Below are positions 1 to 64,000 of a stretch of 64,000 nt of DNA, one piece after another. Numbering within the stretch: position 1 is the stretch's first letter; the number at the start of each line of letters is the position of its first letter. Both the position numbers and the translations under genes were made by a program. The stretch comes from Candidatus Zhuqueibacterota bacterium (GTDB taxonomy: Bacteria; Zhuqueibacterota; Zhuqueibacteria; Thermofontimicrobiales; Thermofontimicrobiaceae), in assembly GCA_049322915.1 (NCBI GenBank), contig JBMOPW010000034.1:96001-160000 (forward strand), written 5' to 3'. Below the pieces are notes generated by a model that had not been told where the DNA came from, ran no database searches, and saw only the letters and a list, made by a program, of their open reading frames with translations.

Positions 1-96
1 CTGTGGTAAGAAAATTTTAATAGTGAGATAAAACAAGATGCTGAAAATAGCGAGTATGATTAAAATTGTAAACCCGGTTGTAATTTTCTTGTTCAT
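1..96 (-). CDS. N-terminus of a membrane-anchored or exported protein (runs off window)
   Basis: ATG at 96 reads MNKKITTGFTILIILAIFSILFYLTIKIFLPQ..., a basic then hydrophobic N-terminus; downstream of polX on the same strand. Confidence 0.6.
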   Translation of the reverse strand, partial: MNKKITTGFTILIILAIFSILFYLTIKIFLPQ

Positions 97-158
97 TGTT
101 TTCACTTCGATAAAGGTTAGCGGATGAGTATCAGTCTTTGAGCCATTTGGAAAGGTGA

Positions 159-1877
159 TCAAGTTCTGTTCGCAATACGTGCCCGTCGCCAGGTGATTAC
201 TTTTTCAATGGGCCAAGTGTTTAAAACGGCTTCCCGATTCAGCCAGCCCCGGCGCGCCACAGCGACACCGTATTTCATGAAGTCCAGATTCGCGCATTCA
301 TGACTGTCAGAGTTAATCGCAATTCGTATCCCTCTTTCTGAAGCGCGTTTAGCGTGTACATCGGATAAATCCAGACGATCGGGATGGGCATTGATTTCCA
401 GGGCTGTGCCTGTTTTTTCAGCAGCATCAAAAACTGCATTCAGGTCAACTTCATATCCTTCCCGTCGGGAAATTATCCGTCCTGTGGGATGGCCAATGAC
501 ATCGACAAAAGGATTTTCCATCGCTTTGATGATTCGTTCCGTTGGATTTGTCTTGAATCCCGAATGAATCGAAGCGACGATGAAATCAAGCCGTGGTAAA
601 AATTCGTCGGCAATGTCCAGCGAGCCGTCGCCAAGAATATCCACCTCAATACCCTGCAACACCACAACATCATCATGCGCTTTATTTATGGCAGCAATCT
701 CGGCCATTTGTTGCAGCAGCCTCTCCCGGTTCAAACCTCTGGCATACCCGGCCGAGACTGAATGGTCGCAGATTGCCAGATAATGATACCCCCGAAGGCG
801 CGCTGCGTTCACTATTTCGGCGATTGAGCTCTTTCCATCGCTATAATTGGAATGTACGTGGAGGTCGCCTCGCACATCTTGAATTTCGAGGAGCGCCGGC
901 AGGCTCTTGCTGGCCGCGCGCTCGATCTCTCCCCTATCTTCGCGCAATTCAGGAGGAATCCATTGCAAACCGAGCGCCTCGTAAATATCCAGTTCTTTGC
1001 TGCCGCCAATTATTTTATCGTCTTTGAAAATGCCGTATTCATTTATTTTCAAAAAATTCTTTTTTGCCAGACCTCTCAGCTTGACATTATGCGCCTGGGA
1101 TCCGGTGAAATACTGAAGCGCTGCGCCAAAGCTTTCAGAGGGAATAACGCGAAGATCGACCTGAACGCCATTTTCAAAATGGACGCTGGCCCTGGTTGTG
1201 CCGCCGGCATCCACTCGACCCACTCCGGGGAGATTGAGGAATGTTTCAATCAAGCGCTGAGACTGCGACGATACCGCTAAAATGTCGACATCGTGGACGG
1301 TCTCTTTCATTCTGCGAACTGACCCGGCGCAGGTAATGGCCTCGACCGCACACATTGCGGTGAGCTGCGAGATAATCCCCTCGACCATAGGCAAAGCAAC
1401 AGCAATGGAAATTCTCTCCTGACTTTTCAACAGGTACTCGATCCCCTTTTTGATGTTCTCCATCTTCTTTTCGCCCATTTTGGGCAAGCCGGCTAATTGG
1501 CCATTTTCGATCACGCGAACGAGATCATCTAAATTGTTGACGCCTAAACTCTTGTGCGCTGTTGCAATTGTTTTGGGACCCAGATTTTGAATTTTTAACA
1601 GCGCAATGAGTTCAGAAGGCACTTCCTGTTTCAGCGACTCAAACTTGCTCATTTTTCCGGTTGCAAGGTATTCACTGATTTTCCTGACAAAAGCATCGCC
1701 GATGCCGGGCAGTTCGTGCAGCTTCTGATTCTCCCAGAGAATTGTAATATCTTCCTGAAGGTCCTGAATCACCCGCGCTGCTCTTCGATATGCATTCACC
1801 TTGAATCCAAGCTCCCCTTGCAATTCAAGTATATCGGCCATCTGTTCGAAAATTTCTGCCAGGGCGGAATTTTTCAT
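159..1877 (-). CDS. polX: DNA polymerase X family protein with C-terminal PHP domain
   Basis: HhH motifs (LPGIG, NLGPKT), GSVRR..HDVDIL and VDLRV catalytic aspartates, YFTGS, PHP motifs DLHVHS, CDHS, GHPTGR, NSDSH. Confidence 0.95.
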   Translation of the reverse strand: MKNSALAEIFEQMADILELQGELGFKVNAYRRAARVIQDLQEDITILWENQKLHELPGIGDAFVRKISEYLATGKMSKFESLKQEVPSELIALLKIQNLGPKTIATAHKSLGVNNLDDLVRVIENGQLAGLPKMGEKKMENIKKGIEYLLKSQERISIAVALPMVEGIISQLTAMCAVEAITCAGSVRRMKETVHDVDILAVSSQSQRLIETFLNLPGVGRVDAGGTTRASVHFENGVQVDLRVIPSESFGAALQYFTGSQAHNVKLRGLAKKNFLKINEYGIFKDDKIIGGSKELDIYEALGLQWIPPELREDRGEIERAASKSLPALLEIQDVRGDLHVHSNYSDGKSSIAEIVNAARLRGYHYLAICDHSVSAGYARGLNRERLLQQMAEIAAINKAHDDVVVLQGIEVDILGDGSLDIADEFLPRLDFIVASIHSGFKTNPTERIIKAMENPFVDVIGHPTGRIISRREGYEVDLNAVFDAAEKTGTALEINAHPDRLDLSDVHAKRASERGIRIAINSDSHECANLDFMKYGVAVARRGWLNREAVLNTWPIEKVITWRRARIANRT

Positions 1878-1972
1878 GGATTATCTCATTGAAAGAAAAA
1901 AGCGAAAATGCATCCCGTACAATCATGCGAGAGTAAAAGTGATTCGCAAAAATCAGAGTGAATTCTGCGCTC

Positions 1973-2001
1973 AATATATCAATTACTGAAGTGAATGTCA
2001 A
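1973..2001 (-). promoter_or_regulatory. sigma70-type promoter for polX
   Basis: TTGACA-17 bp-TATATT on minus strand. Confidence 0.6.
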
Positions 2002-2002
2002 T

Positions 2003-2036
2003 AAAAAAAGAGGACATCTTTTCGGGATGGCCTCTT
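2003..2036 (-). terminator. intrinsic terminator after leuS
   Basis: minus strand AAGAGGCCATC-ccgaaaa-GATGTCCTCTT followed by a T run. Confidence 0.75.
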
Positions 2037-2062
2037 GAAAAATCGTTTTGCCAATCAAAGCC

Positions 2063-4513
2063 CTATTTCACAACAAGGTTGACCAGCTTGTTTTTAACGA
2101 CGATCTTTTTTAGGATCGCCTTGCCTTCGATATATTTGACCGCTTTCTCATCCAGAATTGCCATGTTCAAGACGGTCTCATCAGCGCTATCTTTTTCAAC
2201 TTCGATGGTCGAGCGGACTTTACCATTAATCTGGATGACAATGGGAACCGTTGTTTTTTCGGTTTTCCTGTCATCGTACTCAGGCCAGGCTGTATTGAAA
2301 ATACTATGCGCTCCGCCTATTCTCTCCCAAAGCTCTTCGGAGAAATGTGGAGCAAACGGCGCCAACAGGCGGATCACTGTCTCCCGCGAGTCGAAAACCC
2401 GAATCGCGTTTTGCTCTGCCGCAGGAACATTCTGGACGTACAGATACATGGTATTCAGCAGTTCCATAATCCGGCTGATGGCCGTGTTGAAATGAAAACG
2501 CTCCAGATCGATCGTCACCATTTTGATTGTGTAATGGCGCACCCGTTCCAGTTCATCGCTCTGCACTGTTTCATGCCCGGCCGGCGGATTTTCCTCAATC
2601 ATTTCGATGAGGCGATAGGTGCGATTCAGAAACCGCTCAATGCCGGTGATGCCCTCATCGCTCCAATCGCCGCCATCGCTGTAACTGCCCATGAACATCA
2701 TGTACATGCGAAACGTGTCAGAGCCATATTTTTCGATGAATGTATCCGGGTTCACGACATTGCCGCGGGATTTGGACATTTTATTTCCATCCTTGGTAAT
2801 GACACCCTGGTGAATCAGTCGTGTGAACGGTTCATCGAAATCAATCAGCTTCAAATCATACAAAACTTTGGTGAAAAATCGGGCGTACAGCAAGTGCATC
2901 ACTGAATGTTCCGCGCCGCCGACATATTGATCGACCGGCAGCCACTTTTTCACCACCTCGCTGTCAAAGGCGACGTCATCGACATCCGGGTTGGGATAGC
3001 GGAGAAAATACCAGGAGGAACAGACAAAGGTATCCATGGTATCCACTTCCCGCTCGGCTTTGCCCCCGCATCGCGGACAGGTGGTCTTCACAAAATCTGG
3101 ATTGGTGAGCAGCGGCGATTCGCCGGCGCCGGTGAACTCAACTTTCTCGGGCAAGCGGACCGGGAGGTCGTTGTCAGGCACAGGGACTTCTCCGCAGGTG
3201 GGGCAATAAATAATCGGAATTGGCGCGCCCCAGTATCGCTGCCGGGAGATGAGCCAATCTCTCAATTTATAATTGACTTTGCGCTCGGCAATTTTGTCTT
3301 TCGCAAGGTGCTCGATGATTTTATCCATGCCAATGTCGGATGGCATGCCAGAAAATTCGCCGCTATTAATCATGACGCCGGCGTCCACATAAGCCTCTTT
3401 CAATTCTGCCGAAGGCGTGCCGTCCGGGCTGATCACTTCGATGATGGGAAGACCATATTTTTTAGCAAATGCGAAATCGCGGGTATCGTGACCAGGCACG
3501 GCCATGACACAGCCGGTGCCGTAGCTATGCAGCACATAATCCGCAATCCAAATTGGCACTTCCCTTCCATCGACAGGATTGATGGCGTACGCGCCAATGA
3601 AAACGCCTGTCTTCTCCCGTTCCGTCGAGGTCCGGTCAATTTCACTGGCTTTGCGCGTCTCATCAACATACGCGGCCACTTGCGCGCGACATGCCGCTGT
3701 AGTCAATTGCTCCACCAGAGGATGTTCCGGCGCCAGCACCATGTAGGTCACACCAAAAAGCGTATCCGGCCGTGTCGTGAAAACCTCGATGATCTGTGAT
3801 GAACCTTTCACGCTGAAGCGGATCTGAGCGCCTTCGCTGCGACCAATCCAATTCTTTTGCATGGTGATGGTCTTTTCCGGCCAATCAATGCGACCATGCC
3901 CTTCCAGCAGCCGTTCCGCATAATCAGTAATTTTGAAAAACCATTGTTTAAGATCCTTCTTCGTCACTTCTGTGCTGCACCGCTCGCAATGGCCGTCCAC
4001 TACCTGCTCATTCGCAAGCACGGTTTTACACGAAGGACACCAGTTCACAGGCGCCTTTTTCCGATAGGCTAGGCCATTTTTGTACAGTTGGAGAAACAGC
4101 CACTGGGTCCATTTATAGTAACGAGGGTCACTGGTGTTGATTTCTTTGCTCCAATCGTACATTGCGCCAATGGCCTTCAATTGCTTTCTGATTTTATTGA
4201 TATTATCAGCAGTGCTCACCGCCGGATGAATGCCAACCTTGATTGCATAATTTTCTGCCGGCAGTCCAAATGCATCGTAGCCCATGGGTTCGAGCACATT
4301 GTAGCCCTGCATTCGTTTAAAGCGCGCCCAGGTATCTGTCGGACCGTAATTATACCAGTGACCAATGTGCAGTCTATCTCCGGATGGATAGATGAACATG
4401 ACGAGACAGTACAGTTTCCTGGCAATATCATTCATATCGGTTCTATAAATCTGCGACCTCTCCCAACGGTCCTGCCATTTTTTTTCAATCTCAGCGAACG
4501 GATAGTAGCTCAT
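2063..4513 (-). CDS. leuS: leucine--tRNA ligase
   Basis: HIGH (LHIGH), KMSKS, CP1 editing TTRPDT and GTG, DWLISRQRYWG, DTMDTF. Confidence 0.98.
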   Translation of the reverse strand: MSYYPFAEIEKKWQDRWERSQIYRTDMNDIARKLYCLVMFIYPSGDRLHIGHWYNYGPTDTWARFKRMQGYNVLEPMGYDAFGLPAENYAIKVGIHPAVSTADNINKIRKQLKAIGAMYDWSKEINTSDPRYYKWTQWLFLQLYKNGLAYRKKAPVNWCPSCKTVLANEQVVDGHCERCSTEVTKKDLKQWFFKITDYAERLLEGHGRIDWPEKTITMQKNWIGRSEGAQIRFSVKGSSQIIEVFTTRPDTLFGVTYMVLAPEHPLVEQLTTAACRAQVAAYVDETRKASEIDRTSTEREKTGVFIGAYAINPVDGREVPIWIADYVLHSYGTGCVMAVPGHDTRDFAFAKKYGLPIIEVISPDGTPSAELKEAYVDAGVMINSGEFSGMPSDIGMDKIIEHLAKDKIAERKVNYKLRDWLISRQRYWGAPIPIIYCPTCGEVPVPDNDLPVRLPEKVEFTGAGESPLLTNPDFVKTTCPRCGGKAEREVDTMDTFVCSSWYFLRYPNPDVDDVAFDSEVVKKWLPVDQYVGGAEHSVMHLLYARFFTKVLYDLKLIDFDEPFTRLIHQGVITKDGNKMSKSRGNVVNPDTFIEKYGSDTFRMYMMFMGSYSDGGDWSDEGITGIERFLNRTYRLIEMIEENPPAGHETVQSDELERVRHYTIKMVTIDLERFHFNTAISRIMELLNTMYLYVQNVPAAEQNAIRVFDSRETVIRLLAPFAPHFSEELWERIGGAHSIFNTAWPEYDDRKTEKTTVPIVIQINGKVRSTIEVEKDSADETVLNMAILDEKAVKYIEGKAILKKIVVKNKLVNLVVK

Positions 4514-4969
4514 GCTTTCTCCTTAAATAAGAATAAGTTATGGTAAAGAAAAACTCATATTTCCAAGGATTTTGACACTGAAGTGTCAACCACCGGACTA
4601 CCTTTGCTCCACTAAAAAAGATAGTCCGCCGGTTAGAGCGAGGCGCAAGCCGCCTTTGGGCTTTATACGCAGAAGGTGGCATGAAAAGAAAATTTGTGAA
4701 GCAGTTTTTGAATGCGAAATGGTCACTGTTGATCTCTGTTTGTAACTTCAATTTAGTTCAACAAATATAAGGAAAAAAAATATCCCTGTCAAGAAAATAT
4801 TTCGTTGGAAAATTGGGGCAACGCCGCTGTATTCGTTCCGGATTCGGCATTGGCGTTGATGATACAATGCATTAATAATTGAGCCTTTATCTTTGTACTA
4901 TGCAACAATGAGTCATCCGAACGCACCATGTTCGGGCTAAAAAAATATATTTTATTTCTTTAACTTCTC

Positions 4970-4998
4970 TTGCAATTTCAGACTTTTCTATATATATT
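4970..4998 (+). promoter_or_regulatory. sigma70-type promoter upstream of the hybrid kinase
   Basis: TTGCAA-17 bp-TATATT. Confidence 0.5.
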
Positions 4999-5050
4999 TC
5001 AATCGCTTGAATTATATACTTTCATTTCAATAAGGTTCAATAACCTGATC

Positions 5051-5086
5051 CAGGCACATTGTGTTGATTTATAATGTGCCTTTTTT
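5051..5086 (+). terminator. terminator-like hairpin in the kinase leader
   Basis: AGGCACATT...AATGTGCCT followed by TTTTT. Confidence 0.55.
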
Positions 5087-5212
5087 CCGGATGAAAAAGA
5101 CCGGCGCACCGGCCATTTCTCCAACATTCGATACCTGGCTGCACCCCGTAACTTCGGTCGCGGCCAATGTTCTGATCACCAAATGGATAGATAGCCGAAA
5201 TTAAATTTTAGG

Positions 5213-7621
5213 TTGAATATGTCTCCGTCCTCCTCTGAATTCTGGTGGCTGTTCGTTCTGGGCAATATTGCCCTGTTGGCTCTCGTATTCGGTTTCATCA
5301 CAATTATATTTCATAACCAGCGCAAGTTTCAGAAAGATCAGCAGGAAAAGCTGGAACAATTAAAACAGAGTGAAGAGAAGTACAGCAATCTTTTCAATCA
5401 TGTCACGGATATTGTTTTTATCCATTCGCTCGATGGACATATTGTGCAGATCAACAATGCAGTGCGTGACTTGCTCGGGTACGACCCGCGCCAGCTCATC
5501 GGCCTGTCGCTGAATGAAATCATTGCCCCGCAATTTCCATTCGATCTGAAAGGCTATATCAGTGAAATCACTGAGACCGGCTTTTCGCACGGGCACATTC
5601 ATTTTAAATCGACAATGGGCAGCGTTCTCATTTTCGAATTCAGAAACACGGTTGTTTTCCGCGATGGTTCCCCAATTGCAATCCGCGGCATTGCCAGGAA
5701 TGTGACCGAGCATATTAAGGCTGAATTGAAATTAAAAACAAGCGAAGAACGCTATCGAAATCTGTTTCAACATTCCATCGCCAGCATTGTGCTGCTGGAC
5801 AGGGATTTGAATTTCATTGACGCAAATAAGGCTGCCATCGAGCTTCTGGGCTATCAGCGACAGGAGTTATTGGCGTTGAATTTTCAGCATATCATCCTGA
5901 ACCGGGAGAGCTTTACCTCGCTCTTTGGAAATTTGAAACAATCCGGCAACCTGGTCAATTTGGAACTGCTGCTGAAGAAACGCAATGGATCGAGGATTTG
6001 GGCGCTGAGCAATGCCACGTGGATTGAGGATAGCCCGAGCCAGCAGATCGGCATTCTCTTCACTATCTTCGATATTACATCCCGTCGACAGGCTGAGCAA
6101 TTGCTGGCAGAAGAAAAAGAGCGTCTGGCTGTTACGCTGCGGAGCATTGGCGACGCCATTGTGACGACCAATACGCTGGGCGAAATTTTGCTGTTCAATC
6201 ACGCCGCTGAAAAATTATGCCAGATCAGCAGTCTTGAAATCAACGGTAAATTCTTTGAAGAAGTCTTTCAAATCGTGGATGAACAAACCAATGAACGGTG
6301 CGCCTCTCCGGTGGAGGAAGTGCTCAAAGCGGGACAGATTGTCCAACACTTGAAGAATCGTATTTTAATCACAAAGGACAACAGTCAGAAATACATTTCC
6401 TACAGCAGCGCTCCGATCAAGGATAAAGAGGACCAGACTCTCGGCGTTGTTCTGGCGATTCGGGACGTGACTGAGAAAATCAAGCTGGAAGAAGAAGTGT
6501 TAAAAATGCGCAAACTGGAATCGGTGGGAATTTTAGCCGGTGGGCTCGCGCACGATTTCAACAACATTCTGACGGCGATTGTCGGAAATCTGTTCCTGGC
6601 CAAAATGTCGCTGTGCAATGAGAATACGGAAACCATCTCATTGCTGGACGACGTGGAAAAGGCGACTCTCCAGGCTAAAAAACTGACGCAGCAATTGCTA
6701 ACGTTCTCGCGGGGCGGAGCGCCCATCAAGAAGACTGAAGCAATCCACGATCTCATTCGCGATTCGATAAATTTCACGTTACGGGGTTCCAATGTCCGCT
6801 GTGAGTATTTCATCAGTGATGATCTCTGGCCTGTTTTTGGGGACACAGGTCAGATCAATCAGGTGCTGAACAATTTAGTGATGAATTCGGATCAGGCCAT
6901 GCCCGAAGGCGGCATCCTGGAAGTGCATGCGATAAATGCTGTACTCGCTGAAAAATCAGCGCTGCCGCTTAAGCCCGGGCGGTACATCAAAATTACAATC
7001 AAGGATACCGGGATTGGAATTCCAGCGGAATACCTTCCGAAAATATTTGATCCTTATTTTTCCACAAAAAAAGCCGGCAATGGCCTCGGCCTGGCCACGG
7101 TGTATTCCATCATTTCCAAACATGATGGTTATATCACAGTTGAATCAAAAATCGGAAAAGGGACATCAGTGATTTTCTATCTCCCGGCGTCAATGCAAAA
7201 AATTGCTCCTCTGAATAGCCCTCAAATAACGCTGCAGCAAGGCAAGGGTAGAATTTTACTGATGGATGACGAACTGGGCATTCGGGAAGCCACCGGCAAA
7301 ATTCTGAAAAAATTTGGTTATGATGTTGATTTTGCCTGTGAAGGCAGCGAAGCGCTGGAGAAATACCAGCGCGCCATCGAAACACGCCACCCTTTTGATT
7401 TGGTGATTCTGGATTTGACCATCCCCGGCGGAATGGGCGGATTGGAAACAATCAAAGAATTGCTGAAGCGGGATCAGGGTGCAAAGGCGATTGTGTCCAG
7501 CGGCTATTCATCCGACCCGGTAATGGCCAATTTCAAACAATATGGCTTTTGTGAATTTATTGCCAAGCCTTATAATCTCAATGAGCTGCGCACCAAACTC
7601 TACAAAGTGATGAACAATTAA
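5213..7621 (+). CDS. membrane-anchored multi-PAS hybrid sensor histidine kinase/receiver (CckA/NtrB-like)
   Basis: N-terminal TM, three PAS/PAC repeats, H-box LAHDFNNIL, N/G1/F/G2 boxes, receiver LLMDDE...ILDLTIPG...KP; start TTG 5213 or ATG 5219. Confidence 0.93.
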   Translation: MNMSPSSSEFWWLFVLGNIALLALVFGFITIIFHNQRKFQKDQQEKLEQLKQSEEKYSNLFNHVTDIVFIHSLDGHIVQINNAVRDLLGYDPRQLIGLSLNEIIAPQFPFDLKGYISEITETGFSHGHIHFKSTMGSVLIFEFRNTVVFRDGSPIAIRGIARNVTEHIKAELKLKTSEERYRNLFQHSIASIVLLDRDLNFIDANKAAIELLGYQRQELLALNFQHIILNRESFTSLFGNLKQSGNLVNLELLLKKRNGSRIWALSNATWIEDSPSQQIGILFTIFDITSRRQAEQLLAEEKERLAVTLRSIGDAIVTTNTLGEILLFNHAAEKLCQISSLEINGKFFEEVFQIVDEQTNERCASPVEEVLKAGQIVQHLKNRILITKDNSQKYISYSSAPIKDKEDQTLGVVLAIRDVTEKIKLEEEVLKMRKLESVGILAGGLAHDFNNILTAIVGNLFLAKMSLCNENTETISLLDDVEKATLQAKKLTQQLLTFSRGGAPIKKTEAIHDLIRDSINFTLRGSNVRCEYFISDDLWPVFGDTGQINQVLNNLVMNSDQAMPEGGILEVHAINAVLAEKSALPLKPGRYIKITIKDTGIGIPAEYLPKIFDPYFSTKKAGNGLGLATVYSIISKHDGYITVESKIGKGTSVIFYLPASMQKIAPLNSPQITLQQGKGRILLMDDELGIREATGKILKKFGYDVDFACEGSEALEKYQRAIETRHPFDLVILDLTIPGGMGGLETIKELLKRDQGAKAIVSSGYSSDPVMANFKQYGFCEFIAKPYNLNELRTKLYKVMNN

Positions 7622-7719
7622 TACTTCTTGATTTTTCAAATATTTTTTTTTATCTTACTCCCCAAAAATCAATGCCTCTTGTTTAGCCTTTTTTTTTCGA
7701 AGAATTGGATGGTAGAAAG

Positions 7720-9096
7720 ATGACTGAAGAAACACATGTAAGCGATGATGAGATCGTGCCTCATCAGGCTAAGGCTGGAGAAGTCACGTCCCGATTCCCC
7801 GGTTTTTACAAGCTTGAACTCTCGACCCGCCTCGATATGTTAGATCAATGGTATCCCCTGACGACAAAAGAAAAATGGAAATTAAAACGTGAGACGCTCA
7901 CACCCGAACTCGCTGATGTGATGGTCGAAAATGCCATTGGTGTTTTTGGATTACCTCTGGGCGTTGCCGTGAATATAAAATTGAATAACAAAGACTACGT
8001 CATGCCAATGGCAGTGGAGGAATCATCGGTCATTGCCGCTGCGAGCAACTCCGCCCGGCTCATTCGCGATCATGGTAAATTGACGGCTGAGGCAACGGAC
8101 CCAATCATGTTCAGCCAGATTCAGGTTGTGAATGTCAGGAACCCGAAGCGGGCCATCGCGAAAGTGCTTGAAAAGAAAGCAATGCTTTTAAAAGTGGCCA
8201 ACCAACAGGATCCTGAGTTGGTCCGTCTCGGCGGCGGCGCAAAAGACATCGACGCACGCGTGATTGATTCGCTCAGCGGTCCCATGGTGATCATGCATAT
8301 TTACGTCAATTGCGTCGATGCCATGGGCGCCAACGCTGTCAATACAATGGCCGAAGCCCTGGGGCCGATCATCGCCGACCTGGTGAATGGCGAAGTCATT
8401 TGTCAGATTGTCTCCAACCTGTCCGATCATCGTCGGGTGAAAGTGCGCATGGAACTGGAAACAAGCTGTCTGGCGCGCTCCGGATTCTCCGGTGAAGAGG
8501 CTGCGGATCGAATTATAAAAGCCTATCATTTCGCGGAGGCTGATCCGTATCGGGCGGCCACGCATAACAAAGGCGTCATGAATGGCATCGACGGCATTGT
8601 CATTGCGACAGGCAATGACTGGCGAGCATGCGAAGCCGGCGTTCATGCGTACGCTGCGCGGTCGGGCAGTTACAAGCCGGTCAGCCAATATTTCATGGAT
8701 GAATCCGGCAAATTAATCGGCGAGATGGAAATACCCATGTCCGTCGGCATTGTCGGCGGCGTCACCTCCATTCATCCCGGTGTAAAAATCCTGCTGAAAT
8801 TAATGAAAGTCAATACCGCGAAAGAGCTTTCCGAAGTCATCGCGGCGGCTGGCTTGATTCAAAATTTTTCCGCCATCTGGACGCTGGCGACGGAAGGCAT
8901 CCAGAAAGGCCACATGACCCTGCATGCGAGAAATGTGGCTGTGTTTGCCGGCGCCATCGGTGAAATGGCCATAAAGGTTGCCAATCAAATGGCGCACGAA
9001 GGTCGCGTCCGCTACGACCGCGCCAAACAGATATTAAAACACCTGCTCGTCCGGGAAATTGAGGAGAACGGCAGCAAACAGTCGGACGATGAATAA
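7720..9096 (+). CDS. mvaA: hydroxymethylglutaryl-CoA reductase, class II
   Basis: ENAIG, EESSVIAA, DAMGANAVNT, RAATHNKG, GNDWRA, EGIQKGHM.LH; ORF track starts at 7705 (TTG). Confidence 0.95.
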   Translation: MTEETHVSDDEIVPHQAKAGEVTSRFPGFYKLELSTRLDMLDQWYPLTTKEKWKLKRETLTPELADVMVENAIGVFGLPLGVAVNIKLNNKDYVMPMAVEESSVIAAASNSARLIRDHGKLTAEATDPIMFSQIQVVNVRNPKRAIAKVLEKKAMLLKVANQQDPELVRLGGGAKDIDARVIDSLSGPMVIMHIYVNCVDAMGANAVNTMAEALGPIIADLVNGEVICQIVSNLSDHRRVKVRMELETSCLARSGFSGEEAADRIIKAYHFAEADPYRAATHNKGVMNGIDGIVIATGNDWRACEAGVHAYAARSGSYKPVSQYFMDESGKLIGEMEIPMSVGIVGGVTSIHPGVKILLKLMKVNTAKELSEVIAAAGLIQNFSAIWTLATEGIQKGHMTLHARNVAVFAGAIGEMAIKVANQMAHEGRVRYDRAKQILKHLLVREIEENGSKQSDDE

Positions 9097-10039
9097 TATG
9101 ATCTCCACATGCGCGACTGCTGCGGCAAAACTCATTCTATTCGGGGAACACGCTGTCGTTTATGACCAGCCGGCCATTGCCATCCCGCTTCTCGATGTGC
9201 GGGCTTCCGCCGCTATTTCCATCGATTTATCTTCGGCCACACCCGTCATCGAGGCAAAGGATTTGCGCATGACTCTGCCGATTACAGAGGCCAGACAGCC
9301 TTCGTTGCAGCACATCGTCAATGCGATTGAATTGTTCGAAGCGAGAGCCATGCCGCTGCCGGCTACCGGCTGGCGTCTGACAGTGTGGTCGAAAATTCCC
9401 TTCTCGCGGGGATTGGGCAGTAGCGCCGCCATTAGCATTGCGATTCTCCGCGCGTTATCCGCTTCGCAGAAAATCCACTTCTCGTCCGAGCAGTTCATTG
9501 AGCTGTCTTTTGAACTGGAAAAATTTCATCATGGCACTCCGAGTGGCCTGGACAATACGGTGATTGCAGTGGAACGTCCCATCATTTTTCGAAAAGGCCA
9601 GCCGCCGCAAAACATCGAGCCAAAGAGCTTCACGTTCGTCGTTGGAGATACGGGCGTCGGTAAAAAGACATCGGACGTCGTGAGTTTTGTGGCAGCTAAT
9701 TATCACAGCAACCCGGGTCATGCTGGAAAAATCTTCAGTGAAATTGGCGCGATCGCCCTTGCCGGACGTGAATGCCTGGAACAGGGCAAGTTGAAAAAAC
9801 TCGGCGAACTCATGACGAAAAATCAGGACTTGCTCAGCGAACTGGAGGTGTCGTCTCCTGAATTGGATACGCTGATTGGCGCTGCAAAAAATGCCGGCGC
9901 ACTTGGCGCGAAACTATGTGGTGCAGGCAAAGGCGGATGTATGGTCGCGTTGACGGAAGATACAAAATCGGCAGAGACCGTTTCCCGGGCGCTCCTCCAG
10001 GCCGGCGCCCTGAAAACTTTCATCACTCGTTTGAAATAA
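9089..10039 (+). CDS. mvk: mevalonate kinase
   Basis: KLILFGEHAVVY, GHMP motif IPFSRGLGSSAA, HGTPSGLD, KLCGAGKGG; overlaps mvaA stop. Confidence 0.92.
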   Translation: MNNMISTCATAAAKLILFGEHAVVYDQPAIAIPLLDVRASAAISIDLSSATPVIEAKDLRMTLPITEARQPSLQHIVNAIELFEARAMPLPATGWRLTVWSKIPFSRGLGSSAAISIAILRALSASQKIHFSSEQFIELSFELEKFHHGTPSGLDNTVIAVERPIIFRKGQPPQNIEPKSFTFVVGDTGVGKKTSDVVSFVAANYHSNPGHAGKIFSEIGAIALAGRECLEQGKLKKLGELMTKNQDLLSELEVSSPELDTLIGAAKNAGALGAKLCGAGKGGCMVALTEDTKSAETVSRALLQAGALKTFITRLK

Positions 10040-10051
10040 GGGGATATCGCC

Positions 10052-10657
10052 GTGAACAATTGTTTGGTGGCCATCACCGGCGCTTCCGGCGCCATCATCG
10101 GCATTCGTCTGATTGAAGAATTGCTGAAGAACCGCATCGATGTCATTGCCATCATTTCCAAAAACGGAAGAAACGTCCTTCATGCTGAACTAGGCGCTGA
10201 TTTCCCGCTTCCAGCCAATGTCCACTACTTTTCGGAAGGCGATGAAAATTCGCCATTCAACAGCAGTTCATTTGTCCTGGACGCAATGGTTGTCGCACCC
10301 TGCTCCATGAAAACTTTGGCTGGAATTGCGAACGGCTTTTCTTTCAACTTGATTGTGCGCGCTGCCGAGATTCAATTGAGGACAAATCGACCGCTCATTT
10401 TGTCCCCGCGAGAGACACCGCTTTCCGCACCCAATCTCAAAAATATGCTGGATGTGAAAAACGCCGGCGCATTGATTTGTCCGCCCATGGCTGCTTACTA
10501 TCATCGACCCGCATCTGTGGATGACATGACCAATTTTTTTGTGGGTAAAATTCTGGACTTGCTGGGAATTCCCAATACACTGTACCAGCGATGGCAGAAC
10601 AAACAGCCAGGTTCTATCATTCGCACCGATGACCCGCCGAAAAACCAGGAGCAATAA
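10052..10657 (+). CDS. ubiX: flavin prenyltransferase UbiX
   Basis: ITGASGA, APCSMKTLA, PRETPLS, YHRPASVDD. Confidence 0.93.
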   Translation: MNNCLVAITGASGAIIGIRLIEELLKNRIDVIAIISKNGRNVLHAELGADFPLPANVHYFSEGDENSPFNSSSFVLDAMVVAPCSMKTLAGIANGFSFNLIVRAAEIQLRTNRPLILSPRETPLSAPNLKNMLDVKNAGALICPPMAAYYHRPASVDDMTNFFVGKILDLLGIPNTLYQRWQNKQPGSIIRTDDPPKNQEQ

Positions 10658-11934
10658 TGGACTTTCGAACCTGCATTGACAACGAACGAATTCAGAACAA
10701 TGTGATCGTCTGTGAGGACGCGCTCTCTCCGCATCTGGAGTTGACCAAAAAGATCATTGAACTTGAACCATCGCCGGCGCTGCTCAGCGGAGTTGGCGCT
10801 ATTCCAGTGGCTGCGAATCTGTTTTGCTCCCGAAATTCGATGGCGCGGCATTTGGATTTACCGCAGGATACATTTCTTCCGTCGTTAGCCCGGAAATTGA
10901 AAAGCGATCCAATTCATATACATAACTCCGGCTCGATCTTCGGCGAGCGCGAGTGGCCGGCGATTGATTTGAATGACCTCCCCATTCTGTTTCACTATCC
11001 GGGAGACGGTGGAAAATATATCACGTCCGCGGTCTGGATTGTCAATGATGCACAATCAGGAAGGAATTTGTCCTATCATCGCATGATGGTGATTGATGGG
11101 CGGCGCGGCGCTGTGCGCGTTGTAGAAAATCGTGGGATGCATCAGGCGATTCACCATGCCGGCGGACGCGCTTCTGTTGCCATCTGTCTGGGAGCACCGC
11201 CAGCCGTTCTGCTTGCGGCGGCCCTCTCCCCTGCTGCTTCAGTCGATGAAATGGAATTGGCTGGAAAATTGGATGCCATCACGCTGGCAGATTGCAAAAC
11301 AATCGACGTGCAGGTACCGGCCAACTGCGAAATAGTCATCGAAGGAATTTTCACCGGCGAGAGCGGCAATGAGGGGCCGTTTGTCGACATCACAGGGACC
11401 TGGGATTATATTCGAAACCAGCCCTTGCTGGAGGTGACGCGCATTGCTTCCCGCCAAAATCCAATCTATCATGCTCTCGTTCCTGGAAGAAGCGAGCATA
11501 AAACGCTCATGGGCATGCCCAAAGAACTGGATATTTTCAACAAAGTGAATGAAGTCTGTGCGTGTCTTGATGTGAACATGACGGCTGGCGGCTGCTCGTG
11601 GCTCCATGCTGTAGTGAAAATCCGGAAAGAACATGGCGATGACGGGCTCAATAGTCTAAGAGCGGCTTTTGAAGCCCATCCATCTTTGAAGTACTGCGTC
11701 GTTGTCGACGAAGACATCGACATTCACGCCACGGAACAGGTGGAATGGGCTGTTGCCACTCGGTTTCAGGCGGATAAAGATTTACTGGTGATGAGCGATA
11801 TGCCGTCAAGCTCGCTCGATCCGTCGGCGTATCATATTCCAGGAAAGAAAAGCCGGGGCGCAAAACTGGGACTGGACGCGACAATTAAAAAGAGCGGGGC
11901 CGAGCGCGCGATGTTCGAGCGGGTGAGGCTATAA
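10657..11934 (+). CDS. UbiD-family prFMN-dependent decarboxylase, probable anhydromevalonate phosphate decarboxylase
   Basis: DGGKYITS, NLSYHRM, EGPFVDITG, GGCSWLH, VVVDEDID, WAVATRFQ; short (425 aa) archaeal-like form in an operon with HMGR/MVK/UbiX. Confidence 0.85.
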   Translation: MDFRTCIDNERIQNNVIVCEDALSPHLELTKKIIELEPSPALLSGVGAIPVAANLFCSRNSMARHLDLPQDTFLPSLARKLKSDPIHIHNSGSIFGEREWPAIDLNDLPILFHYPGDGGKYITSAVWIVNDAQSGRNLSYHRMMVIDGRRGAVRVVENRGMHQAIHHAGGRASVAICLGAPPAVLLAAALSPAASVDEMELAGKLDAITLADCKTIDVQVPANCEIVIEGIFTGESGNEGPFVDITGTWDYIRNQPLLEVTRIASRQNPIYHALVPGRSEHKTLMGMPKELDIFNKVNEVCACLDVNMTAGGCSWLHAVVKIRKEHGDDGLNSLRAAFEAHPSLKYCVVVDEDIDIHATEQVEWAVATRFQADKDLLVMSDMPSSSLDPSAYHIPGKKSRGAKLGLDATIKKSGAERAMFERVRL

Positions 11935-12009
11935 TGCTGTCCCGGCCATGCGAACGGATTGCGATGAAGAACGCGCTCCTTTCACAGCCAGTTGATTCAG
12001 GGGCAATTA

Positions 12010-12813
12010 TTATAAAGATTTAATCAGGAAATAAAATGACAGTCCAAAGCATCCCTGAAGCACTCCCAGGGAAATGAGAGTATAGGCGTCGTAATCCTGT
12101 GATTGCCGGTAATAGTGGTTCATGTCGGCGAGGGAGCCGGCTTTCAGATATTTATCATACCAATCTTCGGCTTCACTCTTCAGATAAACTGTGGCCAATC
12201 CGGATACAATGGATGCGCCCCACAGGCCATAGGCCACCTTCCGATATCTCATCTTTTTCGCGTTCAATTTTTCAAATGACGTCGCCGGCTCCAGTGAAAT
12301 TTTCTCAGCTCGCATCAGAGGAATGTTGATGAAATTTTCTTTGATTTGCGCGCTGAAAATATGGTAAGATCGGTAGCCTGGCTTCTCGATTAAAATATCG
12401 ATGTTGGTTCCCGGCTCCAGGGATATGGTCAATGGGGTTTTGCCCAGGGGCACGTTATTCACGGTAACTTCTGCGTCGAAGGGCGTCGTGCGAATGGTCA
12501 GCCGGCGACTGAATTGCGGTGAAATTATCAGCGTGTCGTTCGGCGTAATCGTAATTTCGCGCTGCCAGTCTCGATTTCCCCAGACGTGGCGATTCGGGTG
12601 CAGTGCGGTCACCGCGTAGGTTCCAGGGGCAAGCGCCAACGCAGCAAGGCCAGAAAAACCAGCGAAATTGCCATTGATCAGAATCTCAATCCCCGGAGTT
12701 TCCGTTTCAATTTTCAGGTATCCCCTGCCCTGGTCGTTCTGGCATAAAAGCAGAGCGCTATTCCCCAGAAGAAAAACGAATGCAATCCACAGTGACTTTC
12801 TGAACACGCTCAC
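12010..12813 (-). CDS. PEGA-domain protein with signal peptide and C-terminal hydrophobic segments
   Basis: TTPFDAEVTVNNVPLGKTPL...IEKPGY PEGA pattern, with a second looser copy. Confidence 0.75.
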   Translation of the reverse strand: MSVFRKSLWIAFVFLLGNSALLLCQNDQGRGYLKIETETPGIEILINGNFAGFSGLAALALAPGTYAVTALHPNRHVWGNRDWQREITITPNDTLIISPQFSRRLTIRTTPFDAEVTVNNVPLGKTPLTISLEPGTNIDILIEKPGYRSYHIFSAQIKENFINIPLMRAEKISLEPATSFEKLNAKKMRYRKVAYGLWGASIVSGLATVYLKSEAEDWYDKYLKAGSLADMNHYYRQSQDYDAYTLISLGVLQGCFGLSFYFLIKSL

Positions 12814-13949
12814 TCCTCTCCTGCCGTTTTGAACGCATACACATCATTGTTCTCCGAGGCGGCAATCAGATAGTCACCCCAAACGACTGGCATCGTGCGA
12901 ATTCTTCCCCTGGTTTGATATTTCCAGAGTTCTTTCCCTGTCTGTAAATCCACCAGATAGAGATGCCTGTCCAGCGACCCGAAAACAACTTTATCATTGC
13001 AAATCAGCGGGCTGGTGCTTATCACGCTTTGCGCCTCGAATTTCCAGTTGAGCGCGCCGGTTGCAGGGTTCAGACAATACACATGGGAATCCGTGGAGCT
13101 GAAGAGGAGAACAGTGTCGTTAACGGCAGCCGATTGAAGAATTTGTCCCTCAGCAGAAAACGTCCATTTGAGCGCGCCGTCCGCTGCATTGAGAGCATAC
13201 AGCGTTCGATCGCTGGAGCCGATATACACGGTATCATTGAAAATCGCCGGCGTGGCCACGACGCTTGAACCGGTGGCATAGGTCCATAGAATTGCGCCGT
13301 CAATTTTTTTCACGGCGTAAACAACGCCGTCATCCGCGCCGAACACGATGATGTTGCCCGAAACTGCCGGTGAAGACCGGATTTGCTCTTTAATCTTGGT
13401 TTGCCAGATACGCACACCGCTGCGCAGTTCATACAGGTCGATGTGGTTGTAGAGCGCGGTGACGATGATGCTCGCGCCAAATACCAGCGGCTCGGACGAA
13501 ATGTCGCCCGCGTCCACGCCCCATTTCATTTTCGACTTTCGCAGATCGTAACTGAAAAGCGTTTTGTCGCCATACCGCCGGGCGATGATAACATTGGTAT
13601 CGGCCACAGTGAATGTGGAAGCCACATCCATTTTGATATTGCCAATTTTCTCTCCGGTGCGGATGTCCAGCGAAACGATTCGCCCATCTTTTGTCCCAAA
13701 AAAGACAGCGCCATCCACGACCGAAAGATAGCTCTCAATCGCTGAACTGGCTTTGAAATGCCAGATCAGTTCCAATGGCAGTGTGAGTGCGCCCGGGTAG
13801 ACATTGTTTCTCGCCGGATTTCCGCCAAACATGGGCCAATTCAGTGCTGCATCCGTGGATTGCATCGGCTGGATATATTTTATTTTGGCGCAGGAAACCA
13901 GCGCCAGCAATGCGATGAAGACGGTTTTAAATGTGACAGAAATTTTCAT
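12810..13949 (-). CDS. PQQ-like beta-propeller lipoprotein (BamB-like)
   Basis: lipobox LVSC, WPMFGGNPARN, repeated 'YAL...G...W' blades; ORF track starts at 13994. Confidence 0.85.
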   Translation of the reverse strand: MKISVTFKTVFIALLALVSCAKIKYIQPMQSTDAALNWPMFGGNPARNNVYPGALTLPLELIWHFKASSAIESYLSVVDGAVFFGTKDGRIVSLDIRTGEKIGNIKMDVASTFTVADTNVIIARRYGDKTLFSYDLRKSKMKWGVDAGDISSEPLVFGASIIVTALYNHIDLYELRSGVRIWQTKIKEQIRSSPAVSGNIIVFGADDGVVYAVKKIDGAILWTYATGSSVVATPAIFNDTVYIGSSDRTLYALNAADGALKWTFSAEGQILQSAAVNDTVLLFSSTDSHVYCLNPATGALNWKFEAQSVISTSPLICNDKVVFGSLDRHLYLVDLQTGKELWKYQTRGRIRTMPVVWGDYLIAASENNDVYAFKTAGEE

Positions 13950-13999
13950 TCTGAGACCAGATTCCTTGTGTACGTGAGACTGCTGAGTTAACAAACGTT

Positions 14000-16915
14000 T
14001 TAGAAATCCCAGCCAAAGAAGAACTGCTGGAACATACCGGATTGCATAGTGAATTTGTCCGAGTTGAACAGATCATGGGTATCGTGCAGCATAAACTTTT
14101 TGCCGAAATCAAAACGGAGGACGAGTATACCGCCGATGCGAAAGCGAATGCCGAATCCCATACTCCCCAAAACCGAGTTCAATTCGTCATCCCAGGCATT
14201 GCCGAGATCCACAAAGCTGGCGCCGCGGATAGCGCTGAATCCCATACCGCCAAACGGAAAATTGATGATGAATCGGTCGATGAAAGGGAAGCGGAGTTCA
14301 TTGCTGACCAGAAAGATTTTCTTGCCCCAGATTGACCATCGTTTATAGCCGCGCAGATCCCAGCTTCCACCCATGTAAAAATGAAGGGGTTCCTTGCCGT
14401 GGTTGTACTGAGTCATCGCGCGAACAGCAAAGGTCGTCCGTCGGGTGAGACGGAAATATTTACGCGTGTCCACAATGATCGTATAGAAATTCACATTGGA
14501 ATGGCGCACGTCCATGGTATTGCCCAGCGTCAAATTGATCCGTTCGCCATCCATGGGGCCGGACGGTCCCCAGAGGGAATTGTCCTTCACGTAGCTGATG
14601 AAATTGGAGACGAGCAATGCCTTGCGGCTGGTTTCAAATCCATAGCGCTCTTTGTATGACTGGCGCACGTTCAGGCTCCCTTCAATGCGCTCGAAGACGG
14701 AGATCGGATAACTGACAGAGCCAAACCCGCCGTAGAGCCGCTCGTAATAAAAGCCATCGTACCAGTTGAAATAGCGCCCGGCAAAATGATACAGCCCCAC
14801 GGCATAATTTGTTCGATGCGATAAATCGACGCGGGACAGTGCCACATTGAAGCTTTCCAGGAATTCCTGCTTGGTCTGGGCATTATTATAAACGAGAAAG
14901 TGGTACTGGTAATTTCCCAGCATGTCGCTCATGGCAAGTTGTGCGCCGCCGGATGTGCCGTAAATTGGGTCCTGCATCACCTGGCTCTGGGCCACATCCA
15001 GATTGAATTTAGGCCGATACTGATTGGTGGAAACGATTGAACCGGAATGCAATTTGACCGGATTCCAGAATGAAGTTGGAGTGCAAATCGAATCGCGCTG
15101 TACCACGCGCGACGAATCGAATCGCTGGACGACCTCATCCAGCACCTGAATCTGGTATGAAAATTTTTCAAATGCAGTGAAAATGATTTTGTTATCGTCC
15201 GTCCATTCCGGGTCATGGGCGCCGGTGGTGAAATTGGTGATCTTTCTGGCGCTGTGTTCGCTTTGAACCAGCGAGAACGGCGGAAAACCTGGCGTCAACG
15301 CCGCCAGTATTTTTGTCGTGGCCAGATACGGTTTCCGCTGCTCCATCAAATTCTCGATCAGCCAGATATTGTACGCCCCATCGCGGTCGGACGTGTACGC
15401 TAAAAAGCGATTGTCAAAGGAGATGGCCGGTGTGAAATCGTTATGTGCGCCAAAAGTGATGAAGCTGATATCGCCGGTGAGCAGATCGTAGCTGAAAATA
15501 TTGTAATAGCTCTCACCCTGAATCTGAGTCCGATCGGAACTGAAGTAGACATTTTGACCATCGCGATCCCAGACTGGATCTCGATCATCATAGAAATCGT
15601 TCGTCAGCCGATCCAGTTGACCGGTCTGGATGTCGACGATATAAATATCGCTCTTGCCCGAAAAGCTAATACCGCTAAATGCGAGTTTTGTGTTATCCGT
15701 CGACCAGCTCGGGGAGAACAGTGTAATTATTTTTTCGAACTTAAACCGATTGATGATGCTGTTTGATTTCAAATCGTAAATGTAAATCACATCGCTATTG
15801 CCGCTCTTGGAGATGAAAGCCATGTGGTCATGTTCGTTGACATCGATTTTGCTCTGGAGAATATGAAACGATTCGAACTCGTCCGTCCTTTCTCCTTTGA
15901 TGATTACATCCACGCTCTGCTCTTTGTGAATTTTTACATCTGGAACCGGCATGGAATAAATATTTGAATAGCCGGATCGGTTCGAGACGAATGAAATAAG
16001 CGGTTTCCCATCGCGACGAAAGTACGCCGGTTTGGTGTTGATGCCCTGAAACGTTATCTGCCGAGCGACCATTTCCGGAAAATCATTCTCTGCCATTTGG
16101 GGATAATGCATTTTCTTCAGCGAGTACGTCCATTCTCGATCGAATTCTTTGTAATCCACCCCAATCGTCAGCTTCATGACATTGGTGAAGTTTTCATCCT
16201 TCCAGGAGTTTTCAATCAATTGCAGGATCTTTTCTTCACCGTAAGTATCGGCTATAAATTTCAAAATGGCCTGTCCCTCTTTGTACATGAGAAAAGTGCC
16301 GTAAATAGCGAACATCTCGTTCAGCGGCACCAGGTAGCCATTCAACGTTGCATCTTTGAGGAACATGTCCGCTTCATTATTCCAGCCAATGGACCAGTAT
16401 TCTGCCAAACCCTCGATGTACCACAAAGGAAGGCCAGGGTAATGGACTTTCTTATGGTCTTTCAATACCTGATAATGTTTGCTGTGGGTGAACACGTGAA
16501 TGAGCTCGTGACGGATCACCCTTTTAAAATCATGAATGGAACCGTTGCAGGGGACAACAACCCTGCCTTTGATGAACTCAAAAAATCCTCCAACTCCCTC
16601 TGGCAAAATATAGGGCGTCGTGTTCGTCTGCTGAAAATGTGAATGGTTTGAGTAAAATATTAGAGGAATACGCCGATTAATATTATGATTGAATTTATCC
16701 TCTAAAAATGTATAGGATTCCTCGGCCGCAGCAGCGCCGATTTCGGCCAACTCTTCCATTTCCGGATAAAAGTAAATATCGAAATGCTCGGTCTTTAAAA
16801 TGTACCAGGTAAAATTATTGTATTGTACTTTGTTTCTGCCGAAATAATACTGGCCGCTCGCAGGCATGACAAACGTGAAGAATATCAAAATGATGAACGC
16901 TGATTTTCGAAGCAT
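14000..16915 (-). CDS. Omp85/BamA-type outer-membrane protein fused to an N-terminal MA-clan metallopeptidase and PD40/TolB-like propeller
   Basis: FGRNKVQY, HELIH...WYIEGLAE, PD40 repeats, LRGY barrel motif, C-terminal F. Confidence 0.85.
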   Translation of the reverse strand: MLRKSAFIILIFFTFVMPASGQYYFGRNKVQYNNFTWYILKTEHFDIYFYPEMEELAEIGAAAAEESYTFLEDKFNHNINRRIPLIFYSNHSHFQQTNTTPYILPEGVGGFFEFIKGRVVVPCNGSIHDFKRVIRHELIHVFTHSKHYQVLKDHKKVHYPGLPLWYIEGLAEYWSIGWNNEADMFLKDATLNGYLVPLNEMFAIYGTFLMYKEGQAILKFIADTYGEEKILQLIENSWKDENFTNVMKLTIGVDYKEFDREWTYSLKKMHYPQMAENDFPEMVARQITFQGINTKPAYFRRDGKPLISFVSNRSGYSNIYSMPVPDVKIHKEQSVDVIIKGERTDEFESFHILQSKIDVNEHDHMAFISKSGNSDVIYIYDLKSNSIINRFKFEKIITLFSPSWSTDNTKLAFSGISFSGKSDIYIVDIQTGQLDRLTNDFYDDRDPVWDRDGQNVYFSSDRTQIQGESYYNIFSYDLLTGDISFITFGAHNDFTPAISFDNRFLAYTSDRDGAYNIWLIENLMEQRKPYLATTKILAALTPGFPPFSLVQSEHSARKITNFTTGAHDPEWTDDNKIIFTAFEKFSYQIQVLDEVVQRFDSSRVVQRDSICTPTSFWNPVKLHSGSIVSTNQYRPKFNLDVAQSQVMQDPIYGTSGGAQLAMSDMLGNYQYHFLVYNNAQTKQEFLESFNVALSRVDLSHRTNYAVGLYHFAGRYFNWYDGFYYERLYGGFGSVSYPISVFERIEGSLNVRQSYKERYGFETSRKALLVSNFISYVKDNSLWGPSGPMDGERINLTLGNTMDVRHSNVNFYTIIVDTRKYFRLTRRTTFAVRAMTQYNHGKEPLHFYMGGSWDLRGYKRWSIWGKKIFLVSNELRFPFIDRFIINFPFGGMGFSAIRGASFVDLGNAWDDELNSVLGSMGFGIRFRIGGILVLRFDFGKKFMLHDTHDLFNSDKFTMQSGMFQQFFFGWDF

Positions 16916-17130
16916 AATAACCTCGCTCCATTGTGACCGATCAATAATATCGAAAAGAGATACGTGAATAGAGGGCTGGTGGATCGCGGCATCTGATGCA
17001 CCCCGCTCGTATTATCAGCCATTGACAATTTTTTTTCTATTATATAAACCTAATTTGATTTATAATAGTTCAATTTAATAGTTAAATTCATTTGCTTGCA
17101 ACATATTTTTTTTATATTATTGCAATAACA

Positions 17131-18447
17131 ATGCCCGAAGCCATTATGCAGGTCAAGCTTATAAAAATATTAAAACTTCTCGTGCTGCCATTGCTGTACG
17201 CTGTGATTTTCTTAATTGAATTTCTCATCGTGAAAAGCAGTCTGGCAGTTAGCGCCGTTGTTCCCATGATCCTCATCGCCATCCTGCTTTATTTTGGATT
17301 TCACTTCTTTTCAGAGCGAATGCCTGTGATTCCGCCAACCATCGATCGGTCGCTTGAGCAAAATCTGAGCGAAAATTTTAGGCTGGTGAATCGAAAGTTG
17401 AGAAAACAAATTTACGATTTGCATAATCTCTTTGAGATCTCTGTAAATTTAACGTCCATCCTGGAGCCAAAGCAATTGGTGAGTTCCTTGCTGCCGTCTC
17501 TTGTCGGACAATTACAAACCGCCGGCGCTTTGGTTTTTTTACCAAATGTGAATGAGGAAACGGTCATACACCCAGTCAGTTACAAGGGATATTCTGCAAA
17601 GCAAGTTGAAGGATTCTCTCTGAATTTGAAGGATCCAATTTTCAACACTTTTTTAAACAAGAAAGTCGCGATCGATTTGAAAAAATTGGATAAACAGCAC
17701 CTCGACGACCGTTTCATTTTTTTAATCGAACATGGCGTTCAATTGATAGCGCCGTTAGTCCATAAATCAAAAATTAAAGGTATCATCGCTCTGGCCGGCA
17801 AGATCAACCAAGATGATTTTTCTCAAGCCGAAACCGAAATGTTCACCCTTTTTTCGAATTTAATCTCTGTCGCGTTTTCCAATGCCATCCTCTACCAGGA
17901 ACTTGAAAAAATTTCAATCACTGATGAGATGACCGGGCTGAACAATTACCGTTTCTTCCGCAAACAATTCGAGGATGAACTTTCGCGCGCGAGACGATTC
18001 AATCATCTACTGTCGTTTATCATTTTTGATGTTGACTATTTCAAGAATTACAACGACACGCTGGGGCATCCGGCTGGCGATGAGATCCTGCGACGCGTTT
18101 CTGAATTGCTGAAAATGACCATCCGGCAGTCCGATATTGCAGCGCGTTACGGCGGCGAAGAATTTTGCATTATTCTGCCGGAGGAAGACGTGGACGGCGC
18201 GATGTGTTTCGCCGAGCGGTTTCGGAAGAAGATCGAGCATTATCCCTTCCCAAGCGAAGAGGTGCAGCCGGGCGGAAATATCACCATCAGCATTGGCATC
18301 TCCTGTTTTCCCTCACATGCCAATACTGTTCAAGAACTGATCAACAAGGCGGACGTCGCGTTGTACCACGCGAAGCGAAACGGACGTAATAAGACATGCT
18401 TGTATGCCGAAGACATGAGTGATGAAGAAAGCTCGATGCAGCAATGA
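17131..18447 (+). CDS. membrane GAF-GGDEF diguanylate cyclase
   Basis: two N-terminal TMs, GAF-like region, DEMTGL, DVDYFK.YND..GH..GD, RQSD I-site, GGEEF; start uncertain (17092-17146). Confidence 0.92.
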   Translation: MPEAIMQVKLIKILKLLVLPLLYAVIFLIEFLIVKSSLAVSAVVPMILIAILLYFGFHFFSERMPVIPPTIDRSLEQNLSENFRLVNRKLRKQIYDLHNLFEISVNLTSILEPKQLVSSLLPSLVGQLQTAGALVFLPNVNEETVIHPVSYKGYSAKQVEGFSLNLKDPIFNTFLNKKVAIDLKKLDKQHLDDRFIFLIEHGVQLIAPLVHKSKIKGIIALAGKINQDDFSQAETEMFTLFSNLISVAFSNAILYQELEKISITDEMTGLNNYRFFRKQFEDELSRARRFNHLLSFIIFDVDYFKNYNDTLGHPAGDEILRRVSELLKMTIRQSDIAARYGGEEFCIILPEEDVDGAMCFAERFRKKIEHYPFPSEEVQPGGNITISIGISCFPSHANTVQELINKADVALYHAKRNGRNKTCLYAEDMSDEESSMQQ

Positions 18448-18670
18448 AATCCTCAGTTTATTTTTCAAGCGATAAAGCAACATAGTTACTATTCAGGCAT
18501 ATATTCTTGCCTCAAAGACGCCGAGTCACGAAGTTACACGAAGATGTCAATTTTATTTTCCTTCCCGGGTCGACTCTAAAAAAGCTTAAAAGGCCTTGAT
18601 ACATTGGTTATGATATCGTTTCCATGTCATAAATGACGTGGCATTTCAATTGAAAAAATTAAAAGTTAGA

Positions 18671-18751
18671 TAACGTGAACAGCCCCGACGCTTAAGTCGG
18701 GGAACACAAATTTACCTTTAATTTTTGGGCGTTAGCCCATTTTTTAACGTG
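18671..18751. repeat. REP-like double palindrome unit
   Basis: CCCCGAC-gcttaa-GTCGGGG and GGGC-gtta-GCCC, flanked by direct TAACGTG repeats; absent from copy 2. Confidence 0.55.
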
Positions 18752-18824
18752 GACTCATTCTTATACTGTGAAACTCTATTTAATTTTTCAACAGAAATTC
18801 CGCTTTTCAGCACCGATAATTTAG

Positions 18825-18985
18825 CCTGCATTATTCATAGTATATTTAAAGGAGGCTGGCCAACCAGAATGGTGCTCTTTTTAGAATAAAAGTATAAAAA
18901 CTGAGTTTCAAAATAGCTTAGCCTTTAGCTAATTGAAAATCTGAATGTTGACTCAAATTCTGAGCAAGTTCATGAATAATTCAGG
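18825..18985. mobile_element. 161-bp inner MITE, copy 1 (possibly IS1380-family derived)
   Basis: TIRs CCTGCATTATTCAT / ATGAATAATTCAGG with TTAG direct repeats on both sides; near-identical inverted copy at 25376-25536. Confidence 0.8.
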
Positions 18986-19289
18986 TTAGATGAATCTTTT
19001 TCTTCGCGCCTTCGAGGCTTTGAGGCTGAATAGTTGCGCGACATAACTCCTTCTGTGTCCATTCCAGCAGTCCATCTGCAATACAGATTCAAGGATAATT
19101 GTCACAACTCCATTTTTTCTGATGTTCAAAGATGCAATGGGAACCAATTTTTTGAACTCAGTTCACCTGTCAATGAATTTTCAGATAACTTACCTGGAGA
19201 GATTCCCACTATATTTTTCGTGGTCGCCGAAGCCCATCGATGTTCTTTGGTAAACACGGCTAAGAATTAATTTCTTTTTGAATTAATAC

Positions 19290-19318
19290 TTGACTGGAAA
19301 AGTAATTATGTTTATATT
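19290..19318 (+). promoter_or_regulatory. sigma70-type promoter
   Basis: TTGACT-17 bp-TATATT. Confidence 0.55.
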
Positions 19319-19600
19319 TACGGGTCTAAAAATTTCAGCTTGAGAGGAAAAACACGTGGTTCCCCCGGCTTTTGCCAAATGCAAAACCTGTACTGACGTG
19401 CCTGTTTTCGATTTCCCTGGAACGAATGTGGGGGGTGTGAATATTCTGGCAGATTTCGACGTGTACATCCGAACAGTTTTTGATCGATTGTCTGCCAAAA
19501 TATTATGGAGTTTTCCTACCTGTTTCGAACCACAGAATAAAACGAGTAATCAATTCACTTTCAAAAACCAATTGGCCGATGTTTTGGATCCGGAGATGGT

Positions 19601-21955
19601 ATGCTCATGAAAATTCAAGTGTCAATTTTTATGTCGTTTCTCATTCTCTCCAACGTGTGTTATTCACAGATTATTGATATCCGCGAATTGCATCAAAATA
19701 ATTCCCAGGGACAGCCGCTTCTGCTGAATCAGGTGGTCACGATCTCTGGAGAAGTGACGGTTTCCAATCAGTTTGGACTGGTTGCATCTGTTCAGGATAG
19801 CAGCGCCGGCGTTATGGTTTACGATGCGGCGTTTGTCAGTGCTGTCGGGATCGGCGACTCGGTCACAATCTCCGGAAAAGTCACGCAATACCAGGGGCTG
19901 ACGGAGCTACAAAATATCACCATCCAATCGCATCGGATGAATTCACCGACAATTGAACCACAACGCGTCGCCTGCCGCGACATCGCCACCGAAGGAGCCG
20001 GCGGAATCGAGAATTTTGAAGGCGAGCTTCTCCGAATAGACGACGTCACTGTGAACACAACCGCGTGGGGTTCCAACGCGAATTACACCCTGAGTGACGC
20101 CACTGGTTCCTGCGCCATCCGCATCGATGACCAATGCAGCCTTGCCAATACCATGGCGCCGTCCGGTACGTTCGACGTGATTGGCGTACTTTCCCAGTAC
20201 GATACGAGTTCTCCTTACACCAGCGGCTATCAGCTCATGCCCCGTTTTTCATCAGATATTTTATGGCATTCCGGTGTGAAAATCACAAGCGCCGTTTCGG
20301 TCAAAAATATCACGCCCCATTCGCTCACGCTGTGCTGGGAAACCGATTCGCCAGCCAATTCCGCCGTCATCTTTGGACTGTCGGAAAATTATGAGATCGA
20401 TACAGTCACTGTGAGTGAGTCGGTCGTTGTTCACGAGGTTGAAATAACCGGACTGACGCCGGCAACCGTGTATCGCGTCAAAGTTGGCTCCTCCATTGGT
20501 TCGGATTTTAATTTCTCTTCGAATACAAATGTCATCACAGCTTCCGATCCAGCTTCCACCGGGAAAATCAATGTTTATTTCAACCAGTCCGTGGAACATG
20601 CGTATGCGGATTCAATGCAGGCGGCCGGGAACGTCAACCTGCTTTCGAAATTGATCCAGCGGATCAATGCTGCAAAATACTCCATTGATTTCTGTTTTTA
20701 CAACGTCACACAGGAAGAAGCAGCCCAGGTTTTGATCGGTGCACATCAACGGGGAGTTAAAGTGCGCGTCATTACTGAAGATGATAATGCCGATGAAGCC
20801 CCAATTCAATATTTGAAGGCGGCCGGCATTCCGGTCATCGACGACAAATTTGGCAACAATTCCGGGTCTGATTACATGCACAATAAGTTCATGGTCATTG
20901 ATCATCGCGACGCCTCATCCGCTTCGGACGATTGGGTCTGGACTGGTTCGTACAATGTTTCCTATTCAGCCACCTATGATAATGCTGAAAACGTGGTGGA
21001 AATTCAGGATCAGGCGCTGGCCGAATGCTACACCATTGAATTCAACGAAATGTGGGGCAGCAGCTCGGATACGCCGAACGAAGCGAATTCTGTTTTTGGT
21101 GATAATAAGACAGACAATACACCTCATTACTTCTCTATCAACGGAGTGGAAATGACGCAGGTGATGAGTCCGTCCGATGGCGGAAGCAATTATTTTGTCA
21201 ATCACATTCAACAAGCGCAAAGCTCGCTCTATTTCTGCATTTACAGTTTCACCCAGACTCAAATTGCCGATGCCATGCGCGAAAAATGGTATCAGGTACC
21301 CGGTTTCAAAGTGAAAGGGGTGTTCGATGCGCGCGGGTCCCAGTACGATAATTACTCGGGCGCCGGGAGTTATCCCTGGAATCCACCAGCTGATGTCCAT
21401 ATCGGAAACGAGGCAGGCATTGTGCACCACAAATATCTATTGATCGATGCCAATGGCGGACCGGGTCAGCCGGCGCTCATTACCGGATCCTACAATTGGA
21501 GCCTTGCCGCAGAAAATGAAAATGATGAAAATTTCCTCATTTTCACAGATGAGACAATCGCCAACCTTTACTTGCAGGAGTTCGCGGCCCGATACCACCG
21601 CGCTGGCGGGGCCGAGCTTCTCACATTTAGTTCGGTGAAGGATCAAGCAGAAACCACACTTCCCGAAACAATTTCTTTGGCTCAAAATTATCCCAATCCA
21701 TTCAATAGCCTCACCCGCATTCATTTCACCATTCCGTCATCGTTCAATGCCCGGGAAACAGCGCTCAAAATTTTTAATATCAATGGCCAGTTGGTAGCGA
21801 CTTTGCTTCATCAGAAAATGTCCGCCGGCCCTCATCAGGTCGATTGGGATGGACTGGACGGATGGGGCAAAAAGGTCGCTTCCGGCGTATATTTGTATCA
21901 ATTATCATTCGGCGATAACTATGTTTCGAGCAAAAAATTAATTGTGTTAGAATAA
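19601..21955 (+). CDS. secreted phospholipase D-superfamily (nuclease-like) protein with OB-fold-like/Fn3 regions and FlgD-Ig/T9SS-like C-terminal domain
   Basis: signal peptide, two HKD motifs (HNKFMVID, HHKYLLID) each with a TGSYN, C-terminal LAQNYPNPFN...SGVYLY. Confidence 0.85.
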   Translation: MLMKIQVSIFMSFLILSNVCYSQIIDIRELHQNNSQGQPLLLNQVVTISGEVTVSNQFGLVASVQDSSAGVMVYDAAFVSAVGIGDSVTISGKVTQYQGLTELQNITIQSHRMNSPTIEPQRVACRDIATEGAGGIENFEGELLRIDDVTVNTTAWGSNANYTLSDATGSCAIRIDDQCSLANTMAPSGTFDVIGVLSQYDTSSPYTSGYQLMPRFSSDILWHSGVKITSAVSVKNITPHSLTLCWETDSPANSAVIFGLSENYEIDTVTVSESVVVHEVEITGLTPATVYRVKVGSSIGSDFNFSSNTNVITASDPASTGKINVYFNQSVEHAYADSMQAAGNVNLLSKLIQRINAAKYSIDFCFYNVTQEEAAQVLIGAHQRGVKVRVITEDDNADEAPIQYLKAAGIPVIDDKFGNNSGSDYMHNKFMVIDHRDASSASDDWVWTGSYNVSYSATYDNAENVVEIQDQALAECYTIEFNEMWGSSSDTPNEANSVFGDNKTDNTPHYFSINGVEMTQVMSPSDGGSNYFVNHIQQAQSSLYFCIYSFTQTQIADAMREKWYQVPGFKVKGVFDARGSQYDNYSGAGSYPWNPPADVHIGNEAGIVHHKYLLIDANGGPGQPALITGSYNWSLAAENENDENFLIFTDETIANLYLQEFAARYHRAGGAELLTFSSVKDQAETTLPETISLAQNYPNPFNSLTRIHFTIPSSFNARETALKIFNINGQLVATLLHQKMSAGPHQVDWDGLDGWGKKVASGVYLYQLSFGDNYVSSKKLIVLE

Positions 21956-21996
21956 TTAACTATTTACCAGGTGCAGCAAGCAAGGAGAACAACGAT

Positions 21997-23043
21997 ATGC
22001 CTACAGGCACGATGAAAGCTGTGATGAAAACGATACCAGGCATTGGCGCAGAGTTAAAAAAAATGGCTATTCCCAGACCGGGAGTTGGCGAAGTGCTGGT
22101 TCGTGTGAAAGTAACGTCAATTTGCGGTTCCGATGTCCATATTTACAACTGGAATTCCTGGGCGCAGCAACATGTCAAGCCGCCTCAGATCATTGGGCAC
22201 GAATTGGCCGGCGAAGTTGTTGAATTGGGCCAGGGCGTATCATCACTAAAAATCGGTGATTTCATCTCCGCTGAGACTCACATCCCCTGTGGCTTTTGTA
22301 AGCAGTGCCGCACCGGCAACCAACACATTTGCAAACATTTGAAAATCCTGGGCGTGGATACCAATGGCGCTTTTGCGGAGTACATCGTCATTCCCGAAGT
22401 GGTCGCATGGAAAAACGATCCGGCCATTCCGCATCACTTCGCCTCGGTGCAGGAACCGCTCGGCAACGCCATTGACACAGTCCTCAGCGAGGACGTGGCT
22501 GGAAAATCGGTAGCCATCATCGGCGCAGGACCCATTGGCATGCTGGCCGTCGGAGTGGCCCGGGTCTCCGGGGCAACAGATATTTTCGTCACGGACATCA
22601 ACGACTATCGCCTGTCCATTGCAAAAAAAATGGGCGCGACAGCCACGTTCAATCCAAACAGCACGGACATTGTCAAAGAAATCCGCGACGCCACCAGCGG
22701 CGATGGCGTGGACGTTGTCCTGGAAATGTCGGGCAATGCAACGGCGCTGAATCAGGGGTGTCAGTTGCTGACGCCAGGCGGCCGCATTTCTCTATTAGGC
22801 GTTTTCAACGCGCCGGTGACACTTGAGTTGAACAATTTAATCATCTTCAAGGGCATTCGCGTGTATGGAATCACCGGTCGCAACATGTTTTCCACCTGGT
22901 TCAAAGGGGCCAATTTCCTCAAATCACGGACGCTGGACCTGAGCCCGGTGATCACCCATCAATTGACGCTCGATGATTTTCAACAAGGATTTGATCTGAT
23001 GAAATCGGGCATGTGCGGTAAAATTGTCATGTCGGTCGCATGA
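21997..23043 (+). CDS. tdh: L-threonine 3-dehydrogenase
   Basis: ICGSDVHIYNW, GHE, ETHIPCGFCKQC.....HIC, EPLGNA, IYGITGR-like motif, Zn-ADH fold. Confidence 0.95.
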   Translation: MPTGTMKAVMKTIPGIGAELKKMAIPRPGVGEVLVRVKVTSICGSDVHIYNWNSWAQQHVKPPQIIGHELAGEVVELGQGVSSLKIGDFISAETHIPCGFCKQCRTGNQHICKHLKILGVDTNGAFAEYIVIPEVVAWKNDPAIPHHFASVQEPLGNAIDTVLSEDVAGKSVAIIGAGPIGMLAVGVARVSGATDIFVTDINDYRLSIAKKMGATATFNPNSTDIVKEIRDATSGDGVDVVLEMSGNATALNQGCQLLTPGGRISLLGVFNAPVTLELNNLIIFKGIRVYGITGRNMFSTWFKGANFLKSRTLDLSPVITHQLTLDDFQQGFDLMKSGMCGKIVMSVA

Positions 23044-23130
23044 ACGTGAATTTTCCTATGCCGGCATGGACAAGTTCAATTCATCAGGACGAAGGTTCCT
23101 GTCGATCCGGATCTTCGAAAGGATGCACAC

Positions 23131-23508
23131 TTGATTTTTGGCATTGGCATTGACATCATCGAAGTCGCTCGCGTGGAGAAACAAATAGCCGGCGATGATT
23201 CCGGTTTTTTGAAGCGAATTTTCTCTGAAAAAGAGATTGGCTACTGCGAACTCAAGAGAAATAGAGCGCAGCACTATGCCGCGCGATTTGCTGCAAAGGA
23301 GGCGTTTTTCAAGGCGATTGGAATCGGCTGGAGAAATGGCCTGGCCTGGAGCGAAATTGAAATTCTTGATGATGATCTCGGAAAGCCGAATATTTTTTTG
23401 CACGGGAAAGCAAAACAATTTATTGATGAAAATCATATTAAACAGTTACATGTATCGCTTTCGCATTTAAAAGAAACTGCTGTGGCGGTTGTCATTCTGG
23501 AAATTTAG
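23131..23508 (+). CDS. acpS: holo-[acyl-carrier-protein] synthase
   Basis: GIGIDIIE, AARFAAKEA..KA.G.G, GKP, HVSLSH. Confidence 0.95.
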   Translation: MIFGIGIDIIEVARVEKQIAGDDSGFLKRIFSEKEIGYCELKRNRAQHYAARFAAKEAFFKAIGIGWRNGLAWSEIEILDDDLGKPNIFLHGKAKQFIDENHIKQLHVSLSHLKETAVAVVILEI

Positions 23509-23518
23509 AGGAGGATGT

Positions 23519-25225
23519 ATGTCCAATATCATCTCGTACGAGAAACGAATTCAGGATTTTAGCTGGTCGATTTCAGAGAAGGAACTGGGACATGAAAAAG
23601 GAAATGTCATCAATATTGGCTGGTACTGTTCCGACCGAATTTGTCAGATGGGAAAGGCCGAAAAGACTGCGTTGATCTGGGAAGGATTCGGCGGCAAAGA
23701 AAGGCAGTACACGTTCAATGAGATTCGCCTGGCCAGTAACGCTATTGGCTCCTTTCTAAGGCAAATTGGCATCAAAGACGGGGACAGAGTCTGCCTGTTT
23801 TTGGATAAAGTGCCGGAGTTGTATATCGGATTTCTGGGCATTTTGAAAATCGGGGCTATTGCACAGCCACTTTTCTCCGCCTTTGGTGACGAGTCCCTGT
23901 TTGTCCGACTGGAAAATGCGGAGACGAACGCCATTATCACGCAGCGGAAGCATGTTGCAAAAGTCCGGAAAATTCGTGAGTCGCTTCCGTCGTTGAAGCA
24001 TATCATCATTGTGGATCATGACGATAAAAAGCCGCTGCAGGAACGCGAGATTGCATTTTCACTGGATGACGCTGATCCGGTCGAACATCTGGAAATTCAT
24101 CCAACCAGGGCAGAATCGCCGTCAGTCATTCATTACACGTCCGGAACGACCGGGCAGCCGAAAGGCGTTCAGCACGTCCATTATTCCCTCATCTCCCAAT
24201 ACCTCACCACCAAATGGGTACTGGATTTGCTGGACGATGATATTTATTGGTGCACCGCAGATCCGGGCTGGGTCACTGGTACGTCCTATGGAATCATCGG
24301 GCCCTGGAGTATGGGGATCACGCAGTGCGTGCTGGACGTTGGCTTTGGCGCCGAACATTGGTACCGATTCATTGAGAAGAATAAAGTCACTGTCTGGTAC
24401 TCCGCTCCCACAGCAATCCGCTCGCTGATGAAAGCCGGCGATGAAATAGTCAATAAATTCGATATGTCCACCCTGCGCCATCTGGCAAGCGTTGGCGAGC
24501 CGCTCAATGCGGAGGCTGTGGTCTGGTCGGAAAAAGTATTTGGCCTGCCCTTTCACGATACTTTCTGGCAGACGGAGACCGGCTCAATAATGATCAGCAA
24601 TTATCCGGGCATGAAGATCAAGCCGGGATCCATGGGTAAGCCTTTCCCTGGAATCAACGGCACTGTCATCAGCGCCGAGACCTATCAGCCATTTGATGGC
24701 CCGGGGAAAATTGGACTCATTGCCTTCCAACCGGGCTGGCCGGCCATGATGCGGACTTATTGGAAGAATGAAAAGACGTACAAGAGCAAGTTTGTGAACG
24801 GCTGGTATCTTTCCGGCGATCGCGCGAGCATTGACAAAGACGGTTACTTCTGGTTCGTCGGCCGGGACGATGATGTCATCAATACCGGCGGCCATCTCGT
24901 CAGTCCGTTCGAAGTCGAATCTGCGCTGCTCGAATTTCCGGCAGTGGCAGAATCAGCCGTGGTGAGCAAACCGGATCCCATCAACATGGAGGTCGTCAAA
25001 GCCTTCGTGGCGTTGAAACCGGGCTACTCTCCCAATTCTGATATCGAGCTGGAGATAATGAACTTCATCCGCAAAAAACTTTCTCCGTTGGCCATGCCCC
25101 AGGAGATCGAATTTGTCGAATCCCTGCCCAAAACGCGCAGCGGAAAAATTATGCGGCGATTGCTTCATGCGAAAGAATGGGGCGAGGAAATTGGCGACAC
25201 ATCCACGCTGGAAAATGATGCATAA
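23519..25225 (+). CDS. acsA: AMP-forming acetate--CoA (or acetate--ACP) ligase
   Basis: HYTSGTTGQPKG, WCTADPGWVTG, SVGEPLN, DTFWQTETG, KTRSGKIMRR; SD GAGG before ATG 23519. Confidence 0.9.
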   Translation: MSNIISYEKRIQDFSWSISEKELGHEKGNVINIGWYCSDRICQMGKAEKTALIWEGFGGKERQYTFNEIRLASNAIGSFLRQIGIKDGDRVCLFLDKVPELYIGFLGILKIGAIAQPLFSAFGDESLFVRLENAETNAIITQRKHVAKVRKIRESLPSLKHIIIVDHDDKKPLQEREIAFSLDDADPVEHLEIHPTRAESPSVIHYTSGTTGQPKGVQHVHYSLISQYLTTKWVLDLLDDDIYWCTADPGWVTGTSYGIIGPWSMGITQCVLDVGFGAEHWYRFIEKNKVTVWYSAPTAIRSLMKAGDEIVNKFDMSTLRHLASVGEPLNAEAVVWSEKVFGLPFHDTFWQTETGSIMISNYPGMKIKPGSMGKPFPGINGTVISAETYQPFDGPGKIGLIAFQPGWPAMMRTYWKNEKTYKSKFVNGWYLSGDRASIDKDGYFWFVGRDDDVINTGGHLVSPFEVESALLEFPAVAESAVVSKPDPINMEVVKAFVALKPGYSPNSDIELEIMNFIRKKLSPLAMPQEIEFVESLPKTRSGKIMRRLLHAKEWGEEIGDTSTLENDA

Positions 25226-25322
25226 TTTGGGGCAATTGTCAGCCTGATTTAACTGTTTGAATATCTTTTCGCTTAAATCGAGTGAATAGTTGTCAGCTTT
25301 CAACCATCAGCTAAAAAAAAAT

Positions 25323-25673
25323 CGTAACTGTTCAGTCACAAAGTCTCAAAGGCGCGAGGAAAAAAATACATCTACCCTGAATTATTCATGAACTTGCTCA
25401 GAATTTGAGTCAACATTCATATTTTCAATTAGCTAAAGGCTAAGCTATTTTGAAACTCAGTTTTTATATGTTTATTCTAAAAAGAGCACCATTCAGGTTA
25501 GCCAGCCTCCTCTAAAAATATTATGAATAATGCAGGCTAACTTATCGATTCAGTAAAGCTGAACGTGGATTAAAAATATGAATTGCCCAAGATAAGAACG
25601 AATAAAATGACATGTTCGAGTAACTTTGTAGCGTGGTGACTTCGCGGCGAGACTACATGCCTGGATAGCGACG
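25323..25673. mobile_element. composite MITE-like element, copy 2 (inverted relative to copy 1)
   Basis: ends CGTAACTGTTCAG and CTGGATAGCGACG; reverse complement aligns with 18484-18560 and about 18755-19038. Confidence 0.7.
25376..25536. mobile_element. 161-bp inner MITE, copy 2
   Basis: CCTGAATTATTCAT...ATGAATAATGCAGG flanked by CTAC/CTAA; reverse complement of 18825-18985 with few substitutions. Confidence 0.8.
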
Positions 25674-25770
25674 AAAATTCTCTTTAACCCGGAACCGGGA
25701 GCCTTTAAACATGGAACCTTAGTGGTTACAAAATTTCATAAAAATTTAATTAATCAAAAGGAGATTGAAG

Positions 25771-26016
25771 ATGGATGACATGCAAAAAATCATTTTGGAA
25801 TACGTGCGGAACGAGTACCTTGAAGATGAAGACGAAGAACTTGACGTCGATACCCCGCTCATTTCCGGCGGCATTGTGGATTCGTTTTCTATGGTTTCAT
25901 TGAAACGATTTTTGGAGAATAAATATAAAATTTCCATTCCCGATGACAAGGCCACACCCGAAGCGTTCGACACGGTCGATAACATCTGCCAACTGGTGCG
26001 GCATTATCTGAAATAG
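25771..26016 (+). CDS. acyl/aminoacyl carrier protein
   Basis: small acidic protein with phosphopantetheine site GIVDSFSMV; DltC-like rather than AcpP-like (LGADSLD absent); SD GGAG. Confidence 0.9.
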   Translation: MDDMQKIILEYVRNEYLEDEDEELDVDTPLISGGIVDSFSMVSLKRFLENKYKISIPDDKATPEAFDTVDNICQLVRHYLK

Positions 26017-26216
26017 CGCCGGCATAAATCAGGATGGCTATTCCGCCAGCGACTGACCAAATGCAAGCTGGATAACCTTTTTCTCAGCGTCACAGATCGA
26101 TCCGACTGCGGCCCACGAATGCGTTGACGATCTGGTCATGGCCAATTGAAGTGTCACTGGAACGAGGCTCATGATTCACATTCACTTAACATTCCTACAG
26201 AAAACAGGAGAGCAAC

Positions 26217-27464
26217 ATGGCATATAGCGATAAAGTCAGACATATTTATCAGGACGAAATTAAGAATATACAAGATTTAGGCTTATTCAAAGTTGAACGA
26301 TTTATTCATGATCCACAAGCTGCCGATATTTCTGTGGAGTTCCCGACTGGCGCGTCGTTGAAAAAAGTGATTAACATGTGCGCCAATAATTATCTTGGCC
26401 TCTCCAGCCACCCGGACGTCGTGAAAGCGGCTCACGAAGGATTGGATCACCGCGGCTATGGAATGTCTTCTGTCCGTTTCATCTGCGGAACACAGGATAT
26501 TCACGATCAATTGGAAAAAATGATGACCCAATTTCTGGGAACCGAAGACACCATTCTCTTCCCTTCGTGCATGGACGCCAACGCCGGCGTATTTGAAGCC
26601 GTACTCGGAGAGAACGATGTGATGATTTCCGATCGATTGGTTCATGCGTCCATCATCGATGGCATTCGATTGTGCAAGGCACAGACCGATACGTTCAAAC
26701 ACTCCAACATGGAACATCTGGAAGAGAAATTACAATTGCATTCGGACAAACGTTTGAAAGTCATTATTACGGATGGCGTTTTTTCCATGGACGGCGATAC
26801 CGCCCGGCTGGATGAGATAGTCGCGTTGGCCGAAAAATACGATGCGTTGGTCTTTGTGGATGACTCCCACTCTTCCGGCTTCATCGGCAAAACCGGTCGC
26901 GGCACCCATGAAAAATACGGCGTCATGGGAAAAATCGATATCATCACTACGACTTTTGGTAAGGCATTAGGCGGCGCTTCCGGCGGCTGTGTTTCCGGAC
27001 GCAAGGAAATTGTTCAGCTATGCCGTCAGAAGGCTCGCCCCTATCTGTTCTCCAACACGATGGCGCCGGTGATTGTTTCCGGAGTCCTTCGCGTGCTGGA
27101 AATCCTGTCTAAAAGCACCGAGCGTCGGGACAAATTGGAGCGTAACACAGAATACTGGCGCAAAGGATTGTCAGACGCCGGATTCATTTTGAAAGAAGGC
27201 GATACGCCCATCGTTCCGGTCATGTTGTTCAACGCGAAGCTGTCCCAGGATATTTCCAAAGACCTGTACGCCGAGGGCATTTACGCTGTTGGATTTTTCT
27301 TCCCGGTGGTTCCGAAAGGCCAGGCTCGAATCAGAACTCAAATTTCCGCCGGCCATGAAATCCATCACCTCGATAAAGCACTGGACGCATTCACCAAAGT
27401 TGGGAAAAAATATAATATCCTGGGCAAGACAAAGCAGGAAATCATTGATATGTATGGGATATAA
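26217..27464 (+). CDS. kbl: glycine C-acetyltransferase (2-amino-3-ketobutyrate CoA ligase)
   Basis: CANNYLGL, SSVRFICGTQDIH, HASIIDG, DGVFSMDG, DDSH, TFGKALGG, RPYLFSN, ARIRTQ. Confidence 0.93.
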   Translation: MAYSDKVRHIYQDEIKNIQDLGLFKVERFIHDPQAADISVEFPTGASLKKVINMCANNYLGLSSHPDVVKAAHEGLDHRGYGMSSVRFICGTQDIHDQLEKMMTQFLGTEDTILFPSCMDANAGVFEAVLGENDVMISDRLVHASIIDGIRLCKAQTDTFKHSNMEHLEEKLQLHSDKRLKVIITDGVFSMDGDTARLDEIVALAEKYDALVFVDDSHSSGFIGKTGRGTHEKYGVMGKIDIITTTFGKALGGASGGCVSGRKEIVQLCRQKARPYLFSNTMAPVIVSGVLRVLEILSKSTERRDKLERNTEYWRKGLSDAGFILKEGDTPIVPVMLFNAKLSQDISKDLYAEGIYAVGFFFPVVPKGQARIRTQISAGHEIHHLDKALDAFTKVGKKYNILGKTKQEIIDMYGI

Positions 27465-27478
27465 CCTATTGAAATCTG

Positions 27479-27535
27479 AATCCATCGGATCCCGGCATGC
27501 TGCAAAGTCAACGCATCGCCTGGATCCGATGGATT
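27479..27535. repeat. long intergenic hairpin
   Basis: perfect 14-bp inverted repeat AATCCATCGGATCC / GGATCCGATGGATT with further internal pairing; no U tract. Confidence 0.7.
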
Positions 27536-27619
27536 GGCTCGCGCAGTTCATCATTATCACAACAGTAGTGACATGCTGCAATGGTGTCGAAAGAATTGTA
27601 AACATGAAAGGAGGTCACA

Positions 27620-28567
27620 ATGCTCGGTGAAATGAAAGTCTTCTCAGGAAGTTCGAATCCTGAATTGGCCGTCAATATTTGCAAATATCTCAACATTCCC
27701 CTGAGCCAGTCCAGCACATTCAGATTTTCCGAAGGGAATGTCTATGTGAAAATTCAGGAAAGCGTCCGTCAGGCGCACGTATTTTTTATTCAGTCCGGAG
27801 CCCATCCGATTAATGACCTGATCATGGAAACTCTTTTTTTTATTGATGCGTTTAAACGTTCAAGCGCTGCATCGGTGACGGTGATTCTGCCCTATTTTCC
27901 ATATACCAAAGGGGATAAAAAAGACGAGCCGCGAGTTTCCATTCGGGCCAAAGTCGTTTCGGAAATCATCGAAGCCACTGGCGCGAATCGCGTGTTGACC
28001 ATGGATTTGCAGCCTCCTCAAATTCAGGGATTTTTTAACATTCCAGTCGATAATCTCTACGCGCTGCCGGTTTTTTGTGAGTACCTCAATACAATTCGAC
28101 TCAAGGATACCATCATTGTTGCGCCCGATTTTGGCGCGGCGCGAATGGCCAACCGATTTGCGCTTCAACTCAACTGCCCTGTCGCTGTCGCCAGCAAGCG
28201 ACGGCTCGGCCACACGGAAGAGGTGGAGCTCACGCAGATCTTTGGCGATGTGGAAAATAAAGACGTCATCATCGTGGACGACATGGTGATCAGCGGCGGC
28301 ACTTTGCTTGAAATTAGCAAATCTCTAAAAAATCAGGGCGCGGCAAACATCTATGCTTGTATCAGCCATGCGCTTCTCAGCGATAAATTTTTAACCAGTC
28401 TGGAGACCAGTGAAATTGACCAATTAATTGTGACTGATTCTATTCCATTTTCTCAAAAAGGAAATAAAAAAGTCATACAGATTTCCGTGGCCAGGTTATT
28501 CAGCGAAGCAATTTCAAGTATTTATTATGGGGATTCCATCAGCACGTTATTCAAGGATGTTGAGTAA
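27620..28567 (+). CDS. prs: ribose-phosphate pyrophosphokinase (divergent)
   Basis: F.EG, ESVR, PYFPY, QIQGFF..PVDNL, APD.G, KRR, DDM..SGGTL. Confidence 0.88.
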   Translation: MLGEMKVFSGSSNPELAVNICKYLNIPLSQSSTFRFSEGNVYVKIQESVRQAHVFFIQSGAHPINDLIMETLFFIDAFKRSSAASVTVILPYFPYTKGDKKDEPRVSIRAKVVSEIIEATGANRVLTMDLQPPQIQGFFNIPVDNLYALPVFCEYLNTIRLKDTIIVAPDFGAARMANRFALQLNCPVAVASKRRLGHTEEVELTQIFGDVENKDVIIVDDMVISGGTLLEISKSLKNQGAANIYACISHALLSDKFLTSLETSEIDQLIVTDSIPFSQKGNKKVIQISVARLFSEAISSIYYGDSISTLFKDVE

Positions 28568-28587
28568 TTTTCTTCGGGTATTTTCTC

Positions 28588-30453
28588 ATGGAGGGTGGTA
28601 TGCTACCACGGCGCAACACGTTTAAAAAATTTCCTTCCATCGCATTGTCTTTGTATTTGACGCTGACCTGCATTTTTGTTCTGGGCTGGAAAGACGCATC
28701 CGCGCAGAGCGCGATTTCATACTACATCGAAATCGATGAGGAGCATTGGAATTCCTTCTTTGTTGCGCTGACAATTCAAAATAATGTGGCTGACCAGTTT
28801 CTATGCCAGATTCCCCGGTGGAGTCCTGTCTCTCCCACGGCATGCGAATATCACACAAATATTTTTGATTTTGAAGCCAAAGGCGACATGGGGCAATCGC
28901 TGGAAGTGACAAAGTTAAATTCACATTCCTGGCTCGTCGAGTGCCAGAAGAGCACGGTCGTCATAATTTCCTATAAAATCAAGGCCTCGTCAAATAACCT
29001 CTCCGGCATCAAATTGGACAGAAGTTTTGCGAGCGTCAATTGCGCCGCAACCTTCATGTCTATTCGCGAGTTGATGATGCAGCCGGTTCAGCTTGTTGTC
29101 CGCGTGCCACATGGCTGGAAACTGGCGACGGGTCTGCCGACCACTGAATCGTTCGAATATTTCGCTCAGGACTACAATCAACTGGCCAACAATATTTTGT
29201 ACATGGCGCCCTTTTTCAACACGGATTTTTCTTACAAAAACAGGAACTTTTTCCTGATCGTTGATGGGCCGCGCAATTTCAAAGTCAACAAATTGCTGAC
29301 GATCATCCAGCGATTGATCAAAGAGAGCTATCAAATATTCGGTGAATTGCCGTTTGACCAATACATGTTCATTTTCAAAAACCGCGAAAATCAATTTACG
29401 ATCACCTCGCAGTCATTCAGCAATTGCTCCGTCATCTATGTGCCGAGCCGCGTCTCAAAAGATGATCTCATTCAACTCAGCCAGGAAATTTCCAGCAGCC
29501 TGTATAAAACATGGAACGGGTCGAAGTTCGCCCCGCAAAGCTATCTTCAGAAAAATTACCAATTGATCCCGCGCTCCACAAATTTATGGGTCATTCTTGG
29601 TCTGAACGATTATCTCGGGCTTCTTTCCCTCATTCGGGCTGGGATCATTGAAAAAGAATATTTCATCCAATATCAGATTCGCCAGATCAATGACATACTC
29701 CGACAGAGAAATTTTCACGACAATTCAATCACTGACCTGAGCTACAATATCAGCGATTACGATTACTCCGAAGTCGCGGAGATTTTAAAGCTGAAAGGCC
29801 ATGTGCTGGGTTTTCTTCTCGATGTCTATATCCGTTCCAATACGGAGAACACTCGGTCTCTGGTCGATGTGTTGCAATTTCTCAACTCGTGGTTTGGACA
29901 GCAAAGTGAAGGGTACAGCGATACTCAGATTCTGCAAGCCATCAACTCCGTCACAGCGCTTAACCTGACCTCATTCTTTGATAAATACATCAACGGCACG
30001 CTGCCTTTCCCTTCGAAGGAAATTTTTGCCAAAGCCGGTATCTTCATCGAATCGGTTCAGGACACTCTGCCGGACTTCGGCCCCATTTCCATTTCTGAAA
30101 ATGACAATCGCGTCCTTGAAGTGCCGGAAGCCAGTCCCCTGGCGTTCGCCGGGCTGAAAGTAGGAGACAAGCTTCTGTCCATCAACGATTTGAAATTGCA
30201 GCATCCAATTCAATTTGATCGATTCGTCGATTCGCTGCACGTGGGACAGGAAACGGATTTGAACGTCCAGCGTCAGGGATTAATGCTGATGTTGAGCGCC
30301 AAGGTTGCCGGTAAAATTTGCCAGGTGTATAAACTCATCGATGCTATTCCCAAAAATGAGTTGCAGATTCAAATTCAGAACAGTATGTTTTTCACGGAAA
30401 CGGCTGAAAAAAAAGTTAATGCCACGGACACATTACCAAAACAAAAAGAATAA
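28588..30453 (+). CDS. M61 peptidase-like protein with PDZ domain, apparently lacking Zn ligands
   Basis: M61-like N-terminus (P.WSP, P.GWKLATGL), KG..LGFLLD..IR, PDZ SPLA.AGLKVGD; HExxH absent. Confidence 0.7.
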   Translation: MEGGMLPRRNTFKKFPSIALSLYLTLTCIFVLGWKDASAQSAISYYIEIDEEHWNSFFVALTIQNNVADQFLCQIPRWSPVSPTACEYHTNIFDFEAKGDMGQSLEVTKLNSHSWLVECQKSTVVIISYKIKASSNNLSGIKLDRSFASVNCAATFMSIRELMMQPVQLVVRVPHGWKLATGLPTTESFEYFAQDYNQLANNILYMAPFFNTDFSYKNRNFFLIVDGPRNFKVNKLLTIIQRLIKESYQIFGELPFDQYMFIFKNRENQFTITSQSFSNCSVIYVPSRVSKDDLIQLSQEISSSLYKTWNGSKFAPQSYLQKNYQLIPRSTNLWVILGLNDYLGLLSLIRAGIIEKEYFIQYQIRQINDILRQRNFHDNSITDLSYNISDYDYSEVAEILKLKGHVLGFLLDVYIRSNTENTRSLVDVLQFLNSWFGQQSEGYSDTQILQAINSVTALNLTSFFDKYINGTLPFPSKEIFAKAGIFIESVQDTLPDFGPISISENDNRVLEVPEASPLAFAGLKVGDKLLSINDLKLQHPIQFDRFVDSLHVGQETDLNVQRQGLMLMLSAKVAGKICQVYKLIDAIPKNELQIQIQNSMFFTETAEKKVNATDTLPKQKE

Positions 30454-30465
30454 TCCAGACCTTTT

Positions 30466-31749
30466 ATGAACGCACCCACCCGGCAGAAAAAATCTCTCAT
30501 CGGTCGCACCATGTACATTCCGCGCATGAGCTTCAGCGGCGCAAAATTGACGGCTGCGGCATTTCAATCAGTGGGCATATTCGCACAGCCTTCTCCCCCA
30601 TCTGATTCCAAAACCCTGGAATTGGGCGGCAAATATCTCAATGGCGACGAATGCCTCCCGGAGCGGGTCACTCTCGGAAATTTCCTGAAGGTGATCGAAT
30701 CCCCGTCGTTTAATCCTGAAAAAACCGCTTTTTTGTTGCCGACTGCCGGCGGTCCCTGTCGGTATGGGCAATATCAATCGCTGCTCAAAAAAATACTCAA
30801 GGATCGTGGATTCGATGAGGCCATGGTTGTTTCGCCTACCAGCAACGATGGCTACAATGGATTTGAATCAGCGCAGGGATTGATGCGCACCACGTGGCAT
30901 GCGATTTTGTGCGGCGATATTTTGAGAAAAATGCATCTTAAAATTCGTCCTTATGAATTGGAAAAAGGCCGCGCGAATGAGATATTCCACAAGAGTCTGG
31001 AGAATTTGAGCCGAATCATTGCCAATCCCAAACTCAGCGCCAGGGAACGGTTGGTGAAACTTCGTCAATCGCTGGTGGATGCCAGGGATCGCTATCACCG
31101 CATTTCGCTGAAATTTACTAAGGACAAACCCCTGATCGGCATCGTCGGCGAGATTTATTGCCGACTGAACGAATTCAGCAACGAATATCTGATCAATAAA
31201 ATTGAAGAATTCGGTGGGGAGGTCTGGATGGCTGACATCAGTGAATGGGTTTGGTACACCAACGATGAACAACGCCTGCGAATTATTCGCGCCGGCAAAA
31301 GGTTCTCGACCCAGATGATCGCCGCCAGAATCAAGTTCGCCGTTCAGCATCGGGATGAGCAATTCTTATTAGGCCCATTCAAACGGGATTTTGAAGGGTA
31401 CGAAGAACCGCACAGCGTGAAAAAAGTTTTGAACAACAGCCAGCCTTACCTTCCTCAGAAAGGTGCATTGGGGGAAATGGTGTTGAATGTCGGCAAATCC
31501 ATTTACCTGCATGAAAAAGGCGCGGACGGCGTTATCGACATCAGTCCCTTCACGTGCATGAACGGCGTTGTGTGCCAGGTTGTCTATCCGCAGGTGAGCA
31601 AGCACCACGATGACATTCCGATCCGGCTATTTTATTTTGACGGAACGCAACTCGACCTGGATCGGGATGTCGGCATCTTTTTAGAATTAGCCCGAAGTTA
31701 CATGAAAAAAAAGTATCAAAAGCGAGTTTATCCATATTACTTTAATTAA
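30466..31749 (+). CDS. DUF2229-like / 2-hydroxyacyl-CoA dehydratase activase-related C-terminal domain protein
   Basis: G.ECLP, GGPCRYGQY, IGIVGEIYCR, PFTCMNG. Confidence 0.75.
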   Translation: MNAPTRQKKSLIGRTMYIPRMSFSGAKLTAAAFQSVGIFAQPSPPSDSKTLELGGKYLNGDECLPERVTLGNFLKVIESPSFNPEKTAFLLPTAGGPCRYGQYQSLLKKILKDRGFDEAMVVSPTSNDGYNGFESAQGLMRTTWHAILCGDILRKMHLKIRPYELEKGRANEIFHKSLENLSRIIANPKLSARERLVKLRQSLVDARDRYHRISLKFTKDKPLIGIVGEIYCRLNEFSNEYLINKIEEFGGEVWMADISEWVWYTNDEQRLRIIRAGKRFSTQMIAARIKFAVQHRDEQFLLGPFKRDFEGYEEPHSVKKVLNNSQPYLPQKGALGEMVLNVGKSIYLHEKGADGVIDISPFTCMNGVVCQVVYPQVSKHHDDIPIRLFYFDGTQLDLDRDVGIFLELARSYMKKKYQKRVYPYYFN

Positions 31750-31761
31750 CTTGAGGGAGCT

Positions 31762-32925
31762 ATGAGACGATCTGCCATTTTAATTCTGTGTCTTGTTTTG
31801 TCAACCGCATTATTTTCTCAGGATAAAGCCCAATACCTGACCGAAGAAAAGGATGGGAATACCCGACAGGTATTTACCCTGGATTTTTCGAAACTCAAGA
31901 AACCGAATGAGTATGGTGATTTCAAGACCTTGTTCCACATGCCTCCAATTACTCAGGACAATACAGGCACATGCTGGTGTTTTGCCACAGTTTCCTTTTT
32001 AGAATCCGAACTGAAGCGGCTGCATAACCGTGAAATCAAGCTGTCTGAAATGTACATCGTCTATTGGGAATACATCGAGAAGGTCCGACGTTTCGTCCGT
32101 GAAAAGGGCGAATCCCATGTCTCCGAAGGCTCCGAACATAACGCGGCCATTGATCGTATGCGTCAGTACGGACTGGTTCGCGCCTCGGATTATAGCGGGC
32201 TCGTTGCCGGAAAAGACAAGCACAACCACTCCCTTCTTATCAAAGAAATTGAACTCTATTTAAAATATATTCAGGCTAACGAAATTTGGGAAGAGGACCA
32301 GGTCATCGAATACGTTAAATCCATTCTGAATAAGCATCTTGGAGCGCCCCCGGGAACGATTGTCGTGGATGAACAATCCATGTCCCCATTGGACTACCTG
32401 AAGAATGTCCTCAAACTGAATCCTGATGATTATGTCGCATTCATGTCCTTGATGTACACGCCGTTTTACACACAGGATGAATTCCAGGTCCCGGATAACT
32501 GGTGGCATAGCAAAGAATACTACAACGTACCACTTGACGAATTCTATAACGCAATTTACACCGCAGTGCAAAACGGCTACACCGTTGCCCTGGGCGGCGA
32601 CGTATCCGAGGTGGGCAAGAACGGCGAACTGGATGTGGCCTTCATCCCTGATTTTGATATTCCATCCAAAAATATAAATCAATCGGCTCGGGAATTTCGC
32701 TTCAGGAACAAAACGTCTCAGGACGACCATGCAATCCATCTCGTTGGCTATACAAAAAAGGATAATCATACCTGGTTCCTGATCAAAGACTCATCCCGCA
32801 GCGGACATCAGGGCAAGCTAAAGGGATATTTCATGTACCGCGATGATTATGTCAAATTGAAAATGCTGAATTTCCTGACCCATCGGGATGCGGTTAAAGA
32901 ACTACTGATGAAATTTGAAAAATAA
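31762..32925 (+). CDS. secreted C1-family cysteine aminopeptidase (PepC/bleomycin hydrolase-like)
   Basis: signal peptide, QDNTGTCWCF, DDHAIHLVG, IKDS. Confidence 0.88.
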   Translation: MRRSAILILCLVLSTALFSQDKAQYLTEEKDGNTRQVFTLDFSKLKKPNEYGDFKTLFHMPPITQDNTGTCWCFATVSFLESELKRLHNREIKLSEMYIVYWEYIEKVRRFVREKGESHVSEGSEHNAAIDRMRQYGLVRASDYSGLVAGKDKHNHSLLIKEIELYLKYIQANEIWEEDQVIEYVKSILNKHLGAPPGTIVVDEQSMSPLDYLKNVLKLNPDDYVAFMSLMYTPFYTQDEFQVPDNWWHSKEYYNVPLDEFYNAIYTAVQNGYTVALGGDVSEVGKNGELDVAFIPDFDIPSKNINQSAREFRFRNKTSQDDHAIHLVGYTKKDNHTWFLIKDSSRSGHQGKLKGYFMYRDDYVKLKMLNFLTHRDAVKELLMKFEK

Positions 32926-32995
32926 TCTGATCGAATAAATCGAGTGAACATTATTGCCGGGGAACATCTCTCCGGCTTTTTTCTTTGAGGATAGT

Positions 32996-35900
32996 ATGCA
33001 GATGCTCGGAAACATGTTGAAAAACCTGAAGAAATGGTGCGCTATTATTTCTCCATTGATCTTCATTCTGTTGATTGTTCTTCTTTCATGCAAGGATCGG
33101 ACTGCATTTGACGAGGACAAAGAAATGATCCCTGAACTCGACCATCTGGCCATCGACATGAACCCAGACTATGCCCGACCGTTTGTCTTCACCAATCGGG
33201 AGGCTGCATTCTTCTATGGTCAGGCCAATGATCAGCGCAGAGATGGGCACCAGGGATTTTATGTAAATGCCATCCGATACATTGATGATTATCTGCTAAA
33301 GGCCGATGGGGCATTGCTGGACAGAAAGCGCGCCCAAAAAGTGTCGGTGTATCCGGATCGGATCCATCGCGTATTTCCGGGTGACATTGCCGAGAGTCTG
33401 TATATGATCGATATGATGAACTGCTTTGTGTTGGAGTTAACCGCCCGGGATGTCCATCAGTTTGAACTGTTCCCACTGCTCTCGTCCGCGTTCGAACATG
33501 CTGAACACCAGGCCAAATGGCTCGCCGGTGAAAACATGCTGCTCCTTTTCCCTGAAAAATTGGGTTCAACGCCAACAGAGGCCGGCATTGTGGGAATAAA
33601 GTTCGATTGCGAGGCAACCTATCATCCGGAGAAGAAAGACACGCTGCTGAGCGCGATTCCCTCGCATGCCATTGGCTCGGTGACTTGTTCAACAAAAAGC
33701 TGCAAGATATTTTTCGTGGTGGGGCAAAATGAGGACGAGGTGAAGCAAACAGGTCAGCGGTTGAAGAACCACAGCCACGAATACATCCAGCAGAAAAAAC
33801 AGCGGCTCATTGATTTACTTTCCCGGAATTATGTCGAGACCAGCATTCCGGAATTCAATCACGCGTTTCGGTGGGCATTGATTTCCATGGATCAGCTCAT
33901 CATGCGCCAACCCGGGGCTGGAAAAGAAGTCACTGGCATTTTTGCCGGTCTCCCGTGGTTCAACAATTACTGGGGCCGGGATACATTCATTTCTCTGCCG
34001 GGGGCGGCGCTGGTCACTGGCCGACTGGAAGAGGCGCGCCAGATACTCCTGTCGTTCGCCCAGTTCCAGAGTCAGGATGAAACGAGCACCAATTTTGGGC
34101 GCATCCCCAATCAGGTCACCACGAACAATATCATTTACAATACCGCTGATGGCACGCCGTGGTTCGTCCGGGAACTCTGGGAATATTATCTTTATTCCGG
34201 CGATAAAGAGCTGCTGCGCTCGCTCTATGATGTGGTGAAATTTTCCATTCAGGGCACACTGAGGTATCACGTCGATGAAAATTTATTTCTGGTCCACGAA
34301 GATGCCGAGACATGGATGGATGCTGTTGGAACAGAGGGACCCTGGTCGCCGCGCGGGAATCGTGCAGTGGACGTTCAGGCGCTGTGGTATCAGCAGTTGG
34401 CTGCAGGCAGCAAAATCGCCCACTGCCTCGGCGATTCCATTCGCGCTGACGAGTGGGACAAGTTAGCTGCCGGGTTGAAGAGTCGATTCCTTTCTGCTTA
34501 TTGGAATAAAAAACGGATGTCGCTTTACGACCATCTGAACGCCGACAACACCCCTGACGCTCTTATTCGGCCCAATCAAATTTTTGCCATCACCATTCCC
34601 GACTCGCCGCTGATGAGTCCGCATCAGGAATTGGCCGTACTTCGCGAGGTCGTGACAAAATTGACCTATCGCTACGGCGTTGCTTCGCTGTGGCAGCACG
34701 ATCCGAATTTTCATCCGTACCACATCCTGCCCGAAGCCTATCCCAAAGACGAAGCTTATCACAACGGTACAGTCTGGGGCTGGTTGGCCGGTCCCGTCAT
34801 CACCAGTTTGATGAAGTATGGATATTCTGACCTCAGCTTCGAATTGCTTTTCTCGGAATCATTCCAGATTACGAATTGGGGAGCAGCGGGCGCGTTATCC
34901 GAATTGCTCAATGCCATTCCACCTGAAGGCTGGGATATCCCGGAGACGTCCGGCACTGTCACGCAGGCATGGAGTCTGGCCGAATACATACGCAATGTGT
35001 ATCAGGATGTGATTGGCATTCACCCCAATGTGCCGGAGCGGAAAATTCGAATTGCTCCGCACCTTCCGGGCGCCATGGAATATCTGAGTTGCAAAATTCC
35101 TGTACCGGATAGTGAACTGAAGTTGAGTATTGAACAGAACCAGACGGAATGCATTTATAAATTGAGCTATGCAAAGGGCAAATCCCCGTGGAAAATTGAG
35201 TTTGAACACCCGGTCTCTCCCACGACAAAGAGCGTTTTTTCTTACGACTTGCGTTCCGACGATACGCTCACAGCCCACATTTCATTCATTCACCCGGAAA
35301 CCGTTGCGCTCAATGGCCAGCGCGTTGAAACGCAGATCAATCGCGTTGAATTGGACGAATCGCTTTTCGGTTATCTGTCATTTGCTTTCCCGCAGTTGGA
35401 CAAAAATCTGAACTATCTGAAACCTCTGCCCTATCCTCTGTTGACTGGCGCGCAGATTAAATCGTGGAATCCGACTGCAAAGAAGCTATGTGACCTGGAA
35501 TGTCCAGAGCGCGATGATACAGGTCCAAATGGCAAATATACCTACCCGACTGGCTCATTTTTCAAAGAAGGCATTTTCGACCTGACCAAATTTCAATTTC
35601 TCGAAGACGAGAGAAATTATTATTTTAAATTGCGCTTCCGCGAGCTTGTCCAGCCTGGATGGCATCCGGAATATGGCTTTCAACTGACGTTCGCTGCCAT
35701 CGCGATAAACCAGGGACTGGCTGTTCCTGGCTCGGTGAAAATCGGCAGGAACGCCAATGAGCTTCTGCCCCCAAATTTTGCATATCACGCAATTATTTAC
35801 ATCGGCGGCGGCATTCAGATGGAAGATAATGCCGGCGCAATTATTTTGGCGCATCGACCGCACGACATTCAATTCAGACTGGGCGATATTCTGAACAAAG

Positions 35901-36151
35901 AAGTCTCGTTTTCGATTCCCAAAAATTATTTCAGGACTTCGCCTGAAACATGGAAAATTGCCATACTTGTCGGTGGGCAGGATGACCACGGCGGCAGCGG
36001 ACTTGGTGAATTCAGGTCGGTGGTGAAAGAAGCGAATGCCTGGCAAGGCGGCGGTGGAGCAGAGCAGACTGGCAATTCCAATGTCTACGATTCAGTTTTC
36101 ATTGACATGAAAAATAAAAAACCAGTCAGCGTTGCCCTGCACAGGCAATGA
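32996..36151 (+). CDS. amylo-alpha-1,6-glucosidase (GH133/GDE-like) lipoprotein with C-terminal glucodextranase DOMON-like domain
   Basis: AGLPWF..YWGRDTFISLPG, YNTADGT.W, TWMDA, RPNQ, YHNGTVWGW, QAWS; DDTGPNG.YTYPT DOMON-like motif; lipobox LLSC; ORF track starts at 32954. Confidence 0.85.
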   Translation: MQMLGNMLKNLKKWCAIISPLIFILLIVLLSCKDRTAFDEDKEMIPELDHLAIDMNPDYARPFVFTNREAAFFYGQANDQRRDGHQGFYVNAIRYIDDYLLKADGALLDRKRAQKVSVYPDRIHRVFPGDIAESLYMIDMMNCFVLELTARDVHQFELFPLLSSAFEHAEHQAKWLAGENMLLLFPEKLGSTPTEAGIVGIKFDCEATYHPEKKDTLLSAIPSHAIGSVTCSTKSCKIFFVVGQNEDEVKQTGQRLKNHSHEYIQQKKQRLIDLLSRNYVETSIPEFNHAFRWALISMDQLIMRQPGAGKEVTGIFAGLPWFNNYWGRDTFISLPGAALVTGRLEEARQILLSFAQFQSQDETSTNFGRIPNQVTTNNIIYNTADGTPWFVRELWEYYLYSGDKELLRSLYDVVKFSIQGTLRYHVDENLFLVHEDAETWMDAVGTEGPWSPRGNRAVDVQALWYQQLAAGSKIAHCLGDSIRADEWDKLAAGLKSRFLSAYWNKKRMSLYDHLNADNTPDALIRPNQIFAITIPDSPLMSPHQELAVLREVVTKLTYRYGVASLWQHDPNFHPYHILPEAYPKDEAYHNGTVWGWLAGPVITSLMKYGYSDLSFELLFSESFQITNWGAAGALSELLNAIPPEGWDIPETSGTVTQAWSLAEYIRNVYQDVIGIHPNVPERKIRIAPHLPGAMEYLSCKIPVPDSELKLSIEQNQTECIYKLSYAKGKSPWKIEFEHPVSPTTKSVFSYDLRSDDTLTAHISFIHPETVALNGQRVETQINRVELDESLFGYLSFAFPQLDKNLNYLKPLPYPLLTGAQIKSWNPTAKKLCDLECPERDDTGPNGKYTYPTGSFFKEGIFDLTKFQFLEDERNYYFKLRFRELVQPGWHPEYGFQLTFAAIAINQGLAVPGSVKIGRNANELLPPNFAYHAIIYIGGGIQMEDNAGAIILAHRPHDIQFRLGDILNKEVSFSIPKNYFRTSPETWKIAILVGGQDDHGGSGLGEFRSVVKEANAWQGGGGAEQTGNSNVYDSVFIDMKNKKPVSVALHRQ

Positions 36152-36207
36152 TTGAAAATCACCTCAACTATTTGAATTAACTGATACTATTATCACCCTT
36201 ATTTAAC

Positions 36208-36236
36208 TTGACTTTTTCACGAAAAATTGTTAGAAT
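36208..36236 (+). promoter_or_regulatory. sigma70-type promoter between convergent genes
   Basis: TTGACT-17 bp-TAGAAT. Confidence 0.55.
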
Positions 36237-36267
36237 CTCCCTGTAATCAATTTTCCCCTTATCCAAT

Positions 36268-36308
36268 AAAAGCCAATCCTGAAACACCCTATTCAGAATT
36301 GGCTTTTT
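36268..36308. terminator. bidirectional intrinsic terminator
   Basis: AAAAGCCAAT.CTGAA...TTCAG.ATTGGCTTTT. Confidence 0.8.
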
Positions 36309-36347
36309 ATTTTTAAACAGAATTTTTTCCTGTATAACTGACTTCTG

Positions 36348-39300
36348 CTACTTCAACATCAGCATTTTTCGAGTTAAAATATTTTGATCGTTTTTCAAGA
36401 CGATCAAATAGATACCGCTTGCGGCATAGTCGCCAGCGCCGTCCTTTCCATCCCATCGCGTTTTATAATATCCGGGTCGCTGATATGTATCGACCAGGGT
36501 TCTCACCTGCTGACCCAGCACATTGAAAATGCGAATCTCAACCTGTCCCGCGCGATGGATACCGTATTGGATTTCTGTGACCGGATTGAATGGATTGGGA
36601 TAATTCTGCTCCAGTTCAATGGTCACAGGAAGAATAGACGCCCTTTCTGGTATTCCGCTGGCCGGCGCCGTGATGCGCAGAGATACCGGAATGAAATGGG
36701 TGTTTGTTCTTTCCTGATTCGTCTGCACCACAATGTTCGTGAAAAATGTGGTGTCCGGAGCCGTCGCATAAAATTTGATCGGCAGTGTGAATTGATCGCC
36801 GGGGTAAAGCGTGTCCGGCGCGGTGGGACACGTCATCCAGAGGCCGCTGCCAGTGATGAGTTTCATGGCAATGGGAATGGAACTCATCATTTTAAATGTG
36901 ATGACGTCCGAAGGGGGCGCGCCGGTTAAATTGAACGAGCTGCTGAGGACTGTTCCGTAATCGAAAGATAACGGCACAGCCTCGCTCATTCGCGCGACCT
37001 GGGCAGTGCCAATCCAACTGGCCCCCATGTAGTAATATTTTTCAGCGCGCAGATCGCATTCCATTATGAACGGTGCGCGCCATCCGCTGCCAGTTTGCCG
37101 GATGAGCGCCTGGCTTTCTGCAATTCGCCGATAGTCTCCGTACAGTGAATCGCTCTCATAAATGGAAAAATAGAGCACTGCCCCGCTGTCCGCTTTGAAA
37201 TAGCACTGCATCCCCAGGATGTGGCAGTCCTCGACTTGATACACGATATTTCCAATGCCATTTTTCAGGGGCAGCCACCAGCTTTCGGCCATCGTTCCAA
37301 TGGCCAATTCTTCCTGAATGGGATTCCCGAATTTATAAATCAATCGACCGTAGCCGCTATTCCGGATTTCAACTGCCAGCGACAGGCTATCGTCCAGGGT
37401 TTCGATTGTCGCGTTAATGGAGTCCGGCGAAAAATCGAAAATTGGATTTCCCTGTTCCACTTCAGCGGAGTAATCGAACGCCGTGGTGTCGCCAGTTGCG
37501 CTCAGCTCAATCGTGTACGGTATCACCTGGCCATCTTCGCACCGGGGAGAGACTGCGAATGCAAATGCGGGCAGTGTGATGTCCTGATTGGATGCGATGT
37601 CTCCAATGATCGCCACGCTGTCCTGGAGGGCAATGTCCGGGTGGGCCAATTTCAATTCAGCCTGAACGTGAGAGGCGGTGCCGATTCCAATATTTTTCAC
37701 CGTCACGGGCAGAAGGATGTGTTCGCCCATGTTCAGCTTCCGGTCATTATTGCCCTGGCTATCATCCACACTCAGTACATGGCAGATCAATTTGACATTG
37801 GCAGAGCCGACCATGAAATAAACGGGCACCTGAATGCTGTCGTTATTGGCATCGTTGGACGAGATGATAAAATTGCAGAAATAGGTTGTATCGGCGTGGG
37901 TGGCTTTCAGAGTGACAGGAATGACTGTCGACTCCCCGGGCAGAAGCGTATTCTCTTCGGACGAATAGTTCAACCATGTTCCAGTGCCGGTCTCGATCTT
38001 CTGAACAAATGCGATCAATTTGGAAAAAGTCTGGTTGAAGTTATCTGCCGGCGGAGCGCCCCCGAAATTCAGCGTGCCGGTGGCGACATTGCCCAGAGAA
38101 AAATCGAATGGCGGCACCTGCAACGCGCGACAGACCTGCGCATCTCCCCCGGTCGAGCTGACGCCGAGACAGTAATACTTATCCTTACTCAGTTTTATAT
38201 TGAAAACGTCCGACCAGATAGTGGCTTCGCCGGCCTCCGAGACTGATTGAGCCAATTCGCCGATTTTATGAAATTGGCCGGTCATGTTCTCCCCTTCGTA
38301 AATGACAAAGAAAAGCTGAACCGGCGAAATGATATTCATGAAGCAACCGAAACGGAGCATATTGATATCATCGGCAAATGTGTAGACATTGCCGGCGCCT
38401 TCCGGTATCGTGGCCCACCATTTGGTGCCGCTGTCACCGACATCGACGTTCATTCGGCCTTCCTCGTTGGCAGTGAATGTGAGAGCGCCGAAGCCATTGT
38501 TTTTGATCTGCAAATCGATCTGAAGGGAATCGCTCGCGCTGGCCACCCGGTCGGCAATGAAAGTCGGCGACACGGCGATTTCAGGATTGCCCTGCACCAC
38601 AGTAAAATCCAGTGGAAATGAATAGTGAAATTCTTCGCCGGCAGAGACATCAATCCACATGGCCACCCGATGTTTTGACGGGCAAGAGTTGCTAACGCGG
38701 AAGGAAAGCGAGGTGAGCGTGAATTTTTCATTAGCGCCGAGATTCAATACGGCTGCGAAGTCTTCCAGCAGCGTGATGAGCGAATCGCTGCACATCAATT
38801 TGAACGAAATCGGCTCTGTAATTGCCGGGCCCATATTATTCAGATCCAGTGACCAATAAATCATTTCGCCGCTGTTGATCGCCGCGTCAGAATTCTGGTC
38901 GATGAAGTTCACCTTGTTGATGATGATGGAAAGGCCTTGTGGAGCGTACACTTTTATGTCAGCTATGTATGGCCTGAAATTCGGCTTTGTCACGCACAGC
39001 GTCACCGGTTCGCCGGAATGGATGGGCACAAATTCCAGTGCAGCGAATCCGGTTTCAGTTGAAATGGCGGTCGCCAGAATTTCCCCCTGTTGAACCAGGG
39101 TGACGACTGCGTTCGCTTCACCCAGTTGAAAGACGAGTTCAGTCTGGTTATAAAAAAGGCTATCAGGGCGATCAACACTCATCTGCTGCGGCAGTTTGGT
39201 CCAAATGGAACTGGCCGGATCGCCGTAATAGTGAAATTCCTCGAACTCCACAAGCCGCGTTTCGGTCCTGGAATACTGATTGGCCATGTACAGTTTTCCA

Positions 39301-41162
39301 TAATTCAATACCTGGCCCAGGTGAACTATGGGCTCAGCCGGCGTATCCGGCGGTTGAAAGGACAGAAATTGCGGCCAGATTGCATCGAAGAAGCCTTTGG
39401 CAAGCGCATCATTGTAGCCGCTGTAGCTGACTCGCGTCGAGCCGAAAACGCCAACTGCGCCGCCTTTGTAGTTACGCAGCCAGAATTCGACGAAGCATTC
39501 GGAAGTTTTCCCGGTGCCGGTGATGTCATCGTCCGTCTCGTTATCGAACCAGCCGGTATTGCAATTGGTGCTGAAAACCACCGGCAGCTTATCGCCATTG
39601 GACAAATTCTTCACGTCTCCGTTGATGTAACGGGGCTCCCCCCAGCCGTCGCGGCCGCCATGATCGCGATGCGTCACCAGAAAACAACCCCGATTGATTG
39701 CGCCGGAAATATCGTTGGCATTTCCGTCCCAGGCAAAACCGGAGCTGCGCAGCAGTTCCGAAGGAATCGGCTGGCCCGATGCGTAGTCGCCATCATTGTA
39801 ATGGGTTGGAGTGACTTCTGACTCGGCAAAATAAATACGGCTCACCGAATATTCCTGCAAAAGCAGAAAATTCCTGATCTCTTCGGTGGTCAGCACGAAC
39901 CGTCGGTCTTCGTAACCATCCCGTTCATTTAAATTGGGCGTATCCGGATCGTCGTCGTCCTGGAAATAGGCAGCAGCCTCCACGTGAGTGTAAAACTCCG
40001 CGTCAGAAATTGGATTCCGCTCATACCCGATAATTTTCCGAACGAACATTTTAGCATCCGTGCCGGTATCCACGGCGATCCGACCCGCGATGAGGTCCGG
40101 GAAATAATCCGATCCATCGAGGGTCGTGTAATACAGGTCGGTCCCGATTTTTCCGTTATCCTCGCTGGGGTGGTCAGTGACATAATTCGTCGGGATGAAT
40201 TCCGCGTCGCCCAGAAACAGAACGAACGAGGGAACCGGGCTCCACGTGTCATAGGCCGATTGGATATAGCGCCGAATGGCCTCAGCCGTATTGCCGAGAT
40301 CCTCGACGAGCGCGACTTTGGCGTCCCAGCCGCACATTTTTCGCCACAGCGCCAGCGAATCCGCCGCCGGCCTGAACTCATTTCGGGTGATGATGAGATA
40401 GTCGCATCCATAAATTTCTTTGGAGTGCGGTGCATTTTCAGTCGATCGGGACATCGCTTCTGTTACAACATCCCAGTTAACGACAAGGCGTTGCAGCATG
40501 GCATCAAAATGGCGGGAGCGAAGTCGCGGCTCAATTTCAGGGGCGGACGCGCTTTCAAAACTGACTTCCACTTCCAGCCGCGTCGCCACTCTGGCTTTTC
40601 GCGCGACCGGATTAAACTGAATCGGTGCGATTCGCAAAAGGGCAAGCCGGAGACCGCGCACCGTCCCGTCGGATTCTATCCATGCCGGGGTTTGCGGGAA
40701 ATAATCATTCGATTGATAAACAGCCTGATCGTAATTCAACTTCCGGACATTTGTCCTGGCTGATTCCGGTTGGGGCAGTTTCGCCGGCGGGATAAACATG
40801 CCCTCCAATTCCGTGAACTCCATTTTCAGGATTCGCACCGCCACCGTTGCGTTCGAAGGCACTGCGATGAATTTTCCCAAAACAGGCAGGGCTGGCTGCC
40901 CCGGCATATCGTTTTCGCTGAAGCCATCGATGGTCAATTTTGTGAAATTCGTGTCACCTGTTTGGCTTTCCATCGCATTCACAGACGGTATCTCGACAAT
41001 GAACGTGATGGAAGCGCTCGTCATTTCTGTGGCGTGTACGGAACTGACCCTGGTGAGACCGCCAGGTAGCAATGGAATAATCCGATCCTTTGCAGGCAGG
41101 ATGGAAAAAACCAGGATGAGTTGCCAGAAAATCAAGGTATGAATCAACCAAACTTTTTTCAT
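36348..41162 (-). CDS. C25 (gingipain-family) cysteine peptidase with propeptide, tandem repeat modules and FlgD-Ig/T9SS-like CTD
   Basis: PGQPALPV propeptide, YLIIT, LGD, TDLYY, GRI, catalytic HRDHG and NCNTG, GDP, LEQNYPNPFNP; signal peptide from ATG 41162. Confidence 0.9.
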   Translation of the reverse strand: MKKVWLIHTLIFWQLILVFSILPAKDRIIPLLPGGLTRVSSVHATEMTSASITFIVEIPSVNAMESQTGDTNFTKLTIDGFSENDMPGQPALPVLGKFIAVPSNATVAVRILKMEFTELEGMFIPPAKLPQPESARTNVRKLNYDQAVYQSNDYFPQTPAWIESDGTVRGLRLALLRIAPIQFNPVARKARVATRLEVEVSFESASAPEIEPRLRSRHFDAMLQRLVVNWDVVTEAMSRSTENAPHSKEIYGCDYLIITRNEFRPAADSLALWRKMCGWDAKVALVEDLGNTAEAIRRYIQSAYDTWSPVPSFVLFLGDAEFIPTNYVTDHPSEDNGKIGTDLYYTTLDGSDYFPDLIAGRIAVDTGTDAKMFVRKIIGYERNPISDAEFYTHVEAAAYFQDDDDPDTPNLNERDGYEDRRFVLTTEEIRNFLLLQEYSVSRIYFAESEVTPTHYNDGDYASGQPIPSELLRSSGFAWDGNANDISGAINRGCFLVTHRDHGGRDGWGEPRYINGDVKNLSNGDKLPVVFSTNCNTGWFDNETDDDITGTGKTSECFVEFWLRNYKGGAVGVFGSTRVSYSGYNDALAKGFFDAIWPQFLSFQPPDTPAEPIVHLGQVLNYGKLYMANQYSRTETRLVEFEEFHYYGDPASSIWTKLPQQMSVDRPDSLFYNQTELVFQLGEANAVVTLVQQGEILATAISTETGFAALEFVPIHSGEPVTLCVTKPNFRPYIADIKVYAPQGLSIIINKVNFIDQNSDAAINSGEMIYWSLDLNNMGPAITEPISFKLMCSDSLITLLEDFAAVLNLGANEKFTLTSLSFRVSNSCPSKHRVAMWIDVSAGEEFHYSFPLDFTVVQGNPEIAVSPTFIADRVASASDSLQIDLQIKNNGFGALTFTANEEGRMNVDVGDSGTKWWATIPEGAGNVYTFADDINMLRFGCFMNIISPVQLFFVIYEGENMTGQFHKIGELAQSVSEAGEATIWSDVFNIKLSKDKYYCLGVSSTGGDAQVCRALQVPPFDFSLGNVATGTLNFGGAPPADNFNQTFSKLIAFVQKIETGTGTWLNYSSEENTLLPGESTVIPVTLKATHADTTYFCNFIISSNDANNDSIQVPVYFMVGSANVKLICHVLSVDDSQGNNDRKLNMGEHILLPVTVKNIGIGTASHVQAELKLAHPDIALQDSVAIIGDIASNQDITLPAFAFAVSPRCEDGQVIPYTIELSATGDTTAFDYSAEVEQGNPIFDFSPDSINATIETLDDSLSLAVEIRNSGYGRLIYKFGNPIQEELAIGTMAESWWLPLKNGIGNIVYQVEDCHILGMQCYFKADSGAVLYFSIYESDSLYGDYRRIAESQALIRQTGSGWRAPFIMECDLRAEKYYYMGASWIGTAQVARMSEAVPLSFDYGTVLSSSFNLTGAPPSDVITFKMMSSIPIAMKLITGSGLWMTCPTAPDTLYPGDQFTLPIKFYATAPDTTFFTNIVVQTNQERTNTHFIPVSLRITAPASGIPERASILPVTIELEQNYPNPFNPVTEIQYGIHRAGQVEIRIFNVLGQQVRTLVDTYQRPGYYKTRWDGKDGAGDYAASGIYLIVLKNDQNILTRKMLMLK

Positions 41163-41172
41163 GAAACGGCTC

Positions 41173-42618
41173 CTATAAGTAAATGCTTTTTTCATTGAAA
41201 ATCGAATCGTCAGCGAAGTAGCGCGCCAATATTTCAAGACAGTGGTTGACGCTGCCGATTCGATCGACATCGATGTGATTCACCGAAACAGCATGCGCCG
41301 AAAACCAGCGCCAGATAATTTCGATTTGCTCAACTGTCAGTTCGCTTTCCGACGATTCAACGGGCTGCGATAGCCAGACAAGCCGGGATTCGATCATGCC
41401 CCAGTCCGGATGGAACCGATCAATTTCCAGCGACTGAGCCGCCTTTGATCCAGCGACAAAATAGAGGACAATGTGCGGCTCGATGGCGGCTGGAAGCAAT
41501 AGGACGAGCCGCCCGGATGCAACGGGCTGCGCGCCCGACGAATGAACTTCAAGCTGGGTGTTGATCTTCGGCCCGAATTGATGAATATACTTGTTCTCCA
41601 GCAGCAGCGCTTCCAGTTCCGAGCCGGTCGGTTCATAGACAAGATCGAAAATAGACGACTGAATGAGCGCTGTCTTCTCGTCGTTTCGCTGCCGCTGAAT
41701 AAAATAACTTCCCACTCGGGATTTGAGGCTCTTCGATTTCCCAACATAAATCACCGTATCCGATTTATCCTTCATCAGATAGACGCCGGGCGAATCAGGT
41801 AAACTGCGGAGATAGTCCCGGTCGAAATTATATCCCGAAAAATCGACCAGGATTTCTTTTTCTTGAATGAAGTCTTCCAACTGTTGCAGGGTTCGCAACC
41901 CATTCGTTTGCAGCGCATCGAACAGCGTGCTCATTATCTCATGCATGAGCGTCAAACGGCTGGGCAGCGTCAACGGCACTGGTATTGTGATCTGAAAATG
42001 CTCAGCGATCGTTTCAAGCGTGGTTGATTTGACATCGGGATTCCATTTTCGAATGGCATTTTTCAGATGAATGGACTCAAATTCATGCTCGATTCCCGAA
42101 TGATAATTCAGTCGAAATTTGAAATCATTTTCCACTCTTTGAGAGAGGCACACTGACGCCTTTGAGCTGTGAAGGTCATGAAGCACTGAAGGGACTTCCT
42201 GTTCAAATCGTCGGGAAACGCCTTCGAGCAGCGGGCTGGCGCTGATTGCGCGCAACAGATTTTCATTAAGATCGAGCGGCGGTTGGATGGCGCAGATTGA
42301 CTGCTGCGCAATTTTGGACTGGTCAATCCGTACGTATCCGAACAGCAGAGGGACAACGATTTTATTCAGGGTTACATATTCAAAGTCGTAAACGACGTAG
42401 CTCATTTCAGCGAGTGAAACATCCTGGCGCTGGCTTTTAACGCTCCACATGCCGGCTTCGTCGCGCACAAAGCGGCCATCCTGGTTCAGCATCGAATGGA
42501 CTATTTTTTCCATGTGCGCCGGATACTCACTTCCCGTGCGAAAAAAATGTGAAATGATTTCCTGAGAGGACACGCTCGCCCCTTTTTGCGCCAGATATTT
42601 ATAGATTTTTTCTTTCAT
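41173..42618 (-). CDS. GIY-YIG (UvrC N-terminal-like) nuclease with degenerate DnaQ-like N-terminal domain
   Basis: LPDSPGVYLM...VIYVGKSKSLKSRVGSYF, TGSELEALLLE...P..N. Confidence 0.8.
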   Translation of the reverse strand: MKEKIYKYLAQKGASVSSQEIISHFFRTGSEYPAHMEKIVHSMLNQDGRFVRDEAGMWSVKSQRQDVSLAEMSYVVYDFEYVTLNKIVVPLLFGYVRIDQSKIAQQSICAIQPPLDLNENLLRAISASPLLEGVSRRFEQEVPSVLHDLHSSKASVCLSQRVENDFKFRLNYHSGIEHEFESIHLKNAIRKWNPDVKSTTLETIAEHFQITIPVPLTLPSRLTLMHEIMSTLFDALQTNGLRTLQQLEDFIQEKEILVDFSGYNFDRDYLRSLPDSPGVYLMKDKSDTVIYVGKSKSLKSRVGSYFIQRQRNDEKTALIQSSIFDLVYEPTGSELEALLLENKYIHQFGPKINTQLEVHSSGAQPVASGRLVLLLPAAIEPHIVLYFVAGSKAAQSLEIDRFHPDWGMIESRLVWLSQPVESSESELTVEQIEIIWRWFSAHAVSVNHIDVDRIGSVNHCLEILARYFADDSIFNEKSIYL

Positions 42619-43219
42619 CCGGCACCTTTTTTAACTTTTCGCGCCAGTAACCCCAGACGCCCCAGAGCAGCATGGCAATGAACGCAACGATTAACAGCCA
42701 GTTGGGAACATTGAAAGTATAGCCAAGCCAGATCAGGATGAAATAGCGAGGGCAACGGCCTGCAAATAGCGCTAATAAATATCTGGACAAAGGATAGCCA
42801 GTGGCGATGCTCAAAAATTTAAATGGATAAAAGGGGATCGGCGTAAAACCTGCAATCACAATCATGGCGAAGGGCGATTTATAAAAGAAATCGACGGATT
42901 TGGTGTAAAGCCTTTTATCATCATAAAGCTTTTTTACTTTACGATGTCGAAAGAGCGGCGTCAGCGTTTCGTAATCGATGAAGCCCGCAATCAACGTGCC
43001 CAGGGAAGCAGCGGCAACCGCAGCAAAGATATTGAATTCTTTGCCATAGTAAAGAAGCACTGGCTCGTGCGGTAAAAATGAAATGTAGACATGAGACGGG
43101 ATGGAATAGAGATAGAGCCATACAATACCCCGCATATCAGGTCTGTATTTCCAGATCAGCAGCGAGCCAATCGCAGATAAAACAAGGATGAGAATGAAAT
43201 AGACGTATTTTTTTTTCAT
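42599..43219 (-). CDS. VTT/DedA-family membrane protein
   Basis: hydrophobic; GFTPIPFYPF...GR..RY. Confidence 0.75.
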   Translation of the reverse strand: MKKKYVYFILILVLSAIGSLLIWKYRPDMRGIVWLYLYSIPSHVYISFLPHEPVLLYYGKEFNIFAAVAAASLGTLIAGFIDYETLTPLFRHRKVKKLYDDKRLYTKSVDFFYKSPFAMIVIAGFTPIPFYPFKFLSIATGYPLSRYLLALFAGRCPRYFILIWLGYTFNVPNWLLIVAFIAMLLWGVWGYWREKLKKVPDERKNL

Positions 43220-43266
43220 GGAATTATCGGGTCGAAAAGTGAGTCGCCCTTCTTTTATTTTAGCAG

Positions 43267-43295
43267 AAAAGCCTCACTGGAATTGTGAGGCTTTT
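43267..43295. terminator. intrinsic terminator ending the redox operon
   Basis: AAAAGCCTCAC-tggaatt-GTGAGGCTTTT. Confidence 0.8.
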
Positions 43296-43330
43296 CAATT
43301 ATAGTTTGGATCTGCTGTTGTATTCTTGTG

Positions 43331-45004
43331 TTATCGCATGGTTCCCAGGTAGGTGGTGGTCAATTGTCGTGTGCGGACATCGGGATTGCTGTAATCTGGC
43401 AGCAGCATCGGCGACACTGCGTCCATGATGCCGGCTTCTTCAACTTCCTTGTTGTAATTTCGGACATGGTCCAGATTCAGCTTTTTTGAAATGCTGGTTC
43501 CCTTGCAGTACTCCGCAGCATTTTTCCCGGCGATTCGCCCGAAGGCAGTCACATCCAGCAATGAATTTCCCATCAGCCGGTTTTCGCCATGAATGCCGCC
43601 CAGCACTTCGCCAGCGACATAGAGACCTTTGATGCTCGTCTCACAGCGGTTGTTTGCTTCCAACCCGCCGTTTTGATAATGCAACGTGGGGTAAATCAGC
43701 ATCGGCTCTTTGGAAATATCAATGCCGTAGCGTCGGAACAAAATGTGCTTGCCGGGGAATTCCCGACGAACCGTGCCTTCGCCATAGAGATCGTCAATCA
43801 TCGGCGAATCCAGCCACACTCCAAATTTTCCGGTCGGCGTTGGCACACCGTTTTTCCGTTCCGTCGAGCACTCTCTGATGATGGCCGCAGCTTCAACATC
43901 GCGGGGTTCACGCTCAAAGACGAACTGTTCGCCGTGAATATTGACCAGATTCGCTCCAGCGCCCCGCACCTTTTCGGTGATGAGAAGTCCCTCGGCCTGT
44001 TCCGGAAAAACAGCGCCGGTGGGATGATACTGAACCGTGTGCAGGAAACATACCGGCACACCCGCGCGATAGCCAATCACCAAACCATCCCCGGTTGCGC
44101 CATAATGGTTTGTCGTCATAAAATTCTGGATGTGCAACCGGCCGCTGCCACCTGTCGCGATGATGACAGACTTTGCTTTAATGATAAAATATTCCTCAGT
44201 TTCCATATTGTAAAGGACAGCGCCGCCGCATTTTCCAGTATCATCCATGAGGAGCTCCACCGCCGGGGAGAACTCGATCACGGTTATATCGCCGGGATGA
44301 TTTCTCACCTCGTCGCGAATGGTGCGCATAATTTCAGCGCCGGTGATATCGCCGGCGTAGTGCATTCGCTTGCGGGAAGTGCCGCCGCCGTGCATGGATT
44401 TCATCCTGCCATCCGGGAATTTGCTGAAAATCATCCCCAGTTTCTCCAACCAGGCTAGTACTTTCGGGGCTTCTGTGACCAACGTGTACGCTAATTCCGG
44501 ATCGTTGACAAAATGCCCGCCGCCCATGACGTCAAGATAATGATAGTACGGCGAATCCTTCCACGTTTTGCTCGCGCCCTGAATGCCGCCTTCTGCCATC
44601 ATGGTATTGGCATCGCCGTTTCGCAATTTTGTCGCAATGATGACTTTCGCGCCGTTCTCACGCGCCAGTAATGCGGCTGAATTACCAGCGCCTCCGCCGC
44701 CAATGACCAGAACGTCTGTCTCCATCCGCACATCATTCAGATTTATTTTATCCGGATTGACGCGGCTTTTAGCCTCGAGTATCGCAGCGTATTCGTTGCT
44801 GATAGCGTATCCTTTGCTCGGGCCAACCCTCAATTTTTTTCGAGTGCCCTGTATAAAATCAGGGTGAAAATTGCGCAGTATTTCCTGTCGTTTATCCACA
44901 GGGATAGCGGTAAATTCCTCTCCCCTCTTTTTTCGCTGAACGCGCTCAGGACGTGTCTTCTCAACCAGTTTTATTAGATTATTAAGTTCTGGTGTATATG
45001 CCAT
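43331..45004 (-). CDS. fumarate reductase/succinate dehydrogenase-family flavoprotein, non-covalent FAD type
   Basis: GGGGAG, ANTMMAEGG (no covalent His), QYHPTG, LITEKVRG, EPRD, PTLHYQNGG, HGENRLMGNSL. Confidence 0.9.
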   Translation of the reverse strand: MAYTPELNNLIKLVEKTRPERVQRKKRGEEFTAIPVDKRQEILRNFHPDFIQGTRKKLRVGPSKGYAISNEYAAILEAKSRVNPDKINLNDVRMETDVLVIGGGGAGNSAALLARENGAKVIIATKLRNGDANTMMAEGGIQGASKTWKDSPYYHYLDVMGGGHFVNDPELAYTLVTEAPKVLAWLEKLGMIFSKFPDGRMKSMHGGGTSRKRMHYAGDITGAEIMRTIRDEVRNHPGDITVIEFSPAVELLMDDTGKCGGAVLYNMETEEYFIIKAKSVIIATGGSGRLHIQNFMTTNHYGATGDGLVIGYRAGVPVCFLHTVQYHPTGAVFPEQAEGLLITEKVRGAGANLVNIHGEQFVFEREPRDVEAAAIIRECSTERKNGVPTPTGKFGVWLDSPMIDDLYGEGTVRREFPGKHILFRRYGIDISKEPMLIYPTLHYQNGGLEANNRCETSIKGLYVAGEVLGGIHGENRLMGNSLLDVTAFGRIAGKNAAEYCKGTSISKKLNLDHVRNYNKEVEEAGIMDAVSPMLLPDYSNPDVRTRQLTTTYLGTMR

Positions 45005-45072
45005 GCCAACACCTCTCAAATTTTGAAAAGTCTATTTCAGAAATTTTGGTTACTTGTTCTTGGATTATAACA

Positions 45073-45831
45073 TTATAAATAACGCTTATCTTCCGGCTCC
45101 CACATCTCATCGGCATTGTCCGGTTCCATCTGTCTCTCTTTATACAAATTCATCAATTCGGTCTTTTCTTTCTTCATCAAATCCCTCAGCATGCTTTCGT
45201 AGCGACCGTCTTCAATCTGCTTCGTGCGCTCCTGCAAATGTTCCGCTTTGGGAAGGATATGCCGGCCATAAATTCGTCGCGACAAAATGCCAATGTTGTA
45301 TTGCACTTCCTCCGCCGGACAGCGGGCAGAGCAAAGTCCGCACATCACGCAGTCGAAGGACAACTCAGCCGCTTTCTCAATGTCGCCGGCCATCGCCATG
45401 GCCACATAATCCATCACTTTGATATCCATGGGACAGCTCAAGGTGCAGGTGTTGCATCCCATACATTTAAAAATTTCCGGGTACAATTTTGGTACATCTT
45501 CCCCGGTCGGGCTCAATTTTTCAATGTCATAGACCGCTTTGTTCCCCGGGAAAAATGGAATTTGCGTGATGTACATCTGCGGTTCGACGACCGTCTGGCA
45601 AGCCAGTCCATAATGGATTTTATAGTCATTCGGAAATCGGTAAATTGTCCCGCAGGCGCCGCAAATACCGCCGCGACAGCCGCATCCACGAATGAGTTGG
45701 TAACCGGCATATTCCATGGCTTTTTGAATGGTGAGAGAGTCAGGAACGTCGTACCGCTTGCCCATTATGAAAATGGGAATAAAATTTTTATTTTCAATCA
45801 GGCTGTCTTTTGGTTCTTTTGATTTACTCAT
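45073..45831 (-). CDS. SdhB/FrdB-like Fe-S subunit ([2Fe-2S] + 2x[4Fe-4S])
   Basis: GCRGGICGAC...LACQ, CMGCNTCTLSCP, CVMCGLCSARCP. Confidence 0.88.
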   Translation of the reverse strand: MSKSKEPKDSLIENKNFIPIFIMGKRYDVPDSLTIQKAMEYAGYQLIRGCGCRGGICGACGTIYRFPNDYKIHYGLACQTVVEPQMYITQIPFFPGNKAVYDIEKLSPTGEDVPKLYPEIFKCMGCNTCTLSCPMDIKVMDYVAMAMAGDIEKAAELSFDCVMCGLCSARCPAEEVQYNIGILSRRIYGRHILPKAEHLQERTKQIEDGRYESMLRDLMKKEKTELMNLYKERQMEPDNADEMWEPEDKRYL

Positions 45832-45882
45832 TGAAACTCCTCCTGAACAGAGAATGTGCTGTATCTGAAAATTTATTGTAAT

Positions 45883-46365
45883 TTACCACGTGATAAAAAT
45901 TCCCAAAACAAAGCCAATAATGAGAGCGACTATCACCATGAAATAGTTGTCCAGCAATTTCATTTTCTTTGACTGGGGGATGACTTCGACCACTCGCTCC
46001 TCGACCACGAAATCCTTGATGGAAGTATCCACCTGTGGGCAGGACATAACGCAGGCATAACATTGTTCACAGTCCTCTGCAACCAGCGCTTCCAATGCAA
46101 ACGACGTACGCTGAACCGTGCGCGCTCTTCTGTCCGGCTCTCTTCGCAGCACCGGGCACGAATCGATGCAATTTCCGCAGGCAATGCAGGCGCGATCCCC
46201 TTCGATGGCGACATGCTGTGGCAAGTAGAGTCGATGATAGGGCTCTATTCCGCGTGAGAGCAGACGGCATCTGGCGACCGGTGGTTCTTTGATATCAAGA
46301 ACAGAATTCAAAACATTCTGGGTCTTGTCGGTTAAAAGCGTCTCTTTTGCAGTTATGTACGCCAC
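45883..46365 (-). CDS. 2x[4Fe-4S] ferredoxin with C-terminal membrane anchor
   Basis: CIACGNCIDSCP, CEQCYACVMSCP, C-terminal hydrophobic helix; SD AAGGAG favours GTG 46365 (ORF track 46380). Confidence 0.85.
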   Translation of the reverse strand: MAYITAKETLLTDKTQNVLNSVLDIKEPPVARCRLLSRGIEPYHRLYLPQHVAIEGDRACIACGNCIDSCPVLRREPDRRARTVQRTSFALEALVAEDCEQCYACVMSCPQVDTSIKDFVVEERVVEVIPQSKKMKLLDNYFMVIVALIIGFVLGIFITW

Positions 46366-46396
46366 AATTATCTCCTTCACAATATGTATTGGTTAA

Positions 46397-46496
46397 CCCT
46401 ACAACGTCACTTGAATTTATTAGCACTATATATTGTATCTGCTAACAACCAAACATACAATATAGTGTGAGCAACTTGCTAAATGACGTTGTAGGG
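46397..46496. mobile_element. 100-bp MITE-like element flanked by TTAA
   Basis: perfect 13-bp TIR CCCTACAACGTCA / TGACGTTGTAGGG, TTAA on both sides, AT-rich interior. Confidence 0.7.
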
Positions 46497-46547
46497 TTAA
46501 TCTGTATCTTCAATTCGCCTCAATAATGAAGCCTGTTCATCGCCTGA

Positions 46548-47462
46548 CTACTCAGCCGATTCATCAATGTAGGGATGACATTTCACGCAATTTTCGTTTT
46601 GCGTCGTATCTTCACAGTCCGCTTTGAAAATTTGAAACTTCCCGTGTATTTGACCATGATGGCATTTCTGACAGGTTTCCACTTTCGGCGGCGCGACCGG
46701 CTCGCCGGGATGCGTCAGAGGAACGACATTTTCATGACAGCCAGCGCAGGTGATCGGGTTCCGAGCCACGAAGTTGACATTTTTATCAACGGTGGCGCTT
46801 TGATCATCGCCCATTTTATTTCTGAGGTGGCACTGCCCACAATTTCCGGTCTTAATTTTTTCGAGAAGTTGAATTTCAGCCTGTTTGTTTTCCATGATGA
46901 CTTTGTCGGAAATCAAATCCTGATACAATTTCTGATCGTCCGGGCTATACGTTTCAAATCGAAAATGCAGCCGCTTGTTGAAACGAAGTCCGATTTTTCT
47001 CAATGTGTCCGATGCCAGGAGGTATGGCTCGCGCTCGTCAACATCCAGCCTGTCCGGGTGACAGATGAGGCACTGCTCACTGGTATAGGTAGCGCGGGGC
47101 GCCACTTCTTTCGCGAATTTCAAATTCGCGGCATTCTCTGCAAACGTACCGCTTTTCTGAAAACTTCTTCCATAAATAGTCTGCACCGTCTTGTCCTTAT
47201 GGCACTGAACGCAGGTGAATTGGCTTTTATCGATCCCCTTATGGACGGGCAGGTCTTTGTCAAAATAAAAATAAGGTCCATTATTTTCATGGCAGTTATA
47301 ACAGAAATTCGACGTCTGGTTATAGGCGATCAGACTCGTTAAAAAAGTAATGGCGCCAATCGGAACTACAATGAGAATGACGAGCAAATAATGTTTGAAG
47401 ACAAAATCTTTGACTTTCCCGGGAAAGCGTATGACGTTTTGAATGAATGTCGTTATTTTCAT
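46548..47462 (-). CDS. membrane-anchored multiheme cytochrome c (7 CxxCH)
   Basis: N-terminal TM; CYNCH, CVQCH, CLICH, CGQCH, CAGCH, CQKCH, CVKCH. Confidence 0.9.
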   Translation of the reverse strand: MKITTFIQNVIRFPGKVKDFVFKHYLLVILIVVPIGAITFLTSLIAYNQTSNFCYNCHENNGPYFYFDKDLPVHKGIDKSQFTCVQCHKDKTVQTIYGRSFQKSGTFAENAANLKFAKEVAPRATYTSEQCLICHPDRLDVDEREPYLLASDTLRKIGLRFNKRLHFRFETYSPDDQKLYQDLISDKVIMENKQAEIQLLEKIKTGNCGQCHLRNKMGDDQSATVDKNVNFVARNPITCAGCHENVVPLTHPGEPVAPPKVETCQKCHHGQIHGKFQIFKADCEDTTQNENCVKCHPYIDESAE

Positions 47463-47484
47463 TATCAGGACTCAGTTCATTTCG

Positions 47485-49719
47485 TTAGGCTTTTTCAATA
47501 GAAACGATGGTATCTTTTTCCGAAAGCCCAAGACCCAGTGTGTCTTTTTGGACTTCGATAAGAATATTGGTATTGACGCCGTTATGCTGTTTTTCCCACC
47601 ACAGGATGGCTGAGTCAGGATCAGCGGTTTCAACTTTTTTGCCCAGGGCAAAATTTCCCATGGCCCAATGTCCTAACCCGGAGCGAAGCGCAATCGCCCG
47701 GGGATGGACACCCTGGGATAGCCTCACTTCCGTTTCAATTTCCCCTGCTTTTGATTTCAATCGAATTTTCTGTCCATTGCGAATGCCCAATTTGTGAGCA
47801 GTTCTGGGATTAATCATGGCCTCGTTGACATGCGAAATCTCTGCCAACCATTTGGCATTGCCCGTGTTCGGCGTCATGACATTGCTCGTGAACGGAATTA
47901 AATAGAGCTGATTTCGGCTTAATTGAATCGGTTCCTGCAATGGAATATACCGGGGCAACTCGAACTCCCCTTTTCGCCGCAACTCGGATGAGGCTATTTC
48001 GAACTTCTTCGAAGGCGTCGCAAACCCTGATTTTTGATAAGTCACAAACGATCGGCCGGGATTGTCAGGCTCCCACATTCCCACTTTTTTCAAGTTATCG
48101 AAATCTTTGGCAGAATTCATCCCGGGAACCTGAGCGGCGATTTCTTTGAAATAATCTTCGACGTGTTTATAGTTCAAATTTTTCATGGCCGCGCCGCCAA
48201 TGGAAGAAGCCAGCAGTATCCAGATTTCAGCCAATGATTTGGACTCCCCGCGCGGAGCGATGGCCGGCTGTCCCAGCGTCACTTGCGGAACGAAATGGTA
48301 CGATGGGGCGACCGAAAGATCCCAGCTTTCCAGATGAGTGGCTGCTGGAAGCACAATATCGGCCAATGTGGCTGTTTCGCTCATTGCGGACTCGATGGCC
48401 ACAGCGAAAGGCACTTTCGATTCATCTGAAAATAGCTCTTTCATCATGTCGCTACTGGCGGAATCGTACACCGGGTTGCTGTGGAATGAAACGAGCGCAT
48501 CGATTTTTTCCCGGCCTTCGACCAATGCCTGGTAAAAATCAACGGGCGCATGGGACAGATCATCCTCGGCACCGAAGTCAGACAGATCGAATTTCTGCGG
48601 CAGGCAGTATCCACCTTTTTGATCGATATTGCCGACGACGGCATTCAAGAGCATGATCGATCGTTCGTTTTGAACGCCATTGCTCCGGCGGGTGACGCCG
48701 CTGCCAGACACAGCGACGGGATGTTGCCGTCGGGCGAACTCAATGGCCAGTTCCCTGATTTTTTGGGCAGGAATTGTGCAGATGGACTCGGCTTTTTCCG
48801 GCGTGAACTGACTCAGATAGGACTGCAATTCACTCGCGGAAATGTTAGTCCATCTGGCGATGAAATCGGCGTCGTGCAGTTGATTTTGCACGATGACATT
48901 GGCCAGGGTCAGAGCTAAAAGCGCATCGGTGCCCGGCATTATGGGCAGCCATTCTGCGCTTCTTCCGGCGGTATTGGACATGCGGGGATCGACAGTGACC
49001 AGGCGGGCGCCGTTGTTCATTTTTGCTTCAATGACCCGCTGGCTGATTGCCACGAACAACGGATGGGACTCAAAAAAGTTTGCGCCGAACGACAGGATGA
49101 AATCACTGTGCTCCACATCCGGAATTTCGTAACGCGCGCCCCAGGTAATTTTCTGGGCGTAATTTTTATTGAGATCGGAAAAGACCGGCGATGTGATGAC
49201 TCGGGCATCCCCCAACGATCTGATGAATCGACGACTCAATCCGGTGAGGTATCGCTCTTCCGAATTGAAGATGATTTCACCCGACCGTCCTGCCGAATCG
49301 CGGAGCCGCTCGGCAATTTCTCGCAACGCTTCCTGCCATGAGATTTTCTCCCAGGAACCGGCGCCGCGTTTTCCTTTTCGTTTCAGCGGCGTCAATGGGC
49401 GATTGGGATCATACACCAGATTCATCCCGGCAATGCCGCGCGCGCAAATCTTGCCACGATTGTTGGGATGGCGGGGATTGCCCTGAATTCCCATTAACCA
49501 GTCGTTTTCAAAAAAGCCAATGAGTCCGCACTGCGCCGGACAGAGATTGCAGAATGTGGGAGTGCCTTTGCGGAATTCTTCGGAGAGAAAGGAAACATTC
49601 TTGCCGGAGCTGCTGATCTCTGCGAACAGTGGGCTGAACTCATTCAGAAACAGTGTGGAAAAAAGTCCAGCCGATGTATATTTAATGAATTTTCGTCGAT
49701 TCAAATTTTGTTCAATCAT
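47485..49719 (-). CDS. Tat-exported molybdopterin oxidoreductase catalytic subunit (DMSO reductase family, Psr/Ttr/Arr-like)
   Basis: NRRKFIK Tat motif, CNLCPAQC...C FS0 motif, DPR, PGTD, ADIVLP...LE, INP..A..LGI, GLGH. Confidence 0.9.
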   Translation of the reverse strand: MIEQNLNRRKFIKYTSAGLFSTLFLNEFSPLFAEISSSGKNVSFLSEEFRKGTPTFCNLCPAQCGLIGFFENDWLMGIQGNPRHPNNRGKICARGIAGMNLVYDPNRPLTPLKRKGKRGAGSWEKISWQEALREIAERLRDSAGRSGEIIFNSEERYLTGLSRRFIRSLGDARVITSPVFSDLNKNYAQKITWGARYEIPDVEHSDFILSFGANFFESHPLFVAISQRVIEAKMNNGARLVTVDPRMSNTAGRSAEWLPIMPGTDALLALTLANVIVQNQLHDADFIARWTNISASELQSYLSQFTPEKAESICTIPAQKIRELAIEFARRQHPVAVSGSGVTRRSNGVQNERSIMLLNAVVGNIDQKGGYCLPQKFDLSDFGAEDDLSHAPVDFYQALVEGREKIDALVSFHSNPVYDSASSDMMKELFSDESKVPFAVAIESAMSETATLADIVLPAATHLESWDLSVAPSYHFVPQVTLGQPAIAPRGESKSLAEIWILLASSIGGAAMKNLNYKHVEDYFKEIAAQVPGMNSAKDFDNLKKVGMWEPDNPGRSFVTYQKSGFATPSKKFEIASSELRRKGEFELPRYIPLQEPIQLSRNQLYLIPFTSNVMTPNTGNAKWLAEISHVNEAMINPRTAHKLGIRNGQKIRLKSKAGEIETEVRLSQGVHPRAIALRSGLGHWAMGNFALGKKVETADPDSAILWWEKQHNGVNTNILIEVQKDTLGLGLSEKDTIVSIEKA

Positions 49720-49743
49720 GCTTTTAAAATCCCAATCTCATGG

Positions 49744-50640
49744 TTAAATCAGCGGTAAATGTTCGCCACCCAGAACGACCACATATCGCATGAAGAAAAT
49801 GCCAATCATCACCAGGACAGAAGCGATAACCAAATTTCTTACAGATCTGAATCGCGGGGTCACGATGATTGTGAGTGGAATAATTTTGCCTAATATGTTT
49901 TCAATGAAAATGAAGTACGGGCTGAATTCATGGTACATCAATAAATCGGCCGCTTCTTTCGCTTCGGTGTGGGACGTGATCAAAACGATGACGTCGCTCA
50001 AAACGAGAAACAGGTCAAACACAATGACGCCGGCCAGAATTGTACCCAGTGAATAAATCAAGCTCGTGTTGACTATTTTCTCCTTTGTGAAAAAGCGGTC
50101 CCGAATATAACAGACCAAAATCATCATAGCAATACCAGACACCATGGCAGAGACAAGAAACAAAATCGGCATCAATGCTGTGTTCCAAAGCGCCCTGGCT
50201 TTTGCCAGCGCCAGAATGAATCCGGTGTAGCCGTGCACCATAATTGCCAGAGGTAGGCCAATTAACCCGAAGGTTTTCGTAAGTTTCATGTTTCCCTTGA
50301 ACATGAAATAACCGTAGATAATTGAGTTGATCGGGTAAAGCGTCAGCAGAAAGGATCCCCAACTGATGGGCGATGTGAAATTGATATAGGCGAACAAATG
50401 CCAGGGTTTGAGCGGTTGGCCAACATGGATCAGCAAAAACATCGGAGCGGCTACGAGAAGAATGGTTGCCAATACGACCCCGATTTTTCCCAGTGGTTTG
50501 AACTTGGTCAATCCAAAGCCATAGGCCAGTGTGGACATGATGAACGAGCCAGCGCTCAAACCGGTCAAATAAAAATAGAGGGCAATATAAATTCCAAATG
50601 TCTCTTGAATGTGAATGTTATACAGGAGCTCGACATTCAT
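49744..50640 (-). CDS. NrfD/PsrC-family membrane anchor
   Basis: IALYFYLTGLSAG, SPISWG, HGYTG, LWN....P.LFL.SA..SG, RY. Confidence 0.92.
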   Translation of the reverse strand: MNVELLYNIHIQETFGIYIALYFYLTGLSAGSFIMSTLAYGFGLTKFKPLGKIGVVLATILLVAAPMFLLIHVGQPLKPWHLFAYINFTSPISWGSFLLTLYPINSIIYGYFMFKGNMKLTKTFGLIGLPLAIMVHGYTGFILALAKARALWNTALMPILFLVSAMVSGIAMMILVCYIRDRFFTKEKIVNTSLIYSLGTILAGVIVFDLFLVLSDVIVLITSHTEAKEAADLLMYHEFSPYFIFIENILGKIIPLTIIVTPRFRSVRNLVIASVLVMIGIFFMRYVVVLGGEHLPLI

Positions 50641-50643
50641 GGA

Positions 50644-51231
50644 TTACTCTTCCTTTTTCTCTTTTATGTCCGCTGTTTGCAGATCAATGTCGATATAAAA
50701 TACATGAGGATCGGTTCCCATCATCGGTTTCAGGACAGAGACGTTATTGGTGGCAATCAATTTTGCAATTTCGCTATTCTCGTCATTCAGATCGCCAAAG
50801 ATCCGCGCGCCAACCGGACACGCATCCACGCATGCTGGTGGAAGCCCTTTCTCCACGCGATGCACGCACCAATCGCATTTCTGACAGAAATTCATAATCG
50901 GATTGATGTACCTGACGCCGTAAGGACAGGCCGCCATGCAATAGCGACAGCCGATGCAGAGATGCGGATCGATCGTCACAATACCATCCTCTCGCTTTTT
51001 TGAGGCGTAGGTCGGACAGACAGTGACGCAAATTGGATCTTCACAATTATTGCACAGCAGCGGTAAAAACGAAATCGATGTGTTGGGATATTCGCCCTTT
51101 GCAGCCTGTTTCACCCACGACCGCCAGACGCCCAATGGCACGCTGTTTTCGCTTTTGCATGCGACAGAGCACGTGTTGCAGCCTATGCATCGCCGTAAAT
51201 CTATCAGAAAGCCGTATCGTTTCTTCGCCAA
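50644..51231 (-). CDS. four-cluster Fe-S subunit (PsrB/TtrB/NrfC-like)
   Basis: CIGCNTCSVAC, CNNCEDPICVTVCP, CIGCRYCMAACPY, KCDWC...PACVDACP; SD GGAGG favours TTG 51231. Confidence 0.92.
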   Translation of the reverse strand: MAKKRYGFLIDLRRCIGCNTCSVACKSENSVPLGVWRSWVKQAAKGEYPNTSISFLPLLCNNCEDPICVTVCPTYASKKREDGIVTIDPHLCIGCRYCMAACPYGVRYINPIMNFCQKCDWCVHRVEKGLPPACVDACPVGARIFGDLNDENSEIAKLIATNNVSVLKPMMGTDPHVFYIDIDLQTADIKEKKEE

Positions 51232-51470
51232 ACTTAACAACCTCCATTTATTTAAAGAGAAAGTGAGAATAATCAGAATGAAACCGGTTCCGTGTCAGTA
51301 GTCGGGATGACGTTACTTTCTTCACCTTCCTCATTCCTCCACGAAGGAAAGAATTCGAATCTGAGAGTGTCATCGTAAATCGGATAGTCGCATGTCGAAA
51401 TCACCTCCAGCTTAACCAGTTGATAGACTGATTTTCCAACTATCCTGATTATTCCACTTTCCGTTCTCTA

Positions 51471-52436
51471 TTATACCATTTTTTTTGCTCGTTCTCTTTG
51501 TCGCACAAAACTGATGGCTGCTGCCGCGATGCTGGGTCCCGAATCCCCCACCGGACATTTCCCAGCGCAGCGGGAGCACGCCACGCAATATTTCGCCAAC
51601 CTCTTGACTTTTTCATAATCGCCCAACCGCGTGGCCAGAACCATGGTCATGGGATAGGGTTCGCCATCGACGATTTTCACGGGACAGGCGCCCACGCAGG
51701 TCTGACAATTGTAACAATTCAATGCCTGCCCAGTGCCTTGAATCAACGCTGGCTGCAATGTATAGTCAAATACTAAGACGATGCAAAACAGAATGGCCAG
51801 CGCATTCAACGTCGTCATATCAAATTGAAATCTGGAAAAGTAATGCATCACGTTTGTCACGGCATTGAATTCCGGATGTTCCGGCATACCCGATAACACC
51901 GCCATGGAAACCGCTTCGCGGAACCCTTCCATGGTTTCGATGGAACCGTGAATTGTTGGCGGCACAAAATCGATGTCCAGCCGATTCGCCTTGATCACCT
52001 GGTCGGCAAGCCCGTCCAGCGCTGAAATCATTTCCTGATGCTGCAGAATATCGATGGCCTGAATTTTTCCATCTTCAACATTGACAGCAACATGAATGGG
52101 GCCGCGAAGCCCGGATCCTGCGCCGAGAAATTCGCCATTTTCAACCCAGGCAAGGTCAGGCGGGAAATGCTCTTTGATGTAGCTCGACACGCGCTGATAT
52201 TGCACAATGTAATAAAGTCCGAAAACAATTCCCAAAATCAAGACAGGGATGATGATGATAAAATAGGATTGCTTTCGAACGATGTACGTTTTAATTGCGC
52301 TGTACAGCAACAGAATTCCCAGAAGAGCAAAAAGCAAAAACCTTCCGGAAACGAAAGCGAACGCTGTGATGACAGTCAGCATGGCCAAACGCCATGGCCG
52401 CTCATATATGATTGAGAAATTTAGTTTAGCCAACAT
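51471..52436 (-). CDS. membrane protein with FMN_bind-like domain and C-terminal 2x[4Fe-4S] domain
   Basis: three N-terminal TMs, GSGLRGPIHVAVNVEDGKI..I.IL.HQE, one more TM, CYNCQTCVGACP and CVACSRCAGKCP. Confidence 0.8.
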   Translation of the reverse strand: MLAKLNFSIIYERPWRLAMLTVITAFAFVSGRFLLFALLGILLLYSAIKTYIVRKQSYFIIIIPVLILGIVFGLYYIVQYQRVSSYIKEHFPPDLAWVENGEFLGAGSGLRGPIHVAVNVEDGKIQAIDILQHQEMISALDGLADQVIKANRLDIDFVPPTIHGSIETMEGFREAVSMAVLSGMPEHPEFNAVTNVMHYFSRFQFDMTTLNALAILFCIVLVFDYTLQPALIQGTGQALNCYNCQTCVGACPVKIVDGEPYPMTMVLATRLGDYEKVKRLAKYCVACSRCAGKCPVGDSGPSIAAAAISFVRQRERAKKMV

Positions 52437-53046
52437 TGCCTCCAGAGACGTCGGAGCGATTCAACCATTGCGCCACTTCATCGATAAAGCCTTTATTGAT
52501 CAGCCCTTTTTCGAAGGCATGCTGCACCATGCTTCGAGGAATTTTGTTCTCGCGCAATGCCTTCATGGTCAGCAACTGCATGCTGCCGAAAATCTGGGGA
52601 AGGTTCAAATATTGCACGCAAAAGCCCTGACAGTTGCCGCAGCGAATGCAGCGCAATCCTCCATTCCGCAAAAACCGATTGTAATCTGTCACGCGGGCAG
52701 CGACCACCAGTTCGGCCTGAAACGCAATGCCCACCGGACATTTATCCTGAGTTCCGTAACACGCGCGGCATTCGTAGCAATAGATGCTTTGCGGAATGCC
52801 ATTCAGCACAGCTTTGCCGACATCGATTGCCAGAATCGTGGCAATGCCCAGCATGGCCGCCCGATTGAGATTGATGGTGAGCGCGCGATCATTGACGTTC
52901 GCGAAAAACTGAAAGCGCCGAATCCCCGGCATCACCATGGGCTGGTCTTCCTGAAAGCGGACAGCGGTCGGTTTGGTTTCCTTCTCTTTGCTGCTTTGTG
53001 TATGTTCGTTTTCCATCATGATTTCAATTCTATGTAAATGGTTCAT
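52426..53046 (-). CDS. membrane-associated Fe-S protein (HdrC-like cysteine pattern)
   Basis: CYECRAC......CP and CIRCGNCQGFC, one hydrophobic segment; start 53046 (TAATG coupling) or 53019/53016. Confidence 0.75.
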   Translation of the reverse strand: MNHLHRIEIMMENEHTQSSKEKETKPTAVRFQEDQPMVMPGIRRFQFFANVNDRALTINLNRAAMLGIATILAIDVGKAVLNGIPQSIYCYECRACYGTQDKCPVGIAFQAELVVAARVTDYNRFLRNGGLRCIRCGNCQGFCVQYLNLPQIFGSMQLLTMKALRENKIPRSMVQHAFEKGLINKGFIDEVAQWLNRSDVSGGNVG

Positions 53047-53198
53047 TAATTTGGCAGCATCAACGCCATTAGCAGTCCCGCGATTAAGCCACCCAACGCG
53101 CCTTGCATGAGCTCTTTCGGAGTTTTCATATCCAGAGAATACGCAATGATGACTCCGGAAACAGCGCCGGCAAAAAGGAATGATAGAATCGTCAACAA
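53046..53198 (-). CDS. 50-aa two-helix membrane protein (absent from ORF track)
   Basis: SD GAGAGGA then TTG; MLTILSFLFAGAVSGVIIAYSLDMKTPKELMQGALGGLIAGLLMALMLPN*; resembles the C-terminal hairpin of the upstream transporter; TAATG-coupled to next gene. Confidence 0.75.
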   Translation of the reverse strand: MLTILSFLFAGAVSGVIIAYSLDMKTPKELMQGALGGLIAGLLMALMLPN

Positions 53199-53211
53199 AT
53201 TTCAATCCTCT

Positions 53212-54900
53212 CTATTTGGTTCTTCTTACAATCGACAATGTTTTAGGAACCATGCCTCCGATGAGTAAGGCAGCGAAGGTTCCACCGATGAAGCCCTGAA
53301 TCAGTTGCATCAGTTTGAAATCATAAACCGAAAGCGCCAGTACTGCCCCGGCAATTCCACCGGAGACCAGAAAATAAACGAGCTGCATTTTCCAGTTGCG
53401 ATTTGTATCTTTGCTCAGGGTTCGACTCACGAACGACATGATTCCGATAGAAATGAGGACGACGACTAATGTGTATACGGCCAGCATTAGCAGGTCCTGG
53501 GAGAAGTCCGGATTATTGGGAGAAAACACAGTGAAATTCATGAACTTCATGTAGATTGCAGCAATCGGCGCCATTATGGCCATTGAAGCGAATGTGTAGG
53601 CGCCTTTGATATAGCCGGTTTCAGCGCGCATCTGGCCTTCGCCCATTGTACCTCCGCCGCCGAGCGGCGATGGTCCGCAGGATGTGGTGGCGTTGATCAT
53701 GTAAGCGGACATGACGATGGCCAATTGGGGCCATGTGATTAAATTGAATTTGGCCGGGCCGAAAAGATACAGCACAGGAACAAGCGCTGCCGTGAGAATT
53801 CGGGAGCATGAAAGAGGCAGAATTGTCTGCATCTGAACGAAAATTGCCAGCATCCCGGCAACGCCCAATATCTGAACGGATGACAGACTTTTCAGGATCA
53901 CGCCAAGCGCATCGAATCCGCCAGTGGCGGCCAACGAACCGGCTGCCATGAATCCGGCTGCCATGGCAGTGACTGGCAGAAGAATAATACCGTTCATCAA
54001 ACTCTGGATGGAAGCGCCGCACAGAAGCACAATCAAGATACCGCCAGCAACGAGCACTGTTTGCACCGGCATTTTACCGAACGGCTGGAAAATGGCGATG
54101 AGCAATGATGCGATGAAAATGAAAAGCGACAAATACCCTTTGAAGGGCGCTTTTACTTTCGGTTGGCTGACTCTCTCTTCGGCGGGCCGATTCGTCGGTT
54201 TATCGCGAAGCGAGACATCCTCGGGATAGAGTTTTTGGGAGATAATTTTCAAAAAAAGCGCGGTCAGGGCAGTGCCAATCATCAGCGCAAAGGCCTGCGG
54301 CGAGCGCAGAATGCCGTCGCTGGCGGTCGGAAAAAAAGCACCGAGGAAACCTTCGCCGATTTGCCCAACGCCGCCAATGGGCGACGGGCCGCACGATCCC
54401 ATGGCATTTCGTGTGAAAGCGCCAATTAGTACAATCAACTGAGTCCGTGTGAGGATGCCCATTCCACCTTCATAGCCGAACGAAAAAAGGAGCGGCAGCA
54501 ATGCAGCAGCGATAATTCGTCCGCACGGCAGTGAAGCGATGACCGGCAAATTGATGATGATGACGAGGGTTCCGGCGATGCCGATCGGGGTTTTTCTCAG
54601 CTTGTCGATGATGACTTTTAACGCATCGAACCCTTTGGTTGCGTCCAGTGCGCCTGCCAAAAACAATCCCCCCAGCAGTGCGGTGATAGGATGTAAAATG
54701 ATACCGCCGATCATCTCATTTGGAAGCAGCAGCGCGCTTTTCAATCCATCGGTAGAAATTCGAAAGATGGCCCCAATGATCAAACACACCAGGCTTACTA
54801 AAACGAGGACCGTCTGAACAGGTAAATTAATTTTTCTGAATAGCGTTAAAACCATGGTGACGATGAAGATCGTCAACGTAATATAACCTAAAAACTCCAC
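53212..54900 (-). CDS. polytopic secondary transporter with internal duplication (IT-superfamily-like, possible carboxylate carrier)
   Basis: many TMs; repeated motifs PVQTVLV, ATxGFDAL, C.RI..AAL.P.L, SCGPSP.GG.G..GEG in each half. Confidence 0.7.
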   Translation of the reverse strand: MEFLGYITLTIFIVTMVLTLFRKINLPVQTVLVLVSLVCLIIGAIFRISTDGLKSALLLPNEMIGGIILHPITALLGGLFLAGALDATKGFDALKVIIDKLRKTPIGIAGTLVIIINLPVIASLPCGRIIAAALLPLLFSFGYEGGMGILTRTQLIVLIGAFTRNAMGSCGPSPIGGVGQIGEGFLGAFFPTASDGILRSPQAFALMIGTALTALFLKIISQKLYPEDVSLRDKPTNRPAEERVSQPKVKAPFKGYLSLFIFIASLLIAIFQPFGKMPVQTVLVAGGILIVLLCGASIQSLMNGIILLPVTAMAAGFMAAGSLAATGGFDALGVILKSLSSVQILGVAGMLAIFVQMQTILPLSCSRILTAALVPVLYLFGPAKFNLITWPQLAIVMSAYMINATTSCGPSPLGGGGTMGEGQMRAETGYIKGAYTFASMAIMAPIAAIYMKFMNFTVFSPNNPDFSQDLLMLAVYTLVVVLISIGIMSFVSRTLSKDTNRNWKMQLVYFLVSGGIAGAVLALSVYDFKLMQLIQGFIGGTFAALLIGGMVPKTLSIVRRTK

Positions 54901-54927
54901 CTTTTCCTCATCAATTTTTGGGATGGT

Positions 54928-55260
54928 CTATCGAGCGCACGTGTTCTGAAATCCTGATTTCTTTTTAAGTGAAAATGGCAGATTCACTAAATACTTATCG
55001 TCTGTCTGAGAGATGTGAACAGTGTCACCAATCTGAATATTCCCCATGCACATCGTGCATTTCGAGGCTTCGGCTTCGATGATTGTCCCATTGGACAACT
55101 TCACCTTCATGCGGCTCAAAATGAACTCCTCGATGCCAAGTCGCGCCGGGCAAAACTCGAGCACGGTTCCTTTCCGGTGATTTTTGATGCGGTAAATTTC
55201 TGTGGCCACATAAAAAAGAATGAGCCCGAGAAATGTGTAAAATGATACAGTATCGTACAT
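54928..55260 (-). CDS. small membrane-anchored hypothetical protein with CxxC
   Basis: N-terminal TM, CTMC; tightly packed in the operon. Confidence 0.7.
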   Translation of the reverse strand: MYDTVSFYTFLGLILFYVATEIYRIKNHRKGTVLEFCPARLGIEEFILSRMKVKLSNGTIIEAEASKCTMCMGNIQIGDTVHISQTDDKYLVNLPFSLKKKSGFQNTCAR

Positions 55261-55263
55261 CGG

Positions 55264-56223
55264 CTACATACTCCAGGAGAACACATTCACTTGTTTCAGC
55301 TCTGAATCCGTGACATACAGGCGGGACGCGGCGTCGATGGAAATCGAGACAGGCCGTTTCAATCCTTCCGTCCAAACACCAATGAAACCGCCTTCAGGGG
55401 TAAACTTTTGAATACGGCCGTTGACGGTATCGCAGACGTATACATTCTGCTGACCATCGAGGCTGATGGCTTCTGGCAAATTGAGCTGACCTTTGCCGCT
55501 TCCGTTTTCAGAAAATTTGAATTGAAACATGCCGTCACTGGAAAGCACTTTCACCTGGCCATGTTTGCTATCGACGACGTAGATCGTGCCATTTTCCGCA
55601 ACCGCAACATCGGTGACAATGCGGAACCGATAGTCACTGCTACCCCGAGCCAGATTCTTGGGATCATCGCCCAGATCGCCAAAATTGGCAACGAGCGACA
55701 GGGTCGATTTATCGTACACAGCCAGCATGTGATTGCGAGTGTTGCAGACGTAAATTTTATCCCGGACAAAAATTCCTTTGGGGGTATAAAATGCTTCAGG
55801 GTATCCACCGACGGCGCCGAATTGCTGTTTGTAATTGCCCAGGGCATCCAGAATGACAACTCGCCCGTTATTTGAATCGACGACATAAACGTCACTGGTG
55901 TCCGCATCAATAGCAATTCCCTGAGGATAATTGAATTGACCAGCGCCGGAACCAGGCTGTCCGACCCGGCGAATTGGCGTCCCTTTTTCATCGAAAATAT
56001 GCACGCAATACCCACCTGCGTCGGTGACATAGATGGTGCCGTTGGGGCTAACAGCCACGCCGTAAGGATCGATGAAGCCGCGAATCGTTAGTGTAGCCGG
56101 GGTGCTTCGGACAATTTTTGGAAAGGAGAAGCTGATAGCGGAAGCCGCGCTCAAAGCAAGACTGGTTTTGAGGAATTTGCGACGAGTAATTTTGTGAGAC
56201 TGATTTCGATTTTCGTTCATCAT
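55264..56223 (-). CDS. Tat-exported NHL-repeat beta-propeller protein
   Basis: TRRKFLK, repeated P.GIA.D...YV.D..N.R blades. Confidence 0.9.
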   Translation of the reverse strand: MMNENRNQSHKITRRKFLKTSLALSAASAISFSFPKIVRSTPATLTIRGFIDPYGVAVSPNGTIYVTDAGGYCVHIFDEKGTPIRRVGQPGSGAGQFNYPQGIAIDADTSDVYVVDSNNGRVVILDALGNYKQQFGAVGGYPEAFYTPKGIFVRDKIYVCNTRNHMLAVYDKSTLSLVANFGDLGDDPKNLARGSSDYRFRIVTDVAVAENGTIYVVDSKHGQVKVLSSDGMFQFKFSENGSGKGQLNLPEAISLDGQQNVYVCDTVNGRIQKFTPEGGFIGVWTEGLKRPVSISIDAASRLYVTDSELKQVNVFSWSM

Positions 56224-56257
56224 ATTATTCTATCCAAATGATGGTCACTGGCAGGAC

Positions 56258-56305
56258 AAAAAAAAGACTATAAAGGGAAATCGTGGCTTCCTCCTTTTAT
56301 AGTCT
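56258..56305 (-). terminator. intrinsic terminator within the operon leader
   Basis: minus strand AGACTATAAAAGGA...TCCCTTTATAGTCT followed by a T run, between promoter and first gene. Confidence 0.8.
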
Positions 56306-56391
56306 AAGAGAATCTCGCAAATAAAGCTAATGTCATATCTGCTACTGAACCTTATGGTTAGAGTACTTTATTTTTTGAGAAATAAGGTACT

Positions 56392-56420
56392 AATATAAAT
56401 GATGATTGTTTAAAAGTCAA
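56392..56420 (-). promoter_or_regulatory. sigma70-type promoter of the redox operon
   Basis: TTGACT-17 bp-TATATT. Confidence 0.65.
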
Positions 56421-56501
56421 GGGAAAAAAATGGATTTTAAAATTTATTTACACACAAAATTACATAAATATTTGATTTTACATTAATCTATTCCATAATC
56501 A

Positions 56502-58502
56502 TCATGGTCTTCTCTGTAGGTAAGAATCCCACCAATCCAGCGACATGCGCAAAGCAGCTTCGATGTGATTAGGCTGTTCAAAGACATGGGGTTCATTCGG
56601 GAATCGTGCCAGAACCGCCGGGACGCCCATCTTTTTCAAAGCGGTGAATAGCTGCTCACCCTCGCTGATGGGACAGCGCCAGTCAGCTTCGCCGTGGAGA
56701 ATGAGTGTTGGTGTTCTGAAATTTATCACCGAATTCAAGGGGCTGTTTTTTTCATACACTATCCGAGTGGACTCATCATAGGGATGGCCGCCGAAGTCCC
56801 ATTCCGGAAAAAATTGCTCATCCGTTGTCCCATAAAATGAGAGCATATTCACAAAAGGGGCCAGGGCAATGGCTGCGCTGAAACGCTGGGTGTGTCCGAT
56901 AATCCACGCCGTCATCCAACCGCCGAATGACAAGCCAGTCACTCCCATTTTTGTCGAATCGACGAATCCCAGATCCATCATATAATCCACACCCGCCATA
57001 ATATCGGTATAACAACTGCCCCCGTAATTCTTGTTAACGTCATCGGTGAATTGCTGTCCATAACCGAAGCTACCGCGCGGATTGGAATAAAAAACGATAT
57101 AGCCCCGGGATGCCAACAGTTGAAATTCAAACGTGAACTGGTTGGAATACATCAGTTGCGGACCGCCATGAATAAATAACACCAGAGGATATTTCTGTCG
57201 ACCCGGATTGAAATCCGGCGGCGTGAGGTACCATCCCTGAACCGGCGTCTGATGTGCTCCATCAAAAGTGACAGGTATCGCATCCTGAAGATAAACTGTC
57301 TCAACGAGGGAGTCGCTCACCGCTGTTATCCGTCGCATGGTTCGTTTTTTGTACGGCATGAGATAAATTTCATCAGGCCGGGTGACATTGCTCCGCGCGA
57401 AAACAAGCTGCTCCCCGTTTTCGGACATATCCCAATGACGTATTCGATGGCGTCCTTCAATCAGCGGTTCCACATCACTCTCTTTTCGGGATACTGAGTA
57501 CAGGTTGAAATTCCCTTTTTCCGCTGCCAGAAAAACTATCTCCTTGCTATTGGGATGCCATTTCAAGTCGTACACCACATAGTCGAATGGCTGGGTGACA
57601 TTAACAATTTCGTTGCTTTTCAAATCCTTGACCATAATGTCGTAATTATCAGATTCATAATTGTAGCGAAATGTTGAACGCCAGGCAAGATACCGGCCAT
57701 CCGGCGACCAGACAGGCGAGCAATCGGGCCCGGTATTTTCAAAAATTTTCTCTTCCGGCCCCTGATTGACCGGCACAATCCACACATCGGTATCGATGTT
57801 ATTTTCCCTATCCTCGGTTCTGTTCGAAGTGAAGGCGATGAAATCACCATCCGGGGAGAAAGAAATTTCGTCATCAAAAAAGTCACCGTCAGTGAGCTGT
57901 TGAATTTCATTGGTAGCCAGGTCGACGATGAAGATATGCGAACGCCACCCCTCGTCATACCGATTGGCATCGTACCACCAGCGATAGCGCAGATGGGAGT
58001 AAACTTTGATGTCGTACAATCCTTTAGGATTTCGGCCATCAAATTGAGTCTCGGAGAGGAAAGCAATTTTTTGTCCATCCGGCGACCAGATCGGAGACCA
58101 TGCGCCATTGGGCAAATCGGTGACCTGATAGGACTCTCCGCTGGGTATATCCATGATCCAGATCTGAGACGTCCCGGACGCATTGGAAACATAGGCGAAA
58201 GAATTATTATCAAAGGACCAGGCAGGGGAATGGTTGGATGTCCCGGCGTGCGTCAACAGCGCAGTATCCCCGCCCTCGGAAGGCACAATCCAGATCTGAT
58301 TGAAATAACCATTCGTGAGCGAGTCCATTTGATTGACAACGTAAAGCACATAACGTCCATTGGGTGAGATGCGCGGTGTCTTGCAGGTTTTAATCTTGTA
58401 AAAGTCCGCCATGGTAACAGCCCGTTTCGAAGCAGCGTGAGTTATCCATGAATTGCAAAGTAGCGCTGCAACGATTATCGAAAATTGAATTGCTTTTTTC
58501 AT
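56502..58502 (-). CDS. S9-family serine peptidase (acylaminoacyl/dipeptidyl peptidase) with PD40 propeller
   Basis: signal peptide from ATG 58502, WSPDG repeats, IHGGP, NPRGS.GYG, GLSFGG, HGEADWRCP, EPH. Confidence 0.93.
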   Translation of the reverse strand: MKKAIQFSIIVAALLCNSWITHAASKRAVTMADFYKIKTCKTPRISPNGRYVLYVVNQMDSLTNGYFNQIWIVPSEGGDTALLTHAGTSNHSPAWSFDNNSFAYVSNASGTSQIWIMDIPSGESYQVTDLPNGAWSPIWSPDGQKIAFLSETQFDGRNPKGLYDIKVYSHLRYRWWYDANRYDEGWRSHIFIVDLATNEIQQLTDGDFFDDEISFSPDGDFIAFTSNRTEDRENNIDTDVWIVPVNQGPEEKIFENTGPDCSPVWSPDGRYLAWRSTFRYNYESDNYDIMVKDLKSNEIVNVTQPFDYVVYDLKWHPNSKEIVFLAAEKGNFNLYSVSRKESDVEPLIEGRHRIRHWDMSENGEQLVFARSNVTRPDEIYLMPYKKRTMRRITAVSDSLVETVYLQDAIPVTFDGAHQTPVQGWYLTPPDFNPGRQKYPLVLFIHGGPQLMYSNQFTFEFQLLASRGYIVFYSNPRGSFGYGQQFTDDVNKNYGGSCYTDIMAGVDYMMDLGFVDSTKMGVTGLSFGGWMTAWIIGHTQRFSAAIALAPFVNMLSFYGTTDEQFFPEWDFGGHPYDESTRIVYEKNSPLNSVINFRTPTLILHGEADWRCPISEGEQLFTALKKMGVPAVLARFPNEPHVFEQPNHIEAALRMSLDWWDSYLQRRP

Positions 58503-58572
58503 AAGCCCCTCAACAAGTATGACTACCAAAAAGTTTCGGCCACCGTACATTCCGTGGTGCGGGTTGGTTTTA

Positions 58573-59262
58573 TCACAACAAATTATTTTCAGCGAAACTG
58601 TAGTAGGAATTCTTCCCCATGATGATATGGTCGAATGGACGAATTCCGACAATATTGCATGCCTGAACCAGCCGTTTTGTAATTTCTTTATCCTCGATGC
58701 TGGGCGAAGGATCGCCGCTGGGATGGTTATGCACAAAGATAATGGCCGCGGCTGAGTTGTTCAAAGCCTCTTTGATAATCTCCCTCGCGTTCACCATGCT
58801 CTCCGTCAGGCTGCCTTCGAAAAGCGTTCTTTCCAAAATCAGATGATTGCGCGAGGTGAGTAGCAGAATTTTGAACTCTTCCCGAGTCAAATCCGCCATG
58901 TAGGGATGCACCAGCTTGAAGACATCATCACACGATTCAATCTTCTGCCGTGTAAGATGACGCTCCGATGTCATCCTCTTCCCTATTTCCAGCGCCGCTT
59001 TGATCTGCGCTGCTTTTGCCGGGCCGATACCGTTGATCTGGCACAGCTCACTCACCGAACGGGAATTCAACCCGCGAAAGCCATCGAAACGATTGAGCAG
59101 ATTTCTGGCCATGTCCACAGCAGACTCTTGTGCCCGGCCGACTCGCAATAAAATTGCCAGCAATTCGGCGTCCTGTAATTTTTCAGCGCCATAGTTCAGC
59201 AGTCTTTCCCGCGGACGCTCGTGGTCCGGCAGGTCTTTAATAGTCAAAAAGTAATTAGCCAT
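58573..59262 (-). CDS. radC: RadC/UPF0758 JAB-domain protein
   Basis: ERPRERL...G...L.DAELLAILL, GIGPAKA, HNHPSGDPSPS.ED, DHII. Confidence 0.93.
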   Translation of the reverse strand: MANYFLTIKDLPDHERPRERLLNYGAEKLQDAELLAILLRVGRAQESAVDMARNLLNRFDGFRGLNSRSVSELCQINGIGPAKAAQIKAALEIGKRMTSERHLTRQKIESCDDVFKLVHPYMADLTREEFKILLLTSRNHLILERTLFEGSLTESMVNAREIIKEALNNSAAAIIFVHNHPSGDPSPSIEDKEITKRLVQACNIVGIRPFDHIIMGKNSYYSFAENNLL

Positions 59263-59290
59263 TCTAATATCGGTGAAATAATTAAAAAGA

Positions 59291-59788
59291 TTAGAGTTGT
59301 TCAACATACGGAGGCATAGTCTTTGGTTTATTTTTTTTAAAAAGCGAAACAGCGATGATTCCACCCAGTATCCCGAATAGCGAATAAATGAACAGTGCAA
59401 TGAACAGTTCAATGACGATAAAAATCAGATCGCCCTGAATGGATTGGATCTTGAGCAGTAATTCTTCAAGCTCGGGCGGAATATCGGGGTAACTCTCTAT
59501 TAACTGATCGATCACCTCGTTTGTGTTGGGGCCAATGGCCGCCTGAATTATTGTACTGATGAGCGCGCCGGAGGCGCCGGCCATCAACCCGGTAATGATG
59601 CCATCAGAGTAGTTAAGTTCATGCGAGCCCAGCGACTTTTTGTACCAATTGACTGCGAGGATTCCCCCGGCAATGACGCCGGCGCAGCAAAAGCAGTTAA
59701 TAAGGCTGATGACCGGGGTCGCAGAAATAATTCCGATGATAAGGCCTCCCAGGAGCGCCGGCCGCAGCTTATCAGGTTTTGGTTCCAT
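59291..59788 (-). CDS. hypothetical membrane protein
   Basis: four hydrophobic segments, NCFCC motif; co-oriented with neighbours. Confidence 0.7.
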   Translation of the reverse strand: MEPKPDKLRPALLGGLIIGIISATPVISLINCFCCAGVIAGGILAVNWYKKSLGSHELNYSDGIITGLMAGASGALISTIIQAAIGPNTNEVIDQLIESYPDIPPELEELLLKIQSIQGDLIFIVIELFIALFIYSLFGILGGIIAVSLFKKNKPKTMPPYVEQL

Positions 59789-60311
59789 GGTTTTCCTCTA
59801 TTAACAATGACCGTGACGGGTTCGAAGAATGTATTTGAGTCTGGAGAGACAAAACGCCGGGAATTACAAAAAACACGGTGACAGCGCCCAGAATGAAACC
59901 AGTGCTGAACCGCGACGTGAAGGAGTTGTCTAAAATATGAAATGTTCTCAATGCAATATCGATGGTAATAGGTATCAGAGCCAAATAAAAAGTTTGTTTC
60001 CTGGGAGTGGCCTTTGTCTTCAATTTATAAAAAAACGGATACATGATAGCGCCAAAGAGAAATCCGAGATACAAGCCCGTGCATCGGGAACATACCGCCA
60101 GTTGTTTTCCCAGGATAAAAAAAGACCGCTCGGGAATTTGGTGGCAGATGTTGGAAAAAAATAAGTACAGCACACCGGAAAATAGCGAATGCTCCTGCGC
60201 CGCAGTGAACGGCGCGAGGAAAATTAAAGAGCACCAGCCGGTCACCGAAAAGAGAAAAATGCCGTAGAGCATGTAAGGGTGTGATAGTGTACTGTTCAAT
60301 TTACGTCGCAA
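59772..60311 (-). CDS. DUF2085-family membrane protein
   Basis: ICHQIPERSF...VCSRCTGLYLG. Confidence 0.85.
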   Translation of the reverse strand: MRRKLNSTLSHPYMLYGIFLFSVTGWCSLIFLAPFTAAQEHSLFSGVLYLFFSNICHQIPERSFFILGKQLAVCSRCTGLYLGFLFGAIMYPFFYKLKTKATPRKQTFYLALIPITIDIALRTFHILDNSFTSRFSTGFILGAVTVFFVIPGVLSLQTQIHSSNPSRSLLIEENHGTKT

Positions 60312-60355
60312 TTCGAAATCTCGCCCAATGAATAATAAATTTATTTTCCATTTAA

Positions 60356-61753
60356 CTACGAGAATAAAGCTGTCTTAATCCTGGCGCGATAATAATAGAG
60401 CAAGCCAGTGGATGTCAACAAAATGCCGCACAGCGATGGTACAAATGCAGTAATGAGAGTGACAATCATGAACCAAACCTGAATGAGCAGAACAATGATC
60501 AGCGACCACGGATAACCCCACACCCGGTAGGATCGGGGGGCGTCGGGATATTTCTTCCGAAGAATCCAGACTGCTACAAATGTGGAAACATTAAAGATAG
60601 ATGATGTGAAGGAAAAAAAATCAATGATGGTCTCATAGGCATGGCCGGCAAACCCGGCTGCCATCAGCAATACTGAGGCCCAAGCTGCCTGAATGATCAT
60701 GGCTGTGTTCGGCGTTTTGTACTTTGGGTGAATCTTGGATAATGGCCCGATGAACAGACCATCTCGAGACATGGCGTACCAGGTTCGGGCTTTGCACAAA
60801 ATCTGGGTATTGACATTGCCGAAAGTGTTGATCATAACTGCCAGTGCGATAAAGACACCGCCGGCTGTGCCAATTGCCGCCTTCATGGCATCGGTTGCGA
60901 CCCAAGCCGATTCTTTGATATGCGCGACAGGCAACTGATAAAGGTAAGCCGTGTTCGCCGCAAGATAGAGCAGCATTACACCGAATATGCCCAGGATGAT
61001 GGAAAGCGGCAGGTTACGCCGGGGATTTTTCACCTCTTCGGCCACATAGGTCGCTCCTTCCCATCCGCTATATGCGAAAAATCCATAGCGCATAGCGGTT
61101 CCCACTGCAAGGACCGTTGACCAATTGAACTGTTCCGGCAGAAATGGTGTGCTGAAGTGGTGCCAATCCCCTGCCCTGGAAAATCCGAAAGAGATGACCA
61201 TTCCTACCGCGATTAATTTGATAAAGCTGAACACATTTTGCAGAATACCGCTCAACGTAATTCCGAAGCAATTCACGATCGTCAAAATCCAGATAACGGC
61301 CAGCGCGATGAGCACGATAAAGATATGCGGGAACGTATTGCCAGTCATTATCTTCAAAAAGGAACTGCTGTATTCCGCAAACACGAGCGCGACGGCAGCG
61401 ATGGAACCAGTCTCCGAGACAAAAAACATCGCCCAACCGCGCAGGAACGTCCATACTTCCGGATAGGCGGCTTTTAAATAGGCGTAGGGTCCGCCTGATT
61501 TCGGCATCAGGGAGACCAACTCCGCATAGCAAAATGCGCCCAACAAAGTAGCGATACCGCCGATGATCCACACGCCATAAAACAGGCTCACCGAAGCGAC
61601 AGCAAGCATTATGGGCTGCGGCGTTCGGAAAATGCCTGATCCGATGATCCTTCCAATGACAATCGAAAACGATTCTAATAGTCCCAGATTTCGGTTGAGG
61701 TCTGTTCTTTCAGAGAAAAGATCGGTTTCACTCACCTGCTTTTTTTCTTCCAA
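60356..61753 (-). CDS. APC-family amino acid permease
   Basis: IIGSGIF, YAEL....PKSGG.YAY, FAYSGWE...AEEVKNP.RNLP, YRVWGYP. Confidence 0.93.
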   Translation of the reverse strand: MEEKKQVSETDLFSERTDLNRNLGLLESFSIVIGRIIGSGIFRTPQPIMLAVASVSLFYGVWIIGGIATLLGAFCYAELVSLMPKSGGPYAYLKAAYPEVWTFLRGWAMFFVSETGSIAAVALVFAEYSSSFLKIMTGNTFPHIFIVLIALAVIWILTIVNCFGITLSGILQNVFSFIKLIAVGMVISFGFSRAGDWHHFSTPFLPEQFNWSTVLAVGTAMRYGFFAYSGWEGATYVAEEVKNPRRNLPLSIILGIFGVMLLYLAANTAYLYQLPVAHIKESAWVATDAMKAAIGTAGGVFIALAVMINTFGNVNTQILCKARTWYAMSRDGLFIGPLSKIHPKYKTPNTAMIIQAAWASVLLMAAGFAGHAYETIIDFFSFTSSIFNVSTFVAVWILRKKYPDAPRSYRVWGYPWSLIIVLLIQVWFMIVTLITAFVPSLCGILLTSTGLLYYYRARIKTALFS

Positions 61754-61953
61754 GTTATCTTTTCCTTAGTATCTGAAATGAAAAACGAAGATCGAGTGCG
61801 GCCGTCGAATAAGGTAAAAATATAATGATATTGAAGAAAGATAGCAAGAACTTTTTTATTTTAAAATTTACAGAAATGTCTTTTCGATGTAATCAAATTG
61901 TAATTGAAAAAAAGTAAAATGATGAAAACGAATATGAGCCACTTGAGGGGTCA

Positions 61954-62421
61954 ATGGATACCTATTCCATTAAATATTACCGCAAATATTTGAAGCGATC
62001 CAGGGAGCTACTTCAACTGGAGCCTGAGTTTCACTTCATTGCCGTGCTATACCTTTTCATTTACTACACGGGCATGATCAAATATTTAGCCGCCAGGCAA
62101 CGGGTGAACGACATTGAGATTAAACTATCTGTTTCATCCTTATCGGACTGGCTCAACAGTTTTGATTTGAAACTATCGTCGAAATTGATAAATCTGCTCG
62201 TCTACCAATTCGTATCCAGCCTGAAAATTTACTCTCATTTTTTGAAAAAGAAGGTGCCACAGGGAAAAATGAAACATCATAAAGAGATGCTGGACCTTCT
62301 ATTCGACCCGGAAGAAATCGTGCTCAACCTATCGATTTTCGGAAACATCGCCGTCGACTATAACGATCTTATCGATTTTCACACCACTCTCGATGTGATT
62401 GAGTTTCCCACCATCAATTGA
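61954..62421 (+). CDS. hypothetical protein
   Basis: 155-aa ORF with SD GAGGGG filling an otherwise empty gap; no recognised motif. Confidence 0.55.
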   Translation: MDTYSIKYYRKYLKRSRELLQLEPEFHFIAVLYLFIYYTGMIKYLAARQRVNDIEIKLSVSSLSDWLNSFDLKLSSKLINLLVYQFVSSLKIYSHFLKKKVPQGKMKHHKEMLDLLFDPEEIVLNLSIFGNIAVDYNDLIDFHTTLDVIEFPTIN

Positions 62422-62488
62422 CCTTGTTGAAAGCAGCGCTTGTGGAGAGATAGCGGATTAGGTATCACATCGTTCGCTTTTATTGAGC

Positions 62489-62531
62489 AAAAAAAAACCG
62501 CAATACTCATTCTATCAAGTGTACTGCGGCT
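62489..62531 (-). terminator. terminator after tRNA-Pro
   Basis: CCGCAGTAC...GTATTGCGG followed by a T run on minus strand. Confidence 0.75.
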
Positions 62532-62543
62532 TGTAATAAATAG

Positions 62544-62618
62544 TCGGGGCGAGAAGATTTGAACTTCCGACCCCTTGACCCCCAGTCAAGTGCGCTAACC
62601 GGACTGCGCTACGCCCCG
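62544..62618 (-). tRNA. tRNA-Pro(GGG), CCA not encoded
   Basis: CGGGGCGTAGCGCAGTCCGGTTAGCGCACTTGACTGGGGGTCAAGGGGTCGGAAGTTCAAATCTTCTCGCCCCGA cloverleaf. Confidence 0.96.
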
Positions 62619-62981
62619 TGTGTCTTTATTATCTAAAATCGCTAAAATTTCCAGCATGTCGTTTTTTAATTCATTCGCCAAATCCTGTTTCTTCTCATGA
62701 GTTGATGCAGTGTCCACTTGCTGCGCTTTCCTCTGATATAACAGTGCCAGCTTTTGTCGGGCGCCTTCAATAGTATACTTGTCATCATACAGCAGCTTTT
62801 TAATCAGGAAAATCAGCTTAATATCGCTGCGTTTATAAATCCTGTTCCCTGCCCTGTTTTTGGATGGTTTCAGTTCGGGAAATTCAGACTCCCAGAAACG
62901 AAGCACATATTGTTTCAAACCCGTAATCTCTCCGACTTCGCTTATGGAGTAATATAATTTTGTAATGGATTTACTTTTCAT
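62595..62981 (-). CDS. MerR-family HTH transcriptional regulator
   Basis: YYSISEV......YVLRFWESEF..L.P.K.R.G.R.Y...D, YTIEGAR. Confidence 0.9.
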   Translation of the reverse strand: MKSKSITKLYYSISEVGEITGLKQYVLRFWESEFPELKPSKNRAGNRIYKRSDIKLIFLIKKLLYDDKYTIEGARQKLALLYQRKAQQVDTASTHEKKQDLANELKNDMLEILAILDNKDTRGVAQSG

Positions 62982-63054
62982 GTTGCTGAAACCCAGCAAT
63001 TTTTCGATGACAGTAGTATATAATGAATTTTAAGAAAAGATGCAATATTTTTTT

Positions 63055-63825
63055 TCAGTTTCTTAGCTGGTTATACCATATCGTTCCGCGTGAGCAGTAA
63101 CTAATGATCGCTTGTTTGAGGTGTTCGAGCGAAGAGTCGTTTAACTTTTGCTTTAAGCTTCTGATGCCATCAATGGCATAAACCCCATGGCGTCTGAGTG
63201 TGTAATTGTGATGCATACTTTCGATATTATTGCGCCTGGTTAAAACGCAGCCACCGGAATATCCGGCTCGTTTCACGCAATCCACCACCCGAGCATTATA
63301 ACGATTGAATGGATAAGAGATAAAATGAACTGGCTTTGAAATTTTCGTTGCAATCATCTCCTTTGAGGATATCACTTCATGCAGCACTTCATGCTTCGTA
63401 AGCCGCGTCAGATCGCGATGCGTGGCAGTATGAGAAGCTACCTCCCAACCTTTCCGGGATAACTCTTGCAGATGTTCCCATGTCATGTGTCGCGATTTCT
63501 TCTGACCCAAACTGTAATCCCAGGTGTTCAACCTGCCGACAAAATCCGAAATGACAAAAATGGTTGCTGTGAAACCAACTTCGGATAGAATCGGGAATGC
63601 ATTGGTGTACACCGACTCATCCGCATCGTCAAATGTAATAACAATGGGGCGTCGTTTGTTGTCAGTATTGACACCTTGAAAAAGATGATCATAAAGCGAA
63701 ATTGAATAATAATGGTGTTCTAAAAGATAACTCATCTGTTTCTTGAACGCGTTCACAGGAACACTGTTGATTCCCAATTCGAATCGATTATCGACTTTAT
63801 GATAAGCTAAAATAGGTACCGACAA
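63055..63825 (-). CDS. polysaccharide deacetylase (CE4/NodB family)
   Basis: ILAYH, ITFDD, ASHTATH, SYPF. Confidence 0.88.
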   Translation of the reverse strand: MSVPILAYHKVDNRFELGINSVPVNAFKKQMSYLLEHHYYSISLYDHLFQGVNTDNKRRPIVITFDDADESVYTNAFPILSEVGFTATIFVISDFVGRLNTWDYSLGQKKSRHMTWEHLQELSRKGWEVASHTATHRDLTRLTKHEVLHEVISSKEMIATKISKPVHFISYPFNRYNARVVDCVKRAGYSGGCVLTRRNNIESMHHNYTLRRHGVYAIDGIRSLKQKLNDSSLEHLKQAIISYCSRGTIWYNQLRN

Positions 63826-63864
63826 ACCAACGACACCCCAAATTCGTTTTTGAGTAATCCGAAA

Positions 63865-63999
63865 TTACTTAATCACTTTTTCTAACGGCATATATTCCAG
63901 ATCAAACGCTTCGGCCACGTGGTCATAAACGACTTTTCCGTCGATCACATTCACGCCGAGTGCGATTTCCTTGTTTGTTTTAATAGCTTCGACATATCC
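63865..63999 (-). CDS. ald: C-terminus of alanine dehydrogenase (partial)
   Basis: reads GYVEAIKTNKEIALGVNVIDGKVVYDHVAEAFDLEYMPLEKVIK*, typical AlaDH C-terminus. Confidence 0.7.
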   Translation of the reverse strand, partial: GYVEAIKTNKEIALGVNVIDGKVVYDHVAEAFDLEYMPLEKVIK

Positions 64000-64000
64000 T

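Follow-up and report, generated by a model that had tools for sequence, protein, structure and literature searches.

A conserved carrier protein, acetate ligase and Kbl paralogue suggest a carrier-linked connection between acetate, glycine and threonine

What might a small carrier protein be doing between the two genes of the threonine cleavage pair? In the window, a 64,000-nt stretch of contig JBMOPW010000034.1 from a Candidatus Zhuqueibacterota bacterium, the genes for Tdh and Kbl are separated by genes for a phosphopantetheinyl transferase (PPTase), an AMP-forming acetate ligase and a carrier protein. The initial annotation described six co-oriented genes, tdh-acpS-acs-acp-kbl-prs, and all six open reading frames are present on the + strand at the following positions.

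21997..23043, + strand: Zn-dependent L-threonine 3-dehydrogenase, Tdh (TIGR00692 480.5 bits, cut-off 458.35; NF003808 461.5, cut-off 380)
23131..23508, + strand: holo-ACP synthase AcpS, housekeeping PPTase (TIGR00516 109.7, cut-off 59.8; PF01648 71 bits)
23519..25225, + strand: AcsA-type AMP-forming acetate ligase, proposed acetate:holo-carrier ligase (NF003313 760.6, cut-off 729)
25322..25730, no strand assigned: repeat element of ~400 nt, MITE-like, with a ~170-nt core, in the acs-carrier spacer (BLASTN against its own genome)
25771..26016, + strand: small dedicated carrier protein of the type II PCP/ACP kind (PF00550 22.1, cut-off 20.8)
26217..27464, + strand: Kbl paralogue "Kbl1," glycine C-acetyltransferase family, carrier-linked clade (NF005394 573.4, cut-off 460)
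27620..28567, + strand: ribose-phosphate diphosphokinase Prs, a neighbor outside the conserved module (NF002320 357.4, cut-off 297)

The frame of the ligase opens with TTG at 23489 and runs to 25225, and the ATG at 23519, which gives 568 amino acids as in a same-genus relative, is most likely the start; the gene then does not overlap acpS. Similarly, the carrier frame opens with TTG at 25765 and runs to 26016, with an ATG at 25771 that sits 7 nt after GGAG. This ATG is most likely the start, giving 81 amino acids, the length of a 100%-identical database protein (P0001). Rfam gave no match within 21000-29000.

The arrangement recurs well beyond this genome. A search with only the carrier protein gave the 80 best related loci (carrier identity 65 to 83%), which represent at least eight phyla and belong to genomes titled KSB1, Zixibacteria, Delongbacteria, Bacteroidales, Aminicenantes, Cloacimonadota, Elusimicrobia, and Ignavibacteria. 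Kbl1 lies directly 3′ of the carrier gene in 79 of them and an AcsA-type ligase at most 400 nt 5′ of it in 74; AcpS is encoded further 5′ in the same orientation in 47 of the 66 related loci having at least 2,300 nt of flank. The carrier-Kbl1-ligase gene order is far beyond chance, with the carrier protein and the Kbl paralogue as its conserved core. Among 61 relatives, the genomes with Kbl1-type genes (at least 67% identity, full length) are precisely the 11 that have the carrier, with none among the other 50, and the module-type ligase is likewise confined to carrier-positive genomes (7/7). In module loci, cross-phylum identity is 65 to 85% for the carrier, the ligase and Kbl1, against 46 to 60% for AcpS and 50 to 61% for the second Kbl. 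At the level of sequence comparison, a conserved unit of carrier, AcsA-type ligase and distinct Kbl clade is supported. We found no paper on a carrier-ligase-Kbl module in the literature. Many uncultured anaerobes retain the unit in nearly the same form.

The ligase is not an obligatory member of the unit. In 4 of the 80 best related loci, the available flank beside the carrier showed no ligase, and a sister lineage comprising four genomes, with the order Tdh-AcpS-carrier-KblA-KblB, likewise yielded none. At the head of a ligase-less variant in genome G021 stands a Zn-ADH-family gene that we take for Tdh because of its position. In another relative, G007, the order is Tdh-AcpS-Kbl-M61 and both carrier and ligase are missing; some of the gene order is therefore inherited synteny.

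The other neighbors differ in how closely they follow this core. Tdh holds the same position in a same-genus genome, heading the unit, and an SDR-type Tdh, unrelated to the Zn type, heads it in Ignavibacteria and Zixibacteria loci; the SDR type was also present in all five other module genomes tested. That two nonhomologous types head the unit in different lineages speaks for Tdh as a part of the module. Adjacency speaks against it, since among the 80 best related loci the SDR type adjoins the module in 8 and the Zn type in 1, on the opposite strand and at 44% identity. The PPTase is the sole AcpS-type PPTase in the 6.25-Mb genome, and we therefore regard it as a housekeeping enzyme and not as a private part of the module. 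The other PF01648 match is a 280-amino-acid frame on contig C10, which bears multicarrier megasynthase frames. Prs, suggested as a neighboring source of AMP, gained no support, being adjacent to the module in none of the 80 best related loci and a neighbor in this genus only, where the same-genus genome has a 315-amino-acid open reading frame in its position (known by length and place).

In an alignment of 41 carrier sequences from many phyla, Asp39-Ser40-Phe41 is invariant, as are about 30 columns, and an Asp-Ser motif so conserved implies that the carrier bears its cargo as a thioester. Helix II begins at Ser40 in the AF2 model (pLDDT 90.3), whose best fold matches are PigG, PltL, and DltC (TM 0.82); the nearest solved folds include PigG and PltL crystallized with the adenylating enzymes PigI and PltF, and one match is a DltC-AcpS complex. 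The carriers of the PigG-PigI, PltL-PltF, and DltC-DltA systems, the best matches by sequence as well as fold, are likewise free-standing type II proteins, loaded in each case by an ANL-type enzyme. What they carry is an amino acid, proline or D-alanine, destined for secondary metabolism or teichoic acids, whereas the ligase encoded next to the module carrier has an acetate pocket.

Aligned to Salmonella enterica Acs, the ligase keeps V310, T311, V386, W414, R584, and K609, so that the acetate pocket and catalytic Lys are retained, as is Arg584, a contact of the CoA 3′-phosphate; S523 is Gly and R526 is Leu. It scores 560 bits to the solved Bacillus-type AcsA (9g79; NF003313) and has a similar length of ~570 amino acids, and module ligases are 67 to 82% identical across phyla. 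In 63 of 63 module ligases, S. enterica positions 521 to 529 read N-T-[GA]-G-H-L-V-S-P, Leu replacing Arg526, a difference from Bacillus-type AcsA. As a module-diagnostic change this was rejected, because Leu also occupies the position in 24 of 89 family representatives, including P0123 (889 bits to the acetate-CoA ligase model), and no other residue change in module ligases proved diagnostic. The ligase is the only Acs-level match in its genome, and the module ligase is likewise the only Acs in four of five other module genomes.

Tdh and Kbl1 belong to the families of the classical threonine cleavage pair (solved Kbl 1fc4 and 7bxp), passing TIGR00692 and NF005394. Kbl1 scores 444 to 457 bits to solved Kbl enzymes (457 for 7bxp) and is about 57% identical to them; H143, D215, H218, K249, and R373 are invariant, and the catalytic Lys, His, and Asp are thus shared. 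It differs from classical Kbl in forming a separate monophyletic clade (65 leaves, support 0.92 to 0.96), with signature residues of its own and a C-terminal extension, in having a carrier gene before it, and in usually coexisting with a canonical Kbl, here encoded on contig C26. A second Kbl is found in 32 of the 80 best related loci, and median cross-phylum identity is 80% for Kbl1 versus 59% for the second paralogues. Clade-specific residues include N142V, E140R, F119M, and S273A; N142V adjoins the invariant His143, and Y115F, S116P, and F119M fall within the conserved segment 114-128. The thiol substrate of Kbl1 may differ as well, being the carrier protein rather than CoA.

Taken together, the genes suggest that the acetyl group may travel on a private carrier protein rather than on coenzyme A, and a carrier-protein version of the acetate/glycine/threonine link would be the best explanation of the unit. 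We imagine that AcpS would phosphopantetheinylate Ser40 of the carrier and that the ligase would form acetyl-AMP from acetate and ATP and then acetylate the holo-carrier in place of CoA. Kbl1 would then condense acetyl-S-carrier with glycine to 2-amino-3-ketobutyrate, which Tdh, identified by family score, would reduce to threonine if the route runs in that direction. By our own argument, a private carrier kept fully acetylated by a ligase converting ATP to AMP and PPi could drive the condensation while leaving the acetyl-CoA/CoA ratio undisturbed. The AasR/AcpR/serine palmitoyltransferase system of Caulobacter crescentus and other Rhodobacteria also places a dedicated carrier and an ANL-family ligase beside an alpha-oxoamine synthase; there, AasR acylates its own carrier exclusively and leaves CoA untouched, the synthase favors the acyl-carrier, and a long-chain fatty acid and serine yield a sphingoid base (PMC9386255). 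The present module differs in its AcsA-type acetate ligase, its Kbl paralogue and its threonine dehydrogenase context.

We consider it fairly probable that acetyl groups shuttle on the holo-carrier between the ligase and Kbl1, in one direction or the other, because of the linkage in 79 and 74 of 80 loci, the match of Kbl1 to carrier occurrence (11/11) and the separate Kbl1 clade, and also because of the carrier motif and fold, the retained acetate pocket and Lys, and the two Tdh types at the head of the unit. Against this stand the scores of the ligase, the only Acs of the genome, as a true acetate-CoA ligase and of Kbl1 as a true glycine C-acetyltransferase, the Leu at Arg526 that is not module specific, the retained Arg584, and the loci without a ligase, including G007. 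Furthermore, at many loci a canonical-type Kbl lies in the same gene string and, with Kbl1, would sum to acetate → acetyl-CoA. The initial annotation's reading is thus supported in part: comparison favors the conserved carrier/ligase/Kbl unit and, in some lineages, the Tdh association, but not a private PPTase, Prs as an AMP source, or an obligatory ligase.

For direction, we lean tentatively toward assimilation, acetate and glycine to threonine. Acetate kinase is present in 11/11 module genomes among relatives, so a normal ATP-yielding acetate exit exists; a canonical Kbl coexists; the source genome lacks Hom and has neither thrB nor thrC above cut-off; and threonine production through Kbl and Tdh is described in PMC3439479. 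The same text names obstacles, as 2-amino-3-ketobutyrate decays fast, decarboxylating spontaneously to aminoacetone, and Kbl has some threonine aldolase activity. The proposed anticorrelation with the ThrABC route is weak: Hom occurs in 2/11 module genomes versus 30/50 others among relatives, and in 3/54 versus 8/67 in the class holding the genome of locus L054. In that class 59 of 121 genomes lack both module and Hom, so absence of Hom does not call for a module route.

The shuttle could instead run catabolically, with Tdh oxidizing threonine, Kbl1 and holo-carrier yielding glycine and acetyl-carrier, and a reversed ligase converting acetyl-carrier, AMP, and PPi to acetate and ATP. Tdh/Kbl is the classical threonine breakdown pair, the frequent poverty of module genomes in threonine biosynthesis genes fits amino-acid-consuming auxotrophs, and a ligase-less variant is easier to picture if Kbl loads the carrier. 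In Syntrophus aciditrophicus, an AMP-forming Acs is reported to run in reverse and make ATP from PPi, but that case reportedly rests on absence of the usual phosphate-dependent route (PMC4992975), whereas the module relatives have acetate kinase. Given also that a coexisting canonical, CoA-dependent Kbl would do the same job and that the 80 best related loci show no module-linked gene that would supply PPi, we find this direction unlikely.

Alternatively, both enzymes may use CoA as annotated, the carrier being, for example, a regulator or scaffold or serving an enzyme encoded elsewhere. Both pass curated equivalog cut-offs, and the sole-Acs status of the ligase, its lack of a diagnostic residue, the housekeeping AcpS, and the carrier-Kbl pairs without ligase all agree with this. 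Pat-like protein acetyltransferases are regulators of Acs, and in cluster 7 (11 loci) genes for them are found close to it. Yet this reading leaves unexplained a Kbl1 clade limited to carrier genomes and a carrier gene directly 5′ of Kbl1, and it sits poorly with a thioester-bearing carrier and with module proteins far more conserved than AcpS or the second Kbl; we judge it rather improbable. A product other than threonine seems more doubtful still, whether an aminoketone-derived signal or metabolite (aminoacetone, or pyrazines from 2-amino-3-ketobutyrate) or the outcome of another acyl group or amino acid used by Kbl1. N142V, Y115F, S116P, and F119M, near catalytic or conserved motifs, could affect the chemistry and not the docking, Tdh is nonadjacent in most loci, and aminoacetone forms spontaneously, but the acetate pocket is intact, Kbl1 keeps its catalytic residues and its closeness to solved Kbl, two unrelated Tdh types were recruited, and no conserved tailoring or export genes were seen around the module.

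Finally, the acs-carrier spacer is 540 nt here versus 100 nt in the same-genus genome. Compared with its own genome by BLASTN, the gap gave 145 HSPs, of which 78 span the core with at least 85% identity and 15 extend over nearly the whole element; the extra spacer DNA is a repeat element.

The six co-oriented genes that the initial annotation placed at 21997-28567 of the window were borne out by open reading frames and family scores, with corrections to starts and spacers:

21997-23043, + strand: Tdh, a Zn-type L-threonine 3-dehydrogenase (TIGR00692, 480.5 bits against a cut-off of 458.35; NF003808, 461.5 against 380)
23131-23508, + strand: AcpS (TIGR00516, 109.7 bits against 59.8)
23489-25225 (ORF), + strand: AcsA-type AMP-forming ligase (NF003313, 760.6 bits against 729)
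25765-26016 (ORF), + strand: small carrier protein (PF00550, 22.1 bits against 20.8)
26217-27464, + strand: Kbl (NF005394, 573.4 bits against 460; TIGR01822, 572.5 against 493)
27620-28567, + strand: Prs (NF002320, 357.4 bits against 297)

The ligase probably starts at ATG 23519, giving 568 aa, which is its length in the same-genus genome; most relatives have 566-569 aa. For the carrier gene, ATG 25771 is the probable start, with GGAG just before it, and its product would be 81 aa, as is the identical database protein. The ligase-carrier spacer is 540 nt in the window, compared to 100 nt in the same-genus genome. The extra DNA consists of a repeat element some 400 nt long (25322-25730, between the ligase and carrier genes), the core of which, about 170 nt, folds as a long hairpin; the genome holds 78 core and 15 near-full copies. 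An Rfam scan of window positions 21000-29000 gave 0 matches, with no riboswitch in either spacer, and a promoter and terminator scan gave counts not above those of shuffled sequence. Upstream, the gene at 19601-21955 codes for a PLD-family nuclease-like protein that is secreted and bears a T9SS sorting tail. Downstream, the product of 28588-30453 belongs to the M61 glycyl-aminopeptidase family and carries a PDZ domain; an M61 gene also comes after the module in two further loci, those of the same-genus genome and of the relative G007.

With the carrier protein alone as query and one genome per species, we obtained 448 confirmed relatives, the best 80 of which were kept as loci. These 80 come from genomes labelled KSB1, Zixibacteria, Delongbacteria, Bacteroidales, Aminicenantes, Cloacimonadota, Elusimicrobia, Ignavibacteria, and others. 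Among the best 80 of 448, a Kbl of at least 65% identity lies on the same strand no more than 1 kb downstream of the carrier in 79, the sole exception being a locus whose sequence stops 73 nt past the carrier gene, and the ligase ends at most 400 nt upstream of the carrier in 74. Of the six remaining loci, two have a ligase further upstream, with inserted genes between; for four, no ligase was seen within the available flank of 1074-7000 nt. AcpS is upstream in 47 of the 66 loci in this set that have at least 2300 nt of flank, and a second Kbl paralogue is present in 32 of the 80. In contrast, Zn-type Tdh is adjacent in just 1 of the 80, on the opposite strand and at 44% identity, and Prs in 0 of 80. 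We therefore reject Prs as a member of the system; it follows Kbl only in the window genome and in the same-genus genome, which has a 315-aa ORF at the same place. Across phyla, identity to the window is 67-82% for the ligase, 65-83% for the carrier, and 72-85% for Kbl, compared to just 46-60% for AcpS. No neighbors were conserved beyond lineage-specific ones (Pat-like, DcaP-like porin, thioredoxin-like, MntP, UvrA, and M61). The module of ligase, carrier, and carrier-linked Kbl (Kbl1) is common, with the carrier gene in 54 of 121 sampled genomes of the class that holds the genome of locus L054.

Some minor features of these loci may be recorded here. In 19 of them, a 420- to 495-aa protein without a Pfam match (cluster c5; for instance, L061:8763-10082) is encoded near the module, often beside a Pat-like acetyltransferase gene; Atlas puts it among DcaP-like porin clusters, with the family carried by only 13-16% of members. 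In one Zixibacteria locus (L034:5298-6963), the ligase gene matches as five pieces in different frames, reflecting either a pseudogene or sequencing errors in the MAG.

The small protein looks like a phosphopantetheine-dependent carrier by its PF00550 score, by an Asp-Ser at the start of helix II, and by its helical fold. Thirty columns are invariant in 41 carrier sequences, among them Asp39-Ser40-Phe41 and the greater part of the helix that comes next, and a confident AlphaFold (AF2) model (pLDDT 90.3) has helix II at 40-54, with Ser40 as its first residue. The closest solved folds are PigG, PltL, and DltC (TM up to 0.82, for PigG); in the matched crystal structures, PigG is trapped with its adenylating enzyme PigI and PltL with PltF. 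Among the matches is a DltC-AcpS complex, and thus an AcpS-type enzyme can serve carriers of such a kind. The best NCBIfam match is the ornithine-lipid carrier ACP_for_OlsHI (NF052616); we do not consider the carrier a member, since 62.2 bits is far under the cut-off of 130.

A reading of AcpS as a phosphopantetheinyl transferase private to the module was not borne out, given that the genome lacks a second AcpS; its other PF01648 match is a 280-aa frame on contig C10, beside multi-carrier megasynthase frames on the same contig. Of five other module genomes, four carry one AcpS-type gene each and the fifth carries two; two of the four single copies are in the module, one is 6 kb off, and one is at least 14 kb off. 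Because it is the sole AcpS-type enzyme in the genome and mostly single copy elsewhere, we read AcpS as a housekeeping enzyme, recurrently linked to the module rather than private to it.

Kbl1 proteins group as a single clade of 65 leaves that includes no other Kbl (support 0.92-0.96). Median pairwise identity is 80% for Kbl1 and 59% for the second paralogues, compared to 53% between the groups. Kbl1 remains a recognizable member of its family; that of the window scores 457 bits to 7bxp and 444 to 1fc4, and H143, D215, H218, K249, and R373, presumably the PLP-binding Lys and the active-site His, Asp, and Arg, are invariant across 40 Kbl1 sequences. It differs from other Kbls at 19 near-fixed positions, including Y115F, S116P, F119M, A135V, E140R, N142V, D167H, L269C, and S273A. 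The second paralogues, too, score above the glycine C-acetyltransferase equivalog cut-off (580-670 bits); the canonical Kbl of this genome is on contig C26 (602 bits), without an adjoining Tdh.

The ligase of the window scores 560 bits to the solved AcsA 9g79. Its margin on NF003313 is narrow (760.6 against 729), while other family representatives score 840-894. It is the only Acs-level gene in the genome and in four of five other module genomes, with the fifth having an additional long canonical Acs (888 bits). Aligned with Salmonella enterica Acs (2p2f alignment), it keeps V310, T311, V386, W414, R584, and K609, and has Gly at S523 and Leu at R526. We take V310, T311, V386, and W414 (S. enterica numbering) to be acetate-pocket residues. 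Among 63 module ligases, the pocket Trp is found in 60, and the catalytic Lys (K609) and the motif N-T-[GA]-G-H-L-V-S-P in all 63; Leu occupies the R526 position, and R584 is conserved, in 63 of 63. The R191 region aligns poorly. One study describes R191, R526, and R584 of the S. enterica enzyme as strongly conserved and as playing an important part in the step that depends on CoA (PMC10455477).

Variants without the ligase or the carrier complicate a model built on all three parts. In a sister lineage, represented by four genomes from a single genus of the window genome's class, the order is Tdh-AcpS-carrier-KblA-KblB, followed by a PtsI-like gene, as read in two of the genomes (L111, G021:C21:7000-21000; L112, G026:C11:252000-266000). 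An AcsA-type ligase was not found at E 1e-80 anywhere in the four. KblA is sister to the Kbl1 clade (support 0.99) and shares with Kbl1 G75, F115, A123, a basic residue at 140, V142, and H167. In the family member G007 (L113, G007:C201:1-7137), the order is Tdh-AcpS-Kbl-M61, and both carrier and ligase are missing; the Kbl there combines a Kbl1-like C-terminal extension with canonical residues at most signature positions. Given the gene order in G007, the tdh, acpS, kbl, and M61 portion of the local arrangement is inherited synteny, into which ligase and carrier fit. We had considered the C-terminal extension as a carrier-docking feature and rejected it, because the Kbl of G007 has the extension and no carrier was found in that genome.

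The genome, which is 96% complete, has no match for homoserine dehydrogenase (Hom), found in 14 of 14 control genomes, and no thrB above cut-off. Its only ThrC-like gene, L103 (G000:C34:560213-564052; 429 aa), scores under all of the threonine synthase cut-offs (141 against 167 and 208 against 303 bits) and neighbors a xanthine-dehydrogenase-like gene. Anti-correlation of the module with Hom and ThrC was weak and is confounded by lineage. Hom is less frequent in module genomes, occurring in 2 of 11 compared to 30 of 50 others among 61 relatives, in 1 of 5 other module genomes, and, in the 121 genomes of L054's class, in 3 of 54 compared to 8 of 67. Many genomes lack both; entire module-free families among the 61 relatives are also without Hom, and in L054's class neither the module nor Hom is found in 59 of the 121 genomes.

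We imagine that the acetyl group would shuttle on the carrier between the ligase and Kbl1, coupled to Tdh. Judged from these genes, such a carrier-bound shuttle, running in either direction, would be the most economical explanation, and we hold it to be fairly probable. Less probably, the ligase and Kbl1 would use CoA in the ordinary manner and the carrier would have another role. A complex prediction for the Kbl1 dimer with the carrier scored 0.05 and 0.23, the mark being 0.32. The change from Arg526 to Leu would fit a switch of thiol substrate, but it is compatible rather than diagnostic, because Leu is also found in 24 of 89 single-domain representatives of the wider family (Arg in 50), and the Leu-bearing P0123 scores 889 bits on the acetate-CoA ligase model; we rejected it as a marker of lost CoA use. 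Among the 61 relatives, 11 have the carrier, and full-length Kbl1-type genes (at least 67% identity) occur in exactly these 11 and in 0 of the 50 others; the module-type ligase (79-85% identity) is in 7, all carrier-positive. Alternatively, the module may make a product other than threonine. Zn-type Tdh is at the head of the unit in the window and in the same-genus genome, and the Ignavibacteria and Zixibacteria loci have at that position an SDR-family enzyme scoring 430 bits to solved SDR-type threonine dehydrogenases. The SDR type was found in all five other module genomes tested, adjacent in two, and the Zn type in none of them. The recruitment of two unrelated types of Tdh is the strongest evidence for 2-amino-3-ketobutyrate as the shared intermediate.

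A carrier-bound shuttle may also run catabolically, from threonine to glycine and acetate with the ligase reversed. The Hom pattern suits threonine-degrading auxotrophs as well as replacement biosynthesis and cannot separate the two. Acetate kinase is found in 11 of the 11 module genomes among the 61 relatives, and therefore a reversed ligase would not be needed for ATP. We lean toward the assimilatory direction, acetate plus glycine to threonine, since a CoA-type Kbl coexists with Kbl1, the usual acetate-forming route exists, and a private carrier could aid an ATP-driven push. One can envision that the acetate:carrier ligase would hold its private carrier almost fully acetylated and, through it, push the unfavorable Kbl condensation at the expense of ATP. 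An earlier study indicates that threonine can be made through Kbl and Tdh and that 2-amino-3-ketobutyrate is short-lived (PMC3439479). A more tentative idea, which we think rather unlikely to hold, is that in many anaerobes a second, protein-bound acetyl pool, kept alongside acetyl-CoA, drives the Kbl condensation and gives threonine without the aspartate/homoserine route; central metabolism would then have a branch independent of CoA, concealed by the annotations "acetyl-CoA synthetase" and "glycine C-acetyltransferase."

The closest characterized system is AasR-AcpR-SPT, in which genes for a dedicated carrier and an ANL ligase likewise co-occur with that of the synthase. In that system, acylation by the specialized ligase is confined to its own carrier, and the acylated carrier is the preferred substrate of the alpha-oxoamine synthase (PMC9386255). 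The module would follow the same logic, but with acetate, glycine, and a Kbl paralogue. Full-text literature searches outside subscription journals returned no account of such a module. Should the carrier prove to be the true thiol substrate, carrier-dependent forms of two textbook "CoA" enzymes would be widespread and beyond the reach of automatic annotation to tell apart. In that case, acetate use and threonine/glycine metabolism would have been reconstructed wrongly in KSB1, Ignavibacteria, Cloacimonadota, Aminicenantes, Zixibacteria, and many Bacteroidales. The related locus L070 comes from a genome labelled as a Draconibacterium orientale MAG, and cultured relatives may therefore carry the module.

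The genome of the window has other genes of these families. At L108 (G000:C45:6000-18000), there is a second ANL ligase, located some 0.9 kb upstream of another small PP-binding frame (C45:12443-12604) and ahead of an asparagine-synthase-like amidotransferase. This ligase has as its second-best match the model for exosortase-A-associated acyl-CoA ligases (416 against 592 bits), and we read the locus as a separate, carrier-dependent cassette. At L107 (G000:C14:166000-178000), the gene of an SPT-like alpha-oxoamine synthase (NF047600, 573 against 640 bits), which may provide a sphingolipid or sulfonolipid starter, is divergent to a neighboring SDR epimerase/reductase-like gene.

Follow-up and report, generated by a model that had tools for sequence, protein, structure and literature searches.

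Gene content and flanking signals

The window, that is, the entire 64,000-nucleotide stretch of DNA that was analysed, contains a cluster of 13 co-oriented open reading frames (g01 to g13) on the minus strand, as the initial annotation had claimed. An ORF check located all of them at the coordinates first given, apart from the starts of g05 and g13, which were corrected. The domain labels of the 13 proteins held up in Pfam and NCBIfam matches. The initial annotation did not recognise this architecture as a described complex, and a literature search likewise found no publication on the gene set. As a whole, that annotation was partly confirmed in its observations and partly supported in its interpretation.

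The gene g01 (55264..56223) encodes a periplasmic six-bladed NHL beta-propeller of 319 residues (NHL, 2.7e-30) with a Tat signal. Tat models scored at or near their cut-offs (TAT_signal, 21.4 versus 22.7), and residues R14, R15, and F17 of the RRxF motif were nearly invariant among homologues. The product of g02 (54928..55260), a small protein of 110 residues, has a hydrophobic N-terminus and a CxxC motif that was invariant in 14 aligned sequences; no Pfam or NCBIfam family was matched and the Atlas provided only DUF2500-like leads. An internally duplicated membrane protein of 562 residues is encoded by g03 (53212..54900), followed by g04 (53046..53198), which encodes a two-helix membrane peptide of 50 residues designated pep50. 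This peptide is paralogous to the hairpin at the C-terminus of g03 and was matched by the g03-family profile (E 2e-6).

The most likely start of g05 (52426..53046; about 206 residues) is the ATG at 53046, which overlaps the stop codon of pep50; a TTG at 53205 was rejected in its favour. The g05 protein consists of a conserved N-terminal segment, one hydrophobic helix, and an HdrC/RnfC-like two-cluster ferredoxin domain with the conserved motifs CxxCxxCx5CP and CxxCxxCx3C. The g06 protein (51471..52436) displays a NosR-like architecture comprising, in this order, N-terminal membrane helices, an FMN_bind domain predicted to lie on the periplasmic side, one more helix, and a cytoplasmic 2x[4Fe-4S] domain. 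The FMN_bind match was weak for the window copy (E 0.0019); 13 of 21 aligned homologues matched, with a best E of 1.4e-11, in agreement with the FMN_bind-like domain originally assigned to one of the Fe-S membrane proteins. The canonical TGAT flavinylation motif was present only in the Zixibacteria-like copies, the window copy reading HGSI. None of the 21 homologues matched PF12801 (NapH-like), and the g06 helices contain no conserved cysteine. Extracytosolic FMN_bind domains with membrane Fe-S proteins form a described class of transmembrane electron-transfer systems (PMC8238504).

The three following genes form the Mo module. They encode a PsrB/TtrB/DsrO-like four-cluster Fe-S subunit devoid of its own signal peptide (g07, 50644..51240; Fer4_11, 2.6e-25; TtrB, 213.8 bits for a cut-off of 416), an NrfD/PsrC-type membrane quinone-interacting subunit (g08, 49744..50640; NrfD, 1.3e-44), and a Tat-signal Mo-bisPGD subunit of the Psr/Phs/Qrc kind (g09, 47485..49719). 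The best NCBIfam match of g09 was PhsA (309 bits versus a cut-off of 694), no equivalog cut-off being reached. Its FS0 cysteines are present, and a serine aligns with Cys173 of PsrA.

The product of g10 is a heptahaem cytochrome c anchored in the membrane, and its N-terminal part is NapC/NirT/NrfH-like (46548..47462; Cytochrom_NNT, the NapC/NirT signature, 32.2 bits, above the cut-off of 24.1). The seven CxxCH motifs initially reported were confirmed, and 52 of 55 homologues also have seven. The g11 product (45883..46380) is an HdrC-like 2x[4Fe-4S] ferredoxin anchored in the membrane through its C-terminus; its closest solved relative is HdrC (E 6.5e-6). The last two genes encode an SdhB/TfrB-like Fe-S subunit (g12, 45073..45831), with a 2Fe-2S-type N-terminal domain and two CxxCxxCxxxCP motifs but no CCG domain, and a TfrA/FrdA-like flavoprotein of 557 residues (g13, 43331..45004), which starts at M6 (45004), as does the database homologue P0121. 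An SdhC/FrdC-type anchor is missing, as initially stated: in the domain search, none of the 13 proteins matched an Sdh_cyt (cytochrome b) or CCG anchor. These proteins also include no haem b protein and no obvious transmembrane electron-carrying cofactor.

Intergenic gaps range from -11 to 68 nt with two exceptions, g06-g07 (230 nt) and g10-g11 (167 nt). A single promoter had been proposed. The sigma-70-like site (56392..56420, minus strand; TTGACT-17-TATATT) exists and matches the consensus at 10 of 12 positions, but its role is doubtful in view of a strong hairpin followed by eight U (about 56262..56305, minus strand) located between this site and the start codon of g01. Such promoter-like sites were hardly enriched in the region (26 versus 18.6 ± 4.4 in shuffles). 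The hairpin (-18.9 kcal/mol, z -2.5; equally stable folds in 1 of 200 shuffles) matched no Rfam family at threshold; it either terminates transcription of the upstream peptidase gene or acts as an attenuator in a leader. At the position of the proposed terminator (43267..43295), 3' of the last gene, there is a GC-rich 12-bp hairpin (43266..43296), but it was scored on the plus strand in the scan and its minus-strand tail is T-poor. The promoter and terminator signals are only consensus-level candidates, and the two gaps and the upstream hairpin make a single operon less certain.

Recurrence of the cluster in other genomes

Sequence comparison indicates that the 13-gene cluster is conserved in several uncultured bacterial phyla. 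It recurs in KSB1, Desulfomonilaceae/Syntrophales, and Zixibacteria-like genomes. The propeller was found in 68 of the 69 related loci with upstream room. Downstream of g03, at least 6.5 kb of sequence was available in 54 related loci, 46 of which contain pep50, g05, g06, the cytochrome, g11, and g12. Of the eight exceptions, one is limited by its flank, six are Zixibacteria-like and have an insertion, and one belongs to Coatesbacteria. The inserted gene block, which measures about 7.5 kb in both L082 and L087 and about 10 kb in G043, separates the propeller-carrier pair from the remaining core genes; the full core run lies further along the contig in G043, as do g05- and g11-like genes on the same contig in G044 and G045. 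Across 80 loci, pep50 was present in 75 (45–90% identity), g11 in 56 (52–83%), and g13 in 50 (64–83%). Conservation was far higher for the cytoplasmic and membrane parts (median identities of 70% for g13 and pep50, 67% for g03, 62% for g12, 59% for g11, and 53% for g05) than for the periplasmic parts (NHL propeller, 35%; Mo subunit, 26%; cytochrome, 25%).

We tentatively favour, at slightly less than an even chance, a reading in which the cluster encodes one membrane-bound respiratory assembly with a TfrAB-type fumarate reductase. Alternatively, the locus may combine two or three neighbouring systems, namely the propeller with the carrier, the Fe-S proteins with the cytochrome and the TfrAB-like enzyme, and a Psr/Ttr-type reductase, which would be syntenic through a common physiology or joint travel. 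This is unlikely in our estimation, since the ten core genes keep the same order and stay adjacent in 46 of the 54 loci, in at least two phyla, stop codons within the core overlap the next start or lie very close to it, and pep50 ties g03 to g05 by both its homology and its overlapping stop codon. Separate systems would nevertheless account for the splitting of the propeller-carrier pair by the Zixibacteria-like insertion, for the presence of all sub-modules at separate places in Coatesbacteria, and for the location of the 230- and 167-nt gaps at module borders.

The shifting place of the Mo module also favours separate systems. Its co-occurrence with the Sdh-like/transporter module, in support of the initial annotation, was borne out by the neighbourhoods: the PsrB and NrfD genes were adjacent in all 45 loci with the membrane protein, the flavoprotein, and room beyond, and the sequence of five further loci ends within 466 nt. 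The module is nonetheless the loosest part of the cluster, shifting in place and subfamily among lineages. In KSB1 it is flanked by g06 and g10; in Desulfomonilaceae it follows the flavoprotein gene, and it is missing from the one mapped Zixibacteria-like cluster. The catalytic subunit shows only 25–49% identity between loci, and only 25–28% between KSB1 and Desulfomonilaceae, whose Mo subunits may be independent neighbours.

The single-assembly reading is further weakened by the lack of haem b and of conserved cysteines in the g06 helices, by the lack of the canonical flavinylation Thr motif in the window g06, by Coatesbacteria, in which g03 and a propeller occur with no Fe-S or Sdh-like gene close by, by the location of the Zixibacteria-like flavoprotein gene elsewhere, beside a DUF2085 gene, by the separate canonical SdhA of the genome, and by the two gaps and the upstream hairpin. 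Conversely, the copying of the g03 tail by pep50 and the stop/start overlap hint at a common way of packing for g03 and the Fe-S proteins.

Candidate roles of g03 and g13

Modelling predicts a dicarboxylate/sulfate-carrier (DASS/SLC13-type) elevator fold for g03, with three additional C-terminal helices. DASS carriers bind Na+ and carboxylate through SNT motifs at hairpin tips and helix breaks. The corresponding motifs of g03 are LPCG(R/H) and SCGPSPxGG, and four cysteines (C126, C170, C365, and C408), two per inverted repeat, are invariant down to 24% identity. The label of transporter was supported by the fold, but the proposed dicarboxylate import is only one reading among several because of the four invariant cysteines at the site and the occurrence of g03 with a propeller away from any Sdh-like gene.

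In line with the initial annotation, in which the carrier imports a dicarboxylate, g03 may simply be a C4-dicarboxylate carrier that brings in fumarate, and possibly exports succinate, feeding the cytoplasmic reductase from outside the redox complex. The nearest folds, VcINDY (fumarate bound), NaDC3 (succinate), and DiT1, the Atlas features pointing to SLC13/CitMHS, and the presence of a gene for a fumarate-reductase-like enzyme at 50 of the 80 loci speak for this role. We consider it improbable, since cysteine motifs stand where SNT motifs are expected, no carrier family or any other Pfam or NCBIfam family matched, and an identity of 60–85% across phyla is unusual for a carrier. In addition, g03 keeps a propeller partner where Sdh-like genes are absent nearby, and relatives of half its length occur as fusions with NosD-like beta-helix or CARDB domains.

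Rather doubtful, too, is a role of g03 as a redox subunit, its cysteines holding an intramembrane Fe-S or metal centre or a dithiol relay that would link the HdrC-like ferredoxins in the cytoplasm to the FMN_bind domain and the cytochrome in the periplasm, following the NqrD/E-NqrC logic of Na+-NQR and Rnf. The positions of the four cysteines should bring them together mid-membrane. No other transmembrane electron carrier is encoded, neighbouring genes specify membrane-anchored ferredoxins and an NqrC/RnfG-type FMN_bind domain, and g03 is as conserved as the catalytic subunits. There is also a precedent in NqrD-E, where an intramembranous [2Fe-2S] cluster, held by cysteines of both subunits and alternately accessible from each side, passes electrons to NqrC (PMC10643135). 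Against this role, g03 has no sequence relation to NqrD/E, its fold is that of a carrier, and in a Coatesbacteria genome its companions are a PD40 propeller, a PEMT/ICMT-type methyltransferase, and a TPR protein; the queries used detected neither a g05 homologue nor a full-length g06 homologue there.

The best family match of g13 was TfrA (348.7 bits, below the cut-off of 718). The protein lacks the C-terminal Succ_DH_flav_C domain and has an N-terminal extension of 95 residues. Alignment with E. coli FrdA matched all fumarate-site residues, which we take to be H232, T244/E245, R287, H355, and R390, in support of the fumarate-reductase-like label; the covalent-FAD histidine, H44, is replaced by Asn. 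Non-covalent FAD binding, as predicted from this replacement, makes fumarate reduction a likelier activity of g13 than succinate oxidation. Elsewhere, the genome encodes a canonical SdhA that includes the C-terminal domain, so g13 is an additional enzyme. In relatives, the g12-g13 pair (77% and 66–69% identity) lies behind HdrC, HdrB, HdrA, and MvhD genes, next to PEPCK, and in a Coatesbacteria genome it adjoins succinyl-CoA synthetase. The pair is a portable TfrAB-like module, and these contexts fit a C4-dicarboxylate enzyme fed by HdrC-like modules. Bacterial tfrAB genes among flx-hdr genes were published as putative fumarate reductases (PMC6315080). It is very improbable that g13 instead acts on another substrate of the FAD_binding_2 superfamily, such as aspartate or a sulfur oxyanion (AprA-like), with the cluster serving the metabolism of sulfur compounds supplied by the Psr/Ttr-type enzymes and by a carrier whose site is lined with thiols: the Ttr/Phs-like modules on both sides of the core in Desulfomonilaceae, the cysteine-lined site, the score of NadB models (275.5 bits), and distant matches to PAPS and APS reductase alpha subunits are outweighed by far better matches to Sdh/Frd chains than to AprA (E 5.5e-67 versus 1.4e-5), by the complete fumarate site, by the PEPCK and succinyl-CoA synthetase of paralogous contexts, and by the failure to find dsrA in the genome (96% complete).

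Proposed assembly and comparison with known systems

In the single assembly that we favour, g13 and g12 would form the cytoplasmic catalytic end, a TfrAB-type fumarate reductase with non-covalent FAD. The HdrC-like, helix-bearing [4Fe-4S] proteins g11, g05, and g06 would replace the cytochrome b or CCG anchor, tethering g12-g13 to the membrane and feeding it electrons, and the NosR-like g06 would present its FMN_bind domain to the periplasm. The NapC/NrfH-type g10 may connect the assembly to menaquinol, MenA being present in the genome, and to the Psr/Ttr-type module g07-g09, whose periplasmic substrate would probably be a sulfur compound. The products of g01 to g04 would constitute a conserved membrane/periplasmic sub-module. 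Within it, we take g03 to be a subunit akin to anion carriers, its site lined with thiols; the proposal is least secure on the cargo or cofactor of g03. Binding partners, the path and direction of the electrons, and every substrate are inferred, whereas gene content, conservation, folds, and residues were observed.

The enzyme resembles the thiol:fumarate reductase TfrAB of methanogens in its two-subunit flavoprotein/Fe-S type and in the best match of g13, TfrA, and it resembles bacterial tfrAB-like genes linked to Hdr/Flx modules (PMC6315080) in that the same pair follows HdrC/B/A and MvhD in relatives. It differs in the sub-threshold score of g13, its missing C-terminal domain and N-terminal extension, the lack of CCG domains in g12, and the cluster partners, which are membrane proteins and a cytochrome c. 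The FAD_binding_2 flavoprotein with fumarate-site residues, the Fe-S partner with a 2Fe-2S-type domain, and the membrane attachment, inferred here, are shared with complex II (E. coli FrdABCD). In contrast to complex II, neither the covalent-FAD histidine nor the Succ_DH_flav_C domain is present in g13, each ferredoxin motif of g12 has four cysteines, and the cluster has no SdhC/D or SdhE-type anchor.

Judged by the composition of Qrc, Hmc, Tmc, DsrMKJOP, and PsrABC-type CISM complexes, the locus contains the same mix of multihaem cytochrome c, PsrB-like, NrfD-like, Mo-subunit-like, and cytoplasmic Fe-S proteins. Partial matches to QrcB/C/D, DsrO/P, and HmcB/C reached no cut-off. Unlike these complexes, the cluster has no haem b subunit or HdrD-like CCG protein, its cytoplasmic end is a fumarate-reductase-type enzyme, and the FS0 cysteines of g09 are present. 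With NosR/NapH-like proteins (PMC8238504), g06 shares an outside FMN_bind domain, helices, and inside ferredoxin-type clusters, but it has fewer helices, no PF12801 domain, and, in the window copy, a degenerate flavinylation motif. Compared with DASS/SLC13 carriers and the wider superfamily (VcINDY, NaS1, NaDC3, Pho90, ArsB, and TRAP-M), g03 shows 10–14% identity and no Pfam match, and it differs by cysteine motifs at the expected substrate site, three additional C-terminal helices, and an obligatory propeller neighbour. The likeness of g03 to NqrD/NqrE (RnfA/RnfE) is an analogy only, with no sequence or fold relation apparent: cysteines of two inverted-repeat halves lie mid-membrane in the latter (PMC10643135) and should meet in g03, and both neighbourhoods include an FMN_bind domain and membrane-anchored ferredoxins.

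Organization and conservation of the cluster

The cluster consists of 13 ORFs, g01 to g13, which follow one another head to tail between positions 56223 and 43331 (minus strand). Family scans identified the product of g01 as an NHL propeller harboring a twin-arginine motif. The following genes encode a 110-residue protein with a single CxxC motif (g02), a 562-residue membrane protein without match in the family scans (g03), and a two-helix peptide of 50 residues (g04). They are followed by genes for two ferredoxin-type Fe-S proteins, both with membrane segments (g05 and g06), PsrB-like, NrfD, and Mo-bisPGD subunits (g07, g08, and g09), a cytochrome anchored in the membrane and containing seven CxxCH motifs (g10), a ferredoxin anchored at its C-terminus (g11), and a pair of SdhB/TfrB-like and SdhA/TfrA-like proteins (g12 and g13). 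Neighboring genes are separated by -11 to 68 nt, except at the g06-g07 (230 nt) and g10-g11 (167 nt) junctions. The start codon of g05 is most likely an ATG that overlaps the g04 stop codon by one base, and the start of g13 was corrected to Met6, leading to a protein of 557 residues that matches database homologues.

The initial annotation depicted an operon with one promoter and one terminator. The promoter-like site is present (10 of 12 consensus matches), in a region where such sites are barely enriched (26 versus 18.6 ± 4.4 in shuffles), and the hairpin located 3' of g13 is real, with a poor tail on the coding strand. The stretch from this site, the best promoter-like match, to the first start codon contains a strong hairpin (-18.9 kcal/mol) and, directly after it, eight U residues (56262–56305, minus strand). 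The structure may terminate transcription of the peptidase gene located upstream, or it may be an attenuator or riboswitch in the leader of the cluster; scanning the leader against Rfam returned zero families above threshold. Since the hairpin and its U tract separate the site from g01, a single promoter is not established, whether the structure acts as a terminator or as an attenuator.

The genes flanking the cluster are unrelated and encode an S9 peptidase upstream and VTT/DedA, GIY-YIG, and C25 peptidase proteins downstream. The C25 (gingipain-type) peptidase (36348–41270, minus strand) contains 1640 residues and a C-terminal domain of the FlgD_ig type; several further secreted peptidases are encoded in the window. 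The VTT/DedA-family gene (42599–43219, minus strand) lies 3' of g13, as does a gene 69% identical to it, 3' of the flavoprotein gene, in a genome of the same family (locus L118, 518–1111). A VTT gene is also found two genes after a g11-g12 pair in Coatesbacteria (locus L113, 11627–12436), and the VTT/DedA gene is not kept in the other loci of KSB1, the candidate division to which the organism of the window is assigned by the source names of homologues. A gene for a DUF2085 membrane protein is located 3.5 kb upstream of the cluster (59772–60311, minus strand). DUF2085 genes adjoin a stand-alone flavoprotein gene of the g13 family in one Coatesbacteria and one Zixibacteria-like genome (locus L098, 8203–8886; locus L100, 11844–12554), and the DUF2085 protein may be another partner or anchor.

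Conservation was mapped by placing the 13 proteins on 80 loci around g03 homologues (80 of 105 genome matches); all related genomes were metagenome-assembled. Of the 40 related genomes searched, 13, which belong to two families of one order, encode a protein 79–89% identical to g03; proteins 60–70% identical were found in Desulfomonilaceae/Syntrophales, Zixibacteria, and one Coatesbacteria genome. Of the 69 loci with upstream room, 68 contain a propeller gene 5' of g03, the remaining locus encoding a PD40 propeller. Where 6.5 kb or more is available downstream (54 loci), g04, g05, g06, g10, g11, and g12 are all present in 46 loci. Of the other eight, one is limited by its flank, one is the Coatesbacteria locus, and six are Zixibacteria-like. 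In the latter, an inserted gene block splits g03 from the rest of the cluster (ca. 7.5 kb in loci L082 and L087, ca. 10 kb in genome G043). In G043, the complete series of genes from g04 to g12 is found further along the same contig; in genomes G044 and G045, g05- and g11-like genes are likewise located there. The inserted genes, directly 3' of g03, encode TPR proteins, a radical-SAM enzyme of the B12-binding type, a membrane methyltransferase of the PEMT/ICMT type, and a protein of ca. 800 residues without family, and genes for such a methyltransferase and a TPR protein are also found 3' of g03 in Coatesbacteria (L082, 11702–19155; L084, L087, L088, and L090; L080, 11658–14479).

The association of the molybdoenzyme with the Sdh-like and transporter modules proposed by the initial annotation recurs in other genomes: the PsrB and NrfD genes were found in 45 of the 50 loci containing both g03 and g13, and the other five end within 466 nt. 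These genes are located between g06 and the cytochrome gene in five loci (KSB1 and one other) and 609–2361 nt after g13 in 40 loci. Conservation is lowest for the Mo subunit (median identity 26%), the Mo subunits of the two lineages belong to different subtypes, and the module is absent from the one mapped Zixibacteria-like cluster. Matches to PF00384, PF04879, PF01568, Fer4_11, and NrfD assign g07–g09 to the PsrABC-type CISM enzymes. The RR (Tat) motif and the FS0 cysteines of g09 (CxxCxxxC...C) are visible in the alignment, and a Ser residue of g09 is aligned, in a low-confidence stretch, with Cys173 of PsrA (Mo-ligand position). In comparisons of g09 with Phs, Psr, Ttr, Arr, and Qrc, no NCBIfam cut-off was reached. 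In Desulfomonilaceae (locus L022), a sigma-54 activator gene and a module with a TtrA-like protein of 1075 residues are located upstream of the core (85–8426) and, after g13, a gene for a trihaem c7-type cytochrome followed by a second Ttr/Phs-like module (17636–21670).

The flavoprotein pair and its candidate electron carriers

The product of g13 contains an FAD_binding_2 domain (PF00890, 9.4e-75) and was best aligned with Sdh/Frd flavoproteins (E 5.5e-67). Alignment with E. coli FrdA matched His232, Thr244/Glu245, Arg287, His355, and Arg390, the residues of the fumarate site. The His residue for covalent attachment of FAD is missing, g13 reading A-N-T at the position of S/A-H-T in FrdA and Sdh1. 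Non-covalent FAD in Frd variants accompanies fumarate reduction rather than succinate oxidation. The FAD domain of g13 is followed by about 50 residues without Succ_DH_flav_C match (PF02910) at E ≤ 0.01; the same model detects two other genes in the genome, in which a canonical SdhA is encoded. The product of g12 combines a 2Fe-2S-type N-terminal domain with two complete CxxCxxCxxxCP motifs. As stated by the initial annotation, there is no anchor of the SdhC/FrdC type, the Sdh_cyt and SdhE-type CCG families being unmatched by all 13 proteins.

The g12-g13 pair is portable. It recurs in two further families within the class (77% identity for g13, 66–69% for g12), located 3' of genes for MvhD and for HdrC-, HdrB-, and HdrA-like proteins and next to genes for PEPCK and the small subunit of a NiFe-hydrogenase. 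In the Coatesbacteria genome, one copy is located 3' of HdrA/MvhD-type genes and another near genes for succinyl-CoA synthetase and a DUF2085 protein. All these copies of the pair retain the N-terminal extension of g13 (95 residues, without signal features), which is therefore characteristic of the family rather than an adaptor to the membrane. Since the extension displays neither an RR motif nor a hydrophobic stretch, export of the flavoprotein to the periplasm by Tat, known from methylmenaquinol:fumarate reductase, was rejected.

Three Fe-S proteins of the cluster are HdrC-like. For g11, HdrC is the nearest among solved proteins (E 6.5e-6), and a single hydrophobic helix is located at the end of the protein. 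In g05, one hydrophobic helix precedes the two-cluster domain. The order in g06 is N-terminal helices, an FMN_bind domain (matched in 13 of 21 homologues, best E 1.4e-11), one more helix, and the two-cluster domain. One ApbE gene is present on the same contig. The cytochrome g10 contains one helix (residues 17–35), and seven haem motifs were detected in 52 of its 55 homologues. The genome encodes MenA; dsrA was not found in this genome, which is 96% complete.

The best-supported picture is a putative membrane-bound fumarate-reductase assembly. The g12-g13 pair would act as a TfrAB-type fumarate reductase fed through membrane-anchored HdrC-like ferredoxin domains, and the NosR-like g06 and the NapC-type heptahaem cytochrome would connect the ferredoxins to the periplasm and to the menaquinone pool. 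An enzyme of the Psr/Ttr type is usually encoded nearby. If this reading holds, the cluster provides a new mode of tying fumarate reductase to the membrane and periplasm, one that would be common among uncultured lineages of sediments and groundwater (KSB1, Desulfomonilaceae/Syntrophales, and Zixibacteria) whose energy metabolism has been inferred almost wholly from known modules. Literature searches at the level of listings and abstracts revealed no description of the set; supplements, such as the flavinylation gene clusters of Supplementary file 1 in PMC8238504, could contain it.

The four-cysteine membrane protein

A profile search for relatives of g03 returned only 79 clusters (50% identity) among 1.84 billion representatives, and all close relatives fall in one of these. 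Four Cys residues, one pair per half of the protein, are invariant in distant full-length relatives (24–42% identical), within the motifs LPCG(R/H) and SCGPSPxGG. An AF2 model obtained from 12 close sequences was discarded (pLDDT 54), and the model used was based on a 45-row alignment including distant relatives (pLDDT 90.4). The predicted structure displays the two helical hairpins and two broken helices of the DASS/SLC13 elevator fold, with the Cys residues at the tips of the hairpins (residues 123–126 and 361–365) and at the helix breaks (169–177 and 407–415). In DASS carriers, these elements build the substrate site. Residues 457–562 form three added helices, the last two being homologous to the 50-residue peptide encoded next. 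Prediction of a complex of g03, this peptide, and g06, scored on g06, gave 0.19 for a mark of 0.32 and counts for neither side.

Half-size versions of the g03 membrane domain occur in fusion proteins (P0255, P0258, P0269, and P0318), in which they are preceded by a NosD-like beta-helix or a CARDB domain. These fusions suggest that the family generally works with a beta-rich partner outside the cytoplasm. For the g01 propeller, a metal site of the NosZ type is possible but unsupported, the near-invariant residues including only two His and no Cys.

Several roles of g03 may be considered. A carrier for a thiophilic anion would fit the Ttr/Psr-type neighbors. The initial annotation viewed g03 as a dicarboxylate carrier, and transport of fumarate or succinate is an option. 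By analogy with NqrD/E, for which an intramembrane centre has been described (PMC10643135), g03 could also be a redox subunit with an intramembrane metal or Fe-S centre. The NqrD/E-RnfA/E families were unmatched by the cluster proteins in family scans. A redox subunit would supply the otherwise missing electron route through the membrane, but this possibility is weakened by the Coatesbacteria locus, in which g03 is accompanied only by a propeller, a methyltransferase, and a TPR protein. We regard as improbable an electron elevator, in which the carrier fold would show a Fe-S or metal centre held by the four Cys residues alternately to the HdrC-like ferredoxins on the cytoplasmic side and to the FMN_bind domain and heptahaem cytochrome on the periplasmic side. 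If true, it would be a third, independently evolved Rnf/Nqr-like machine devoid of haem b and possibly of quinone; cytoplasmic fumarate reduction would be coupled to periplasmic redox chemistry, and an ion or anion could be moved per turnover. Whatever the cargo or cofactor, the chemistry of g03 is likely to be new for the elevator fold. The cluster defines a highly conserved, unnamed protein family with four Cys residues where elevator-type carriers bind their substrate, and its products are concrete candidates for electron transfer across membranes independently of haem b, a process yet to be explained.

Comparison with known systems

The putative assembly shares parts with several described systems. 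The hairpin tips of DASS/SLC13 carriers contain SNT motifs. g03 shares the predicted elevator fold of these carriers but its tips read LPCG and LSCS/LPCG, and no Pfam profile, including those of the family (Na_sulph_symp/CitMHS), matched g03 or eight distant full-length relatives, one fused relative giving a sub-threshold CitMHS match. NapC/NirT/NrfH cytochromes typically contain four haem motifs, whereas g10 combines their N-terminal helix and Cytochrom_NNT region (PF03264, 32.2 bits for a cut-off of 24.1) with seven. The canonical flavinylation motif is [S/T]GA[S/T]. In g06, it is kept only in the Zixibacteria-like copies (TGAT), the copy in the window reading HGSI, and the NapH signature PF12801 is absent from the families matched by 21 homologues. 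Nonetheless, g06 shares the architecture of NosR/NapH-like proteins described as flavinylation-linked transmembrane electron carriers (PMC8238504).

The flavoprotein pair itself resembles Complex II by the FAD_binding_2 domain and the dicarboxylate-site His and Arg residues of g13, but differs from it by the lack of the covalent-FAD His, Succ_DH_flav_C, and SdhC/D or SdhE anchors. With respect to TfrAB thiol:fumarate reductase, g12 was matched to TfrB only over positions 19–186 of 488 (E 2.2e-6), and the HdrB-like CCG domains of TfrB were looked for in g12 by family scans and none was matched. TfrA is the top family of g13 (NF004900, 348.7 bits), at a score below the cut-off of 718. A function as rTCA fumarate reductases has been proposed for the products of bacterial tfrAB genes that are interspersed among flx-hdr genes (PMC6315080).
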